Assembly: GCA_903823215.1 (NCBI GenBank)
Contig: CAIJRY010000142.1
Coordinates: forward strand, 1-52,218
Length of the DNA stretch: 52,218 bases
Direction of reading: 5' to 3'
DNA from: an uncultured Spartobacteria bacterium
Lineage (GTDB): Bacteria > Verrucomicrobiota > Verrucomicrobiia > Chthoniobacterales > UBA6821
The position numbers and the translations under genes were made by a program. The notes below the pieces were generated by a model that did no database searches, was not told where the DNA came from, and worked only from the letters and a program-made list of their open reading frames with translations. Of the stretch, positions 1-52,218 are shown piece by piece (within the stretch, counting starts at the first letter, position 1; each line of letters opens with the position of its first letter).

Positions 1-1570
1 TCCAGCGGCTCAATCATCTCAATTCAGCGTGGTCTTCAGCTTTATCAACACCAGCCAAGGGATACCCACCTCATTTTTCGGTACGCAGAACAACTTCCTG
101 AATGGCGCTCCCAATGCCCAGTTCCAAAGCGGAAGATGGGATCCGATTGGCTACTCGCTGACCGGTGCACCAAATATTACCTATACCATTGGTATGGGAA
201 CGGATGTTTACAGTCTTTCTGTCCGATTCTGGCTGAATACTCAGAACGGCATCCTCGGTGGCAATTACTACCCGAACGGGACACCTGTCGCCTCAAATTC
301 CCCGGCTTCTTCCGTCACACCAAGCGGGACGGGATCCACTTCCTCCAGCAGCGTTGGTTCAGCACCGCAGGCTTCATCAGTCCCGATCAATCCCGCCACG
401 GGACAGGTCTATGCATCCAATATCAATCCCTCCAAGCAGCTCAATATCAATGCCTACAACGCCTCGGGATTGATTGATCATGTGGCCAACAACCAACTCA
501 CGAGTAACACCGATTTCAACAACGTCATCACGACGCTCGCATTCTTGCCAACCGCTGCACAGACCGAGCAGGCACTCGACCAGATCCTTGCAGAGCCCTA
601 TGCTTCGATCATCAGCGTCACGATGGAGTCGATCAATAACTTCCGTCAGGCTTGCATGAGAGCTGCTTGGAGTGGCAAAAAAATCAAGCTTCCTGAAGAC
701 GAGCGCTGGAGCGTCTTCACCGATGTCGGTAATAATCAGGCCAATATGACAGGAACCAGAGATGGTCTGGCAAATTTCAACTACAATATCTTTCAATCGA
801 TCCTCGGAGTGGAGTATGCCGTCACCAAGGATTTCACGACGGGCGTGGTGATGGGCTACGGATATGACAGAGCAGGGGGCTTCCAATACACGAGCGCTAA
901 CCTCTATGCAAACAGCGTCAACATGGCCCTCCTCCAAAAATACAATCCCGGCAACTTCCGATTTGCAGGATTGATTGGCTACAGCGACTTTCAGTACAGC
1001 TCGACCCGTCAGATCAACTTCGGATCACCCTCTGCGGGATTCATCAATCGTCAGGCCAGTGGACGGTGGCAATCAGATGGCTTGGTCGCTGCACTCAATG
1101 CGGGCTACGAGCAGAAGTTGGGGCCGCTTGTCTTTACGCCGAGTCTTCTCTTTTCCTATGTGTATCAACTCCAACAGGGATTCACGGAGACGGGAGCCAA
1201 TTCCCTGAACCTGCAGGTCAATGCCGCCCAGGCCAGTTCCATGATTCTTGCCCCGGGATTTCAGATGGAGGCACCCATCAGGCTCTCAAAAAGTCTCATT
1301 CTCACACCCAAGGCTTTTGCCTCATGGGAGCATGACTTTCTTGCCAATCAGGCACAGAACCGCGAGGTCAATGCTTCCTTTGCGAGTGTTCCGCAACCCG
1401 GATCGCTCACAGTCTTCGGAGTCAACCGTGGTGCGGATGCCGTCAATGTCGAGGCCGGCCTGGAACTGACCGTGAATGAAAAATGGGCCGTCTATGCCGG
1501 GGCCCAATACCAGTATTGGGGGACGGATCAAGAACTCGGCTATAACGGAGGTCTTCGTTACAGCTGGTAG
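1..1570 (+). CDS. autotransporter-type outer-membrane protein, C-terminal beta-barrel translocator region (5' end runs off the window)
   Basis: The frame is open to the window edge, with no in-frame stop in 2..28, so the listed GTG at 29 is probably internal. A Ser/Thr/Gly-rich passenger-like segment is followed by a long run of alternating-hydrophobic beta strands. It ends ...GYNGGLRYSW with a terminal aromatic, the classic autotransporter/OMP C-terminus. Confidence 0.7.
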   Translation, partial: PAAQSSQFSVVFSFINTSQGIPTSFFGTQNNFLNGAPNAQFQSGRWDPIGYSLTGAPNITYTIGMGTDVYSLSVRFWLNTQNGILGGNYYPNGTPVASNSPASSVTPSGTGSTSSSSVGSAPQASSVPINPATGQVYASNINPSKQLNINAYNASGLIDHVANNQLTSNTDFNNVITTLAFLPTAAQTEQALDQILAEPYASIISVTMESINNFRQACMRAAWSGKKIKLPEDERWSVFTDVGNNQANMTGTRDGLANFNYNIFQSILGVEYAVTKDFTTGVVMGYGYDRAGGFQYTSANLYANSVNMALLQKYNPGNFRFAGLIGYSDFQYSSTRQINFGSPSAGFINRQASGRWQSDGLVAALNAGYEQKLGPLVFTPSLLFSYVYQLQQGFTETGANSLNLQVNAAQASSMILAPGFQMEAPIRLSKSLILTPKAFASWEHDFLANQAQNREVNASFASVPQPGSLTVFGVNRGADAVNVEAGLELTVNEKWAVYAGAQYQYWGTDQELGYNGGLRYSW

Positions 1571-1589
1571 AAAATTATGTCCTGCCGCC

Positions 1590-2651
1590 CTACTTCAGTT
1601 CCGGCGGGAGAGGCAAACTCTTGATCTGCTGTACGGCATCGCGGTGACAGACAAGGATCGCATCTTCGGTTTCGACCACCACCAGATCACTGACTCCGCA
1701 GAGAGCCACGGTGCGTTTCCCTGCCACAACAATGTTCCGTGACGAATCAAGCGAGACTACCGAGCCTTTCAGGGTGTTCTCGTTGGCATCCTTGCCGAGA
1801 TGGGCAGGAAGTGCTGTCCACGAACCGACATCATCCCAGTCGTATTCAGCGATAACGGCCGCAACACTGGCAGCCTTTTCCATGATGGCAAAATCGACGG
1901 AGATTTTCGGAAGAGTTGGAAAGATCTCCCGGAGGTATGAGTCGAGGTTTTCAGCGGAGGCAACCCCGTGGATGAAGCGTTCCAGCTCGGGTTGGTGCTG
2001 CCTACATTCGCCCAGAAAAGTCTCTGCCTGCCAGAGGAACATGCCTGCATTCCAGCCATGCTTTTTCCCAGCGAGAAATTCTTCTGCGCGGGCGGCATCA
2101 GGTTTTTCGACAAAGCGTTCGACGACAACGAAACGGGATGTTCCAGCCGTCTCAATATCGGCTCCCAACTGGAGATAACCAAAGCCAGTGGAGGCGTGGG
2201 TTGGAGTAATGGAGAATGTGAGGATTGCCGGATTGCTGGCAACGAACTCTGCTGCCTCGGTAAGCTGCCTGCGGAAGGTTGAGGCATCATGGATCATTGC
2301 ATCGGCTGGGAAGAGAGCAACGATGGCATCGGCGCGATGACTTCGGGCGATGCCCGTGGCCAAGGCAGCAGCGGGTGCGGTATCGCGCTTGGCAGGCTCG
2401 GCGATAATGTTTGCTGGCCGCAGGAAGGGGAGGGCTCGCTTGGTCGGTTCCAACTGGGCGATATTGGTCAGGATAAAGATCTGCTCCAACGGGACGATCC
2501 CCTCAAATCGCCGTACTGTCTGCTCTAGCAGCGTCTCGTCCCCCATAAGTCTGAGGAGATGTTTCGGCGTGACGGTGCGGCTCGCAGGCCAGAATCGCTC
2601 TCCGCTCCCTCCCGCCATGATGAAGACGAAGAGGCGGTCGAGTGTGGACAT
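1590..2651 (-). CDS. manC: mannose-1-phosphate guanylyltransferase (short form, no PMI domain)
   Basis: 353 aa. The N-terminal nucleotidyltransferase motif is FIMAGGSGERFWPASR, with downstream FPADAMI, GFGYL and WNAGMFLW blocks typical of GDP-mannose pyrophosphorylase. Confidence 0.8.
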   Translation of the reverse strand: MSTLDRLFVFIMAGGSGERFWPASRTVTPKHLLRLMGDETLLEQTVRRFEGIVPLEQIFILTNIAQLEPTKRALPFLRPANIIAEPAKRDTAPAAALATGIARSHRADAIVALFPADAMIHDASTFRRQLTEAAEFVASNPAILTFSITPTHASTGFGYLQLGADIETAGTSRFVVVERFVEKPDAARAEEFLAGKKHGWNAGMFLWQAETFLGECRQHQPELERFIHGVASAENLDSYLREIFPTLPKISVDFAIMEKAASVAAVIAEYDWDDVGSWTALPAHLGKDANENTLKGSVVSLDSSRNIVVAGKRTVALCGVSDLVVVETEDAILVCHRDAVQQIKSLPLPPELK

Positions 2652-2692
2652 GGGGGAAGGATGAAACCGGAACGCTTAAACTTGAAGGAAAA

Positions 2693-5380
2693 TTAACCGA
2701 GCGAGATAAGCGATGCTCTCAGGGTTTCCAGCTTCTTACTCCATTTGATGCGCCTTTCGCGGTGATCTTCCAGCACGGCGGCTGGGACTTTGTCCACGAA
2801 AGCAGGGTCATTGAGCTTGGATTCCACCTTTGCGATTTCCATTTCCACCTTGGTTATCTCAGCGGTGAGCCGTTTTTTTTCAGCATCCAGATCGATCAAA
2901 CCTTCAAGCGGGAGGTAGATACTACCAAAACCCGTTAGCACACTTGGAGTGCCTGATTGAGGAAGCTCCGGAGGATTTATTTCCACCTGAGATTTGGTAA
3001 GTGCCTCAAAAATCGATTTGTCACTATGGAGTGCCTCGGCTGTCGGGCCAGAGACAATCAAGCGAACCTCTTGCTTCGGTGGTATTTTGAATTCTGCGCG
3101 GAGATTGCGTACCAAGCTTATGGTTTGGTAGAGAAGCGGAACCATGAGCGATGCATCAGAGACCTTTTTCTCACTGATGCCGGTCAGGAGTTTTTCCTTG
3201 GGAGGTTTTGTGTAGAGGAGGAAGCCCTTGCGTTCACAAGTGCCCGAGGCGGAGGAGGGGGCGGTAAAGCCCATCCGCTTCCAGAGTTCCTCCGTAATGT
3301 GCGGCATGAGCGGATGAAGGAGTCTCAGTACGCCGGAGAGAACAGAGTCCATCGTGGCGAGAATCGCGCTTCGGGCAGCGGCATCATTGCCATTCAGAAT
3401 CGGCTTGGCCGCCTCGACAAACCAGTCGCAATAATCACCCCAGAAAAAATCATAGAGCAACCCCGCCACTGCATGAAAACGGTAGTCTTTGTAGGCGTCT
3501 GCTAATGCGGCATGCATCGAGTCAAAGCGCTCCAGCACATGGATTGCGATGGCAGGTAGTTCGTGATGGCTGATACCCGGCGCAGTTTTACTCGATCCTT
3601 GCATCTCGCGGAAGCGGCAGGCATTCCAGAGTTTGTTGGCGAAGTTGCGACCTTCCTCGACCACCTTTTCGTCAAACTTGATATCCTGTCCCTGTGGTGC
3701 GACGCGGATGATGCCGAAGCGAAGACCATCGGCTCCATACTTGGCGATAAGGTCTAGAGGATCAGGTGAATTTCCGAGGCTCTTCGACATCTTGCGCCCT
3801 GATTTGTCACGAATGATGCCGGTGAAATAGACATCCTTGAAAGGGATTTCTCCAGTGTATTCCAGTCCTGCCATGATCATACGGGCAACCCAGAAGAAGA
3901 TAATATCGGGACCAGTGACCAGAACGCTGGTGGGATAGAATTTTGCCCTCGTCGCCTCATCCATCGTGTCATGCGCCCAGAGCCAGGAGGAGAACCAAGT
4001 GTCAAGCACATCGGAGTCCTGAGTCCAGTCGTCACCGGGGGATTCCAGTTGTGCGCGGATTCCGGCATTCTCTCCTTGCGGAGGATACCACACCGGAATG
4101 CGGTGCCCCCACCAGAGCTGGCGGCTAATACACCAGTCTTGGATATTCTCGAGCCAGTGGTCGTAGACCTTTTCCCAGCGATCGGGGAAGAAGCGGATCA
4201 GTCCATCCTTCACGGCAGCACGGGCCTCGATGGTCTTCGGATATTTCAGGAACCATTGCTCGCTCAGGCGCGGCTCCACAGGGACATCAGCCCGTTCACT
4301 GAAGCCAACATTATTCTCATACGGCTCCTCCTTGGTCAGCAGTCCCAGTTCACGCAGGCGCTCGACGGCCTCTGCGCGAGCCTCGAATCGATCCAGTCCT
4401 GCAAAGCCCTCGCCGGCAAGGTCATTCAATGTCCCATTCGGATTCATGATGTCGATCATGGGTAAGTGATGCCGGAGTCCGATTTCGTAATCGGCCTTAT
4501 CATGGGCAGGGGTGACTTTGAGAACGCCTGTACCGAATTCAAAATCCACAGCCTCATCACCGATGATCGGGAGCAGATATTCCGTTTCGAGCGGGAGGGG
4601 GCGGCGTACATGCTGACCGATGAGGTGGGCGTAACGGGCATCCTTCGGATTCACGGCGATGGCCGTATCACCGGGTATCGTCTCAGGTCGCGTGGTTGCA
4701 ATTTCCATCCAGGTGCCGGGACTTTCCACCACCTCTAACTTGAAATGATAAAGGTATCCTTTCTGTTTCTTGGGAATGACTTCCTCATCGCTCAGGGCAG
4801 TCAGTGAAACGGGGCACCAGTTGACCATCCGCTTGCCGCGATAGATCAGCCCCTTGCCATAGAGATCAATGAAGACCTCCTGCACTTTGCGCGCATAGGC
4901 CTCGTCCATGGTGAAGCGTTCACGGCTCCAGTCGCATGAACAGCCGAGCTTTTTCAACTGATTGATAATGATGCCGCCATGTTTTTCCTTCCACTCCCAC
5001 ACCTTAGCGAGAAAGGCCTCGCGACCGAGATCATGGCGGGTCTTTTTCTCCTCCTTACGGAGTTGCCGTTCTACGACCGTCTGTGTGGCGATGCCTGCAT
5101 GATCCGTACCGGGAAGCCAGAGAACCTCGTGGTCGGTCTGGCGAGCACGGCGGGCGAGAATATCCTGAAGAGTATTATTAAGTACATGGCCGAGTGTCAG
5201 CACGCCGGTGACATTCGGAGGTGGGATGACTAGCGAGTAAGGAGGGGCTTTCGATGCAGGGTCGGCAGTGAAGCAACCTGAAGTTGTCCAGCGATCATAC
5301 CAGACCTGCTCGACTTCACCAGGGGCGTAGGCCTTCGAGATTTCTGAAGTAGGTTCGCTTGGTTTGGGAATGTCACTCAT
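2693..5380 (-). CDS. valS: valyl-tRNA synthetase
   Basis: Class I aaRS motifs [13 protein letters not shown] (HIGH-type) and KMSKSLGN (KMSKS), plus a C-terminal coiled-coil tail. The start is trimmed to ATG at 5380 (MSDIPKP...). The 23 upstream codons of the ORF look like read-through of the leader. Confidence 0.93.
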
Positions 5381-5697
5381 GGGCAGCAGGAAAGCAAACA
5401 CATGGATGCTGAGAAAAACAAGTTCTCTATCCCTCTGATGATCTTCCAAGATAACAGAAAACAGTTTCTAACCCTTGCGGCTCGCAGCATTCTTGGCTCA
5501 CTCTACCGATGGACAAAGATTGGTTTCAACTCGTGGTCAATCAATACGATGCTTATCTCTGGTTGTACTGGGCTCTCTGGAACCAAGGAGACTGTGACGA
5601 TGACTTATGAGGATGGATCACCTCGCTAAGTTTCTGGGAGCAAATAACGCGTTTGTTTTTCAATCCCTTGGAATAAACTCCAAGATTCCGACGCTGA

Positions 5698-6774
5698 TTG
5701 ATCATGAATACCCCCCTTTCTCTAACCTGTCTTTTCTCCCTTATTCTCCTTAGCAGTTGCGGGCCGAGCCATGCCAACCAATCAGGATCCAACCAAAGCA
5801 TCAACACCATGACAACGCCAATGCAACCGATTCCTCCCGCGGAGCGTAAACAAAAGCTGACTCCCATGCAGTACGAGGTGACGCAGCATGCAGCCACAGA
5901 ACCGGCTTTTCATAATGAGTTCTGGGACAATCATCAACCTGGAATCTATGTTGATGTCGTCTCAGGCAAGCCTCTCTTCAGTTCACTGGATAAGTTTGAT
6001 TCCGGATGCGGATGGCCCAGCTTCAGCAAGCCTGTAGATCCAAAAGTAGTCGTGGAAAAGACTGATACAACCTTTGGTATGGAACGCACCGAGGTTCGCT
6101 CCGAGGGGGCAGATTCACATCTGGGCCATGTCTTTGACGACGGTCCCGGTCCCACCCATCTGCGCTATTGCATTAACTCAGCTTCGCTCCGATTCATACC
6201 CGTCGATCAAATGGAGAAGGCCGGTTACGGATCGCTCCTGGCACCTTTCATCAAAGCAGGGGTGGTCAAGGCTCCTGCCGGGAAGCCAAAACAGGAAACA
6301 GCCATCGTGGCTGGGGGATGTTTCTGGGGGATGCAGGAGATCATCCGCAAGATTCCCGGAGTGATCAGTTCGACGGTGGGATACACTGGCGGAACGATTC
6401 CCAATCCTACCTACGAAATGGTTTGTTCCCATACCACAGGGCAGGCTGAGGCAGTGAAGGTCAGCTTCGATCCGGGCGTGCTCAGCTACAATGAGTTCCT
6501 ACACTTCTTTTTCAGGATGCACGATCCCACCACCCTGAACCGTCAGGAAAACGATATTGGCAACCAATACCGTTCGGCGATCTTCTACACAAGTGAGGAG
6601 CAGAAGCAAACCGCCCTCAAAGTGAAGGAGGAAGTCGATAAATCAGGAAAGTGGAAGAAACCCGTAGTTACCGAAATTACCAAGGCGACGACCTTCTATC
6701 CAGCTGAAGAGTATCATCAGGATTATCTGCAAAAGAACCCTAGTGGCTACATGTGCCACTATCTGCGTAACTAA
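5698..6774 (+). CDS. msrAB: exported bifunctional methionine sulfoxide reductase, MsrB domain followed by MsrA domain, probable lipoprotein
   Basis: Signal peptide with lipobox LLSSC. The MsrB block is [10 protein letters not shown]...[11 protein letters not shown]. The MsrA block is GGCFWGMQE...YHQDYL. Confidence 0.88.
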
Positions 6775-6849
6775 ATCTGTAAGATTATTCCCTGAGTAAA
6801 AACTTGTCAGGTAATGCCGCTTTGATGTAAAGTTGCTCTCCTTAAAAAA

Positions 6850-7110
6850 ATGACGACAACAGAAACAGCAGAAATTGCAGCACTCCGGCTGCATGACAAC
6901 GACACCGGTAGTGCCGATGTGCAGGTAGCCAATCTCACACAGAGAATCACATTGCTGACCGAGCACCTCAAAGGCAACGCCAAGGATCACTCCTCCCGTC
7001 GCGGTCTACTTAAGATGGTTGCCACGCGCCGCCGTCTCCTTGATTATCTGAAAAATACCGCTTCCGAGCGTTATCAGGCGGTCATCGAGAAGCTCAATCT
7101 ACGCAAGTAG
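6850..7110 (+). CDS. rpsO: 30S ribosomal protein S15
   Basis: 86 aa with ...[48 protein letters not shown]. It lies immediately upstream of pnp, as in most bacteria. Confidence 0.95.
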
Positions 7111-7367
7111 CCATTTTTCGGAGGCCCGGTTTTTCTCTGCGGGTCTGACAAGACCTGGGTACCGAGATCGGGCAACCGGCAATCCTTGCCTCATATCCCT
7201 TACCTTTTATGACCTCTTAGTTAAGAGGGATTCTCCTCATTGGAGAGAAAGGCAAATAACACCCATTACCCAATACAGGCCCCCATTCAGGGAGCCATCC
7301 GCATCCAAGGGCAATCACTAATTTTGCCCGTATCGGATCCCGTATTCCAACCCAAGAAACAACACCC

Positions 7368-9506
7368 ATGTCACACACTACTATTACGGCCAATGTCGGT
7401 CAAAATCCCATCTCCTTTGAAACCGGCAAGATTGCCAAGCTCGCCGATGGCGCGGTGATGGTTCGCTCCGGCGAGACCATCGTTTTTGTAAGCGCAGTCT
7501 CCGCCACCACGATCAAGGATGGGCAGGATTTCTTCCCGCTCACTGTCGATTACAAGGAAAAAGCTGCCGCAGTCGGTAAATTTCCCGGCGGTTACTTCAA
7601 GCGCGAGGGGCGGCCCAGCGAGAAGGAAATCCTTACTTCCCGCATGACGGACCGTCCTCTGCGTCCCCTTTTCCCGAAGGGGTATTTCTACGACACCCAG
7701 ATCATCAGCATCCTCCTCTCGGCGGATGGGGAGATCGATCCCGATATCCTTTCGATCAATGGAGCTTCCGCAGCCCTTTGCGTGTCAGACATTCCATTTG
7801 AGAAGCCCATTGCTGCTGTTCGCGTAGGCCGCATCGGTGGTCAGTTTGTGGTCAATCCCACTCACACCCAGCGTGAAGAAAGCGATCTCGATCTCGTCTA
7901 TGTCGGCGATGGAGAGCAGGTCATCATGATCGAAGGCGCTGCTAACGAGCTTCCCGAGGAGGAGTTCAAGCGTGCCCTTGATTTTGCCCGCGATCAATCC
8001 AAGTCTCTTATTGCCGCCCAGCGCGAGCTGATTGCCGCCGCTGGCAAGCCCAAGCGCGAGTACAGCGTTCTTGCCGTCGATCAGGGAATGCTTGAGATTG
8101 CTTATGCAGTCGCAGGCGACCGCATCGAGTCCGCCCTCTACATCCCCAGCAAGGTTGCCCGTGGCAAGGCCGTCGGCGCACTACGTGAAGAGGTGAAAGC
8201 CAAGATTCTGGAGAGCTTCCCGGCTGCTACCAACTTCGAAATTTCCCAAGCATTTGACTATCTCCAGAAGAAGGCCTTCCGTGTCAGCATTCTTGATAAA
8301 CAGAAGCGCTGCGATGGTCGTGGACTTTTCGAACTGAGACAGCTTTCCAGCGAGACATCCATTTTACCCCGTGCCCACGGTTCCGCACTCTTTGCCCGTG
8401 GCGAGACTCAGGCCATGGCGCTTGCCACATTGGCCACGACCGATGAAGCCCAGATGATCGACGGATACGGTGGAGGCGAAACCACCAAACGTTTTCTGCT
8501 TCACTACAACTTCCCACCGTTCAGTGTGGGTGAGACAGGCCGTTTTGGAGGTCAGAACCGTCGTGAAATCGGTCATGGTGCGCTCGCCGAGCGTTCCGTC
8601 TTCCCTGTGATCCCGTCACAGCAGGATTTCCCTTACGCGTTGCGTGTGACCAGCGAGGTCATGGAGTCCAACGGCTCCACTTCGATGGCATCGGTTTGCG
8701 CCGGTGTGCTTGCGCTCATGGATGCCGGTGTTCCGATTAAGCGTCCTGTCGCCGGTATTTCGGTCGGTCTCGTGACCGAGAATGACGATCAGGGCAATCT
8801 CTCCCGCCATACTCTGTTGACCGATATCATCGGTAGTGAGGATCACTTCGGTGACATGGACTTCAAGCTTTGCGGCACCGATGAGGGGGTCACTGGATTC
8901 CAACTCGATCTCAAACTTCCCGGAATCAGCCATGAACTCATGGCCGCTGCCATCGATGACGCCCGTAAAAACCGCGGGCTCATCATCGATCATATGAAGC
9001 AGACCCTCGGTTCGCATCGCACGGAGATGAGCAAGTATGCTCCGCGGATCGAGACAGTGAAGGTTCCTCAGGACAAAATCGGCCTCATCATCGGCCCGGG
9101 CGGCAAGACCATCAAGGGGATCGTTGCCGAGACCGGTGCCGAGATCAACATTGAGGATGACGGATCAGTACACATCTACTCCAGTAATGGTGAGAGCCTG
9201 AAGCGTGCCAAAGAGATCATCGAAGGAATGACCCGTGAGATCACGGTTGGCGACATCTATCAAGGGACTGTTGTGTCGATCAAAGATTTCGGTGCTTTTG
9301 TTGAGGTGCTTCCAGGAAAAGATGGTCTCGTTCATATCTCCGAATTGGCCGACGCTCGCGTCAATAGAGTCGAGGATGTCGTTAAGAGCGGGGATGTTAT
9401 CTGGGTCAAGTGCATCGGCGTCGATGACAAGGGGCGCGTGAAATTGAGCCGCAAGGCAGCGATGAAAGAGCGGGATCAGGCTGCGGTTGCAGAGCCTGTT
9501 GCCTAA
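7368..9506 (+). CDS. pnp: polyribonucleotide nucleotidyltransferase (PNPase)
   Basis: 712 aa with two RNase PH-like domains, a KH segment (GPGGKTIKGI) and a C-terminal S1 domain (GTVVSIKDFGAFVEV). The rpsO-pnp synteny supports the call. Confidence 0.95.
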   Translation: MSHTTITANVGQNPISFETGKIAKLADGAVMVRSGETIVFVSAVSATTIKDGQDFFPLTVDYKEKAAAVGKFPGGYFKREGRPSEKEILTSRMTDRPLRPLFPKGYFYDTQIISILLSADGEIDPDILSINGASAALCVSDIPFEKPIAAVRVGRIGGQFVVNPTHTQREESDLDLVYVGDGEQVIMIEGAANELPEEEFKRALDFARDQSKSLIAAQRELIAAAGKPKREYSVLAVDQGMLEIAYAVAGDRIESALYIPSKVARGKAVGALREEVKAKILESFPAATNFEISQAFDYLQKKAFRVSILDKQKRCDGRGLFELRQLSSETSILPRAHGSALFARGETQAMALATLATTDEAQMIDGYGGGETTKRFLLHYNFPPFSVGETGRFGGQNRREIGHGALAERSVFPVIPSQQDFPYALRVTSEVMESNGSTSMASVCAGVLALMDAGVPIKRPVAGISVGLVTENDDQGNLSRHTLLTDIIGSEDHFGDMDFKLCGTDEGVTGFQLDLKLPGISHELMAAAIDDARKNRGLIIDHMKQTLGSHRTEMSKYAPRIETVKVPQDKIGLIIGPGGKTIKGIVAETGAEINIEDDGSVHIYSSNGESLKRAKEIIEGMTREITVGDIYQGTVVSIKDFGAFVEVLPGKDGLVHISELADARVNRVEDVVKSGDVIWVKCIGVDDKGRVKLSRKAAMKERDQAAVAEPVA

Positions 9507-9547
9507 GCACACAATAAATACCTTCCTCAAAGAGGAACTCATGCAAG

Positions 9548-9580
9548 ACCCGAAGGGAGAAAAACCCTTCGGGTTTTTTT
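9548..9580 (+). terminator. intrinsic terminator after pnp
   Basis: ACCCGAAGGG (9548-9557) pairs perfectly with CCCTTCGGGT (9565-9574). The loop is 7 nt and a run of seven T follows. Confidence 0.8.
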
Positions 9581-9643
9581 GTGGCGATGTTGTAACAAAG
9601 AAAGTCTTGTCCGTATTTGATTGGGCGATAAGCTGTACTTCTC

Positions 9644-11344
9644 ATGAATTTACGCAAAACTTCATTCCTTGCAGCAGGGATTGCGATACTCGGTGGCTTG
9701 ACCATACAGCAGGCCACGGCGCAAAATGCAACTCCATCGCCTGTGTCCCAAAAATCGTTTTTGGCTAGTTGGTGGGGCGGAAAAGGGGCCACGGCCAACT
9801 GGCTTGGCTTGGGTAAGAAAGCCGAGGATTATGGACTGACTGTGACTGGTGACTGGCAGGGCAACTACTATGGGAATACGACAGGGGGATATCGTACGGG
9901 AAGCGCCTTTGACGAGCAGATCAAGCTCGGGTTCGCCTACGATTTTGGCAAGATTTTCGGCCTGACAGGACTCAAGGCATATTCAAACCTCCGCTACCGG
10001 GACGGAAATGACATCAACAACATCACAGGAGCCGCCAATGGCTTCAACCCTTCTAACATTCAGAGTGGCAAGGAATTGCGCCTGATGGCCCAATATCTGG
10101 AATACACCACTTCCAATGGCAAACTGATGATCAATGCTGGTTGGATGAACCCCTACGATCAGTTTCTTCAACAGCCTCTATCCAAGCTGTTCATGAACAA
10201 TCAGATTGCGAGTAACAAGGGAATCGGCGGTAACATGGGAGCGGGGGCCAAGCAGTACTGGCCCGGCAATGCCCGATACAACGGAAATGCGGCTTCCAAG
10301 ATCCCGTGGTCCAGCACCTATGACAGTTGGGGAGGAACATTGAAAGTGAAGCCCACCAAGGAAACCTATGTCATGAGCGGTCTTTATATGGCGATTCCCA
10401 ATGCCGGTGGAGCCACTCAATCCGTATATAGCCCGACACAAGTTTCTCCCTACACAGCCGTTCCCAAGAATCAGCAGGGTCAGGCGAACCCTGCGTCCAA
10501 GGGAACCATCAACAATAATGGAGTGTCCAGCTTTGGGGGTGCCGGGTGGAATGCCGTCGGAGCAGGGCAGCCAAATGGTAATAACGGAAATCCGAACGGT
10601 CTTTACAGTGTGACTGAATGTGGATGGGAGCCGAAATTTGGCAAGGACAAGCTCGAAGGAAAATATGCCTTTGGCATGATCTGGTGGGGCATACAGAATC
10701 AGGACTTCCTCCCTGTGAATCAGTCCGGCACGGGAAAATCAGCCAAGGCCTATAACGCCGGTCCTTTCAACATGGGTGCTTGGGCCTTCTACTGGCAGGC
10801 TGATCAAATGCTCTATCGTGTCCATGAAACACAACAGACCATCTTCTCAGCTGATGGCAAAAGTGTGGTGGATGCCAAAAACCCCACGGAGGTCGCCAAG
10901 CCAACCCTCTCCAAGAAGGGACTTTACATGTTCAACGCCTTCACCTTCTCTCCGCAGCAATACAGCCTGCTCGATTTCTACTACCAGACCGGCTTGGTCT
11001 ATCAGGGGCTGATTCCGGGCCGCCCGGAAGACCGCATGGGACTTGCCTTTGGCACTGCATGGTTCAGCTCGCAGGCTGCTTCTGCCTACAATCAAACCTA
11101 TTCCATTAACACGGCTGCAATTCAGGCGAGCAATGCTTCCTTGAAGAAGGGGCAGAGTCCCGCTGCCATCTATCCCGCCCAGCCACAGCCAAGCTGGGGT
11201 GGAGTACTCGAATTCGATTACCAGATCATGGTGAACAAATGGTTTTCCGTGAAGCCCTTTGCCGAATACATCATGAATCCGCAGCAGAATGGAACATTGG
11301 GTAACGAACTGGTACTCGGTTCCCAGGTGGCGCTCAAATTTTAG
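9644..11344 (+). CDS. outer-membrane porin, OprB-like (carbohydrate-selective porin family)
   Basis: Signal peptide ending ATAQ. The N-terminal block LTVTGDWQGNYYGNTTGG...LRYRDG...LRLMAQYLEY resembles OprB-family porins. The protein is beta-strand rich and ends ...VALKF with a terminal Phe. Confidence 0.6.
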   Translation: MNLRKTSFLAAGIAILGGLTIQQATAQNATPSPVSQKSFLASWWGGKGATANWLGLGKKAEDYGLTVTGDWQGNYYGNTTGGYRTGSAFDEQIKLGFAYDFGKIFGLTGLKAYSNLRYRDGNDINNITGAANGFNPSNIQSGKELRLMAQYLEYTTSNGKLMINAGWMNPYDQFLQQPLSKLFMNNQIASNKGIGGNMGAGAKQYWPGNARYNGNAASKIPWSSTYDSWGGTLKVKPTKETYVMSGLYMAIPNAGGATQSVYSPTQVSPYTAVPKNQQGQANPASKGTINNNGVSSFGGAGWNAVGAGQPNGNNGNPNGLYSVTECGWEPKFGKDKLEGKYAFGMIWWGIQNQDFLPVNQSGTGKSAKAYNAGPFNMGAWAFYWQADQMLYRVHETQQTIFSADGKSVVDAKNPTEVAKPTLSKKGLYMFNAFTFSPQQYSLLDFYYQTGLVYQGLIPGRPEDRMGLAFGTAWFSSQAASAYNQTYSINTAAIQASNASLKKGQSPAAIYPAQPQPSWGGVLEFDYQIMVNKWFSVKPFAEYIMNPQQNGTLGNELVLGSQVALKF

Positions 11345-11354
11345 GCTTGGGATT

Positions 11355-11475
11355 TTCACGCACCGCTGCGTTGCTGATCGCTCGGCGTAGGACTACTACG
11401 CCATTCGCTCACGACCCCTTGCGGGGCACCGAAACTTCCTGCGCCCCTTCTACGGCTACGCTTGTTGGCCTTGCT
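11355..11475. repeat. structured intergenic repeat, copy A (related to the copy at 37805..37910)
   Basis: Shares colinear blocks with 37805..37910: TTCGCTC, CGACCC, CGAAACTTCC[T/G]GCGCC (11430-11445 vs 37869-37884) and CTTGTTGG. Contains the hairpin GGCGTAG-GACTA-CTACGCC and CCCCTTGCGGGG. Confidence 0.55.
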
Positions 11476-11588
11476 ATCCACATGAATGGCTGCACTCTGG
11501 GAGATGGTGAATGAAGCTGCTGTAGGGATAAATTTCCAATAATAGGCTTTTAGCTTTTCGTTTTTGCCTTTTAGCTTTTTCTTATCCG

Positions 11589-12491
11589 GTGCACGAATTT
11601 CTCCAGCAGCTGATCAATGGTTTTTCTCTGGGAGCCATCTATGCACTGATCGCACTTGGTTACAGCATGGTTTACGGACTTCTGAAGTTCATCAACTTCG
11701 CGCATGGTGATGTGCTGATGGTGGGGGCCTTTGCCGGATACTACGCGGCACCCCTTGCAACGAGGATTTTTCCCGATCCCTGGATGGTCACAGCTGCCGT
11801 TATCCTCGCGGCGATGATCGTCTGCGCCCTGCTTGGAGTGCTGATTGAGAGGCTTGCCTACCGACCACTAAGGAATCAGCCCAAGCTCGCCGTCCTTATT
11901 ACCTCAATCGGAGTTTCCCTTTTGCTCTCCTATGGAGGGCAGATTCTCTTCGGAGTGAATCAGAAAGCTTTTCCTGATCTCTTGCCGCCGATCCGATTTT
12001 CCCTGGGTGCCGGAGTCTCTATTTCTGGAAACCATCTGCTGGTGATGGCAGTAACGCTGGTGCTTCTGTTTGCCCTGCGGGAGATTGTCCTGCGCACCCG
12101 CTTTGGACTGGCTCTGCGGGCTCTGTCCCAAAATCGTGATGCAGCCGCCCTGATGGGGGTGAATAGCAATGTGGTGATCGCCATGACCTTTGCCCTTGGT
12201 TCGGCTCTTGCCGGAGCTGCAGGAGTGCTCTACGCGATGAATATCCATTCCATTGAACCGTTGATGGGAACTCTACCCGGCATCAAAGCATTTGTGGCTG
12301 CCGTGCTCGGGGGGATTGGAAGTTTGCCCGGTGCGGCTGTGGGTGGGGTGCTGCTCGGGTTGAGTGAATGCCTGCTCGGAGGATCTTTCCTCTCTTCCTA
12401 TCGAGATGCGATCGCCTTCGGCATCCTGATCATTATTCTTCTCCTGCGGCCATCAGGACTTTTTGGAAGTACTGCAACGGAAAAGGTTTAG
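11589..12491 (+). CDS. livH: branched-chain amino acid ABC transporter permease (LivH family)
   Basis: 300 aa, GTG start. The LINGFSLGAIYALIALGYSMVYG..KFINFAHGD N-terminus and multiple TM helices are typical of LivH. Confidence 0.85.
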   Translation: MHEFLQQLINGFSLGAIYALIALGYSMVYGLLKFINFAHGDVLMVGAFAGYYAAPLATRIFPDPWMVTAAVILAAMIVCALLGVLIERLAYRPLRNQPKLAVLITSIGVSLLLSYGGQILFGVNQKAFPDLLPPIRFSLGAGVSISGNHLLVMAVTLVLLFALREIVLRTRFGLALRALSQNRDAAALMGVNSNVVIAMTFALGSALAGAAGVLYAMNIHSIEPLMGTLPGIKAFVAAVLGGIGSLPGAAVGGVLLGLSECLLGGSFLSSYRDAIAFGILIIILLLRPSGLFGSTATEKV

Positions 12492-12584
12492 AGAAGCGTC
12501 ACTCTTGATGATTTTGATTGGGGGTTTGCCGCTTGACGGAGTCAGTCGAAAGTGCTTTTGACGAGTTGTTACCCCTTCCCCAAA

Positions 12585-13931
12585 ATGAACAATAATCCCT
12601 GCCTTGGTATTTGCTGCTCTGCGGCGCTTATTCTTTCGGGTTTTTCACAACTCATCGCTCAAAACTCCGAGAGTATCACACCTGCCGTGAAGCCCGCCCT
12701 TCAGTGGAAATATGGGTGGAAAGATGGAAGTCTGGCTAACACGATTGGCAGGTTTCGAGGAGGACATGCCCTTCCTGCGGCCAGCAGTTATACCTCCACT
12801 GGCTACATACCGTCGCAGATATCCCGTGCTTATGGTTTCGATCAGATTGCGACGAATGGTGATGGGAGAGGTCAGATTATAGCGATTATTGATGCCTACG
12901 GCAGCAGTAACATTCAGTCGGATCTGAATGCTTTCTGTGCTCAGTATGGGCTGCCCGTCGCCACGGTCAGCGTTGTCTATCCGTCAGGAAAACCTTCGGT
13001 ACAGGATGCGGGCTGGGCTGGAGAGTCCACGCTTGATGTGGAATGGGCTCATGCCATGGCTCCCGGGGCATCCATTGTGCTGGTGGTAGCACCCAATGCT
13101 GGCATCAGCAGTCTGATTGCATCGGTGAATTATGCGGTTTCCACGCTCAAGGCAAATGTTGTCTCCATGAGTTGGGGGGCTACCGAGTTCTTGGGGGAAC
13201 TCAACTACGATTCCTCATTCAATAAGTCTGGTGTTACCTTTGTGGCCTCCTCCGGTGATACGGGAGGAATTGTTGATTGGCCCGCCAGTTCTCCTTTTGT
13301 TCTCGGGGTTGGAGGCACAACACTGCTCTATAATTCAAGTTCCGGCCTCGTTTCATCGGAAGTGGCTTGGAGTGGCAGCGGGGGAGGAATGAGTCGTTTC
13401 GAAGCACTTCCCTCCTATCAGGCTGGATGGAATGTAAATCCTGGAAGAGGAATTCCTGATGTGGCCTACAATGCTGACCCTTATACTGGAGTGTCGGTTT
13501 TCTTCACAGATCCGACAAAGACCAACTCGGGTGGGTGGTATATCTTTGGCGGGACAAGTGCAGGTGCTCCCCAGTGGTCCGCACTGATTTCACGCCGTGC
13601 TAGTTTGGGCAATAATTCCAGCATTGCCGGATTTCAAACTCTTCTCTACGGAGCTGCTAAAACAAACTACGCATCCCTGCTCCGCGATATCATTTCAGGC
13701 AGCAATGGTTATCGAGCGGTGACGGGATTCGACCTTGTGACAGGACTCGGTTCTCCATTGGCCGCCAAGGTAGTACAGCTTCCAAGTGTCCTTCCGACTC
13801 CTACACCCACACCGAAGCCCTCCCCCACGCCAAGCCCGACCCCGACACCGAAGCCCTCTCCCACGCCTAGTCCCAAGCCAACACCAAGTCCGCGCCCAAC
13901 GCCGCCGCGCTTGTTTTGGTGGCAGAATTAA
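12585..13931 (+). CDS. secreted S53 (sedolisin/kumamolisin-like) serine peptidase with a Pro/Thr/Ser-rich C-terminal tail
   Basis: Signal peptide present. Blocks IAIIDAYG, GESTLDVEWAHAMAPGA (Glu/Asp of the S53 triad) and GGTSAGAPQWSAL (Ser nucleophile). The tail is PTPTPTPKPSPTPSPTPTPKPSPTPSPKPTPSPRPTPP. The start could be GTG 12552 or ATG 12585. Confidence 0.7.
   Translation: MNNNPCLGICCSAALILSGFSQLIAQNSESITPAVKPALQWKYGWKDGSLANTIGRFRGGHALPAASSYTSTGYIPSQISRAYGFDQIATNGDGRGQIIAIIDAYGSSNIQSDLNAFCAQYGLPVATVSVVYPSGKPSVQDAGWAGESTLDVEWAHAMAPGASIVLVVAPNAGISSLIASVNYAVSTLKANVVSMSWGATEFLGELNYDSSFNKSGVTFVASSGDTGGIVDWPASSPFVLGVGGTTLLYNSSSGLVSSEVAWSGSGGGMSRFEALPSYQAGWNVNPGRGIPDVAYNADPYTGVSVFFTDPTKTNSGGWYIFGGTSAGAPQWSALISRRASLGNNSSIAGFQTLLYGAAKTNYASLLRDIISGSNGYRAVTGFDLVTGLGSPLAAKVVQLPSVLPTPTPTPKPSPTPSPTPTPKPSPTPSPKPTPSPRPTPPRLFWWQN
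13795..13905 (+). repeat. tandem coding repeat (about 36-bp unit, two clear copies) encoding the PT-rich linker
   Basis: ACACCGAAGCCCTC[C/T]CCCACGCC recurs at 13809 and 13845, a 36-bp period, inside the peptidase 3' end. Confidence 0.7.
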
Positions 13932-13942
13932 TCTGGTTGTCT

Positions 13943-14644
13943 TTACAGCTTTCCCAAGATCTCCAGATAGTTTCTGGAGGTTGCTTCGTGACTGTTGCCG
14001 GGCAAGAAGCTTTCAATGCGCATCTGTTTTAGCATCCAAAATCCATCGATCTGCTGTCCTGAGATGACCTCGAAGCGCCGTAGGAGCAGGCCTTTCTTAT
14101 CATAACCCTCGATACGCAGGATAGCCCCGCTTTCCTTGTCTATCCAGACTCGGGCCAGTCCGTAGAGTGGTTCGCTCGCCGGAGCCTGAAGGTCGATTTT
14201 GCAGGAAGGGCGCGTTTTCACTGTTTCCTCGCCTTGAATCACCGGATGGGGCCAATAGAGAAATCCTAGGGAAAGATCCTGATAGGTGATTCCAGTTTGT
14301 CGAAGGAAATCGTGACGGTGGATCGGAGAGACAGGTTTCATCTTGCCATTGACCTCCTCGCTAAGCTGGGTTTCGGTAGGTGAGAGCGTGAGGTAGATGG
14401 TTTGACTGGGGTTTTCAAACTCGTAACGCACGATGTGATCCTTAAGACGGATGGTCATTGGGATGGAGGCGTTCTCTCCCCGGATCCGGGCCCGTAATGT
14501 TGCCGTGTGTGTTGTCGGATTCATCCTCGCGGACTGAAGGATTGTTTCTGCATCCTGCCCCAAGACTGAGAGTGGGGAGAATGCTCCTCCCAGCACCAGG
14601 AGGAGAGACATGATTGTTGGGAATCGGAAACTCATGGTGGACAC
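13943..14644 (-). CDS. LolA-like outer-membrane lipoprotein-sorting family protein (putative)
   Basis: 233 aa with a signal peptide, then an all-beta pattern (TLRARIRG...MTIRLKDHIVRYEF...ARVWIDKESGAILRIEGYDKKG.LLRRFEV) resembling the LolA-like/DUF-type lipoprotein-sorting fold. Confidence 0.45.
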   Translation of the reverse strand: MSTMSFRFPTIMSLLLVLGGAFSPLSVLGQDAETILQSARMNPTTHTATLRARIRGENASIPMTIRLKDHIVRYEFENPSQTIYLTLSPTETQLSEEVNGKMKPVSPIHRHDFLRQTGITYQDLSLGFLYWPHPVIQGEETVKTRPSCKIDLQAPASEPLYGLARVWIDKESGAILRIEGYDKKGLLLRRFEVISGQQIDGFWMLKQMRIESFLPGNSHEATSRNYLEILGKL

Positions 14645-14671
14645 ACTACGGGAGAGTGTTTCCCTAGTCCA

Positions 14672-15127
14672 ATGATGTGTTGTGCAATGGGCCTTCGTTT
14701 CAATGAGCGCTATCTTTCACAAAAGTCTCCGCTTATTGTTTTAGGAGTGAGTATTCAGAAAGAGCCCAGCCCGCACCAAGCCCTCCTTCTCTATGATGGG
14801 GAATGTACGTTTTGTTGTTGTTCGGCTGCCGTGCTGGCGAGGGTTGCAGAGGATGAGGTTCGCGTATTACCAGTGCAAGGTGGCTCTGGCATAAGGCATG
14901 GCATTTCTGCCGGCACGAGGCTGCGTGCAGTTACGCTCATTGAAGGTAATGGAAAGACATTCACAGGAGCTGCCGCGATTTTCCGCTTCATGAGTATCTA
15001 TGGGAGTCGTGTGGGAGAGCTTCTGTGGTGGCTTTACCGAAAGGTCGGGTTATTTAGATCGTTTGCAGAGTGGGGGTATCGGCTCATTGCACAGGTTCGA
15101 CACGTCTTTCCACACTCGGATAGATGA
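14672..15127 (+). CDS. DCC-family thiol-disulfide oxidoreductase (DUF393)
   Basis: LLLYDGECTFCC matches the YDGxCxxC signature of the DCC family. Size is appropriate. The exact start is uncertain. Confidence 0.6.
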   Translation: MMCCAMGLRFNERYLSQKSPLIVLGVSIQKEPSPHQALLLYDGECTFCCCSAAVLARVAEDEVRVLPVQGGSGIRHGISAGTRLRAVTLIEGNGKTFTGAAAIFRFMSIYGSRVGELLWWLYRKVGLFRSFAEWGYRLIAQVRHVFPHSDR

Positions 15128-15538
15128 ATAATAATGCAATTCTTTGTATAACGAATATCTTACAATGAATATCACTTCTCAAATTTGTTTCTTCAGTGTG
15201 ATAAAAACCGTTGTTCGGGATTAAATTTTTCCACCTGCCAGAAAAAGATGCATCGGGCTGGATTGTAATAAAAAACGGCCCTCAAATGGCTGGAAGGCTT
15301 GAGAAAGAGGCTCCGCAACGAAACATGGGAATATTGCGATCGGTTCACGCCAAAAAAACTGGGATGAAATCATAAAATCTTCTTGCAGATGGGCGTGCTT
15401 TCCCTACATTCCCACCTCCCGGCTTCTTCGGGAATTTCGCCAGCACCGCAGTGATGTGGTCTATCGTTCCGCTGAAAAGTGGTACAGGATGCAGCCGGAA
15501 ACCCAACGAAGAACAACGCCGGAACAAACCATTCTCAA

Positions 15539-15952
15539 ATGCCAACCATCAACCAACTCGTACGACAGGGTCGCCAAAAGGTAAGGGTGAAGTCCAAATC
15601 ACCCGCCCTTGTGAATTGTCCTCAGCGCCGCGGCGTCTGCGTTCAGGTGATGACTCGTACCCCCAAGAAGCCGAATTCGGCACTTCGTAAAGTAGCCAAG
15701 GTTCGCCTCACCAATGGGCAGGAAGTCATTGCCTATATCGGTGGTGAGGGCCACAACCTTCAGGAGCACTCGATCGTTCTGGTCAGGGGTGGGCGAGTGA
15801 AGGATCTTCCTGGTGTCCGGTATCATATCGTCCGTGGCACACTTGATGCGCTCGGAGTCGATGGTCGCCGCCGTGGTCGCTCGAAGTACGGAGCCAAGCG
15901 TCCTAAGCCGGGTGAAGAAGCAAAGGCAGCCGGTAAGGGTAAGAAAAAATAG
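15539..15952 (+). CDS. rpsL: 30S ribosomal protein S12
   Basis: [14 protein letters not shown]...[18 protein letters not shown]. The start is trimmed to ATG 15539. It carries a Lys/Ala-rich C-terminal extension. Confidence 0.96.
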
Positions 15953-15999
15953 TCCCACCGCGTAGAAACTCAAATTTAACAAACCAACCGTTCTTTTCC

Positions 16000-16473
16000 A
16001 TGTCCCGTCGCAAACGCGTTATTCAAAAAGAGGTCAAGCGCGACCTTCGCTACGCCAGCCCTCTGGTTGCCCGCCTCATCACCACGGTGATGCGTGGTGG
16101 CAAACGTTCGCTTGCAGAGCGCATTGTTTACAATGCGATCGAGAGTACTCGTGACGGTTCGGAAGCAGTTGATCCTCTGGATGTTCTGCAAAAAGCCATG
16201 GATAACGCCCGTCCACGTCTCGAGGTGAAGAGTCGCCGAGTTGGTGGTGCCACCTATCAGGTTCCCATGGAGGTTCCTGCTGATCGTCAATTGGCTCTCG
16301 CCATGCGCTGGATTGTTACTTTTGCAGGTAATCGCAAAAGTGTTCCGATGCACAAGGCGCTTGCCTCTGAACTCAAAGAGGCGGCAGCCGGACAAGGGGC
16401 TGCCATCAAGAAGCGTGATGATCTGCATAAAATGGCGCAGGCCAACCGCGCCTTTGCCCATTTCCGCTGGTAA
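16000..16473 (+). CDS. rpsG: 30S ribosomal protein S7
   Basis: MSRRKRVIQKEV...GGKRSLAERIVYNAIE...RVGGATYQVP...ANRAFAHFRW. Confidence 0.96.
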   Translation: MSRRKRVIQKEVKRDLRYASPLVARLITTVMRGGKRSLAERIVYNAIESTRDGSEAVDPLDVLQKAMDNARPRLEVKSRRVGGATYQVPMEVPADRQLALAMRWIVTFAGNRKSVPMHKALASELKEAAAGQGAAIKKRDDLHKMAQANRAFAHFRW

Positions 16474-16517
16474 TCAATTCTCCCATCGTTCTTTAACAAA
16501 TTGTTCTTTTTCATTCC

Positions 16518-18674
16518 ATGAGCGCCACGCCAGAAACCAAAAATCCGAACTCTCCGGATCGTGCCTTTCCGTTGGATCGCACGCGTAATATCGGTATTTG
16601 CGCTCACATTGACGCTGGCAAGACAACCTTGACCGAACGTGTTCTCTTCTACACGGGCATGATCCACAAGATCGGCGAAGTGCATGAAGGAGCGGCGACC
16701 ACCGACTGGATGGAGCAAGAAAAGGAGCGTGGTATCACAATCACCTCTGCTGCAACCACTTGCAGTTGGAAGCAGCTCCCGCAGGAAAATGTTGTGAAGC
16801 TTTTTGACGGAATCCAGCAGAGAATCAACATTATCGATACTCCAGGCCACGTCGATTTCACGGCTGAGGTGGAGCGTTCCCTCCGTGTTCTTGATGGAGC
16901 AATTGCCGTGTTCTGTGGTGTTGCCGGCGTGCAACCACAATCTGAAACTGTTTGGCGACAAGCCAACAAATACAATGTTCCCCGCATCGCCTTCGTCAAT
17001 AAGATGGATCGCACGGGTGCCAATTTTGATAACGCCGTTTCCGACATGCGTACGAAGCTCGGTGCTAACGCTTGGCCGATTCTGATTCCCATCGGTGCCG
17101 AAGATCATCTTCAGGGGCAAATTGATGTCGTGAACCAAAAGGCTGTCATCTATGCCGATGATGCCAGTATGGGCTCAAACTATACGGTGGAAGAAATCCC
17201 GGAAGAGTTAAAGGCCAAAGCGCAGGCTGCATACGAGGATCTCGTCAATCAGATGATGGATCTTGATGAAGAAGTAGGAATGCTCTTCTTGGAAGAAAAG
17301 CCGGTGACGCGTGAGATCCTTAAAAATGCAATCCGTCGCCAGACGATTACCAACCGATTTGTGCCGGTTGCTGGCGGTTCTGCTTTCAAGAATAAGGGCG
17401 TCCAGTATCTCCTTGATGCTGTTGTTGATTATCTTCCAAGCCCGATTGACATTCCTCCCGCCAAGGGAATGGACCCTGATAACGGGAATGACAAGTTCGC
17501 TGCAACCAGCGATTTTGAACCTTTCTGTTCACTTGCATTCAAACTTTGGAGCGATCCATTCGTAGGGAAGCTCGTTTTCTTCCGCGTCTATTCCGGAAAA
17601 CTCAGTAAGGGTGATACTGTGCTCAATCCTCGCACCGGTAAACGGGAACGCATCAGCCGTCTGATTCAGATCCAAGCTGACAAACGCGAAGATATCGATA
17701 CCTGTTACTCAGGTGACATCGCAGCAATCGTAGGCATTAGAAACATCACGACTGGCGATACGCTCTGTACCGAAGATGTGCCTATCGCTCTTGAGCCTCC
17801 TTCATTCCCTGATCCGGTGATCTCGATGTCCATCGAGCCTAAGACCAAGGTTGATCAGGAGAAAATGGGAAATGCTCTTCAACGCCTCTCCGAAGAAGAT
17901 CCCACTTTCCGCGTATTCACAGACGAGGAAACTGGACAGACCATCATCGCTGGAATGGGTGAACTGCATCTCGAAATTATCAGGGATCGCATGCTCCGTG
18001 AGTTCAAGGTTGAGGCTAACTCCGGTAAGCCCCAGATTGCTTACAAAGAGACCATTCTCAACCCTGCCGGTGGCGAAGGAAAACTTGTCAAGCAGTCCGG
18101 TGGTCGTGGTCAATACGGCCATGTCGTCATCAAACTTGCCCCGAATGAAAAGGGCAAGGGGGTCACTATCGAGAATAAAACAGTCGGCGGTTCTATTCCA
18201 AAGGATTTCATCCCTGCTGTCATCAAGGGCCTCAATGAGGCAGCTCTCAATGGAGTTGTTGGCGGCTATCCCGTCATTGATGTTCATGTAGAGATCGTGG
18301 ATGGCTCCTACCACGATGTGGATTCCAACGAAATGGCATTCAAAATGGCTGCCATCTTTGCCATGAAGGATGGTCTTAAGAATGCCAAATCCATTCTCCT
18401 TGAACCAATCATGAAGGTCGAAGCCGTGACACCTGAGGAATATCAGGGTGACATCATGGGCGATCTCAACCGCCGTCGCGGCAAGATCATGTCGATCGAA
18501 ACCAAGACCATCGTCACCAATGTCAACGCAGAGGTTCCCCTCTCCGAAATGTTCGGTTACGCCACTGCAATCCGCTCACTCTCCAAGGGCCGTGCATCCT
18601 ACTCCATGGAGCCCTCTCACTTCGAACAAGTCCCGGCTCAGGTATTGGCCGCGGTTCTCGATCAGAAAAACTAA
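16518..18674 (+). CDS. fusA: elongation factor G
   Basis: [23 protein letters not shown] and NKMDR G-motifs. 718 aa, following rpsL-rpsG. Confidence 0.96.
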
Positions 18675-18686
18675 CCACTTACGACT

Positions 18687-18998
18687 ATGGCCGCTGGACA
18701 ACGCATCCGTATCCGCCTTAAAGGCTTCGATTTCCGACTTCTGGACATCTCTGCTCTCGAAATTGTCGAGACTGCAAAACGAACAGGATCCAAAGTAACG
18801 GGACCCATTCCACTCCCGACCCGCATCGAGAAATTCACTGTGAACCGTTCCCCGCATGTCGACAAAAAGTCGATGGATCAGTTTGAGATTCGCACGCACA
18901 AACGACTTCTCGACATTCTCGAACCCACTGCCAAGACCGTGGATGAGCTGCGCAAGCTCAATCTGCCTGCCGGCGTGGATATCACCATTAAGATCTGA
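18687..18998 (+). CDS. rpsJ: 30S ribosomal protein S10
   Basis: [15 protein letters not shown]...GPIPLPT...[22 protein letters not shown]. Confidence 0.96.
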
Positions 18999-19040
18999 CG
19001 ATCTGTTCACCACTAGGATTTTTATACTTTTACAAGCATT

Positions 19041-19688
19041 ATGAGCATCGGTGTTCTCGGAAAAAAAGTCGGCATGACCCGCGTTTATGACGCAAAGGGT
19101 CGCATCCGTCCTGTGACAGTTATCGAAGCAGGTGGCAATCGCGTTCTTCAGGTCAAGGGCAAGGAGAAAGAGGGATATTCATCCGTTCAAATCGGCTTTG
19201 GTGATCAGAAGGAGCATCGAATGAGCAAGCCTCAATTGGGGCACTTTGCCAAGAGCTCCTCCACTCCCAAGCGTTTCATCCGTGAGTTTCGTCTCAAGGA
19301 TGGCGAAGCAGCCCCCGAGTTGGGCGATTGGTCTGTCACAAATTTTCAGGATGGTCAGTTCGTGGATGTCATCTCGACTTCGAAAGGTAAGGGATTCCAG
19401 GGCGTTGTGCGCCGTTTTAAATTTGCCGGTCAGCCGGAGACTCACGGTTCCATGATGCACCGCCGGAATGGTGCAATCGGAAACCGCCTTACTCCCGGTC
19501 GTGTTTGGAAGAACATGGGTATGCCCGGTCACATGGGTGATGAGCGCATCACGATCCAGAATCTTGAGATTGTGCAAGTGCGTGAAGCCGACGGAGTGAT
19601 CCTTGTCAGCGGAGCAATCCCCGGCGCAAAGGGCACCTTTGTTGTCGTTCGTCCCTCCAAGAAAAAATCAGCAAAAGTTACCAAGTAA
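19041..19688 (+). CDS. rplC: 50S ribosomal protein L3
   Basis: GVLGKKVGMTRVYD...GKGFQGVVRRF.F.GQP.THGS..HR..G.IG pattern and operon position. Confidence 0.95.
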   Translation: MSIGVLGKKVGMTRVYDAKGRIRPVTVIEAGGNRVLQVKGKEKEGYSSVQIGFGDQKEHRMSKPQLGHFAKSSSTPKRFIREFRLKDGEAAPELGDWSVTNFQDGQFVDVISTSKGKGFQGVVRRFKFAGQPETHGSMMHRRNGAIGNRLTPGRVWKNMGMPGHMGDERITIQNLEIVQVREADGVILVSGAIPGAKGTFVVVRPSKKKSAKVTK

Positions 19689-19691
19689 CCC

Positions 19692-20306
19692 ATGAGCGCT
19701 ACCATTCTCACAGCCGATGTGGCCAAACAGGCCAAGATCGATATCATCACTGACGGAAAAGGAACCCAGGCGGTTCACGATGTGGTTGTCGCCATGCGAG
19801 CCAACCGTCGTAGTGGAACGGCTTCTGTAAAGACCAAGGCCACAGTGAATCTGTCCGGCAAAAAACCCTGGAAACAAAAGGGGACAGGCCGAGCGCGCGC
19901 CGGTTATGCCAGTTCTCCTGTGTGGGTAGGTGGTGGTGTCGTCCATGGACCTCACCCTCGCAGCTATGCCAAAACAACTCCCAAGGCCGTCAAGCGGCTT
20001 GCCTTTCGTAAGGCACTGAGCGCACGGGTTCTCTCCGGAGATGTCCTCATTGTGGATTCCTTCGAGTTGAAAGAGCCAAAAACCAAGCAGTTTATCTCAC
20101 TCGTTGAAAGTTTCCATGGTGGTGTTCGCCGCACGCTCATCGTGGCAACCAGTTTCACGGAACCTACTTTTCTTGCTGCTCGCAATGTCCAGAGCGATCT
20201 GCTCATCACGGCATCGGAAGTAAATACCGAGAATCTTCTCGCATTCGACAAAATCATCATCACCAAGGATGCCCTCGAGGCACTTGGCAACCGCCTACAA
20301 GGCTAA
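19692..20306 (+). CDS. rplD: 50S ribosomal protein L4
   Basis: GKKPWKQKGTGRARAG...SP.W.GGG..HGP pattern and operon position. Confidence 0.95.
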   Translation: MSATILTADVAKQAKIDIITDGKGTQAVHDVVVAMRANRRSGTASVKTKATVNLSGKKPWKQKGTGRARAGYASSPVWVGGGVVHGPHPRSYAKTTPKAVKRLAFRKALSARVLSGDVLIVDSFELKEPKTKQFISLVESFHGGVRRTLIVATSFTEPTFLAARNVQSDLLITASEVNTENLLAFDKIIITKDALEALGNRLQG

Positions 20307-20310
20307 AGGC

Positions 20311-20595
20311 ATGAAAGAAGCCCACGATATCATCCGCCGCGTGCTTGTGACAGAGAAGGCAAGCCTTCTCTCCGAAAAGTTCAACAAGTATGTTTTCCGT
20401 GTCTCAACGGACGCCAACAAGATTGAGATTAAGCATGCCATTGAGACGCTCTTCAAGAAGAAGGTCTCCCAGGTAAATACTCTTCAGGTTGATGGCAAAA
20501 AAAAGCGTGAACGGCGCGCCGACTACGGTCGCACTCCGCATTGGAAGAAGGCCATTGTCACCCTCGCTCCCGGGGAGAAGATTGATCTTGCCTAA
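20311..20595 (+). CDS. rplW: 50S ribosomal protein L23
   Basis: [12 protein letters not shown]...[21 protein letters not shown]. The start is trimmed to ATG 20311, directly after the rplD stop. Confidence 0.93.
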
Positions 20596-20630
20596 GGAAA
20601 AATAACGGAGCCCATACCTATCCTAAGACC

Positions 20631-21470
20631 ATGGCATTAAAAACCTTTCGTCCTCTGACTCCATCGCAGCGCTTCAAGGCGCTGCCATCCTTTGAGGAGA
20701 TCACCAAGAGCAAGCCCGAGAAATCACTTGTTGAGAGCAAACACCGCACCGGCGGTCGTAACAACATGGGGCGCAAGACGTCCCGCCATCGTGGTGGTGG
20801 TCATAAGAAAAAATACCGTATCATTGATTTTAAGCGTTGCCGTCGTGATGCGGTCGCAGAAGTGATCGCCATCGAGTACGATCCGAACCGCAGTGCACGG
20901 CTTGCTCTCATTCAGTATCCTGACGGCGAAAAAGCCTACATTCTGGCAGCCAGTGGTCTGACCATCGGCCTTAAGGTCGCAGCCGGTGAAGCCGCAGAGC
21001 CCAATGTCGGCAATGCTCTTCCGCTCAAATCCATTCCGCTCGGTCTTGCAATTCACAACATCGAACTGATTCCGGGCAAAGGTGGGCAGATTGTTCGCAG
21101 TGCCGGATCGCAAGCAATTCTCAGCAACCGTGAAGGAGGCTTTGCTCTGCTTAAACTGGCCTCCGGCGAACTTCGCCGTGTCAACGAAGAGTGCTACGCA
21201 ACCATCGGACAGGTAGGGAACATTGAGCACATGAATGTCATCAGTGGAAAGGCAGGGCGATCCCGTTGGCTCGGTATACGGCCTCAAACCCGCGGTATGG
21301 CAATGAACCCAGTTGATCACCCGATGGGTGGTGGACAGGGCAAGAGTAAGGGAGGTGGCGGACGCCATCATCCCATGAGCCCATGGGGTCAGCTTTCCAA
21401 GGGCTTTAAGACCCGAGACAAACATAAACAAAGCGACCGATTCATCGTGCAGCGTCGCAAAAAGAAATAA
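20631..21470 (+). CDS. rplB: 50S ribosomal protein L2
   Basis: [21 protein letters not shown]...[11 protein letters not shown]. Confidence 0.96.
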
Positions 21471-21476
21471 TTTACT

Positions 21477-21755
21477 ATGGCACGCTCCCTAAAAAAAGGT
21501 CCGTTCGTCGAGTGGAAACTCCTCGAGAAGATCGATAAACTCAACGAGAACAACACCAAGAAGCCGATCAAGACTTGGTCTCGCCGTTCGACCGTGACCC
21601 CCGACTTTGTTGGCCACACATTCAATGTCCACAACGGGCGTTCTTTCATTCCTGTTTTCGTCACGGAAAACATGGTGGGTCACAAACTTGGAGAGTTTGC
21701 CCCCACCCGTATCTTTAAGAAACACGGATCTCATACCGCCAAGGTCACGAAGTAA
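21477..21755 (+). CDS. rpsS: 30S ribosomal protein S19
   Basis: [10 protein letters not shown]...[44 protein letters not shown]. Confidence 0.96.
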
Positions 21756-21780
21756 TCAAGATACTCACCAGTATTTTCGC

Positions 21781-22557
21781 ATGTCATTAACACGCCATAC
21801 AAGCCATCTGTCAGCGGTGACAGCAGCTGCCCTTGCCTCACTTGTGGGCATTCCGCTTGCTGCTGCCCTTGCGCAGAATTCGGTGGCTTCGAGTGTTGGT
21901 AGTGAAACTGCTGGAGCCGCTTCATTCCGTGAAAAACTCATCCTCTCGGAGGCTTCAATCAAGGGGCTGACCGAGAGTCTTGCCGTTGCCAATGGAGAGA
22001 CTGAACTCTTCAAGCGCAAGTACGATGATCTCAACTTGCGCGTCGAGGCTTTGGGTATCGCTCCTGCAGGCAAGGAGGAAGAGACTCTACGCACCCGTCT
22101 TTTGGCGGCGGTTCGCGATATGCGGCTATTGCAGAAAGAAAATGATGTCACGCGCGAACAGATGGTTCGCCTCACCGAGGTGGTGATGGATCTGTTGAAA
22201 ACTTCGGATGGCATTGATGCCAAGACCCGCCTCAAGGTAGAACAGGAATTGCGCGCATCGGCCGCGCTCACCGCATCCAGGAGCAGCGCTGTAGCCACAA
22301 CCGGTACTGTTGGGCTGACAAGCGGAATGGTTGTGGATTACAAGCCTGATCTCGCTCTTGTTGTCGCCAATCTTGGTGCCCGTCAGGGAGTCAAGACCGG
22401 TATGCCCTTTCAAATCTGGCACGGAGACAGACAAGTTGCCTCTGCCAGGGTTGTGGATGTGCGGGACGCCATCAGCGGCGCCATCGTGCAGAATACAATA
22501 TCCACTTCCGACACAGTCAAGGCGGGAGACACCTTCCGTATCGATACCACCCGCTGA
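21781..22557 (+). CDS. hypothetical exported coiled-coil protein embedded in the S10 operon
   Basis: 258 codons from ATG 21781. The listed ORF start at 21607 overlaps rpsS and was rejected. The protein has a signal peptide (...AAALA/QN), a long charged helical region and a C-terminal beta-rich module (VVDYKPDLALVVANLGARQGVKTGMPFQIW...VVDVRDAISGAIVQ...VKAGDTFRI). It fills the whole rpsS-rplV gap on the same strand, with no flanking terminators. Confidence 0.6.
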   Translation: MSLTRHTSHLSAVTAAALASLVGIPLAAALAQNSVASSVGSETAGAASFREKLILSEASIKGLTESLAVANGETELFKRKYDDLNLRVEALGIAPAGKEEETLRTRLLAAVRDMRLLQKENDVTREQMVRLTEVVMDLLKTSDGIDAKTRLKVEQELRASAALTASRSSAVATTGTVGLTSGMVVDYKPDLALVVANLGARQGVKTGMPFQIWHGDRQVASARVVDVRDAISGAIVQNTISTSDTVKAGDTFRIDTTR

Positions 22558-22589
22558 TTCAAAAAACTTTACGAACGAATTTTCTAACC

Positions 22590-23060
22590 ATGCAAGTCAT
22601 CGCCACCCACCGTTACGCGCGCATCTCCGCCTTTAAGGCCCGTGAGGTTACCCGTGAGATTCAAGGCCTGCCGGCCGTTGATGCCCTCCAGCAGCTTGGA
22701 TTCATACCTAAGAAAGCAGCCCCATTGATTGCAAAGACTCTCAAGAGTGCGATCGCCAACGCCGAGCATAACAATAATGTGCGGGCTGAGCTTCTGGTCA
22801 TCAAGGAGGCTGTGATCGGTGAGGCCCCTACAATCAAACGGATCCGTCCCAAGGCCCGTGGAAGCGCAGGCCCTGTTCGCAAGCGCAACAGCCACATTCG
22901 TATTGTCCTGACCGACGAAGTACCGATCGTGCGGCGTGCGGATAAGGTAGCCAAAGCTGGCAGATCCAAAGTTTCCAAAAAATCAAAAGCCGAACATCAA
23001 CCGGTTCCAGCCACTCCAGAAGTAACGAATCTTGAAGTAACAGGGGAATCTGCATCCTAA
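22590..23060 (+). CDS. rplV: 50S ribosomal protein L22
   Basis: RYARISAFKAREV.R.I.G......L.F.P.KAA....K.L.SA.ANAE.N core, with a roughly 45-aa low-complexity C-terminal extension. Confidence 0.94.
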   Translation: MQVIATHRYARISAFKAREVTREIQGLPAVDALQQLGFIPKKAAPLIAKTLKSAIANAEHNNNVRAELLVIKEAVIGEAPTIKRIRPKARGSAGPVRKRNSHIRIVLTDEVPIVRRADKVAKAGRSKVSKKSKAEHQPVPATPEVTNLEVTGESAS

Positions 23061-23095
23061 GCCTCTCAGCCTACAAGCCAACCGAACAATAAATT

Positions 23096-23821
23096 ATGGG
23101 ACAAAAAGTCAACCCAATCGGCTTCCGCCTTCCGATCACCCGTGATTGGACCTCACGCTGGTATGCCAACGAGAAAGAATTTGCCGATTTCCTTTATGCA
23201 GATCAGTTGATCCGTGGCTGGCTCAAGAAGAAACTCAAGACTGCCGCTGTATCGCGAATCGTGATTGAACGAGCATGGAACAGTGTGCGCGTGACAATTT
23301 TCACCGCCCGGCCTGGCATTGTGATCGGACGCAAAGGGTCCGAAATTGAGACCATGACCAAAGAGGTCTCGCGCCTCGCAGGTGGTAAACAGGCAAAAAT
23401 TGATATTATTGAAATCAAGCAACCGGAATTGGATGCCACGCTTGTTGCTGAAAGTGTTGCGGGTCAACTGGAACGCCGTATCGGATTCCGTCGTGCCATG
23501 AAAAAAGCGATGCAGATTGCAATGGACATGGGTGCCGACGGTATCAAGATCCGTGCAAGCGGTCGTCTTGGCGGTGCTGAAATCGCACGAACAGAGGTAG
23601 TTCGCAATGGGACGATACCCCTTCATACGCTCCGCACCAATATCGATTACGGATTTGCCGAGGCTGACACCATTGCAGGAAAAATCGGCGTCAAATGCTG
23701 GATTTGCAAAAAGCCAGAGAAGCCCGTTGAGGCGGAAAATCAATCCAGAGATGCGGCGTCTGCTGGCAGTCGCTCAGTTTCCAACCGAGATGCCCAGGCT
23801 CCCGCCGAGGCAGTTGCCTAA
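23096..23821 (+). CDS. rpsC: 30S ribosomal protein S3
   Basis: [12 protein letters not shown]....W.S.W.A, KH domain GRKG.EIE, and [11 protein letters not shown]....G..PLHTLR..IDYG. Confidence 0.96.
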
Positions 23822-23842
23822 TTATTTTCAAGGAGAACAGTC

Positions 23843-24262
23843 ATGCCTTTGCTACCCAAAAGAGTTAAGTATCGCAAGACCCAGCGCGGAAGTCGCACTG
23901 GCATCGCTTCGCGCAACATCAATATTGATTTTGGTGAATTTGGTCTTCAGACCCTAGAAAGGGCATGGATCACCAACACCCAGATTGAAGCTGCCCGTGT
24001 TGCTCTCACTCGTAACATGAAGAGAAAGGGTAAGCTCTGGATCCGCATTTTTCCCGACAAGTCAGTGACAGCTCGCCCGCCAGAGACGCGTATGGGTAAA
24101 GGCAAGGGCCAGCCTGAGTATTGGGTTGCGACGGTGCGGCCTGGAAACATCCTCTTTGAACTTGATGGCATCCCTGAGTCGGTCGCACGTGAATCTCTGC
24201 GCCTAGCAGCTAATAAACTGCCGATCCGTACGAAGTTCATCACTCGTCACCACGCTTCCTAA
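23843..24262 (+). CDS. rplP: 50S ribosomal protein L16
   Basis: [15 protein letters not shown]...G...RN..I.FGEFGLQ...RMGKGKG.PEYWVA.V.PG.ILFE. Confidence 0.96.
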
Positions 24263-24287
24263 GCACTTTTAACAACAGGATCCGAAT

Positions 24288-24482
24288 ATGACTCTTGACG
24301 AAATCCGCGAATTGACGCCTAATGAGCTTTCTTCCCGTAAAAAGGAACTGCGCCAGGAGATATTCCATCTCCGCTTACAGCAGCAGGCTGGTCAGCTTGA
24401 AAAGCCTCATCTACTGCGCACTTTGCGCCGTGAAATTGCCCGGCTTGAAACCGTACTGACGGCCAAATCCAAGGCACAGTAA
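24288..24482 (+). CDS. rpmC: 50S ribosomal protein L29
   Basis: 64 aa with EIRELTPNEL....KEL.QE.F.LR.Q.A.GQLE.PH.L....R.IAR..TVL. Confidence 0.93.
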   Translation: MTLDEIRELTPNELSSRKKELRQEIFHLRLQQQAGQLEKPHLLRTLRREIARLETVLTAKSKAQ

Positions 24483-24528
24483 GAAGAACAAGCATCCAGC
24501 CCTGCACCATTTACATTAGGCCACAGCC

Positions 24529-24822
24529 ATGAACGACACCGCAATTCAAACACCATCCGAATCCCCAGCCGTCGCATCACGAGGTCTACGCAAGACCCGT
24601 GTCGGTGAAGTGATCTCTGACAAGATGGACAAGACCATTGTGGTCAAGTCCATCACTCGTGTTCCTCATCCCCTTTTTGGAAAAATCGTCAAGCAGGTGA
24701 AGAAATTCCATGTGCATGATGAGAAGAACGAGGCCAAAATCGGAGATCGCGTATCGATCGCAGAGACCCGTCCACTGAGCCGTCTCAAGCGCTGGCGCCT
24801 TGTCGAGGTGATCCGTCACTAA
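24529..24822 (+). CDS. rpsQ: 30S ribosomal protein S17
   Basis: [16 protein letters not shown]......HPLFGK.VK..KKF.VHDE.NEAKIGD.V.I.ETRPLS..KRW.LVEV. Confidence 0.94.
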
Positions 24823-24871
24823 GCCGCAACTCAATTTTTAAGGAAAACCTTCTTTACAGGAACCAACTCCC

Positions 24872-25237
24872 ATGATCCAGATTCGCTCCCGCCTTGATGT
24901 TGCCGACAATACCGGTGCTCGCATGGCAACCATGATCGGTGTAATTGGCAAGCGCACACTCGTCGCCCGCGTTGGTGATGTGATCACAGCCAATGTCAAA
25001 GAGGCTGCCACAGGCGGCACCGTCAAAAAAGGTGATGTTGTCCGCGCTGTCGTCGTTCGCACAAGACAGCCAGTTCGCCGGGAGGATGGTTCGTATCTGC
25101 GATTCGACAGCAATGCCATTGTAATCATTGACAAGGATCTCAATCCACGCGGCACCCGTATCTTCGGCCCTGTCGCACGCGAACTCCGTGAAAAGAACTT
25201 CATGAAGATCGTTTCACTGGCCCCGGAAGTCCTCTAG
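24872..25237 (+). CDS. rplN: 50S ribosomal protein L14
   Basis: [17 protein letters not shown].......G....A.VGDVI...VKEA...G.VKKGDVV.AVVVRT. Confidence 0.96.
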
Positions 25238-25251
25238 TATTTTTTCAGACC

Positions 25252-25614
25252 ATGCCCGCTCTTCAGCTCATAAAAACTCATGTTCACGCCGGTGACCTTG
25301 TCAAGGTCATCTCAGGAAACCATCGTGGCTCCGAAGGTAAGATCCTGCAGGTAAATCGTGCCAAACACCAAGTTGTCATCGAGGGGGTTCGCATGATCAA
25401 GAAACATGTGAAGCGTTCGCAGGAACAGCCCAACGGTGCGATTATCGAGCGCGAGGGGCCTATTCATATTTCCAATGTGAAGCTTATCGAAAAGAAAGCC
25501 TCTTCTTCGGCCTCAGTCAAGGAAGCCAAGGTGAGTAAACCCGCCAAGGAAAAGAATACGCCCAAGCCCAAGGTTCCTAAGGCACCTAAAGCTGCCAAGC
25601 CCACAGTCGAATAA
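25252..25614 (+). CDS. rplX: 50S ribosomal protein L24
   Basis: KOW-type core GDLVKVISGNHRGSEGKILQV......V.IEGV.M.KKH.K, with a Lys/Pro/Ala-rich C-terminal extension. Confidence 0.93.
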   Translation: MPALQLIKTHVHAGDLVKVISGNHRGSEGKILQVNRAKHQVVIEGVRMIKKHVKRSQEQPNGAIIEREGPIHISNVKLIEKKASSSASVKEAKVSKPAKEKNTPKPKVPKAPKAAKPTVE

Positions 25615-25625
25615 GTTAATCTGCC

Positions 25626-26237
25626 ATGTCACTTCCAATTGCCGAACTTCAGAACGAATACACCACGCGTGTCATTCCTGCGCTTAAAGAAAAGCGCGGC
25701 TACAACAATGTCCATCAGGTTCCCCGTTTGGTGAAGGTGGTAATCAATACATCCATCGCTTCTGCGCCCGATGTAAAGGCCGCCTTGGAAATTGCCAAAG
25801 ATGAATTGGAACTCATCACGGGCCAGAAACCCGTCGAGACGATCGCCAAGAAGGCGATTTCCAATTTCAAGCTTCGGGCCGGACAACCGATCGGAGCAAA
25901 AGTCACCCTGCGCGGCCGAATTATGTATGAATTCCTTGAGCGCCTGATTAAGACGGCACTTCCCAGAATCCGTGATTTTCGTGGGGTATCCGGCCGTGCA
26001 TTTGACGGCAACGGCAACTACACACTTGGTGTGGCTGACCAGTCCATCTTTCCCGAAGTGGAGCTTGATAAAATCAAGCGAAACATAGGCTTTGACATCA
26101 CCATCGTGACTTCCGCGACAAATAACGACGAAGCCCGGGCCCTGCTTACAGAGCTAGGTGTTCCCTTTGTCGGTCGTAATGCCAAGAAAGCAGAAAAGAC
26201 TGCCGAGGCTGCCGAAGAAACTGCAACCGCCGCCTGA
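25626..26237 (+). CDS. rplE: 50S ribosomal protein L5
   Basis: NVHQVPRL.KVV.N......A......A..EL..ITGQKP.......AI.NFKLR.G.PIG.KVTLRG..MYEFL.RL, with an acidic/Ala-rich C-terminal extension. Confidence 0.95.
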   Translation: MSLPIAELQNEYTTRVIPALKEKRGYNNVHQVPRLVKVVINTSIASAPDVKAALEIAKDELELITGQKPVETIAKKAISNFKLRAGQPIGAKVTLRGRIMYEFLERLIKTALPRIRDFRGVSGRAFDGNGNYTLGVADQSIFPEVELDKIKRNIGFDITIVTSATNNDEARALLTELGVPFVGRNAKKAEKTAEAAEETATAA

Positions 26238-26242
26238 TATTC

Positions 26243-26641
26243 ATGAGTGCCCTGACCGATCCCATAGCCGATCTTCTTACCCGAGTCCGCAACGCTGTAA
26301 GCGTTCAGAAGGTGGAGTTCTTTGTACCCTATTCCAAGATCAAAAGCGATATCGTCGCTATTCTGAAACGAGAGGGTTATATTGAAGACTACGAACTTGA
26401 CAATCAGGAGTCTCATCCACGCATCAAGGTGCGCCCCCGTTATGTAGGCAAGACACCCGCAATCGCAGGCCTCCGTAGAATCAGCCGCCCTGGGCTCCGC
26501 CGTTATGTTGGGAGCGAAGAAATTCCCCGTGTTCTCGGTGGATTGGGAATTTCGATCATTTCCACTTCCCGTGGAGTTCTTTCCGGACACGAAGCCCGCA
26601 AGCAGAAAGTCGGCGGCGAACTCCTCGCCTACATCTGGTAG
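26243..26641 (+). CDS. rpsH: 30S ribosomal protein S8
   Basis: LTDPIADLLTR.RNA.....V..P.SK.K..I..ILK.EGYI.D...ISTS.GV......R...VGGE.L.Y.W. Confidence 0.96.
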   Translation: MSALTDPIADLLTRVRNAVSVQKVEFFVPYSKIKSDIVAILKREGYIEDYELDNQESHPRIKVRPRYVGKTPAIAGLRRISRPGLRRYVGSEEIPRVLGGLGISIISTSRGVLSGHEARKQKVGGELLAYIW

Positions 26642-26665
26642 TCAATTCTGTTAACACCCACTCTC

Positions 26666-27205
26666 ATGTCACGAATCGGTAAAACACCAATCACTCTCCC
26701 CGCCGGAGTCAAAGTCGCCTTGGAACAAGGCGGCAAAGTTACGGTAGAAGGATCCAAGGGCAAGTTAAGCTGGGAGCTTCCTTCCGGTATCACTGCTTCC
26801 GTGGAGGGAAACACCCTCACGGTCAGCCGTGCCAATGAAGATCGCTCCGTTCGCGCCCTTCATGGTCTTGCCCGGGCCCTACTCAACAACATGGTCACCG
26901 GAGTCAGTCAGGGATTTCGTCGTGAGCTTGAGATTCAGGGGGTTGGTTTCCGTGCCGCCGTCAAAGGGGATAAGCTCGATCTTTCAGTTGGTTACTCCCA
27001 TCCGATTCTCTTTGAGATTCCCAAAGAGATCAAGGTGGCCGTCACCGATAACACCAAAATCTCTATCGAGGGGATCGACAAGCATCTCGTGGGTCAAGTA
27101 GCGGCAGATATCCGCGCCTATTATCCACCCGAACCTTACAAAGGAAAGGGTATACGCTACGCTGGCGAAGTTGTTCGCCGGAAAGAGGGCAAGACCGTTC
27201 AATAA
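26666..27205 (+). CDS. rplF: 50S ribosomal protein L6
   Basis: MSRIGK.PI..P.GV.V......V.V.G.KG.L......GVGFRA...G..L.L..GYSHPI......YPPEPYKGKGIRY.GE.V.RK.GK. Confidence 0.96.
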   Translation: MSRIGKTPITLPAGVKVALEQGGKVTVEGSKGKLSWELPSGITASVEGNTLTVSRANEDRSVRALHGLARALLNNMVTGVSQGFRRELEIQGVGFRAAVKGDKLDLSVGYSHPILFEIPKEIKVAVTDNTKISIEGIDKHLVGQVAADIRAYYPPEPYKGKGIRYAGEVVRRKEGKTVQ

Positions 27206-27238
27206 TCACAAGTCCAGTAATCACCGGAAGCATATATC

Positions 27239-27595
27239 ATGTCCGCCATCAATTCACGCAAACTGCGTCACATCAGACTTCGCAAAAAGGTATCCGGCAC
27301 CCCGGAGCGCCCTCGTCTGGCCATTCATTTTTCGGGACAGCATATCACCGCCCAGGTCATCGACGATCTTGCCGGTGCCACTCTGGCCAGCGTCAATACA
27401 ACAGAAGAGTCATTCCGCAAGGATTCCAACAGTCGCGCAAATGTCGCCACTGCTGTCAAAGTTGGTAAACTGATCGCCGAACGCGGTCTTGCCAACAAGG
27501 TTGAAAAGGTTGTGTTTGATCGCGGTGGATTCCACTATCATGGCAAGGTTAAAGCCTTGGCCGACGCCGCCCGTGAAGGCGGACTCCAGTTTTAA
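27239..27595 (+). CDS. rplR: 50S ribosomal protein L18
   Basis: R..RIR.K..GT.ERPRL....S..HI.AQVIDD.....LAS......[24 protein letters not shown]. Confidence 0.95.
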
Positions 27596-27618
27596 TATTC
27601 CCTAACTTCCTACTTCTC

Positions 27619-28176
27619 ATGGCCGAAAAACCAAACAAACGCGGACCTCGCCGGGACAAACCCGCAGACGATACTCCAAAAGACACGATCGAAAAAGTCG
27701 TATTCATCAACCGCTGTGCCAAGGTCGTCAAAGGTGGACGCCGTTTCAGCTTCAGTGCCCTTATCGTGACGGGCGACATGAAGGGGCGTGTAGGCATTGG
27801 ATTTGGCAAGGCCAATGAAGTGAGCGAAGCAATCCGCAAGGGATCTGACGCAGCCCGCAAAGCAATGGTTCCTGTTTCCATTTCCGAGAATACAATTCCT
27901 CACGAAGTCATCGGGGAATTTGGTGGTGGTCGAGTCCTTCTTCGCCCTGCATCACCTGGAACGGGGGTGATCGCCGGAGGTGGCGTTCGCGCCGTGATCG
28001 AGGCTGCTGGCATACGCGATGTCCTTGCCAAGTCGCTTGGTTCAAGCAATCACTCCAATGTCGTCAAGGCAACCCTCTCCGCTCTTACCAGCCTGCGTCC
28101 ACGCGCTGAGATCATGAAACTCCGTGGGAAGAAAATCCGTACTGCTGAAACTGCTGTTGAGGCAGTTGCTGCCTGA
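27619..28176 (+). CDS. rpsE: 30S ribosomal protein S5
   Basis: [32 protein letters not shown]...AGI.D.L.KSLGS.N..N.V.AT. Confidence 0.95.
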
Positions 28177-28214
28177 TTAAACAGACGCGTTCAAACTTGT
28201 AACATATTATACTC

Positions 28215-28733
28215 ATGCGACTTCATAATCTCGCCCCCCGTCCCGGTGCCAAGCACCGGCGTAAGCGCCTTGGTTGCGGTGAAAGCAGCGGCCACGGAAA
28301 GACATCCGGCCGTGGTCACAAAGGCCAGAAAGCCCGTTCCGGTGGAAGTGTCCGTCTGGGATTCGAGGGTGGCCAGATGCCCTTGATTCGTCGTCTTCCC
28401 AAACGCGGATTCAACAATACCGATTTTAAACCTGTTTATGCCGTGGTCAATCTCGACACATTGGAAGAGCGCTTTGAAGCCGGAGCCCGCATTGATGAGA
28501 CCGCGCTCCGAGCCATTCGTTTAGTGCATGGCCGCAATGACGGGATCAAGCTTCTGGCCCGTGGCACGGTGACCAAATCGTTCACCGTTGAAGTGGACAA
28601 ATCAAGTGCTGCGGCCCGTGAGAAGCTTGAACAAGCTGGCGGATCGCTTGTCCTGCGTGAACCCAAGCTTAAAAAAACCAAGCTTGAGACCAAGGCAGCC
28701 AAGTCCGCCGAAAGAACAGCAAAGGCAGCCTAA
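28215..28733 (+). CDS. rplO: 50S ribosomal protein L15
   Basis: MRLHNL.P..GA...RKR.G.G.SSG.GKTSGRG.KGQKARSG......FEGGQMPL.RRLPKRGF.N. Confidence 0.95.
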   Translation: MRLHNLAPRPGAKHRRKRLGCGESSGHGKTSGRGHKGQKARSGGSVRLGFEGGQMPLIRRLPKRGFNNTDFKPVYAVVNLDTLEERFEAGARIDETALRAIRLVHGRNDGIKLLARGTVTKSFTVEVDKSSAAAREKLEQAGGSLVLREPKLKKTKLETKAAKSAERTAKAA

Positions 28734-28790
28734 AGCAGCCTTTTATCTCTGGGAGGCTTTTTTCATCAGAAGCATACCCGGAACGCAACA

Positions 28791-30293
28791 ATGATTTCGG
28801 CCTTTGCCAACATATTCAAGATTCCCGAGCTGAGACAACGCGTTCTCTTCACGCTCGGTATGATCGTGATCATGCGAATTGGCGCCGCAATCACCACGCC
28901 TGGTGTGAATGCCATGGTCTTGCGGGATTGGTTCCTTAATGTTGCGGATGCAAAGGTCGGTGGCGGTGTGGCTGCTCTCTTTAACCTATTCTCCGGTGGG
29001 GCCCTAGGAAACTGCGCAATTTTCTCTCTGGGCATCATGCCCTACATCAGTGCCTCCATCATGCTTCAGCTTCTGGGGGCTGTGATACCCAAGCTTGGCC
29101 GACTTGCCCGAGAAGACGGCGGTCGCCAAAAAATCGCCCAGTACACGCGCTACACCACGATATTACTGTGTCTCTTTCAGGGGTGGCTGCTCGCTCTTTC
29201 GTTTGAGAGTCCCCAATCAAATCCATTTCTTCCAGGGATTTCAGAAACGATCGCACGGCTTGGCATTCCTCTGGTCGCTGATCCAGGCTTCCCGTTCCGC
29301 CTTCTTACCGTTTTGGTAATGACGGCCGGCACCCTCTTTCTCATGTGGATGGGGGATCAGATTACGGAACGCGGGATTGGAAACGGTATCTCTGTGATCA
29401 TTACGATTGGTATATTGGCTCAGCTTCCAGCAGGTCTGGTGCAGGCATGGCGCACTTTTGTCCCTACGAGTGGGGAAACGTCCAATGTTAGCCCCGTTGT
29501 GCTGGTGATTTTATGCGCATTTCTCTTTATCGTGATTGCGTCGGTCATTGCGGTGACGCAGGCAACGCGACGAATTAGCGTACAGTATGCCAAAAGGGTT
29601 GTTGGCCGTAAGGTTTATGGCGGTCAGACACAGTATATGCCCCTCAAGGTAAATTACTCCGGTGTTATGCCAATTATTTTTGCGCAGGCAATACTCATGT
29701 TTCCTTCTCAAATATTGAGCATGGCATTCGGTCACAAGGGTTGGGCCGTCGAGCTGGCAAATCTGCTGACCAACGGCTGGCTTCATTATCTTCTCTATGC
29801 CCTGTTGATTTTCAGTTTCAGCTACTTCTGGGTCGCCACACAGTTTCAGCCGGCACAGATTGCCGATGATCTCAAGAAGAACGGTGGTTTTATACCCGGA
29901 GTTCGCCCTGGGAAACCTACTGCTGAATTTCTCGATTATACGATGGGCAGGCTTACATTTGCTGGGGCTCTCTTCCTTGTCATCATCGCAGTGTTGCCTC
30001 AACTCCTGAGTCGAGCCCTTCAGGTTCCGTATATGGCCGCACAATTCTTCGGCGGAACCGGTTTGCTCATTATCGTCGGCGTGACCCTTGACACCATGCG
30101 TCAGGTGGAGACCTACCTCCTTCAGCGGCATTACGATGGATTCTTGCGAAAAGGCAAGTTGCGTGGTCGTAGCGGGGCCCGTCCATCAGTAAGCGGGTCT
30201 GCGGTCAGTGATACATCGCTGGTCTGGCTATTTGCAGGACTAGGACTATTTGTTATCGCGGGAGTGACGATTGTCCTCACCCGCCATCACTAA
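28791..30293 (+). CDS. secY: preprotein translocase subunit SecY (with an extra C-terminal hydrophobic segment)
   Basis: PELR.R.LFTLG...R.G..I..PG, LF.LGIMPYISASI..QLL, and ten TM segments. The operon position after rplO supports the call. At 500 aa it is longer than typical. Confidence 0.95.
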   Translation: MISAFANIFKIPELRQRVLFTLGMIVIMRIGAAITTPGVNAMVLRDWFLNVADAKVGGGVAALFNLFSGGALGNCAIFSLGIMPYISASIMLQLLGAVIPKLGRLAREDGGRQKIAQYTRYTTILLCLFQGWLLALSFESPQSNPFLPGISETIARLGIPLVADPGFPFRLLTVLVMTAGTLFLMWMGDQITERGIGNGISVIITIGILAQLPAGLVQAWRTFVPTSGETSNVSPVVLVILCAFLFIVIASVIAVTQATRRISVQYAKRVVGRKVYGGQTQYMPLKVNYSGVMPIIFAQAILMFPSQILSMAFGHKGWAVELANLLTNGWLHYLLYALLIFSFSYFWVATQFQPAQIADDLKKNGGFIPGVRPGKPTAEFLDYTMGRLTFAGALFLVIIAVLPQLLSRALQVPYMAAQFFGGTGLLIIVGVTLDTMRQVETYLLQRHYDGFLRKGKLRGRSGARPSVSGSAVSDTSLVWLFAGLGLFVIAGVTIVLTRHH

Positions 30294-30302
30294 GAAAGTC
30301 GG

Positions 30303-30953
30303 ATGAAGCAGCGGATTGTGCTGCTCGGTCCTCCCGCATCAGGGAAAGGGACACAGGCTGAGTTACTTGTTTCCTCTTTTGGTATTCCCCATGTTTCCAC
30401 AGGTGCGCTGCTGCGTGTCGAGTGTGCAAATGGCACATCTGTTGGCAAGGAGGCAGATCGTTGGACTTCTCAGGGATTACTTGTTCCTGATGAACTTGCC
30501 ATCAGATTGATCACAATTTGGATCGCCGAACATGGAACGAAGTTTCTTTTTGATGGGTTTCCCCGGACGGTGGCTCAGGCCGAAAGTCTTGACACCGCTC
30601 TCGCTGCACTGCGTGCGCCGCTTGATCTTGTGATCGTCCTTGAACTTGGCGAGGAGGAGATTTGTCGCCGTATTGCTTCGCGACTTTCCTGCCTTCACTG
30701 CGGAGCCACCTTTAGCTGTATGCTTAATTCTTTGAAGGTAGGCGATATGTGTCTCCGATGTGGTGAAAAATTGCTTCGTCGAACTGATGATCAACCTGCT
30801 GCCGTTGAGAAACGCCTGGAATCGTATCGAGAGCTGACCTTCCCGGTCATCGGTTATTATGAACGCACTGCGCCGGAATTGATTCATCGCGTGGATGCCA
30901 GTATGGAAAGCGATGCTGTATTTTCTGAAATCTGCGAACTGATACGATCATGA
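30303..30953 (+). CDS. adk: adenylate kinase (four-Cys lid)
   Basis: P-loop LLGPPASGKGTQA, FLFDGFPRT, and a lid with CLHCG...CLRCG. Confidence 0.93.
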   Translation: MKQRIVLLGPPASGKGTQAELLVSSFGIPHVSTGALLRVECANGTSVGKEADRWTSQGLLVPDELAIRLITIWIAEHGTKFLFDGFPRTVAQAESLDTALAALRAPLDLVIVLELGEEEICRRIASRLSCLHCGATFSCMLNSLKVGDMCLRCGEKLLRRTDDQPAAVEKRLESYRELTFPVIGYYERTAPELIHRVDASMESDAVFSEICELIRS

Positions 30954-31007
30954 CCGATTTTTCCAGCTTCCCTACCGTGCAGTATTGCTGGATTCTACAA
31001 ATGTTTT

Positions 31008-31772
31008 ATGTCGCTCATTCCGATTAAATCACCCGCTGAAATTGAGAAGATGCGTGCTGCAGGACAGGCGGCTGCGATTGTATTAGATCGTCTTGCAAAG
31101 TTAGTTGCCCCAGGTGTCACGACTGGAGAGATCGACCGTGCTGCGGGAGAGTTTATGGCAGAGCTGGGAGGAAAGAGTGCTTTCCTTGGGTACCGAAAAT
31201 TTCCAGGACAAATTTGCATCTCGGTAAACGAGGAGGTGGTCCATGGGATCGGCGGTACGCGTCGATTGGCCTATGGTGATATCGTCAAAATCGATACGGG
31301 GGTGATTCTCAACGGTTATATTGGTGACACTGCCACCACGGTGCCCTGCGGTGCTGTGGATCCGGAAACAGAACGACTCTGCACTGCGACAAAAAAAATT
31401 TTGGAAGGGGCGATTCCCTTCGCCGTGGCAGGGCGGAAACTTGGAGATCTGAGTCACTATATCGAGACGGAGGCCCTCAGGCAGGGACTCGGAGTCGTTC
31501 GTGAGTTTGTGGGGCATGGTGTGGGTCGCAAGCTGCATGAGGAACCTCAGATCCCAAACTATGGGCGTCTTGGTTCCGGGCCGCGGCTCAAGGCCGGAAT
31601 GACACTGGCGATTGAGCCGATGATCAACCTGGGGGCTGAGGGGGTCAGGATTCTGGATGACAAATGGACGGTGGTGACGGCGGATGGGAAACCCTCCGCC
31701 CATTTCGAGCACACAATTTTAGTGACAGAAAATGCACCGGAGGTCTTGACATGCCTGCCACTTATAGCTTAA
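31008..31772 (+). CDS. map: type I methionine aminopeptidase
   Basis: VHGI.....L..GDIV.ID.G....GY.GD.A.T, GHG.G...HE.P.IPNY and EPM.N motifs. Confidence 0.93.
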   Translation: MSLIPIKSPAEIEKMRAAGQAAAIVLDRLAKLVAPGVTTGEIDRAAGEFMAELGGKSAFLGYRKFPGQICISVNEEVVHGIGGTRRLAYGDIVKIDTGVILNGYIGDTATTVPCGAVDPETERLCTATKKILEGAIPFAVAGRKLGDLSHYIETEALRQGLGVVREFVGHGVGRKLHEEPQIPNYGRLGSGPRLKAGMTLAIEPMINLGAEGVRILDDKWTVVTADGKPSAHFEHTILVTENAPEVLTCLPLIA

Positions 31773-31990
31773 AACATTCGGCCCTTGTCGTAGAGAAACT
31801 GTCCAAAGCCCGCTTCCGTGTGGAGTTGGCTGGAGGCAGAAGGATACTGACTACGGTCTCAGGCTTGCTGCGTTTGAAATTCACTCGCATTCTTCCTGGG
31901 CATCATGTAGTTGTCAGTGTTTCTCCTTACGATCTCAATAAGGGAACAATCATCCAGCGACTTCCAAGTCTTCAATCCACCCAACAATAA
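31751..31990 (+). CDS. infA: translation initiation factor IF-1
   Basis: S1-like core VVEKLSKARFRVELAGGRRILTTVSGLLRLKFTRILPGHHVVVSVSPYDLNKGTII.R. The start is trimmed to ATG 31751, which overlaps the map 3' end by 22 nt. The sequence is more divergent than usual for IF-1. Confidence 0.8.
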   Translation: MPATYSLKHSALVVEKLSKARFRVELAGGRRILTTVSGLLRLKFTRILPGHHVVVSVSPYDLNKGTIIQRLPSLQSTQQ

Positions 31991-32044
31991 AACTGACCTT
32001 CGTAACGGCCTAGGCCGACGCCATTTTTTACTCTATTACCAAGC

Positions 32045-32158
32045 ATGAAAGTACGAGCTTCCGTAAAACGCCTTTGCGAAACCTGCAAGATTGTCCGCCG
32101 CAACAATGTGGTGCGTGTTGTCTGCAAAAACCCCCGTCACAAACAACGCCAGGGCTAA
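32045..32158 (+). CDS. rpmJ: 50S ribosomal protein L36
   Basis: Not in the ORF track because it is too short. Translated by hand: [37 protein letters not shown] (37 aa), with the Cys/His zinc-ribbon pattern of L36. It sits between infA and rpsM as expected. Confidence 0.92.
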
Positions 32159-32193
32159 TTGCCACGGCATTCACACCATACAGAACCACGATC

Positions 32194-32571
32194 ATGCCAC
32201 GACTCCTCGGCGTAGAAATCCCCGGTGACAAGCGCATCGAAGCCTCGCTTGTTTACATTTACGGAATCGGTCCCAAAACCTCAAAGCGCGTCCTTGAGCA
32301 AGCCAATATCAATCCGGATATCCGAGCCAAGGAACTCTCTCCCGAGCAGATAGGTTCCCTCATCTCAGCCATCACGGCGCAGAAGGTGACAATCGAAGGC
32401 GATCTCCGCAGAGAGATCCAAGGCAACCTGAAGAGGCTTCAGGCAATCAACTGCTACCGTGGCCTGCGCCACCGTCGTGGCCTTCCCGTTCGCGGTCAGC
32501 GCACCCAGACCAATGCTCGCACCCGCAAGGGACCGCGTAAGACCGTGGGTGTTGTCCGTGCCAAGGATTAA
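32194..32571 (+). CDS. rpsM: 30S ribosomal protein S13
   Basis: [25 protein letters not shown]...S..........R...L.......[22 protein letters not shown]. The start is trimmed to ATG 32194. Confidence 0.95.
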
Positions 32572-32611
32572 CATCAATCCAGCATCCGTTCAGAAATAGC
32601 ATAGACCATTC

Positions 32612-33247
32612 ATGTCCGAAGAAACGCCCGTCACACCAGAAACTCCCGCTCCAGCATCCGAGAGCCTCTCGCAGGATGCAAAACGCCACGAGGAGACTAA
32701 GGAGCATCATCCGGTAGCGGCTGAAGCCGCACAAGCTGCAGCCGTCGCCGAGACAGCCGCAGCTCCCAAAGCCGAAAAGCCAAAGACCAAGAAGAGCAAG
32801 GAAAAGAAGACAGAGGAAGCTGCTCCTGCTGCTCCTGTGAGCTTCAATCTTGATGATCCGATCGAGCCGCCCAAGATTGTCAAAGCCAAGGGCAGTAAGA
32901 ATATCACGCACGGCATCGCTCATGTGCAGGCTACCTTCAACAACACCATCGTCAGCATCACCGACCTTCGCGGAGCGGTGATCGGATGGGCAAGTGCCGG
33001 CAAGATGGGATTCAAGGGATCCCGTAAGAGCACTGCCTACGCAGCCCAGATGGTTGCTCAGGATGCCTGCCGTCAGGCCATGGGTCACGGTCTCAAGGAA
33101 GTCCAGGTCCGTGTCAAAGGTCCGGGATCAGGCCGTGAATCCGCTGTTCGTGCCATGCAGGCCATCGGACTTGAAATCTCTGTCATTCAGGATGTGACCC
33201 CGGTTCCACATAACGGATGCCGCCCTCCCAAACAGCGCCGCGTCTAA
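32612..33247 (+). CDS. rpsK: 30S ribosomal protein S11 with a long low-complexity N-terminal extension
   Basis: The conserved core begins near residue 98 ([21 protein letters not shown]....[17 protein letters not shown]) and ends ...[15 protein letters not shown]. It is preceded by about 80 aa rich in Ala, Glu, Lys and Pro, in frame from ATG 32612. Confidence 0.9.
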
Positions 33248-33288
33248 GTCGATCAACCACATCCTTTACCCACTAATTTTCTTATCCC

Positions 33289-33900
33289 ATGGCCCGTCAT
33301 ACTGGACCCAAAACAAAAGTCAGCCGTCGTTACGGCGTACTCCTCGCCGGATCAGCTCGTGCATTCGAGAACAAGCCCTATGCTCCCGGACAACACGGCC
33401 CCAAAGGATCCCGCCGCAAGATTTCCGAATATGGAACAGCTCTCGCTGAAAAGCAGAAGCTGCGTTTTCAGTACGGAGTCTTGGAGCGTCAGTTCCGTCG
33501 CTACTTTGAGACGGCACTCAAGACCCGCGGCATCACGGGGTTGATCCTGCTACAGATTCTTGAAACCCGTCTTGACAATGTCGTCTACAGACTTGGTTTT
33601 TCCAAGACGCGTGCCGGAGCCCGTCAACTTGTCGCTCATGGTCATGTTTCCCTGAATGGCCGCAAGACCGATATTTCCTCGGCTACCCTCAAGGTGGGTG
33701 ATGTGGTTGCCATCCGCGCAAAGGATGGTTCCAAGCGACTTGCCCAGCGGGGTCTTGAGCAGACGCAGATTGTAGAGCCTCCTGATTGGCTGCTTGTGGA
33801 CAAGGAAAACCTAACTGGCAAAGTCGTGCGGATCCCCACTCGTGAAGAGATCAATCCCGTGGTCAATGAGCAACTGGTGGTCGAGTTGTACTCACGCTAA
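33289..33900 (+). CDS. rpsD: 30S ribosomal protein S4
   Basis: MARHTGPK.K.SRR.G......EKQKLRF.YGV.ERQFR.YF, and an S4 RNA-binding domain LE.RLDNVVYRLGF...R..ARQLV.HGH...NG. Confidence 0.95.
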   Translation: MARHTGPKTKVSRRYGVLLAGSARAFENKPYAPGQHGPKGSRRKISEYGTALAEKQKLRFQYGVLERQFRRYFETALKTRGITGLILLQILETRLDNVVYRLGFSKTRAGARQLVAHGHVSLNGRKTDISSATLKVGDVVAIRAKDGSKRLAQRGLEQTQIVEPPDWLLVDKENLTGKVVRIPTREEINPVVNEQLVVELYSR

Positions 33901-33922
33901 GACACTTCTGTTTTTGATGAAA

Positions 33923-33956
33923 AGCCCCCGGATCATCCGGGGGCTTTTTGTTTTTT
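33923..33956 (+). terminator. intrinsic terminator closing the ribosomal protein supercluster
   Basis: AGCCCCCGG (33923-33931) pairs with CCGGGGGCT (33937-33945). The loop is 5 nt and TTTTGTTTTTT follows. Confidence 0.85.
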
Positions 33957-33972
33957 ATCAGGAACGGTATGG

Positions 33973-35184
33973 TTGCTTCGCATGAGAAGGATGTACCACA
34001 ATGCATGGTTAATACTGCCTCCGCATCTGCGTTCGGGGGAGGGATTTCTCTCGGAAGAGGATGGTCTTATTCGGAGTGTGGTAATCAGGGCAGGGAAAGC
34101 TGATTTTGAAGATCTACTGAGCCTGGAGAAGCAACTTTGTGATGAGGAGATAGATTGTCAGGGTGATTATCTCTCGCCTGGCCTGATTGATCTTCACTGC
34201 CATGGAGCCCTTGGCCGAGACACCATGGAAGCCACTCAGGAGGCCTTTGATGTCATCCTGAATTATCACGCGACTCGTGGAACGACACTTGCCGTTTTGA
34301 CCACTGTGGCGGCCTCTTTAAGCGAAATCCAAGGTGTGCTATCCCTTGCAGAGAGGTATCAACAAGAAAGGAACAATCCGTTTTTCGCAGGAATTCATCT
34401 GGAAGGCCCCTATTTCTCTCCTCTCCGTCTGGGAGCGCATCGACGGGCGATGCTGCGTCAGCCCTCTCCAAAAGAAACAGAAGCGCTGTTGAAGTATGCC
34501 GGGGTGATTTTGAGAATCACACTTGCTCCGGAACTTCCTGGAGTCATCGAATCCATACCGTTCCTTTTACGCCACGGGATCGCTGTCAGTGCTGGACATT
34601 CCAATGCCATGCATGATGAGGCACTCGCTGGATTTTCCGCCGGGATCACGCAAGTCACCCATCTCTATAACTGCATGTCTTCGCTTCATAGTAAAAAGGG
34701 ACGCCGCTTCACGGGATTAGCAGAGGCGGCTCTGACGACGCCGGGTGTGCTTTGCGAGGTGATTGCCGATGGGAGGCACCTCTCGCCGACATTGCTCCGT
34801 CTGGCCTGGCTTGCCAAGGGATGGGAAGGGATCGCAATTGTTTCCGATGCGACTGCGGGAGCAGGCCTCTCGGAAGGAGCTTCGTTTCAACTTGGCGGCT
34901 TACTCTGCAGGATTCAACAGGGAGAGGCATTGACGGGGGTGGGAGAGGATCAACGACTGGCGGGTAGCACCATCGGAATGATCGACGGTGTGAGGGGAAT
35001 GGTGGAGGGGGCTCAGTCTTCGCTTGAGGAGGCGGTGGCAATGGCTTCACTCGTCCCTGCACGAGCCTTGAATCTTGAACATTCAAGAGGATCACTTGAA
35101 GTGGGAAAGAGGAGCGATCTGATACGATTTAGGGAAGATTGGCAGATTCGGGGTGTTTGGTCCGCAGGAGAAAAGATCGTTTGA
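33973..35184 (+). CDS. nagA: N-acetylglucosamine-6-phosphate deacetylase
   Basis: GLIDLHCHGA, IHLEGPYFSP, AGHSNA, THLYNCMS and VSDA blocks of the amidohydrolase NagA family. The start is ambiguous: TTG 33973, ATG 33982 or ATG 33991. Confidence 0.85.
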   Translation: MLRMRRMYHNAWLILPPHLRSGEGFLSEEDGLIRSVVIRAGKADFEDLLSLEKQLCDEEIDCQGDYLSPGLIDLHCHGALGRDTMEATQEAFDVILNYHATRGTTLAVLTTVAASLSEIQGVLSLAERYQQERNNPFFAGIHLEGPYFSPLRLGAHRRAMLRQPSPKETEALLKYAGVILRITLAPELPGVIESIPFLLRHGIAVSAGHSNAMHDEALAGFSAGITQVTHLYNCMSSLHSKKGRRFTGLAEAALTTPGVLCEVIADGRHLSPTLLRLAWLAKGWEGIAIVSDATAGAGLSEGASFQLGGLLCRIQQGEALTGVGEDQRLAGSTIGMIDGVRGMVEGAQSSLEEAVAMASLVPARALNLEHSRGSLEVGKRSDLIRFREDWQIRGVWSAGEKIV

Positions 35185-35324
35185 GGAAGACGAGAAGACC
35201 ATTCGTTGAAATTCCCTTGAGGCAAGAGCTTGCCCGATGGCCCAGTTCATGGAAATGATTCTCGATCGCACGACATCGTTACAGCTGGGAGGAGGGGGAG
35301 GTTCGTCGCAAAAGACCATGGTTT

Positions 35325-37784
35325 TTGCGACTCTGGTTTCTTGTGCCGGTGTTCCTGCTCGGGATTGCCTGCCTGTCCGCTCTTGTGGGATACGGATGGC
35401 TTGTCTCGGAGTTTTCCGCCAAGGCTGAGTCCTTTGATCTGAGCAAGCTTCCCAAGATGGAATCGGCCAGTGTGATTCTGGATCGTTCGGGTCAGCAAAT
35501 GGGAAAAATTTTCATTCAGAACAGACTTCCGGTTGCCTATGATCAGATTCCCAAGGAGATGGTCAATGCCGTGGTCGCGGAGGAGGATAATCGTTTCTTT
35601 GAGCATCATGGGGTCGACTACTATGGTGTGCTTCGAGCAGCCATCAGTAACTATCGTCAGGGAAGGGTGAAGCAGGGAGCCAGCACGGTGACGCAGCAGT
35701 TGGCGCGTAATTCCTTTGATCTGAAAGAGAGAACCTTCCGGCGCAAGATACTGGAAATGTTTGTGGCACGGCGGATCGAGGACCACCTCACCAAAGATAA
35801 AATCATGGAGCTCTATCTGAACCGTGTCTATTTCGGCAGTGGTTTCTATGGCGTGGAAGCTGCGGCGCGGGGATACTTTGGAAAATCCGCCAAGGGAATG
35901 AGTGTGGGAGAGTGCGCGATGCTGGCGGGATTACTAAAAAGTCCCAACGGACTCTCTCCGTGGAATAATCCCACAGGAGCAAAAAAAGTCCGTGATTTCG
36001 TACTTACCAGAATGAGGGAGATGCGATTGATCACCCGGGAGGAACTCGAGAGCGCACTGGAACTTCCCCTTTCCGTGCGCAAGAGAACCAATCCGAACAG
36101 AGTTTCCTATGCGATCGACCTGGTGCGTCAGCAGGCGATTGCGGCGCTCGGATACGACAGGGCAATGAATGAAGGGGTCAGGATTCAGACCACCTTCGAT
36201 GCCAAGATGCAGATGGCTGCTGAACACTCCCTCCATGCACATCTTGATTCCGTCGAACATCAGCCTGGGTACAATCATCTGACCTACGAACGCTACCGTC
36301 AGATCAATCAGAATCTGGAGGTAGCGGCACAAAGGGGAGAGCCTGTCACCATGCCTGCTCCTGGGTATCTGCAGGGAGCCGTGCTCGCAGTCGATAACAA
36401 CACGGGGGGTATCTTAGCTCTGGCCGGTGGCCGTGATTTTCTTCACAGCGAATACAACCGCGCTCTTCAGGGGCGACGACCTCCCGGCACCCTCTTCACG
36501 CCGATGCTCGCAGCCGCAGCCTATGCCAAGGGAATCTTCCCCGGTGATACCGTCGATGATGCCTGCATCGATAATCGGTTTGTCATGATCGGGGGAGACA
36601 GTGGAATCCTCGGAGAGTGGGGTGTGGAGAGGTCGGATAATGAATATGAAGGCCCGATGCCCTCCAGTGAAGCTGTTGCCCGAGGTAAGAATGCCGCCGT
36701 GGTGCGACTCGGGTTTATGACCGGGCTGGATGCGGTGGAAAAATTCTGCAAGGACGCTGGCATCCGCTCCCCGCTTCGTGATGTTGCTAATGCCTATCTC
36801 GGTTCCAGTGAAATGACCCTCGATGAACTCACCCTTGCCTACACGGTATTTCCCGGAGGAGGGAGTCGTCCTGCGAAGCTCTTCACGATCACCCGTATCA
36901 CTGATCCCGAGGGGAACCTGTTGTACGAGAATCCTGTGACCCGCATTCCTGTCATTTCTGCTGAGGCTGCCTATCAGGTGCATACAGTGCTTGAGAAAGC
37001 TCTGCACAAAGCCTATTCCCCGGAGGCTACCAGCGCGGGGATTGCCACCAATTCTCCATTGGCTGGCAAATCAGGCACGGCTTATGATTTTACCGACACA
37101 TGGTTTATCGGCTACTCAAGTGCCGTGACTTGCGGTGTCTGGGTGGGATTTGACAAACCGACCAAAATCTATCGTGGGGCCTTTGGCAAGGATCTGGCTC
37201 TGCCGATCTGGGCACAAGTGATGAATGCTTCGCTGCCACTTTTCCCAACACGCATTCTGCAGGTTCCTCAGGGGCTCAAGCCTGTTGAAATCTGCCGTAC
37301 TTCAGGGCTTCTACCTGCTCAGGAGTGTAGAAAAACACATGGCCTGATCGCCACCGAGTATGCCACAGCCGAAGAGGTGCCCACAGTGCCGTGTGATATC
37401 CATGGAGGAGGAGTAAGGGATTACAGCAAGGGAATTGATCAGGAGGAATGGCCGCGTGCAGCCGCCGTTATCGACCTCACGCGCATTCGACCAGTGACCG
37501 TGAACGCTCCTACCTTGCTTGCTCAAAACGACCTCTATCGCTCCGTGAATCCCGTGATGCGTGGAGGGTCGGTGGATGAATCGGGGATTAAGGTTGCGCG
37601 TGCCACAACCCCGGATGGAAAAGATCCGGATGCTAACGCCACCAATCAGGTGTCAACCAATGCTCCTGTTGCCAAACCGGGTGAAGAAAAAGAAGTCCGC
37701 AAAGCGGAGGCCGTTCGGCCGATGGATTTGCCAACCGGAGCCCCGGTGATGGCATTGCCCGCCCCCAAACCCGCCGACTTTTAA
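35325..37784 (+). CDS. mrcA: class A penicillin-binding protein (GT51 glycosyltransferase plus a transpeptidase-like domain with a degenerate active site)
   Basis: N-terminal TM anchor. GT51 motifs EDNRFFEHHG, GASTVTQQLARN, RRKILEM and KDKIMELYLNRVYFG are present. In the transpeptidase region only KSGT is retained. The positions expected for SxxK and SxN read TLFT and GKN. TTG start at 35325. Confidence 0.85.
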   Translation: MRLWFLVPVFLLGIACLSALVGYGWLVSEFSAKAESFDLSKLPKMESASVILDRSGQQMGKIFIQNRLPVAYDQIPKEMVNAVVAEEDNRFFEHHGVDYYGVLRAAISNYRQGRVKQGASTVTQQLARNSFDLKERTFRRKILEMFVARRIEDHLTKDKIMELYLNRVYFGSGFYGVEAAARGYFGKSAKGMSVGECAMLAGLLKSPNGLSPWNNPTGAKKVRDFVLTRMREMRLITREELESALELPLSVRKRTNPNRVSYAIDLVRQQAIAALGYDRAMNEGVRIQTTFDAKMQMAAEHSLHAHLDSVEHQPGYNHLTYERYRQINQNLEVAAQRGEPVTMPAPGYLQGAVLAVDNNTGGILALAGGRDFLHSEYNRALQGRRPPGTLFTPMLAAAAYAKGIFPGDTVDDACIDNRFVMIGGDSGILGEWGVERSDNEYEGPMPSSEAVARGKNAAVVRLGFMTGLDAVEKFCKDAGIRSPLRDVANAYLGSSEMTLDELTLAYTVFPGGGSRPAKLFTITRITDPEGNLLYENPVTRIPVISAEAAYQVHTVLEKALHKAYSPEATSAGIATNSPLAGKSGTAYDFTDTWFIGYSSAVTCGVWVGFDKPTKIYRGAFGKDLALPIWAQVMNASLPLFPTRILQVPQGLKPVEICRTSGLLPAQECRKTHGLIATEYATAEEVPTVPCDIHGGGVRDYSKGIDQEEWPRAAAVIDLTRIRPVTVNAPTLLAQNDLYRSVNPVMRGGSVDESGIKVARATTPDGKDPDANATNQVSTNAPVAKPGEEKEVRKAEAVRPMDLPTGAPVMALPAPKPADF

Positions 37785-37804
37785 GTTGATGGCTTTTGGC
37801 GAGG

Positions 37805-37910
37805 AGCGACATTGCTCGGCACTCGCAGTGTGTTTCACACAGCTTCGCTCGGCGACCCGCCACGACATCGAAACTTCCGGCGCCTTATCTTGTTGGGCGT
37901 GCTTTCACGA
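37805..37910. repeat. structured intergenic repeat, copy B (related to 11355..11475)
   Basis: Lies between the convergent PBP and opcA stops. See copy A for the shared colinear blocks. Confidence 0.55.
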
Positions 37911-37920
37911 CCTATCTAGT

Positions 37921-38970
37921 TTATCCCCAGAGTGACTGAACTACTTTGACTGCGCGATTGTAGAGGGCGTGTTGGCTATTGCGGGAAAGTTCGAGGAGTA
38001 GAAGCTCGTTGATTTCCTCTCTCGGGGCGCGCACTTTACGGGTGGCTGTGGTGAGACAGTCACCCTCAGCTTTCGTTACATAGAGATCGGATTCAATCTC
38101 ATGAAGTGCTTCAAAGCTGGCGCGAGAGGATGTCAACAGGACTCGGCTGATACTGGCTTTCTCCCCCGTTGCGGATTGGTGCAGGGCAAAGGAGATTTTC
38201 TCTCCACGGGCATCCTGAAATTCAGGATGGTCTCCGGCTTGGGTCAGTTTCCACACGAGTCTGTCTGCGAGCCAACCAACAAGTAGGAGAGCGGTAACGC
38301 GGAAACTGGGAGCATAATGGATCTCAAGGCTCTTGATGTTCTGAAGCTCTGGAAGGGCGCAGGAGGAATCAAAAATCCCGGCGATCGCTTGGCGAAGAGG
38401 GAATGTCCTTGTCCAGTTAAGATCGCAGAGGATGGTGCGTGTCTCCGAGATTGCGGCTATTTTGCTGACAAGCTCAAACTGATCCTTGGGATTCTGCCAG
38501 ATTTGGCTGTCAAAGAGGAGTCGATCGACCCAACGCCAAAGCTTTCCATCAATGGGAGGACGGAAGTCGGCCTGCCACCAGAGGATCAAGGGAAGATCGG
38601 AATCGAGGTGGGAAAAAACCACGCTTTGCAGGGAGCGAGCAGCTTCACCCCTGAGTTCAAAGGAGATTTGTTCACTGCACACTTCGCCTCCCTTGGCTCC
38701 CCGCAGATAGCAGTTCATGCTGATCCATGCCTCTGCAGAGCTGCCATGTGCCGTAAGATCTGCCTGGATGAGAAGTGCCCGCATGGCATGCTCTCCTGCG
38801 ATCCCCTGAATGACAGCATTGTTCCTTTCCAAAGCACCCCCATCCTCGCTGTAGATAGCAAGATTGATGAGGGAGGCTCGGGTCTTGCTCTCGCCACTCT
38901 CATCCCAGAGTTGGCCAAGCGCCTTTTCAATGCCGCCAATCGGCACAGGAATGCCGGGAGTGAAGCTCAC
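37921..38970 (-). CDS. opcA: glucose-6-phosphate dehydrogenase assembly protein OpcA
   Basis: Lies immediately downstream of zwf. The IEKALGQLWDE...TRASLINLAIY... pattern matches OpcA. The start is trimmed to the GTG at 38970, preceded by GGAGGAG and overlapping the zwf stop (ATGTGA / GTG), which implies translational coupling. Confidence 0.75.
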   Translation of the reverse strand: MSFTPGIPVPIGGIEKALGQLWDESGESKTRASLINLAIYSEDGGALERNNAVIQGIAGEHAMRALLIQADLTAHGSSAEAWISMNCYLRGAKGGEVCSEQISFELRGEAARSLQSVVFSHLDSDLPLILWWQADFRPPIDGKLWRWVDRLLFDSQIWQNPKDQFELVSKIAAISETRTILCDLNWTRTFPLRQAIAGIFDSSCALPELQNIKSLEIHYAPSFRVTALLLVGWLADRLVWKLTQAGDHPEFQDARGEKISFALHQSATGEKASISRVLLTSSRASFEALHEIESDLYVTKAEGDCLTTATRKVRAPREEINELLLLELSRNSQHALYNRAVKVVQSLWG

Positions 38971-40502
38971 ATTCTCCTCCAGGTGACACCGTGGCGTGCG
39001 GCGAGTTCTGTTGCCTCTGCGGGCCCCCAGGAACCTGCGGCGTGAAATGCGAGATCGTCGGAACGAGTCTTCCAGGCATCCTCGATACCATCGACAAAAG
39101 CCCATGCCTCCTCCACTTCATCACGACGGGCGAAGAGGGTTGCATCACCCGACATCGCGTCCAGGAGCAATCGCTCATAGGCTTCAGGCGTGGCTTTGCC
39201 AAAGGAGGTGCCGTAATGGAAATCCATCTTTACCGGTTCAATCCGAAGGCTCGATCCGGGACGCTTGGCGCTCATTCGCAGAGAGACTCCCTCATCGGGT
39301 TGGATACGAATGACGAGGACATTTTCGTCCAAAGGCTCTTCGTTTTTATTGAAGAGGACGCGCGGAACGGATTTAAAGGTAATGGCGATCTCGCTTCCAC
39401 CCTTTGGCATCCGCTTCGCTGTGCGGATGAAGAAGGGGACTCCTGCCCATCGCCAATTGTCGATATTGACCTGAAGGGCAACATATGTCTCCGTGGTGGA
39501 GTCCTTGGGGACACCCTCCGCATCACGGTAGCCGGGGACGGGTTGGCCATTGATGAGTCCCTCCTTATACTGAGCACGAACGACATGGCGGAAAACATCC
39601 TCTCCCTTCAACGGTCGAAGGGATCGCAGCACCTTGACCTTTTCATCACGGATCGCATCGGCACTCAGGCTTGTCGGAGGCTCCATCGTGGTAAGAGTCA
39701 GGAGTTGAAGCAGGTGATTCTGAACCATGTCACGCATGGCTCCCGATTTGTCATAGTAACCCGCCCGCCCCTCAACCCCCAAGGGCTCAACCGCCGTGAT
39801 CTGTACATGGCTGATGTGGTTGGAATTCCAAAGTGATTCGAAGATCGAGTTTGCGAAGCGCAATACCATGATGTTTTGCGCCGTCTCTTTCCCAAGATAG
39901 TGGTCGATGCGGTAGGTGTCGCTTTCCGGGAAGACCTCATTGACGAGTGAGTTGAGTTCCTTTGCACTTGCGAGGTCTGTGCCGAAAGGCTTCTCCACGA
40001 TGACGCGGGACCAACTCCCCGAAGTTGCACCACTCAGGCCACTCTCACGGAGTTGACTGAGAATGATGGGAAATTGATCCGGGGCAACCGCCAGGTAGTA
40101 GAGACGGTTCCCGCCGGTGCCGCGTTTCTGATCGGCCTCCTCCATCGCAAAGGCGAGCTGCTTGTATCCCTCCGCATCATCAAAGGCACTGCGATGATAC
40201 ACGATGGAGGAGGCAAAACTTTTCCAGAGATCGTCACTAACCGGTGTGCGTGAAAATCTGCGGGTTGATGCCTCCAGTTCCGCGCGGAATTCCTCCGTGG
40301 TTTTCTCCCGCCGTGCAAATCCTATAATCGTGATTGCAGGAGGCAGGGCTCCCTCGGCAGCGAGGTTATAGAGTGCGGGGATGAGTTTGCGATGGGTCAG
40401 ATCCCCGGTGGCTCCGAAGATGACCAGCGTGCAGGGCTCGGGGGCAAGACGGTTGGCGATGCCTTCGCGGAGAGGATTCACGGTGATGGGTGAGGAATTC
40501 AT
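38967..40502 (-). CDS. zwf: glucose-6-phosphate 1-dehydrogenase
   Basis: LVIFGATGDLT.RKL.PALY, RIDHYLGKE and QN...LRF.N motifs. 511 aa. Confidence 0.94.
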   Translation of the reverse strand: MNSSPITVNPLREGIANRLAPEPCTLVIFGATGDLTHRKLIPALYNLAAEGALPPAITIIGFARREKTTEEFRAELEASTRRFSRTPVSDDLWKSFASSIVYHRSAFDDAEGYKQLAFAMEEADQKRGTGGNRLYYLAVAPDQFPIILSQLRESGLSGATSGSWSRVIVEKPFGTDLASAKELNSLVNEVFPESDTYRIDHYLGKETAQNIMVLRFANSIFESLWNSNHISHVQITAVEPLGVEGRAGYYDKSGAMRDMVQNHLLQLLTLTTMEPPTSLSADAIRDEKVKVLRSLRPLKGEDVFRHVVRAQYKEGLINGQPVPGYRDAEGVPKDSTTETYVALQVNIDNWRWAGVPFFIRTAKRMPKGGSEIAITFKSVPRVLFNKNEEPLDENVLVIRIQPDEGVSLRMSAKRPGSSLRIEPVKMDFHYGTSFGKATPEAYERLLLDAMSGDATLFARRDEVEEAWAFVDGIEDAWKTRSDDLAFHAAGSWGPAEATELAARHGVTWRRM

Positions 40503-40603
40503 GAACTTGGAATCAATGATGAAGATTATTAATTCTGGTGAAAGCCCAATGGAATTTCACCAGATGAAAACATTTCATGAAGTTCACCGTAGACATTCAT
40601 GAA
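40498..40603. promoter_or_regulatory. candidate operator region upstream of zwf: three copies of the palindrome TTCATGAA plus a 9-bp inverted repeat
   Basis: TTCATGAA occurs at 40498-40505 (spanning the zwf ATG), 40574-40581 and 40596-40603. CTGGTGAAA (40535-40543) pairs with TTTCACCAG (40555-40563). Confidence 0.35.
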
Positions 40604-40642
40604 GCGGGTGTATGCGTGGAACGGGTCGTCTCAGAGGTTTCC

Positions 40643-42358
40643 TCAGGGAAGCGCAAACCGTGCCGTGAAGGCGGTGACTTCCTTGCGCAGCGTGGCAAGA
40701 GCAACCTCGTCATGACGGGCCTGAAGTCCTGCATGAATGAAGTCGGCGACCTGCATCATCTCCTCTTCCTTGAGACCGCGTGTTGTCATCGCGGGTGTAC
40801 CCAGACGGATGCCTCCGGTCTTGGTGATCGGTTCCGTATCAAAAGGGATGGCATTTTTGTTAACTGTGATAGCGGCCTTGTCGAGCGTCTCCTGGGCTTC
40901 AAGTCCGTTGATGCCGTTGGGGCGAAGGTCAACAAGGAGGACATGATTGTCAGTTCCCCCCGAACTGATCGTGTAACCGAGGAAGGAGAGGCGGGCGGCG
41001 AGAGCCTTGGCATTAAACACGATCTGCCTCGCGTAGTCCTTGAACTCAGGGGCAAGAGCCTCGTGGAAGCAGACTGCCTTTGCTGCAATGACCTGCATGA
41101 GCGGCCCCCCCTGCACGCCGGGGAAGACCTGTCCGTCAATCTTCTTGGCATGTTGCTCCTTGCAGAGAATGAGGCCTGAGCGAGGGCCGCGCAGACTTTT
41201 GTGAGTCGTCGTCGTCACGAAATCAGCATAGGGAATCGGACTGGGATGAACGCCACCTGCAACCAGTCCCGCAATGTGGGCCATGTCGATGAAAAGGTAT
41301 GCTCCCACTGAATCCGCGATCTCGCGAAGACGGGGGAAGTCAATCGTGCGGGGATAGGCGGAGGCCCCGGCGGTGATCATCCTGGGCCTCACTTCAAGCG
41401 CCTGCGCAGCAAGGGCGTCGTAGTCGATGCGCCCATCAATTTGTGATACGCCGTAATGCACGACCTCGTAAAGTTTACCAGAGAAGTTGGCCTTGTGCCC
41501 GTGGGTGAGGTGACCGCCGTGGGAGAGATCCATCGTCAGGATGCGATCCCCGGGTTTCAGAACGCTGAAGTAGACAGCCATATTTGCCTGGCTGCCACTA
41601 TGCGGCTGGACATTGGCGTGATCAGCCCCAAAGAGTTGTTTGGCTCGCTCGATGGCGAGAGTCTCCACCACATCAACGTATTCACAGCCACCATACCAAC
41701 GGCGGCCCGGGTAGCCTTCAGCATACTTGTTGGTGAGGCAGGATCCCTGGGCTTCCATCACGGCGGCACTAGTGAAGTTTTCCGAGGCAATGAGTTCGAT
41801 ATGTTCGATCTGGCGATGGCGTTCGGCAGCAATGGCCTCCGCAATCTGCGGATCTGTTGCTGCAAGTGGACTGGTGGTACTAGGTGTCATTGTTGATAAA
41901 TAATCTAATGGAGTGGATTGATCGACAAAAGTCAGGATTTGAGCGAGAGCACTTTTCATGACATCGCGGCAGCGTTTGTAGGTAGCAACACTTTGGCCTA
42001 TGGGATCAGGGATGTCACCACCGCTACGGGTGAATTCCCCAAACAACCGAACTTTTGAGTTATGCTCGGGGAAAAAAAGAGAAAGGAGTCGCTTGTGATC
42101 TTTCGTCATCACGATCACATGTGTGCAGTCATCCAGCAATTCCTCCGTGACAGGCTGACTGCGAAATCCGCGCAGATCGATTCCTTCCTCATCCAGCGCA
42201 ATGATCGCAGCATGACTGGCAGAGCCACCTTTCTGCGCATGGACTCCGGCTGATAGTACAGTGATGTCCCTGCGACCCGCAGCAAAATGCCTCATCAGTC
42301 CCTCCGCCATAGGGCTTCGGCAAATATTGCCTGTACAGACAAAGAGAATTTGCTTCAT
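40643..42358 (-). CDS. glyA: single ORF fusing a low-molecular-weight protein-tyrosine/arginine phosphatase domain to serine hydroxymethyltransferase
   Basis: The N-terminal part, [17 protein letters not shown] (CX5R(S/T) P-loop) plus DIPDPIG, marks an LMW-PTP. From residue about 157, [13 protein letters not shown]...[32 protein letters not shown] and [12 protein letters not shown] mark SHMT. There is no stop between the two. An internal ATG at 41890 would give a normal 415-aa GlyA. Confidence 0.8.
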
Positions 42359-42587
42359 ACCGGATGCTCTTGAACTGGCAGGTTGATTGACATGAGAGCA
42401 CACGATAAGAGTTGCTCCGTTGAAGTCAATGCGTCAGGTTGACGCTAGAACAAAGAATAATACACTGGTATGTTATGTCGCAAGCATAGTGCATTTTAAA
42501 TGTTAGTAAAATCTCCCTCTAGCGCGATTGGGTAATTTTTTTAATGACACAAGAGGATAGGTATGATAGGTTACACGCTTATCTGAT

Positions 42588-42905
42588 ATGCAACGCAAAA
42601 GTGCTTTTTCACGCAGGCTTCCTGATCTCGTAACCGAAGAATTGGTCGCTGCATTCACCGAAAAAAAGGGGGCTTCTTACGAATTTAAGCAACTCTTTGA
42701 CATCATCCATGAGCGCCTCAAAAAAAGGAATGCCGCCAGTGGTGGAGAAGAGATGCTTCGCTTACGCGCCTATGAAAAACTTCAGCATCTTGTATCGAGA
42801 AACATGGTCAAAAAGACCGGCAAAAAATACAAGGGACTTGCTGCACTGGCTAACGCCCTGACTCCGGCAGATACGATTCCGAGCAAGGCAGTTGAGGCAG
42901 CCTAA
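42588..42905 (+). CDS. hypothetical small basic protein (105 aa)
   Basis: Clean ORF in a visibly AT-richer stretch. It is Lys/Arg-rich and predicted helical (LRLRAYEKLQHLVSRNMVKKTGKKYKGL), possibly a winged-helix-like fold. No recognisable family by eye. Confidence 0.45.
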   Translation: MQRKSAFSRRLPDLVTEELVAAFTEKKGASYEFKQLFDIIHERLKKRNAASGGEEMLRLRAYEKLQHLVSRNMVKKTGKKYKGLAALANALTPADTIPSKAVEAA

Positions 42906-42967
42906 CAAAGTTCCACAAAAAAAGCTCCACAAGAGAAAGAGACTTTTCACTTTCATCTTCTATAACG

Positions 42968-43351
42968 ATGCAGACACCTTCCAGCGGGTATGAATCTCTG
43001 TTGATCCACATCGTGGTGGCGATCGGGTTTTCTCTTTCCACATGGGTGGGTAGCCTGCTTCTCGGTCGCATTGGCAGGCGCTACGGAGTGAAGGATATAG
43101 CCTACGAGTGTGGTATGTTACCGATGGCGGGTTCCCAGCCCCGCTTCAGTGTCAAGTTCTACCTCGTTGCGATGCTTTTCATCCTGTTCGATATTGAAAT
43201 TGTTTTTCTCTATCCTTGGGCGGTCGTCTACCGTGAATTTCTCCAACAGTTCGGTGCCCAGATCCTTTGGATCTTAATGACCTTCACCGCTATCCTGCTT
43301 GTCGGCTATATCTACGCCATCAAAAAAGGGGCGCTTGACTGGTCGAGATAG
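42968..43351 (+). CDS. nuoA: NADH-quinone oxidoreductase subunit A (ND3 family)
   Basis: 127 aa with three TM segments. YECGM.P.G....RFSVKFYLVAMLFILFDIEIVFLYPWA is the NuoA/ND3 signature. Confidence 0.85.
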   Translation: MQTPSSGYESLLIHIVVAIGFSLSTWVGSLLLGRIGRRYGVKDIAYECGMLPMAGSQPRFSVKFYLVAMLFILFDIEIVFLYPWAVVYREFLQQFGAQILWILMTFTAILLVGYIYAIKKGALDWSR

Positions 43352-43421
43352 AATTTTTAACAGACTGTGGATCCCTTGACCTTTCTGTATGAGGGAATAG
43401 GATTGATGACCAAGTTTTTTT

Positions 43422-43513
43422 GGAAGGGTGGCTGAGCCCGGTCGAAGGCACTCGACTCGAAATCGAGCGTGGGGTTATTCCCACCGTGGGTTCGAATCCC
43501 ACCCCTTCCGCCA
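43422..43513 (+). tRNA. tRNA-Ser (anticodon CGA)
   Basis: Folded by hand. Acceptor GGAAGGG pairs with CCCTTCC, with discriminator G and an encoded CCA. Anticodon stem CTCGA/TCGAG carries the loop CTCGAAA (anticodon CGA). It has a long variable arm (GTGGG..CCCAC) and a T-arm GGGTTCGAATCCC. Confidence 0.93.
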
Positions 43514-43566
43514 AATTCATTCTTCATTTCTTGGCATTTTGGAATTCCTTTTCTAGGTTCAACGCC

Positions 43567-44694
43567 ATGAAGTATTTTTTCACGCAAGCTGTTGCTCTTG
43601 TCCTAGCCCTTACCTTTGCCTCTTGTTCCAAGAAGCAGGAGATTGGGATTCCCGTCGGACAGTTTGCTTCGTTGACAGGAGCCCAGGCTACCTTTGGGCA
43701 GAGCACGGACAAGGGGGTGCAACTTGCTCTTGAAGAGATCAATAGTGCTGGAGGTGTTTTAGGCCAACCGATCCGACTGATTACTAAGGACAATCAATCC
43801 AAGCCGGGTGAAACCTCGACGGCTGTCCGCGAGTTAATCACGAGAGACAAGGTGGTGGCATTGATCGGTGAGGTGGCTTCAGGTCGTTCTTTGGAAGCGG
43901 CCCCGATTGCCCAACGCAACGGGATTCCCATGATCTCACCCGCTTCGACGAATGAGAAAGTCACTGAAACAGGGGATCATATTTTCCGAGTATGCTTTAT
44001 CGATCCGTTTCAGGGAACTGTCTGTGCGAAATTCGCCCGCAAACTCGGGGCCACCAAAGCGGCGGTTCTTGTTGATGTTTCCAAGGATTATAGTCTGGGA
44101 CTTGCAAAGAGTTTCAAGAAGGAGTTTGAAGCCGAGGGAGGGACGATCACGGGGCAGCAGAGTTACAGCGGTGGAGATAAGGATTTCAGTGCACAGTTGA
44201 CGGCTATTAAGGGAGCCAATCCCGAGGTGGTTTTTCTACCCGCTTATTACACGGAGGCACCGCTGATCATCCGTCAGGCCCGCCAGTTGGGCATCACCGT
44301 TCCTTTCATCGGCGGCGATGGGTGGGACTCTCCGGAGTTGGCTCAGGTTGGCGGTGCTGCTGTCGAAGGATGCTATTTTTCAAATCACTTTTCCAACCAG
44401 AGTAACGATCCGAAGGTGATGGCCTTTGTTCAGTCCTATCGCAAAAAATATGGTGATGATCCCGATGCCATGGTGGCGCTGGGTTATGATGCCTTGTACC
44501 TCTTGGTTGATGCCATGAAGAGAGCCGGAACGACAGATCCGGCAAAAGTGACTGCAGCGATTGCCTCAACCATGGATTTCCCAGGAATTACAGGAAAAAT
44601 CACGCTTGATGAACATCGCAATCCGACCAAACCGGCAGTGATGCTTCAGATTAAGAACGGGAAATTCAGCTTCATGGAGTCCGTTTCTCCTTAG
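43567..44694 (+). CDS. ABC transporter substrate-binding lipoprotein, LivJ/LivK (branched-chain amino acid/urea-type) family
   Basis: The start is trimmed to ATG 43567, because the listed ORF start at 43420 runs through the tRNA. Lipobox LTFASC. The blocks GIPVGQFASLTGAQATFGQS...G.QLALEEIN.AGGV.G, V.ALIGEV.S and ISP.STN are typical of type I PBPs of the Liv family. Confidence 0.8.
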   Translation: MKYFFTQAVALVLALTFASCSKKQEIGIPVGQFASLTGAQATFGQSTDKGVQLALEEINSAGGVLGQPIRLITKDNQSKPGETSTAVRELITRDKVVALIGEVASGRSLEAAPIAQRNGIPMISPASTNEKVTETGDHIFRVCFIDPFQGTVCAKFARKLGATKAAVLVDVSKDYSLGLAKSFKKEFEAEGGTITGQQSYSGGDKDFSAQLTAIKGANPEVVFLPAYYTEAPLIIRQARQLGITVPFIGGDGWDSPELAQVGGAAVEGCYFSNHFSNQSNDPKVMAFVQSYRKKYGDDPDAMVALGYDALYLLVDAMKRAGTTDPAKVTAAIASTMDFPGITGKITLDEHRNPTKPAVMLQIKNGKFSFMESVSP

Positions 44695-44699
44695 GGAAA

Positions 44700-44966
44700 C
44701 GCTGATTTAATCGCATAGTGACTGTTGCGGTAAGAATAGGTCGCAGGCAAGGCGGCTTTGCGTGAGCATCCCCTTGCGGGCTGTAAGCGCAAAGCCTACA
44801 CAGCCTCCGGCACTGTTATCGCCGCAACCCCATGGGGGCTGTTGGTCAAAAACCTGATTTTCTGCGTTGCTCGCAGTGGCAAGACCGCAGGGGTATTGCC
44901 ACTGCGCTTCACGCCTGAAAAATCAACCTTTTGTCCTACAGCAGTCATCATGGGATTAAATCAGCG
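44700..44966. mobile_element. MITE-like non-coding element with terminal inverted repeats and internal hairpins
   Basis: CGCTGATTTAATC (44700-44712) is the perfect reverse complement of GATTAAATCAGCG (44954-44966), extendable to about 30 bp with mismatches. Internal stems: GGCTTTGCG/CGCAAAGCC (44754-44762 / 44788-44796) and CGCAGTGGCAA/TTGCCACTGCG (44872-44882 / 44896-44906). It fills the spacer between convergent genes. There is no transposase and no credible ORF. Confidence 0.55.
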
Positions 44967-44980
44967 GTTCCTTAGAGGCT

Positions 44981-45781
44981 TTATTTACCGACTTTGCGGA
45001 TATTGAGAGAGTCGATGGTGAGATTTAGGGATTTTTCTGCAATGCGAAGAAATCCTTCCGACGAGTCAGTCAGCATCACATCAAGCCTGGCATTGCCATC
45101 CTGAGCAATATTACCAGAAGGGGAGATCAAGGCGCGGACAGCAAGGGCGCAGTTCTCCGCTGAATCAACCAAGGAGATTTTCTTTCCACAAATTCTGCCG
45201 ATGACCCCCTTTAGGAGGGGATAATGCGTGCAGCCCAATACGAGTGTGTCGATGCCGGCGCGCAGCAGGGGCTCGAGATAGCGTCGCAACATGGTGCGGG
45301 TGATTTCATCATCAAAGAGTCCTTCTTCGATGAGTGGGACAAGCAGAGGGCAGGCGATCGCGGTAACCTCAATGTTGGCAGAGAGCGACCTGATGGCCTT
45401 GCCGTAGGCGTCACTCGCAATAGTGGCCCTGGTTGCGATGACCCCGATCTTTCCGTTGCGGGTGGCGAGTACGGCAGCAGCCGCACCGGGTTCGATGACG
45501 CCGATGAACGGAACAGGATAGGAGAGTGCAAGCGAGGGAACGGCTAATGCTGATGCCGTGTTGCAGGCAGCCACAATCATTTTTGCCCCCTCTTCAACCA
45601 GAAGATCCGAGATTTCCTTGCTATAACGCGTGACTGTTTCCGGACTTTTTCCCCCATAGGGGACTCGGGCCGTATCGCCGAGATAGAGGATTTTTTCAGC
45701 AGGAAGCGTGCGTCGTAATGCGGCGACGACGGTCAATCCTCCGATTCCCGAATCAAATACTCCAATCGGACGGTCTGTCAT
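44981..45781 (-). CDS. murI: glutamate racemase
   Basis: IGVFDSGIGGLTV, YLGDTARVPYG.KS, ACNTASA and LGCTHYPLL motifs. The start is trimmed to ATG 45781. Alternatives are 45811 and 45850. Confidence 0.9.
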   Translation of the reverse strand: MTDRPIGVFDSGIGGLTVVAALRRTLPAEKILYLGDTARVPYGGKSPETVTRYSKEISDLLVEEGAKMIVAACNTASALAVPSLALSYPVPFIGVIEPGAAAAVLATRNGKIGVIATRATIASDAYGKAIRSLSANIEVTAIACPLLVPLIEEGLFDDEITRTMLRRYLEPLLRAGIDTLVLGCTHYPLLKGVIGRICGKKISLVDSAENCALAVRALISPSGNIAQDGNARLDVMLTDSSEGFLRIAEKSLNLTIDSLNIRKVGK

Positions 45782-45877
45782 GTCCAAGTCATCGCGGTGC
45801 TCTGCATTCATCAACGCCCTACCATCCCCTGTCCAAGTGTGATTTCGCAAGGAAGATCAGCTGGTAAAATGCGAGCG

Positions 45878-46819
45878 TTAATCCTTCGATGTTGGAAAAC
45901 GGTGGTCATGTTCCTGGTGGCCGTCCCATCGTTCAAGCGATTCCTCATGGAAGTGACGCTTTCTAAGAAGGCTGGTGAGGAGACCGTAATTTGGAGAGAA
46001 AATGTAGGCGGTTCCCAGAAATAGGGCGAGGAGGAGGATGATGCATGGTCCTGATGGGATGTTTGCAAAGAAGGAGAGAAAAAGTCCGCTGACAGAGCCG
46101 AGCAATCCGATCACCGCGCCCCCCCAAAGCATGCGCGGGAACGAATCGGTAAGCAGGTACGCCGTGGCGGCTGGTAGGATCAGAAGCCCGAGTGAAAGAA
46201 GTACGCCAACGGCCTGCAGAGAGGCGACAAGCCCGAGTACCGTGAGGGCAAGCAATCCTGTCTCAAGCCATCGGACGCGAATTCCGGAGGCATGGGCAAC
46301 TGTCGCATCAAAAAGGGTGAGCAGCAACGGACGCTGAAAAACCGCAAGACTTGTCAGGGTGATGAATGCCGTAAGATAGGAAATCCAGAGATCTCCGTCA
46401 CTGACGCCGAGGATGTTGCCAAAAAGGAAATGAGTCAGATCGACTTTCACCCGTGAAAACCTGATCAGGACAACTCCAACCGCGAAGGCAACAATGTAGA
46501 GGGATGCCACGGCGGTTTCGTCCTTAAGGCGGGAATTACGCGCAAGCATCTGGCCTCCAAGTGCCACGAGCAATGCGGCGATAAGCCCACCCAGAATGAG
46601 TCCGCCGGGTGACAAACCGACAAAAATTGCCGCAACGGCAACTCCTGGAAGTAGGGAGTGAGAGAGTGCATCCGCAAGGAGCGCCTGACGGCGCAGGATG
46701 ATGAAAGTCCCTAGGAATCCATTGGTGAATCCTATCAGAGCGCAAGAGAGCAAGGCCCGCTGCATGAATGCATAGCCGAAGGGTTCAAGCAAATGACTGA
46801 TGAGAGATGTAGGCGTCAT
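45878..46819 (-). CDS. metal (Zn/Mn/Fe-type) ABC transporter permease, ABC-3 family
   Basis: FMQRALL....IG...G.LG.F..LRR.AL..DA.SH..LPG.A. It has multiple TM helices and a His-rich C-terminal tail (HFHEESLERWDGHQEHDH). The ATG at 46819 overlaps the upstream ATPase stop (ATGA). Confidence 0.82.
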   Translation of the reverse strand: MTPTSLISHLLEPFGYAFMQRALLSCALIGFTNGFLGTFIILRRQALLADALSHSLLPGVAVAAIFVGLSPGGLILGGLIAALLVALGGQMLARNSRLKDETAVASLYIVAFAVGVVLIRFSRVKVDLTHFLFGNILGVSDGDLWISYLTAFITLTSLAVFQRPLLLTLFDATVAHASGIRVRWLETGLLALTVLGLVASLQAVGVLLSLGLLILPAATAYLLTDSFPRMLWGGAVIGLLGSVSGLFLSFFANIPSGPCIILLLALFLGTAYIFSPNYGLLTSLLRKRHFHEESLERWDGHQEHDHRFPTSKD

Positions 46820-47562
46820 ACTCCCGGGTGATGATGCTCTCCTGAATAGATGGCGGTGCCATAAGCGCACTCCAGATGAAGCGGGGAAAGTGCCTCCTGA
46901 ATGGAACCGATCGAAACCAACTCTCCATTCAGCAAAATGGCGGAGTCAAACAGATTGGAGGCCTCACTGAGGGCATGGTGGGAAACGAGAATCAGCTTGC
47001 CGTGCTGCTTAAGGGTTTGAAGTGCCTCGGCGAGTGCCTTGCTGCTGGTTCTGTCAAGTCCTGCAAACGGTTCGTCCAGCAGATAGAGATCGGCGGCCTG
47101 GGCCCAGGCCCTCGCAAGGAAAGCCCTTTGTTGCTGCCCTCCTGAAAGCGCTTTGATCTGACGCTTGGCAAAGGGTTCGAGCTTGAAAAGTTCAAGAGCC
47201 TTTCTCACAGCCTCCCGATCACCAATGGAGAAATTTCCGAAGAGCCCGACCTGATGATAGCGTCCCATTTCCACCAGTCCCTCGACAGTTACAGGAAAAT
47301 CCCAGTCCACGGATTCCCGCTGCGGCAGATAGGCAATGCGCGAAGCTCTTTCCTCAACTCGTTTTCCCCCGATCCGAACGCCGCCTGTTTCAGGAGTGAG
47401 AAGTCCGGCGATGGTTTTCAGCAGGGTCGATTTACCCGCCCCATTCGGCCCGAAAATACCGACACAATGCCCTGCCTCAAGAGTCAGATTGAGATGGTGA
47501 ATCGCCGGAACACGGTGGTAACAGACAGTCAGGTCTTCGACTTTTAGTAAAGGGGCGATCAT
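46816..47562 (-). CDS. metal ABC transporter ATP-binding protein (ZnuC/MntB/TroB-like)
   Basis: Walker A GPNGAGKST, signature LSGGQQQR and Walker B LYLLDEP. About 250 aa, typical of metal-type importers. Confidence 0.85.
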   Translation of the reverse strand: MIAPLLKVEDLTVCYHRVPAIHHLNLTLEAGHCVGIFGPNGAGKSTLLKTIAGLLTPETGGVRIGGKRVEERASRIAYLPQRESVDWDFPVTVEGLVEMGRYHQVGLFGNFSIGDREAVRKALELFKLEPFAKRQIKALSGGQQQRAFLARAWAQAADLYLLDEPFAGLDRTSSKALAEALQTLKQHGKLILVSHHALSEASNLFDSAILLNGELVSIGSIQEALSPLHLECAYGTAIYSGEHHHPGV

Positions 47563-47999
47563 GGTAGGAAAGACTCCGGGATCGGCAGTGTGTCCTCGAG
47601 AGAGCGTTGTGACCAGTAGCTCTTCTCTAATGGGATTTGGTACCCATGAACGAGCACCTCGGCCCGAACGGCATGAGGAGAGTCATCTTTCCATCCGGCA
47701 CTTATCAGGAGATCCTCTCCCTTGGTGATTTCGACGGCGGCACGGTATTCGCCTGGGGCAATGGAGTTTGATTCGGTGAGCAGCACAACGCCACCTTGAC
47801 TGACGGAACAATGGATCGGTGATGGAGCTGCATGAAGCAAGAGCGTGACTCGAAGTGGAGAAGAGGAATTTTTGGACTCATTGTTGGAGGAGATCACCTC
47901 TGGGGCTTCCTGCTTTCGGGTTATCCTGAAGACAGGCCAGAGTACCGCGGCAAGGAATAGAAGGATGAGTGCTATCCTTAAGAGCGGGTTGCCTTTCAT
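47559..47999 (-). CDS. hypothetical membrane-anchored protein, first gene of the metal ABC operon
   Basis: The start is trimmed to ATG 47999 (MKGNPLLRIALILLFLAAVLWPVF...). It has a single N-terminal TM helix followed by a roughly 110-aa beta-rich domain. It overlaps the ATPase start by 4 nt. No recognisable family. Confidence 0.5.
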   Translation of the reverse strand: MKGNPLLRIALILLFLAAVLWPVFRITRKQEAPEVISSNNESKNSSSPLRVTLLLHAAPSPIHCSVSQGGVVLLTESNSIAPGEYRAAVEITKGEDLLISAGWKDDSPHAVRAEVLVHGYQIPLEKSYWSQRSLEDTLPIPESFLP

Positions 48000-48089
48000 G
48001 CTGAAAAGAGTAAAGCAATCCCCAGCGATTAGGGAAATCAAGTTTCCATTCCAATCGACAGCAAGTGGAGGAGTGCTACTTCTTGAATC

Positions 48090-49925
48090 ATGCCCTCCAT
48101 TGCTGTTCAGATAGGTTGTTTTCTATGCATGAGCCCGGTGCTCTTTGCAGGTCAGCTTCCGTCTGAAAAGGAGATTGCGGGGATGCTCATTCAGCAGGCA
48201 GGGCCGCATCCGCGACTTTTTCTGCACGGTGGTGAGGAGGAAAGTCTTAAACAGAGGATAAAGACCACTCCTGTCATGGGTTCCCTTCGCGACTGCGTGA
48301 TTGCCTCTGCGGAGAAAATGCTTTCGGAGCCCCCGCTCACGAGGGTGCTGGAAGGGAAGCGATTGCTGGGGGTCAGTCGTGCCTGCCTGCAACGCGTGGT
48401 GACGCTTTCGATGGGGTGGCGTCTGACGGGCGATCGGCGCTATCTTGAGCGTGCCCGGCAGGAACTGCTCGCTGTCGCTGCATTCAGCGACTGGCATCCC
48501 GAGCATTTTCTTGATGTGGCTGAGATGACAGCCGGTGTGGCGATAGGCTACGATTGGCTGTATCAGTCGCTTGATCCTCCGACGCGCTTGATTCTCAGCA
48601 AGGCGATCATCGAGAAGGGCATCAACCCCTCGTTTCAGGAAAAATTTTCAAGATGGGCAGCTGCCCGCAACAATTGGAACCAGGTTTGTAACGGCGGCCT
48701 TGTTTTGGGAGCGCTCTCGGTGGCTGACGAGCAACCCGAACTGGCCGCCCGGGTGATCACTCGGGCGCTTGCTTCCGTTCCCTTGGCCACGGCGGCTTAC
48801 GCGCCGGATGGTGCCTATCCCGAGGGTCCGGGATACTGGAGTTACGGCACGACCTACAGCGTCCTGATGATCGAGGCCTTGAAGTCAGTGCTAGGCACAG
48901 ATTTCAACCTGACAAAGCAACCGGGCTTTCTCTCATCGGGTGACTTCATGCTTCATGCCACCGGATCGAGCGGCCAATGTTTTGATTATTCCGACAGCAA
49001 GCCCAATTTAGGTATCGAGCCTTCACTCTTCTGGATAGCTTCACAGCGGCACGATCCGGCGATCCTGTGGTTCATGGACAAGATGTTGGCTGGCTCCCGC
49101 AAACCTAGTGATGCTGAGGGAGAAAGATTATCCCTTATCCTGCTCTGGATGGATCCGATGCTCAGGGCGGTTCAACCCACGGTGCTCGACTGGAAGGCCG
49201 ATGGCCCTAATCCGGTAGCCTTCCTTCGCAGTGGGTGGGGACATGATGATCTTTTTGTGGGAATCAAGGGAGGATCCCCCTCGGTGAACCACGCCCATAT
49301 GGATATCGGTTCCTTTGTCTTTGATGCACTAGGAGTGAGATGGGCTCATGCGCTTGGGATGCAGGATTACAACTCGCTGGAAAGTCGCGGCATCGATCTC
49401 TTCAATGGGAAGCAGGATTCTCAACGCTGGCAGGTCTTTCGGATAAGCAACCATTCCAAGAACATGATTGTAATCAATGAAGGACTTCAGAGTGTGAAGG
49501 GAAAGGCGGAGATCATCACGAGAGGATTTGGCACTCAGGAACCTGTTGCCGATTTGGATTGTTCCACGGTTTTTGATGGGCAGGCCCGCAAGGTTGAAAG
49601 GGTGTGCTCTCTACCAGGGCGGAAATCATTGCGGATCGATGATACCGTTGATTCCGTCTCCAAGGATGGGATTGTCCGCTGGCAGATGATGACTGATGCG
49701 ATGATCCGGATTTCAGGATCAACAGCTGAGCTTACCAAAAATGGGAGAAGCCTTGCTGTTCGGTGTCTGCAACCGGAAGGGAGCGTATGGAAGGAAGTCG
49801 ATGTCTCCGCGCCCAAACATGAATACGATGCTCCCAATCCGGGAATGAAGCAACTTGTGCTTGAAGTGCCGGTTCATCCAGGTGATTCCCCCAGAATCAC
49901 CGTCATGCTGGAGCCTCATCGTTGA
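48090..49925 (+). CDS. heparinase II/III-like (polysaccharide lyase-like) family protein
   Basis: 611 aa with an N-terminal signal-like segment. FSDWHPEHFLDVAEMT.G.AIGYDWLY, NNWNQVCNGG, YPEGPGYWSYGT and VNHAHMDIGSFVFDALG blocks are typical of the alginate-lyase-like N-domain plus the heparinase II/III C-domain. Confidence 0.7.
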   Translation: MPSIAVQIGCFLCMSPVLFAGQLPSEKEIAGMLIQQAGPHPRLFLHGGEEESLKQRIKTTPVMGSLRDCVIASAEKMLSEPPLTRVLEGKRLLGVSRACLQRVVTLSMGWRLTGDRRYLERARQELLAVAAFSDWHPEHFLDVAEMTAGVAIGYDWLYQSLDPPTRLILSKAIIEKGINPSFQEKFSRWAAARNNWNQVCNGGLVLGALSVADEQPELAARVITRALASVPLATAAYAPDGAYPEGPGYWSYGTTYSVLMIEALKSVLGTDFNLTKQPGFLSSGDFMLHATGSSGQCFDYSDSKPNLGIEPSLFWIASQRHDPAILWFMDKMLAGSRKPSDAEGERLSLILLWMDPMLRAVQPTVLDWKADGPNPVAFLRSGWGHDDLFVGIKGGSPSVNHAHMDIGSFVFDALGVRWAHALGMQDYNSLESRGIDLFNGKQDSQRWQVFRISNHSKNMIVINEGLQSVKGKAEIITRGFGTQEPVADLDCSTVFDGQARKVERVCSLPGRKSLRIDDTVDSVSKDGIVRWQMMTDAMIRISGSTAELTKNGRSLAVRCLQPEGSVWKEVDVSAPKHEYDAPNPGMKQLVLEVPVHPGDSPRITVMLEPHR

Positions 49926-49949
49926 GGGGAGTTTTCCCCGAGATTTTCG

Positions 49950-52016
49950 CTAAGCAGGGACAGGTGCCGCAAGTCCTCCTTCTGGAAAATCTGATTTTGC
50001 AGGCTTGCTTACCTCCGGTGTCGTATCGTTTGGAGGGGGAGGAAGGGGTGGAGGCTTGATGGCAATGACGGGAGGGTTGGTCATTACGCCATGAGTGATG
50101 AGATCTGCGATCTGCGATCCGTCGAGGGTTTCAAACTCCAGGAGGGCCTTGGCGATCAACTCCACCTTGTCTCGCTTGGCTTCCAACATTTCGGTTGCTT
50201 GGGCGTAGGCTTCATCGATCAAACGCTTCACTTCGCTGTCGATATGTTGTGCGGTTGCTTCACTATATTCACGGGCACGGGAGACATCACGCCCGAGAAA
50301 GACCATTTCGTTTTCCTCGCTGAACCGGATCATGCCGAGGCTGCTCATCCCCCATTCGCAAACCATCTTTCTAGCCAGCTTCGTGGCTTGGGCAATATCA
50401 CCGGATGCACCGTTGGAAACATCCCCTGTGAACATCTCCTCGGCGATGCGTCCTCCCATGGTCATGACGAGCATGGCAAGAGCCTCCTTCCGCTGCGTGG
50501 CGTATTTGTCGCCTTCGGGAAGGTACATGGTGGCTCCAAGGTACTGTCCTCGCGGGATGATCGTTACTTTATGAAGGGGGTGGGTGTGATCGAGCAGCAC
50601 ATTGAGAAGCGCATGGCCCGCCTCGTGCCATGCGGTGGAAGTCTTTTCCTTCTCGCTCATTGCCATACTGCGGCGCTCCTTGCCCCAACGCACTTTGTCC
50701 CGCGCTTCTTCGAGATCAAACTGGTCGATGGCTTTTTTCCCGCAGCGCGCAGCCATGAGCGCCGCCTCATTGAGAACATTGGCGAGTTCCGCTCCCGAAT
50801 ATCCCGGGGTGCCGCGGGCGATGAGGCTAAGGTCAACGGATTCGGAAAGTTTCACCTTTTTGGCATGAACACGGAGGATTTCCTCACGACCCTTTACATC
50901 TGGAAGGCTGACAGTCACCTGTCGGTCAAATCTGCCCGGACGAAGCAATGCAGGATCAAGGACATCGGGGCGGTTGGTCGCTGCGATAATGATGACACCG
51001 TCTTGGGCATCGAAACCATCCATCTCGACCAAAAGCTGGTTGAGCGTCTGTTCACGCTCGTCATGACCCCCGCCGACACCATGTCCACGGTGACGACCGA
51101 CTGCATCGATTTCGTCAATAAAGATCAGGCAGGGTGCATTCTTGCGTCCCTGTTCGAACATGTCACGGACACGGGATGCTCCCACGCCGACGAACATCTC
51201 CACAAAATCAGAACCGCTGATGTTGAAAAATGGCACATCAGCTTCGCCTGCAATGGCGCGGGCCAGCAGAGTTTTTCCGGTTCCTGGGGATCCGATCATC
51301 AGGACGCCCTTGGGAATGCGTCCTCCCAGTTTCTGAAATTTTTTCGGATCCCTGAGAAATTCCACCAGTTCCTGAACCTCGTCCTTGGCCTCCTCGACTC
51401 CCGCGACATCCTTGAAGGTGATCTTGTTTTTCTCACGGGCAAGCATCTTGGCCTTGCTCTTGCCGAAGTTCATGGCCCCCTTGCCGGCCATCTTGATCTG
51501 GGAGCGGAAGAAGAAATAGAGCACGACCAGAAAGAGTGCGATCGGCAGGATGTTCAGAATGGTCGAGGCCACCATGTTCGATTCACGCCGGATATTGGGA
51601 GTGATGCCGTAGGCGGCGAGATCCTTTTCCAGAGTGCCACCGTTGAATGGCATGTAGACAACGGTTTTGAAGGGAGTCGGAACCGGTTCCGTGGCGGGGG
51701 GGAGAACTTTCCTATAGTAGCCGGAGAGGGTTTGGGTGTTACTTCCCTCCTCCACAATAAGATCGATCGGTTTCTCCTGGGTGGAGATGATTTTTCCCTC
51801 TTTGAGCAGGGATTCGAAGCGGGGAAGGGTAATTTCCTCGGTTGCGACGAGACCTGATTCTCGGAATAGAAAGGCCCCGCCGATCAATGCGAAGGCAATG
51901 GCAAACAACAGCAATCCCCTCCAGTTGAACTGGGGTTCCTGACTTCCCGGTTCACGGGGAGTGCGTTTTTGTTTCGATGAAGGGCTCTCTTGGGAGTCGG
52001 GTGTCTCGTCTGGCAT
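49950..52016 (-). CDS. ftsH: ATP-dependent zinc metalloprotease FtsH
   Basis: Two N-terminal TM helices, AAA+ Walker [14 protein letters not shown], Walker [10 protein letters not shown], the SRH, and the zinc motif HEAGHAL. It ends in a Pro-rich C-terminal tail. Confidence 0.95.
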
Positions 52017-52060
52017 TGTGGTATCTTATGGACTATTCCAGATAACACATGATGGGGCCA

Positions 52061-52218
52061 ATGCAAACTGCACGACAAAAAACATCTTCTTTTCCATCCT
52101 TGGTTGTCTCGATTCATGATGTCTCCACAGTCACCCGAGGAATAGTCGAGGAAATGCTCAAGGATCTGGCCGGCGCCGGTGTTTCAGTGACTTCCCTGCT
52201 GGTTATTCCCGATCATCA
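52061..52218 (+). CDS. DUF2334-like (polysaccharide-deacetylase-like) protein, 5' fragment running off the window
   Basis: Hand translation from ATG 52061 gives MQTARQKTSSFPSLVVSIHDVSTVTRGIVEEMLKDLAGAGVSVTSLLVIPDHH. The SIHDVS...LLV.P..H pattern resembles the N-terminus of DUF2334 proteins. The ORF is open to the window end. Confidence 0.4.
   Translation, partial: MQTARQKTSSFPSLVVSIHDVSTVTRGIVEEMLKDLAGAGVSVTSLLVIPDH

Follow-up and report, generated by a model that had tools for sequence, protein, structure and literature searches.

The gene pair rpsS–rplV, internal to the S10 operon, is among the most stable gene arrangements in bacteria, and the operon normally carries ribosomal proteins only. 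In the window analysed here (a 52,218-nucleotide stretch of DNA from an uncultured Spartobacteria bacterium), the two genes are separated by a further gene, which we call X, raising the question of what kind of protein could be encoded at such a position and how it has been kept there. We favour, at a probability of roughly 0.6, a reading of X as a vertically inherited passenger cistron of S10 whose product belongs to the periplasm or envelope, perhaps as an oligomerising scaffold. A published description of X was not found in the literature, and the Methylacidiphilum genome paper is silent on the rpsS–X–rplV arrangement; the available part of a survey that reconstructed this cluster in Gammaproteobacteria and Bacilli places insertion events between operons or within rpoBC, with no such event inside S10 (PMC8046335).

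A 258-codon gene between rpsS and rplV

All features described below lie on the forward strand. The upstream neighbour, rpsS (21477..21755), was assigned from its open reading frame and translation as ribosomal protein S19 (92 aa, TAA stop at 21753-21755) and is followed by a 25-nt spacer (21756..21780), the 258-codon gene X (21781..22557; ATG start, TGA stop at 22555-22557), a 32-nt spacer (22558..22589) and rplV (22590..23060), whose frame encodes ribosomal protein L22 (156 aa, with a C-terminal tail). An earlier note on this DNA had read the interval as a single same-strand 258-codon frame flanked by spacers of 25 and 32 nt, and both the coordinates and the sequence confirm that layout. A longer, TTG-initiated version of the frame (21607-22557) was rejected, as it overlaps rpsS and the orthologues conserve the ATG at 21781 as the start. 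Rfam returned no match in the rpsS–X–rplV region.

S19 of related loci is 73–100% identical to the window rpsS product, L22 of relatives is 45–96% identical to the window rplV product (tblastn) and Pfam Ribosomal_S19 and Ribosomal_L22 are recorded on the orthologous flanking genes of related contigs. Nearly all remaining genes of the S10 operon encode ribosomal proteins, and secY–adk–map–infA follow rplO in the window.

Conservation of the position across relatives

Of the 67 loci with X, 64 have S19 immediately before it and 66 have L22 immediately after it; the complete order rpsS–X–rplV is found in 63. Two of the four loci without the full order are contig ends and one has a long N-terminal extension (an artefact of the distance cut-off), leaving L048 as the single true exception; there, the operon is interrupted immediately before X and rpsS is absent upstream, with X–rplV retained downstream of an unrelated gene. 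Apart from L048, X separates rpsS from rplV in the window genome and in all of the related verrucomicrobial genomes examined. The conserved order spans loci down to 27% X identity and 59% RplB identity, and is kept in members only 27–33% identical to the window protein, from metagenome-assembled genomes (MAGs) labelled Verrucomicrobiales, Verrucomicrobiae, Verrucomicrobiota and Ca. Methylacidiphilales; the taxonomic breadth of the loci (Chthoniobacterales, Verrucomicrobiales, Methylacidiphilales) is that of the submitters' MAG labels. When S19 genes were chosen by an S19 search independent of X, a Pfam-less gene of about 224–268 aa occupied the X position in four of four, two of these being scored as X by the family HMM and two judged by position; in L069 and L070 the Pfam-less gene at this position ends at the contig edge. 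An apparent 343-aa fusion of S19 and X (P0204) proved to be a gene-caller over-extension reaching into the S19 region, S19 being intact in another frame.

The position of X is thus conserved, and its retention at this exact spot despite identities as low as about 27% implies that selection has been strong, whether for the linkage itself or against loss of the gene. The earlier note had called for a survey of the rpsS–rplV spacer in Verrucomicrobiota and other PVC genomes, and would have given up its claim if related genomes lacked a conserved homologue there or close relatives had a disrupted frame; a syntenic homologue with an intact frame was present between the S19 and L22 genes of every related genome examined, with the L048 break as described, so that the claim stands for a large verrucomicrobial clade, which is the scope of the evidence, rather than for Verrucomicrobiota or the PVC bacteria in general. 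For that clade, X at rpsS–rplV provides a simple genomic marker.

A gene family under purifying selection

X is a real gene under purifying selection, with dN/dS of 0.10–0.17 against 12 relatives, 2–10 times that of the adjoining ribosomal protein genes. It has 183 close homologues, and its family profile matches 970 clusters at the 50% identity level (E ≤ 1e-3), 398 of them at E ≤ 1e-10, with orthologue identity to the window protein ranging from 93% to about 27%; named sources of the clusters include Terrimicrobium sp. and Verrucomicrobiales, Verrucomicrobiae and Verrucomicrobiota MAGs. Searching for homologues with the remote member P0254 as query gave 5 matches. The gene is apparently single-copy. 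Its composition is native (GC 0.555 and GC3 0.564, versus 0.535 and 0.553 in the ribosomal protein genes) and pairwise X identity follows RplB + RpsC identity (Spearman rho 0.87, 1,596 pairs), on which grounds recent horizontal acquisition was rejected.

The window protein reaches no Pfam or NCBIfam family at threshold and is therefore not a member of the FlgT, MreC or F1-ATPase families whose folds are compared with it below. We also considered CT421.2, a hypothetical protein of restricted distribution that has been put forward as a molecular marker of PVC bacteria (PMC3444138). It resembles X in being hypothetical and clade-restricted but differs in length and architecture, and the identification was rejected as CT421.2 has only 53–80 aa and is unrelated. 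X defines an uncharacterised family of 970 clusters (50% identity level) that has a confident structure model and should be tractable in cultured Chthoniobacter or Terrimicrobium.

Predicted export

Residues 1–32 of the window protein (21781..21876; MSLTRHTSHLSAVTAAALASLVGIPLAAALA/QN, the slash here and below marking the predicted cleavage point) have the look of a Sec/SPase I-type signal peptide without a Cys or lipobox. This stretch is the sole hydrophobic segment of the protein (KD 2.05 over 19 residues, ending ALA/QN) and shows a positive n-region, an h-region of about 10–20 residues and small residues at −3 and −1, with no further transmembrane segment following. In 55 orthologues evaluated by hydropathy and by eye, the hydrophobic N-terminus is likewise preceded by positive residues and an A/Q or A/E site is present in nearly all; across the family, 107 of 128 full-length representatives have a signal-like N-terminus and the rest resemble mis-called starts. 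These assignments were made from hydropathy and hand reading, and the AlphaFold2 (AF2) model gives pLDDT < 50 over residues 1–32, as expected of a signal peptide. We infer from these features that X is exported via the Sec pathway. One locus, L065, had seemed to encode a signal-less X and was dismissed as a mis-called start; an ATG at 2781 restores a lipobox-like signal (...MMTVLSC), and X may be lipid-anchored in at least one lineage.

Given its surroundings, X might instead be a cytoplasmic, lineage-specific ribosomal protein or ribosome-assembly factor whose hydrophobic N-terminus is not an export signal. Its gene sits in an operon whose other members are essentially all ribosomal, its position is as strictly conserved as those of ribosomal protein genes, and small beta-barrels of the kind predicted at its C-terminus are common in ribosomal proteins. 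However, the signal-like N-terminus with its A/Q or A/E site is conserved even where identity elsewhere falls below 30%, and the mature protein has a pI of 6.9 in the window and a family median of 5.9 (matched region), versus 9.4–11.4 for the window ribosomal proteins. The elevated dN/dS relative to the neighbouring ribosomal protein genes, a codon adaptation below that of every one of them, best fold matches that are periplasmic (FlgT and MreC) and the lack of any ribosomal Pfam or NCBIfam match for the window protein all point the same way, and we regard a ribosomal role as highly improbable.

Predicted architecture and structural relatives

An AF2 model built from an 80-sequence alignment (meed7733ade8c) reached a pLDDT of 84, replacing a first model from 30 close sequences that was poor (pLDDT 62) and was set aside. 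Behind the signal peptide, it predicts a helical region at residues 42–171 (21904..22293; pLDDT 88–97 over helices), with helices at 42–91, 98–140 and 147–171 split by short conserved loops, and a small C-terminal beta-barrel at residues 182–254 (22324..22542; pLDDT 94–97). The three helices probably pack as a bundle, as judged from their high local confidence rather than from inspection of the coordinates. The most conserved helix motif is LTESLAvANgEtElFkR, and further conserved columns of the helical region are E73, G92, L107 and L131; the barrel carries the motifs N-x-G-x3-GV-x2-GMPF and VRVVDVRD-x-ISGA. At the level of the model, the domain architecture and fold class are established, and the succession of signal peptide, helical region and C-terminal beta module, which the earlier note had read by eye, is upheld by hydropathy, the family survey and the AF2 prediction alike.

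Foldseek placed the barrel closest to FlgT (3w1e, E = 2e-4) and the Vibrio LPHT ring (8z5n, E = 2.8e-4), both with probability 1.00, followed by MreC (2j5u, E = 2e-3). These matches are confined to the barrel of about 75 residues, a common small fold, and whole-query TM-scores are 0.19–0.26. A sequence-profile search of the PDB returned only coiled-coil noise (EnvC at 0.01, vimentin, BST2), with no significant match for the barrel.

FlgT, a periplasmic protein of the Vibrio flagellar H-ring (PF16538), provides the best structural match for the C-terminal barrel, and by Foldseek the X barrel has the FlgT_C fold. A reading of X as a FlgT-like ring protein of the flagellar basal body could draw on this, on 3w1e and 8z5n being the top two Foldseek matches and on FlgT_C being the only recurrent Pfam match, found in 26 of 80 family members at E ≤ 0.01 (best E 7.5e-5). 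Yet the window protein scores below the gathering threshold of FlgT_C (20.3 versus 27 bits, E = 7.7e-4; the bit score is on record for this member only among the 80), over about 22 residues (194–215), and the weak match arises from the G-x3-GV-x2-G turn motif. Pfam detected neither FlgT_N nor FlgT_M in the window protein or the 80 members, FlgT having both domains where X instead carries its long helical region, and no flagellar gene was found among the scanned window ORFs or the related loci. Chthoniobacter flavus is, moreover, described as non-motile. The chance that X serves a flagellum is next to negligible.

MreC (PF04085) comes closer in overall design, as its N-terminal hydrophobic segment, coiled coil and barrel follow in the same order as the elements of X. 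Under this interpretation X would be a bitopic or periplasmic, MreC-like scaffold for penicillin-binding proteins (PBPs) of the cell-wall elongation machinery, its S10 placement matching wall synthesis to growth. MreC 2j5u and a YpmB–MreC model are both among the Foldseek matches, the window has a class A PBP gene 13 kb downstream of X, and the barrel core of Pfam MreC is weakly matched by 2 of 80 family members; those two matches, however, are at E ≥ 0.004 (best E = 0.0043), and the window protein has none. X also has a single barrel, whereas MreC structures have two, and a cleavable-looking N-terminus (A-x-A/Q) where MreC has a membrane anchor, although from its sequence this segment may be either cleaved or kept as an anchor. 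MreC belongs to an mreB–mreC(–mreD) cluster, and X does not adjoin mreB or mreD. A canonical MreC is reported in verrucomicrobia (PMC5147048). An MreC-like function of X therefore appears unlikely.

The shape of the model, a small beta domain with long, hairpin-like helical arms on a protein predicted to be exported, also recalls the 'jellyfish' periplasmic holdases of the Skp/prefoldin type, in which case the barrel body would oligomerise and the arms would hold unfolded outer-membrane proteins, with co-expression alongside the translation and secretion apparatus; X does share its gene cluster with secY. Against this, no OmpH/Skp or prefoldin match appeared by sequence or in the best 50 fold matches, the domain order is unlike that of Skp and shape is the sole basis of the comparison, making a holdase very unlikely.

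The lowest-rmsd superpositions on the X barrel come from the alpha/beta crown of F1/V1-ATPases and from the type III secretion system (T3SS) ATPase EscN (F1/V1-ATPase N-terminal barrels: 2.6–3.2 Å over 72–80 columns). The crown domain mediates ring formation in these enzymes, which are cytoplasmic, share 9–18% identity with X and are unrelated over the remainder, so the resemblance is one of fold only. In FlgT, MreC and the F1-ATPase crown, this type of barrel acts as a docking or ring-forming module, and by extension X would most likely be a structural or scaffolding component of the periplasm or envelope, with its barrel used either for oligomerisation or for docking onto an envelope machine. 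We infer this scaffold role by analogy only, because no sequence family was reached at threshold.

Probable expression as part of the S10 operon

The scan of 18000-27000 found no terminator-like or sigma-70-type promoter-like site on the forward strand in 21756-22589, and the RNA of neither junction folds beyond shuffles (z-scores 0.12 for the rpsS–X spacer and 0.83 for the X–rplV spacer), in keeping with the earlier note, which saw no hairpin plus T-run on either side of X and named an insulating promoter–terminator pair as evidence that would count against it. In relatives, the rpsS–X spacer measures 2–88 nt (median 22) and the X–rplV spacer 0–132 nt (median 12.5). From this spacing and the conserved synteny, X is predicted to be co-transcribed with the S10 genes, and, building on that prediction, its expression would be coupled to growth rate.

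X could, alternatively, form an insulated transcription unit with an unrecognised promoter and terminator and be expressed independently of the ribosomal proteins. The scan is blind to non-sigma-70 promoters, and the codon adaptation of X is unlike that of its neighbours. In L048, where the operon is broken and X–rplV stands behind an unrelated gene, X needs another promoter, so one upstream of X can exist and dependence on the S10 promoter is not absolute. But the spacers are too short to hold both a terminator and a promoter (25 and 32 nt in the window, 0 nt in 10 loci), neither has a hairpin with a T-run, and such a unit would cut rplV–rpsC–rplP and beyond from the S10 promoter. We consider insulation decidedly unlikely, and continue with X as a passenger of the S10 transcript.

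Comparable passengers occur in the spc/alpha region, where secY, adk, map and infA are likewise on the same strand, with short spacers, no terminators and conserved synteny, and where secY, one of the spc passengers, also serves the envelope and secretion. X shows the same set of features (strand, spacers, lack of a terminator or promoter, a position conserved in a large clade). The spc passengers, however, are near-universal, have known functions and lie at the end of spc, whereas X is clade-restricted and lies inside S10 between rpsS and rplV. The codon adaptation of X is 0.648, more than 2 s.d. below the window ribosomal protein genes (0.733 ± 0.038, minimum 0.668) and at the level of ordinary genes, and the other passengers in the window have similar values (secY 0.629, adk 0.633, map 0.602). 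Values of this order speak against very high expression of X and make it less plausible that its product is a structural protein of stoichiometric abundance; any growth coupling of X is probably transcriptional and does not extend to ribosomal-protein-level output. The locus is well suited to asking how a stoichiometric operon can accommodate a cistron with weak codon adaptation, and why envelope genes come to be linked with ribosomal operons.

Taken as a passenger cistron, X would have become fixed at its present position in an ancestor shared by a large verrucomicrobial clade and been retained since. It would be an internal cistron of the S10 transcript, much as secY, adk and map ride in spc, which would tie its mRNA supply to ribosome production. 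The product would be exported by Sec to yield a near-neutral mature protein of about 24 kDa, consisting of the helical region and the C-terminal barrel. A bolder and rather doubtful version casts X as an envelope protein that is essential to the Verrucomicrobiae and defines their lineage (a periplasmic scaffold forming rings or lattices, for instance), its gene hard-wired inside S10 to make the building of the envelope follow ribosome synthesis. If true, it would represent an undescribed coupling of envelope growth to translation capacity and would make X a clean synapomorphy for the clade.

As a passenger of S10, X would have an initiation region of its own and be translated at the level of an ordinary gene rather than that of a ribosomal protein; the rpsS–X spacer of the window contains no Shine–Dalgarno-like motif. 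At the other end of the gene, the start of rplV abuts the stop of X in some lineages (a TAAATG junction in 10 loci), which suggests that X and rplV are translationally coupled there.

A conserved gene inside the S10 operon

The str-S10-spc gene cluster occupies the forward strand of the window in the order rpsL, rpsG, fusA, rpsJ, rplC, rplD, rplW, rplB, rpsS, X, rplV, rpsC and rplP, and continues after further genes with rplO, secY, adk, map, infA, rpmJ, rpsM, rpsK and rpsD. X is an ATG-initiated open reading frame of 258 codons (21781–22557, +), separated by 25 nt from the end of rpsS (S19) at 21755 and by 32 nt from the start of rplV (L22) at 22590, and the ORF list and the sequence agree with the earlier note on these positions. 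The note had also reported that neither side carries a hairpin plus T-run, as was borne out here: a consensus scan of 21756–22589 returned no promoter-like or terminator-like sites on the forward strand, the rpsS–X and X–rplV junctions folded no better than shuffled sequences (z = 0.12 and 0.83) and Rfam had no match in this interval.

X is a real gene under purifying selection that evolves faster than the adjoining ribosomal protein genes, as follows from dN/dS values against 12 relatives of 0.10–0.17 versus 0.00–0.09 for rplB, rpsS, rplV and rpsC. Its GC and GC3 are native to the genome. A word-indexed search yielded 183 homologues, all unnamed or ‘hypothetical’, and when 1.84 billion representatives were searched exhaustively with a profile, 970 clusters defined at 50% identity had E ≤ 1e-3 (398 of them ≤ 1e-10, and 121 ≤ 1e-30); the 150 matches listed were mostly 240–300 aa long.

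The literature on Verrucomicrobia yielded no description of a gene between rpsS and rplV, and the accessible portion of a cluster reconstruction for Gammaproteobacteria and Bacilli describes insertions between operons and in rpoBC, with none within S10 (PMC8046335). X, a member of an uncharacterised family, is a newly described passenger gene present across the clade and unusual for lying in the operon interior. The PVC signature protein CT421.2 (53–80 aa; PMC3444138) was considered and is a different protein.

Conservation of position and descent

Scanning one genome per GTDB species with peptide patterns taken from the close X alignment identified 55 loci, labelled Chthoniobacterales, Spartobacteria, Chthoniobacter or Verrucomicrobia-type MAGs with three exceptions (two ‘bacterium’ only and one ‘Proteobacteria’ MAG). 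Because the patterns came from a close alignment, this confinement to Chthoniobacterales is a property of the search and not of the family. The ‘Proteobacteria bacterium WB4_3_0938’ MAG (locus L016, RFPR01000056) carries X and S10 operon proteins 90–97% identical to those of the window, and is evidently a mislabelled verrucomicrobium. Seven remote representatives of the family were inspected (P0270, P0248, P0204, P0268, P0261, P0254 and P0244; 27–33% identical), among them P0254, labelled Verrucomicrobiales, and P0244, labelled Verrucomicrobiae; all lie directly upstream of L22 and, where the contig extends so far, directly downstream of S19.

As a less biased test, we searched with an S19 profile and inspected the gene after S19 in four matches, which in all four was Pfam-less and approximately 224–268 aa long (cut by the contig end in L069/L070), with L22 then present in all three loci whose contig extends so far. 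Run on two of these loci, the family HMM matched L066 at E = 7e-92 and L065, from a ‘Ca. Methylacidiphilales’ MAG, at E = 6e-42; a fifth, short contig has an X-type start after S19.

The syntenic homologue that the earlier note had proposed to seek is therefore present in relatives, with S19 directly upstream in 64/67 loci carrying X and L22 directly downstream in 66/67; in Chlamydia, rpsS and rplV are presumably adjacent. Two of the four misses are contig ends (L020, L060), one reflects a long N-terminal extension (L054) and one is a real exception, L048, where an unrelated 963-aa gene precedes X and X–rplV–rpsC is retained. Only this MAG (‘Verrucomicrobia bacterium SZAS-18’, L048 1–4700) has an S10 operon interrupted immediately before X; the 963-aa gene lies in DNA of ~72% GC and X–rplV–rpsC in ~63% GC, and either a true rearrangement or contig chimerism could explain the break.

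Between the remote carriers and the window, RplB identity is just 59–66%, versus 68–77% for labelled Chthoniobacterales, which suggests that the rpsS–X–rplV arrangement is older than this order, with taxonomic breadth taken as given by MAG labels. Pairwise identity of X tracks that of RplB plus RpsC (Spearman 0.87 over 1596 pairs), indicating vertical inheritance along with the operon.

A predicted exported protein with a small β-barrel

The product description in the earlier note (signal peptide, helical region and C-terminal β module) agrees with hydropathy and AlphaFold2, and X is probably an exported protein. The N-terminus MSLTRHTSHLSAVTAAALASLVGIPLAAALA|QN is its sole hydrophobic segment, and nearly all orthologues have an equivalent, preceded by positive residues and followed by A|Q or A|E, even where the remainder is <30% identical. 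Of the full-length representatives, 107/128 passed a hydropathy test; most of the 21 that failed start within the apparent end of a signal peptide, so that their start codons were probably mis-called. In public gene calls the 5′ end of X is often wrong: one call (L058 1648–2777) runs 5′ in a different frame across most of S19 to reach 343 aa, and others start too far downstream to include the signal peptide. The 227-aa call in L065 is one of these; there the ATG that directly follows the S19 stop (X at 2781–3515) yields the lipobox-like signal MSGKPATKAGLVAGWLVMMTVLSC....

The quality of the structure prediction depended on alignment depth, pLDDT being 62 with 30 close sequences and 84 with an 80-sequence alignment (25–93% identity). 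The model has helices at residues 42–91, 98–140 and 147–171 (pLDDT 88–97), a β domain at 182–254 (pLDDT 94–97) and low confidence at residues 1–40; since helix confidence is high, the helices are probably packed as a bundle. A shape of this kind is the sole basis for reading X as a Skp-like chaperone, which we consider very unlikely. The most conserved helix motif of the family, LTESLAxANxExExFR/K, suggests either binding to a particular partner or closely packed helices.

Pfam and NCBIfam assigned no family to the window protein at threshold, and a PDB sequence profile search returned nothing significant. FlgT_C was the sole recurrent Pfam match; it recurs in 26/80 family members, and in the window protein it scores 20.3 bits (residues 194–215), short of the 27-bit cut-off. 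Foldseek against the PDB matched FlgT (3w1e, E = 2e-4), the Vibrio LPHT ring (8z5n), MreC (2j5u, E = 2e-3) and many N-terminal ‘crown’ barrels of F1/V1-ATPases and EscN (rmsd 2.6–3.2 Å over 72–80 columns), every match being confined to the C-terminal barrel. The searches proposed in the earlier note thus gave no family, and a barrel resembling FlgT, MreC and the F1 crown.

The FlgT_C and MreC barrels are the nearest structural likeness, but X is a member of neither family: it matches neither in sequence at threshold and lacks the three-domain architecture of FlgT, and although its elements follow the same order as in MreC, its N-terminus looks cleavable. For a FlgT-like flagellar protein, a reading whose probability is close to negligible, the FlgT_N and FlgT_M domains are missing, as is a flagellar gene context in the window ORFs scanned and in the related loci. 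An analogue of MreC is unlikely: the Pfam test is negative, there is one barrel, and verrucomicrobia are reported to have MreC itself (PMC5147048).

Barrels of this type are docking or ring-forming modules, as seen for the H-ring protein FlgT, for MreC together with PBP2 and for the F1 crown. We therefore tentatively favour, with low confidence and by analogy, an oligomerising or scaffolding envelope protein, a role with which the partner or packing suggested by the helix motif also accords.

Expression with the ribosomal protein genes

Across relatives, the rpsS–X spacer is 2–88 nt (median 22) and the X–rplV spacer 0–132 nt (median 12.5), the latter junction being TAAATG in 10 loci; rplV is likely to be translationally coupled to X in some lineages. 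With genes packed so tightly, a terminator and a promoter would not fit between them, and insulation would separate the downstream ribosomal protein genes from their promoter, so that co-transcription with the S10 genes is the natural inference. That X is an insulated transcription unit is, given the short spacing, quite unlikely.

The codon adaptation index of X, referenced to the ribosomal protein genes of the window, is 0.648, compared with 0.733 ± 0.038 for those genes themselves (leave-one-out) and 0.669 ± 0.048 for 23 other genes. It is close to secY (0.629), adk (0.633) and map (0.602), and thus resembles other non-ribosomal passengers of the cluster and not a ribosomal protein; with infA, these spc/alpha-region genes are the nearest functional precedent. 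Over the matched (mature) region, median pI is 5.9 in the family, versus 9.4–11.4 for the ribosomal proteins of the window, and X itself is near-neutral in this genome, its family median being acidic; together with the lack of a Pfam or NCBIfam family, this upholds the view that the product is not ribosomal-protein-like. A cytoplasmic, ribosome-associated X is highly improbable in view of its signal peptide, its pI, the rate at which it evolves and its codon use. On the best-supported reading, X would be carried as a passenger cistron of the S10 mRNA and translated no more strongly than an ordinary gene, then exported via Sec, possibly with lipidation in some lineages, to act in the periplasm or envelope.

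Other features of the cluster and window

In the window, rpsD (33289–33900) is followed not by rpoA–rplQ but by an amidohydrolase-family gene (33973–35184) and then a gene for a class A penicillin-binding protein (35325–37784; transglycosylase and transpeptidase domains), so the alpha operon appears truncated in this genome. S11 (32612–33247, 211 aa) has its Pfam domain at residues 101–210 only, preceded by a low-complexity extension of ~100 residues rich in Ala, Glu, Lys and Pro. The C-terminal tail of L22 varies in length across the clade, the protein being 156 aa in the window (22590–23060) and 116–257 aa in related loci (among them the L22 genes at L057 5799–6572 and L061 2921–3655). One ‘Verrucomicrobiales’ MAG (L063 5278–6202) has no S3 called between L22 and L16, just an 82-aa Pfam-less ORF, likely an rpsC frameshift or assembly error.

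Elsewhere, a 459-aa ORF with no Pfam match (12552–13931) is flanked by a branched-chain amino-acid permease component and a LolA-like gene. The sole Rfam match in the window is an 89-nt tRNA (43422–43510); a listed TTG-initiated ORF of 424 aa (43420–44694) starts inside it, so that the 5′ end of this ORF is probably spurious. A single 586-aa ORF on the reverse strand (40643–42403) combines an N-terminal low-molecular-weight phosphotyrosine phosphatase domain (residues 19–156) with a complete serine hydroxymethyltransferase (residues 181–556), and could reflect either a gene fusion or an ORF called too long.

Follow-up and report, generated by a model that had tools for sequence, protein, structure and literature searches.

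The Gene and Its Domain Layout

We analysed a window of 52,218 nucleotides, the whole stretch of contig CAIJRY010000142.1 from an uncultured Spartobacteria bacterium. The window carries, on the forward strand, a gene for a paralogue of the penicillin-binding proteins (PBPs) of class A, which are textbook bifunctional enzymes and classic targets of beta-lactams. Its open reading frame starts with a TTG codon, and the database copy of the protein (P0002, 813 aa) is 100% identical to the product. The features of the gene are as follows.

35325..37784, + strand: complete gene for the class A PBP paralogue, in which the transpeptidase site is degenerate (819 aa, stop included)
35340..35429, + strand: N-terminal membrane anchor helix, residues 6-35 (AF2 secondary structure, hydrophobic sequence)
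35496..36014, + strand: GT51 peptidoglycan glycosyltransferase domain, residues 58-230 (PF00912)
35583..35612, + strand: GT51 motif 1, EDNRFFEHHG, residues 87-96, with the catalytic Glu87
35739..35756, + strand: GT51 motif 3, RRKILE, residues 139-144, with the second catalytic Glu144
36366..37232, + strand: transpeptidase-fold pseudo-enzyme domain, residues 348-636 (PF00905, AF2, Foldseek, dN/dS)
36489..36500, + strand: degenerate motif 1, T389-L-F-T392 replacing S-x-x-K, at the N-terminus of helix alpha2
36570..36629, + strand: clade-specific loop, residues 416-435 (columns that are gaps in most canonical proteins)
36684..36692, + strand: degenerate motif 2, G454-K-N replacing S-x-N, with the Asn kept
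37068..37076, + strand: motif 3 kept, K582-S-G on strand beta3 (AF2 strand E580-585)
37272..37409, + strand: small C-terminal beta sub-domain (strands E652-657 and E675-680, near-invariant columns)
37419..37781, + strand: C-terminal tail, residues 699-819, predicted disordered (pLDDT <50) with conserved columns

The near-invariant positions of the beta sub-domain are C657, C668, C690 and H693. The tail contains conserved islands, namely EWPRAAA at residues 708-714, PTLL..D.Y at 729-738, EVRKAEAVRPMD at 790-801 and the C-terminal LPAPKPADF. Such a tail is absent from the canonical paralogue, which ends at about residue 642.

The Glycosyltransferase Domain

The GT51 domain matched PF00912 with 211.8 bits over profile positions 4-177 of 178. 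A preliminary description, made by eye, had listed all the GT51 motifs as present, and every string was found at its place: EDNRFFEHHG at residue 87, GASTVTQQ at 118, RRKILE at 139 and KDKIMELYLN at 157. Residues E86, E87, D88, G118-Q125, R140, K141, E144, K157, N166 and R223 were invariant in 56 homologues. We take Glu87 of motif 1 to be the catalytic residue, as E233 is in E. coli PBP1b. The dN/dS of this domain (0.007-0.047) was the lowest in the protein.

The Transpeptidase Motifs

The second domain matched PF00905 at residues 351-602 with 54.7 bits, against a cut-off of 22.1. The preliminary description had read its SxxK motif as T389-L-F-T392, within RRPPGTLFTP at residue 384, and its SxN motif as GKN (residues 454-456), with KSG (582-584) retained, and had advised a check of the alignment register. 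We used the PBP1a structures of Pseudomonas aeruginosa (4oon), Acinetobacter baumannii (3udf) and Haemophilus influenzae (5u2g) as the reference. In the phmmer alignments, 'rrppgtlftp' was paired with 'krqpgssfkp', 'wrqpgstikp' and 'lvqvgssikp', respectively, 'argkn' with 'yksrn', 'ylsrn' and 'gqskn', and 'gksgt' with 'gktgt'. The same columns emerged when MAFFT was used to align the protein with 65 canonical class A PBPs, in which they are occupied by Ser (65/65) and Lys (65/65) of SxxK, Ser (65/65) and Asn (64/65) of SxN, and Lys (64/65) of KTG. The register thus holds, with the three phmmer alignments and MAFFT in agreement, and so do both substituted motifs and the retained KSG, which aligns with the canonical KTG. 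No second SxxK was found in the domain in the three structure alignments or in the alignment of canonical proteins.

The protein has the membrane anchor, the GT51 domain with its motifs, the PF00905 fold and a K[T/S]G motif on beta3, all of which belong to a class A PBP. However, SxxK has lost both its Ser and its Lys, and SxN has lost its Ser. The residues kept in the domain are N456, K582, S583, G584 and T585. In live PBPs the Asn of SxN, the Lys, Ser and Gly positions of the KTG motif and the Thr that follows contact the stem peptide.

Conservation, Selection and Fold

The preliminary description had asked whether orthologues share the Thr, Thr and Gly substitutions. They do. In 121 homologues at 58-100% identity, motif 1 reads G, then T (M in one), L, V or I, then F and T (A in one), followed by GKN and GK[SPTA]G. 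Thr stands at the Ser position in every Chthoniobacterales orthologue found, down to 46% identity.

We then compared the degraded and the canonical paralogues of the same 20 genomes. The mean pairwise identity was 0.751 for the transpeptidase-like domain and 0.766 for the transpeptidase domain of the canonical paralogue, and the ratio of transpeptidase to glycosyltransferase divergence was 1.32 and 1.24, respectively. The dN/dS was 0.026-0.080 for the transpeptidase-like domain. This domain is therefore under purifying selection as strong as that on the domain of the live paralogue. The C-terminal tail had a dN/dS of 0.047-0.109. Constraint like that of a live enzyme would also be expected from residual or new catalysis.

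The AF2 model of the domain alone (pLDDT 89.3, pTM 0.90) was much better than the full-length model (pLDDT 69, key loops <50). In this model the helix at motif 1 begins at residue 389. Foldseek aligned the domain model with A. baumannii PBP1a and E. coli PBP1b at TMq 0.81-0.85 and rmsd 2.7-3.0 Å, the matches to PBP1a having TMq 0.85 and rmsd 2.7-2.8 Å. Because the homologues share the Thr, the domain evolves as slowly as that of the catalytic paralogue, and the fold is retained, the degenerate motif pattern is the product of neither chance nor decay.

The Degraded Clade

The patterns GILGEWGxE and [ILM]DNRxV[MG][IV]GG retrieved at least 554 relatives. We built a tree of 141 representatives of clusters at 50% identity, and it separated, with support 100, 65 canonical proteins from a degraded clade of 76 members. 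The 819-aa protein falls on the degraded side of this split and has the loop of the clade. The Lys of motif 1 is present in 8 of the 76 degraded proteins compared with all 65 of the canonical sister clade, and its column is filled instead by Leu (28), Thr (19), Phe (7), Ile (6), Val (4) or Ala (3). Well-supported branches force at least 12 independent changes of state at this position. The other catalytic positions are also reduced in the degraded clade (SxN Ser 39/76, Asn 52/76; KTG Lys 57/76, Gly 71/76, next Thr 64/76), whereas each is kept in at least 63 of the 65 canonical proteins. A single member, P0126, keeps the full catalytic set. For the structural Gly and Trp positions, conservation is close to that seen in the canonical clade. 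Thus, the catalytic positions are relaxed across the clade while the fold-defining positions are kept, and the degenerate transpeptidase is a trait of a large clade, not a peculiarity of one protein.

The first position of motif 1 is Thr in 54 and Ser in 16 of the 76 degraded proteins, against Ser in 65/65 canonical ones. The Thr that replaces the nucleophile is strongly conserved in its own right. Several deep members of the clade combine TxxK with SxN and KTG, and a Thr-based activity could have persisted in some lineages.

The clade has also gained a loop, which in the 819-aa protein runs D416-N-R-F-V-M-I-G-G-D-S-G-I-L-G-E-W-G-V-E435. Its clade consensus, DNRxVMIGGxxGILGEWGxE, is nearly invariant, and 77-98% of the canonical clade have gaps in the inserted columns. 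The insertion lies immediately ahead of the conserved Trp in the canonical WxPxN element; in solved class A PBP structures this Trp lines one wall of the catalytic cleft. Since P0126 has the loop together with all the catalytic residues, the insertion came before the catalytic losses.

Another member, P0179, has the pedestal domain of a class B PBP fused to its N-terminus, giving the order pedestal, GT51, dead transpeptidase. This fusion ties the clade to the machinery of class B PBPs and SEDS proteins. Among the 150 matches listed from a class-wide search with PF03717, no open frame was longer than 988 aa.

Distribution and Other Cross-Linking Enzymes

The degraded clade includes Akkermansia muciniphila, for which WP_146018712.1 is one example, and the locus of the Chthoniobacter flavus Ellin428 orthologue lies on NZ_ABVL01000009.1. 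Matches at E ≤ 1e-30 were present in 39 of 41 related genomes, and both paralogues occur in nearly all of the 39; likewise, among 31 sampled genomes that encode the degraded form, 30 also carry a canonical class A PBP. In phylum-wide searches most families of the class were without any class A PBP, and the distribution was patchy, not phylum-wide.

The source genome itself is equipped with other enzymes for cross-linking. Its canonical class A PBP, on another contig (C19), reads SSAK, SRN and KTG, and its class B PBPs read STFK, SSN or SCN, and KTGT. Two SEDS genes are present as well, and so are six L,D-transpeptidases of the YkuD type. Where the degraded protein is encoded, a genome contained 5-13 YkuD genes, compared with 1-2 in relatives without GT51. 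However, there were 8 in a relative whose sole GT51 gene is a short one and 5 in another that has a canonical class A PBP alone, so the signal, which comes from few independent lineages, tracks GT51 in general. We therefore rejected a link specific to L,D-transpeptidases.

The gene neighbourhood was likewise discarded as a clue to a partner, as nothing in it was conserved across Chthoniobacterales. The upstream NagA-like amidohydrolase is kept within the genus only (12 of 95 loci with enough flank), and the downstream opcA/zwf genes were found in at most 20 of 109 loci.

The Likely Role of the Protein

The preliminary description had proposed an intact glycosyltransferase joined to a pseudo-transpeptidase. 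This reading is supported by the alignment register, the shared substitutions, the clade-wide relaxation of the catalytic positions and the presence of separate canonical PBPs. We consider it probable, judging from the sequences, that the protein is a class A PBP paralogue that works as a glycan polymerase with a non-catalytic transpeptidase-like module, while cross-linking is left to other enzymes. The intact GT51 domain would most likely polymerise lipid II into glycan strands, as its motifs suggest. With Thr for the nucleophile Ser, Thr for the general-base Lys and Gly for the Ser of SxN, the transpeptidase-like domain most likely could neither perform D,D-transpeptidation nor be acylated by beta-lactams. 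The domain would then be a module kept for a non-catalytic purpose and not a decaying one. Its most likely job may be to hold nascent strands or partner proteins, or to bring them into position, and the conserved motifs of the disordered tail probably help in this. The cross-links could come from the canonical class A PBP, from the class B PBPs acting with SEDS partners, or from the six L,D-transpeptidases. We infer both a scaffold or regulatory role and the absence of beta-lactam binding.

A more specific proposal, which we offer tentatively and regard as rather doubtful, is that the dead domain serves as a non-catalytic 'reader' of stem peptides. The polymerase, docked by its tail, would pass its strands on, still without cross-links, to L,D-transpeptidases or class B PBPs. 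In such a 'reader' the residues that contact the substrate would have been kept and the general-base Lys shed, and an acidic, Gly-rich loop would have been gained beside the old cleft. Verrucomicrobia, A. muciniphila among them, would then have a hard-wired peptidoglycan route whose polymerase is not a target of beta-lactams. In a more radical variant, the clade members with TxxK, SxN and KTG would be the first natural PBPs with a Thr nucleophile.

Alternative Explanations

It could also be supposed that the domain has taken on a new function, in which the loop, with D416, N417, E431, W432 and E435, forms a new catalytic or specific ligand site that has nothing to do with transpeptidation, for example a hydrolytic or glycan-binding one. 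Nothing else in the domain is as well conserved across the clade as this loop (G427 and E431 76/76, W432 75/76), which is absent from canonical class A PBPs and already present in P0126. However, we found no likeness to any known catalytic motif, Pfam gives only PF00905 in this region, and the loop is modelled as irregular coil with moderate confidence (pLDDT about 63-66 in the domain-only model). A binding role would also fit the explanation by a non-catalytic module and would need no new chemistry. We think a new active site improbable.

Quite improbable, too, is that the protein is still an enzyme of the PBP type with Thr389 as the nucleophile, that is, an unusual D,D-transpeptidase or carboxypeptidase, possibly insensitive to beta-lactams, which uses another base such as Lys582. 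The invariance of Thr in all the order-level orthologues and its majority in the clade, with Ser second, would agree with such an enzyme, as would the retention of N456, K582, G584 and T585, a selection equal to that on the live paralogue, and some clade members with TxxK, SKN and KTG, which are canonical but for the change of Ser to Thr. However, the 819-aa protein has Thr in place of the general-base Lys and Gly in place of the SxN Ser. The residues at the Lys position are chemically unrelated across the clade, which fits a position without a catalytic role. Moreover, Ser and Thr swap freely at the first position, and this suits a helix N-cap better than a nucleophile. To our knowledge, no natural Thr nucleophile exists in the fold of PBPs and serine beta-lactamases.

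That the GT51 domain is inactive too, and the whole protein a non-enzymatic scaffold, seems highly improbable. The presence of motifs is not proof of activity, and no more specific point speaks for such a scaffold, but five GT51 motifs and both catalytic Glu are invariant, the dN/dS is lowest in just this domain, and the Pfam match at 211.8 bits is full-length. An artefact of sequencing or assembly, or a pseudogene being lost, can practically be dismissed: although the source is a fragmented metagenome-assembled genome of 260 contigs, the motif states recur in the 121 homologues from independent assemblies and in the cultured Chthoniobacter flavus Ellin428 and A. muciniphila, and the reading frame is open with a dN/dS well below 1.

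Comparison with Known Systems

The closest known proteins are the PBPs of the PBP1A family (TIGR02074; 3UDF, 4OON, 5U2G), which have the same layout of anchor, GT51 domain, linker and PF00905-fold domain. The PBP1a structures were the best matches in both sequence and structure, and all the GT51 motifs are common to both. However, in the 819-aa protein the catalytic Ser and Lys are replaced in SxxK, as is the Ser in SxN. The protein also lacks an insert that PBP1a has between the two domains, about 100 residues long (gaps in the alignment), which we take to be the ODD docking domain, and it adds the loop of the clade and about 120 aa of disordered tail at the C-terminus. Its score with TIGR02074 (466.3) was below the cut-off of 508.75. 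The NCBI rule does not name it PBP1A, and its relatives are called 'transglycosylase domain-containing protein' in the source annotations.

Identity with PBP1C was rejected on the scores for TIGR02073 (294.7, cut-off 494.2) and NF051885 (385.8, cut-off 900) and for want of a match to PF06832. Unlike the protein described here, E. coli PBP1C (PbpC) keeps all of SxxK, SxN and KTG, and it bears a PF06832 domain at its C-terminus. According to Schiffer and Holtje (1999), its transpeptidase domain reportedly binds few beta-lactams and it apparently acts mainly as a glycosyltransferase. MtgA was rejected as well (TIGR02070 148.9, cut-off 182.65), as another 590 residues, a PBP fold among them, are present beside the GT51 domain. 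The presumed net activity of MtgA is the same, glycan polymerisation without cross-linking. However, MtgA has no transpeptidase-fold domain, while here such a domain is retained, constrained and elaborated.

In E. coli, according to Hugonnet et al. (2016), PBP1b is said to supply only its glycosyltransferase activity while the YkuD enzyme YcbB makes the cross-links, and beta-lactams are thereby bypassed. That is an induced bypass with a bifunctional enzyme, whereas the transpeptidase loss here would be hard-wired. As the number of L,D-transpeptidase genes follows GT51 in general and not this paralogue, the link may serve as a lead only.

Inactive class B PBPs (Bacillus subtilis PBP2b, Clostridioides difficile SpoVD and PBP3) still support division as scaffolds (PMC12516126). 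They are a precedent for a transpeptidase domain that is needed for its presence and not for its catalysis. However, those cases are engineered or conditional, while here the loss would be fixed in a natural class A lineage. No published description of a Verrucomicrobia family with a degraded transpeptidase was found in the literature searched, and the family is apparently undescribed.

Significance

Many sources label proteins with a degraded transpeptidase as 'penicillin-binding protein 1A', which is a systematic issue of annotation. Because cultured A. muciniphila and C. flavus Ellin428 carry the family, the question is directly testable, and a published genetic system now exists for A. muciniphila. 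If our reading is true, the family would be a natural experiment on the non-catalytic roles of the transpeptidase domain, such as positioning, regulation and the hand-over of substrate, which engineered Ser-to-Ala mutants probe only indirectly. It would also mean that a part of peptidoglycan polymerisation in Verrucomicrobia, including the gut bacterium A. muciniphila, is not directly inhibited by beta-lactams.

Motif Register and Fold of the Transpeptidase-Like Domain

An 813-aa database protein was 100% identical to the product of the penicillin-binding protein (PBP) gene. Pfam detected GT51 over its full length (PF00912, residues 58–230, 211.8 bits) and a weak yet significant transpeptidase (TP) domain (PF00905, residues 351–602, 54.7 bits where the cut-off is 22.1). 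With the NCBIfam PBP1A-family model the score was 466.3 bits, short of the curated cut-off (508.75), and the protein was far under the cut-offs of the PbpC, PBP1B and MtgA models. All motif strings quoted in the preliminary description were found in place, and codon arithmetic gave the following positions.

35325–37784, + strand: PBP open reading frame, TTG start, 819 aa
36489–36500, + strand: motif 1, T389-L-F-T392
36684–36692, + strand: motif 2, G454-K-N
37068–37076, + strand: motif 3, K582-S-G

The register had been set by eye, with TLFT read at SxxK, GKN at SxN, and KSG retained; this was borne out. A phmmer search of all PDB chains gave PBP1a of P. aeruginosa (4oon), A. baumannii (3udf) and H. 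influenzae (5u2g) as the best matches. In these three alignments, ‘rrppgtlftp’ was placed against ‘krqpgssfkp’, ‘wrqpgstikp’ and ‘lvqvgssikp’; ‘argkn’ against ‘yksrn’, ‘ylsrn’ and ‘gqskn’; and ‘gksgt’ against ‘gktgt’ in every case. When the protein was aligned by MAFFT with 65 canonical class A PBPs, the T389 column was S in 65/65, T392 was K in 65/65, G454 was S in 65/65, and N456 and K582 were N and K in 64/65 each. AF2 models had the canonical topology, with Thr389 starting helix α2, GKN between two helices and KSG on a β strand. A second SxxK was not found in the TP-like domain. The domain-only model (68 sequences) reached a pLDDT of 89.3 and a pTM of 0.90, and superposition of this model on the PBP1a of A. 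baumannii and the PBP1b of E. coli gave TMq 0.81–0.85 and rmsd 2.7–3.5 Å.

A Degraded Clade with Its Own Loop and Tail

Relatives were collected by searching 1.84 billion representatives exhaustively with HMMER. The 150 best clusters (50% identity) were retained, and many of these aligned as G-T-x-x-[not K]-P. A midpoint-rooted FastTree phylogeny of the 141 full-length representatives among them split, with support 100, into 65 canonical proteins and a 76-member clade that includes the studied protein (the degraded clade).

Between motifs 1 and 2, this clade carries an insertion with the signature D416-N-R-x-V-M-I-G-G-x-x-G-I-L-G-E-W-G-x-E435, in which G427 and E431 were conserved in 76/76 members and W432 in 75/76. 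The insertion columns were gaps in 77–98% of the canonical proteins, which have W-x-P-x-N at this site (P 61/65, N 56/65). Searching species-representative genomes with the patterns GILGEWGxE and [ILM]DNRxV[MG][IV]GG alone recovered no fewer than 554 confirmed relatives. The loop was also present in P0126, the one database representative of the clade with a complete catalytic set, so the insertion is older than the catalytic losses. In S. pneumoniae PBP1a and PBP1b, the Trp of the W-x-P-x-N element helps to form the catalytic-cleft wall. The loop was modelled as irregular coil (pLDDT about 63–66). Its conservation could be read as a new activity or binding site, a reading that we consider very unlikely.

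The clade has also gained about 180 aa at the C-terminus, an extension missing from the canonical paralogue. It begins with one small unit after the TP-like domain.

37293–37403, + strand: small β unit, residues 657–693, with C657, C668, C690 and H693 nearly invariant

The Cys/His set may form a disulfide or bind a metal. The tail had a pLDDT < 50 and contained the conserved islands EWPRAAA, PTLL..D.Y, EVRKAE.V.P.D and a C-terminal LPAPKPxxF; ‘LPAPKP’ and ‘GDDPY’ were found again in the Akkermansia protein.

Pattern of Catalytic-Residue Loss

Motif 1 had Thr at position 1 without Lys in 48 of the 76 members, Ser without Lys in 15, TxxK in six and other forms in six; the full SxxK/SxN/KTG set was found in one (P0126). 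Well-supported branches require the ‘Thr, no Lys’ state to have changed independently 12 times or more.

Table. Residue counts at the catalytic positions in the degraded clade (of 76 members).
Motif 1, position 1: T54, S16
Motif 1, Lys position: K8; L28, T19, F7, I6, V4, A3
SxN, Ser position: S39, G30
SxN, Asn position: N52
KTG, Lys position: K57
KTG, Thr/Ser position: T44, S14
KTG, Gly position: G71
Thr after KTG: T64

The Gly, Trp and Pro columns that define the fold were equally conserved in the degraded and canonical clades. Judged from the alignment, the loss is selective: the general base, whose role is purely catalytic, is nearly always gone, and the substrate-contact residues are lost less often. 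In live PBPs, the latter contact the carboxylate and amide of the substrate.

The preliminary description had called for a check of whether orthologues share the substitutions, and they do. In order-level orthologues (46–100% identity), Thr at the Ser position was invariant, and the Lys position was T, V, A, Q or I, with K only once (locus L049: GTAFKP with SKN and KTG). The T/T/G set was near-universal in 121 homologues (58–100% identity), all of which had G-[T, 1 M]-[LVI]-F-[T, 1 A], followed by GKN and GK[SPTA]G. The order-wide Thr, and several deep clade members that depart from the canonical form by Ser to Thr alone, would suit an enzyme with a Thr nucleophile, the most interesting alternative. 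In the studied protein, however, neither the general base nor the SxN Ser is left, the Lys column is chemically random across the clade, and Ser and Thr swap freely at position 1, so that such an enzyme is highly improbable.

Three class A PBPs were encoded in one genome of the class, G160. The first is canonical and the second degraded (TAFT/GRN/KTG); the third (L054, G160:C11:363134-365757) is more degraded still, with TAFL/GKT/WGG, in which the KTG Lys is replaced by Trp.

Selection on the Two Domains

A match at E ≤ 1e-30 was found in 39 of 41 related genomes, nearly all of the 39 having the studied paralogue and a second one. In the same 20 genomes for both genes, the mean pairwise identity of the studied paralogue was 0.813 (GT) and 0.751 (TP-like), and that of the canonical paralogue 0.806 and 0.766; the TP/GT divergence ratios were 1.32 versus 1.24. 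Nei–Gojobori dN/dS on unsaturated pairs (dS 0.32–0.59) was 0.007–0.047 for the GT, 0.026–0.080 for the TP-like domain and 0.047–0.109 for the C-terminal tail. Together with the AF2 fold, these identities and ratios indicate the fold and constraint of a working domain. An artefact or pseudogene is ruled out by the shared motifs, the paralogue identities and dN/dS.

Distribution and Annotation

Among 301 genomes sampled evenly across the phylum and searched with a TP-domain profile, 31 had the degraded form (≥296 bits); these span the order of the window, the Akkermansia-containing family and one more family. A canonical class A PBP (206–267 bits) accompanied it in 30/31. Akkermansia muciniphila has a degraded copy with TAIL or TAVL, SKI and KTG (WP_297546316.1, WP_354832613.1, WP_146018712.1; ‘transglycosylase domain-containing protein’) beside a canonical paralogue with SLFK/SRN/KTG, and an orthologue (L132) was present in Chthoniobacter flavus Ellin428. 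Other families of the class were mostly without any class A PBP, which agrees with a survey of bacteria lacking these enzymes, in which all sampled PVC members except Akkermansia were so classed (PMC8406291).

Public names are inconsistent (‘penicillin-binding protein 1A’, ‘membrane carboxypeptidase’, ‘transglycosylase domain-containing protein’). No description of this pseudo-transpeptidase family or its motifs was found in the literature on Verrucomicrobia/PVC peptidoglycan, on bacteria without class A PBPs or in global peptidoglycan synthase surveys.

Neighboring Genes

The PBP gene lies about 140 nt downstream of a NagA-like gene on the same strand, which directly follows rpsM-rpsK-rpsD. 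This pairing was confined to the genus (12/95 loci with enough flank).

32074–32571, + strand: ribosomal protein S13, TTG start, 165 aa; Pfam S13 matches from residue 43 only, and the true start is probably further downstream
32612–33247, + strand: ribosomal protein S11, 211 aa; Pfam S11 covers residues 101–210 only, after an Ala/Pro/Glu/Lys-rich low-complexity extension of about 100 residues
33973–35184, + strand: NagA-like amidohydrolase (PF01979)
40643–42403, − strand: 586-aa open reading frame joining a low-molecular-weight phosphotyrosine-phosphatase-type domain (PF01451, residues 19–156) to a full serine hydroxymethyltransferase (PF00464, residues 181–556)

Other Synthases and Proposed Role

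The source genome is metagenome-assembled (2.3 Mb, 260 contigs), and its nearest relatives carry the labels Spartobacteria, Chthoniobacterales or Terrimicrobiaceae. Its whole GT51 complement is the studied gene and one other. This second gene (642 aa, on another contig) is fully canonical, with RQIGSSAKP, HSRN and KTGT, and stops directly after the TP domain. We also found two full-length class B PBPs (STFK/SSN or SCN/KTGT), a third split across two contigs, two SEDS genes and six YkuD L,D-transpeptidases. Given these enzymes, cross-linking capacity is not missing from the genome.

Regarding partners, P0179, a 941-aa metagenomic representative of the degraded clade (TxxV/GKN/KAG), has a PF03717 pedestal (residues 94–270) before GT51 and a dead TP domain, a fusion that points to class B PBP machinery. 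In E. coli, the PBP1b GT works with the L,D-transpeptidase YcbB. By this analogy, an L,D-transpeptidase partnership would be attractive, though without specific support. YkuD genes numbered 5–13 in genomes with the studied protein versus 1–2 in twelve relatives without GT51, 8 in a relative whose sole GT51 gene is short and 5 in another that has a canonical class A PBP only, a comparison that rests on few independent lineages. Across the class, most families had no GT51 and only 1–2 YkuD genes, and most GT51 genomes had 5–13; genome G072, with a short GT51 only, had one.

An intact glycosyltransferase joined to an altered transpeptidase site had been proposed, and this description holds: GT51 is intact and constrained, and the catalytic Ser, Lys and Ser are missing. 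New conserved elements have been gained, and a live paralogue is constantly alongside. On sequence evidence, this is a natural, ancient and selected lineage of pseudo-transpeptidase class A PBPs, marked by a signature loop and a tail of its own. The studied protein most likely polymerises lipid II through GT51, and would neither make cross-links nor be acylated by β-lactams. Its TP-like domain and tail would have a non-catalytic role in which they hold nascent strands, stem peptides or partner enzymes, and cross-linking would fall to the canonical class A PBP, to class B PBP/SEDS pairs or to L,D-transpeptidases.
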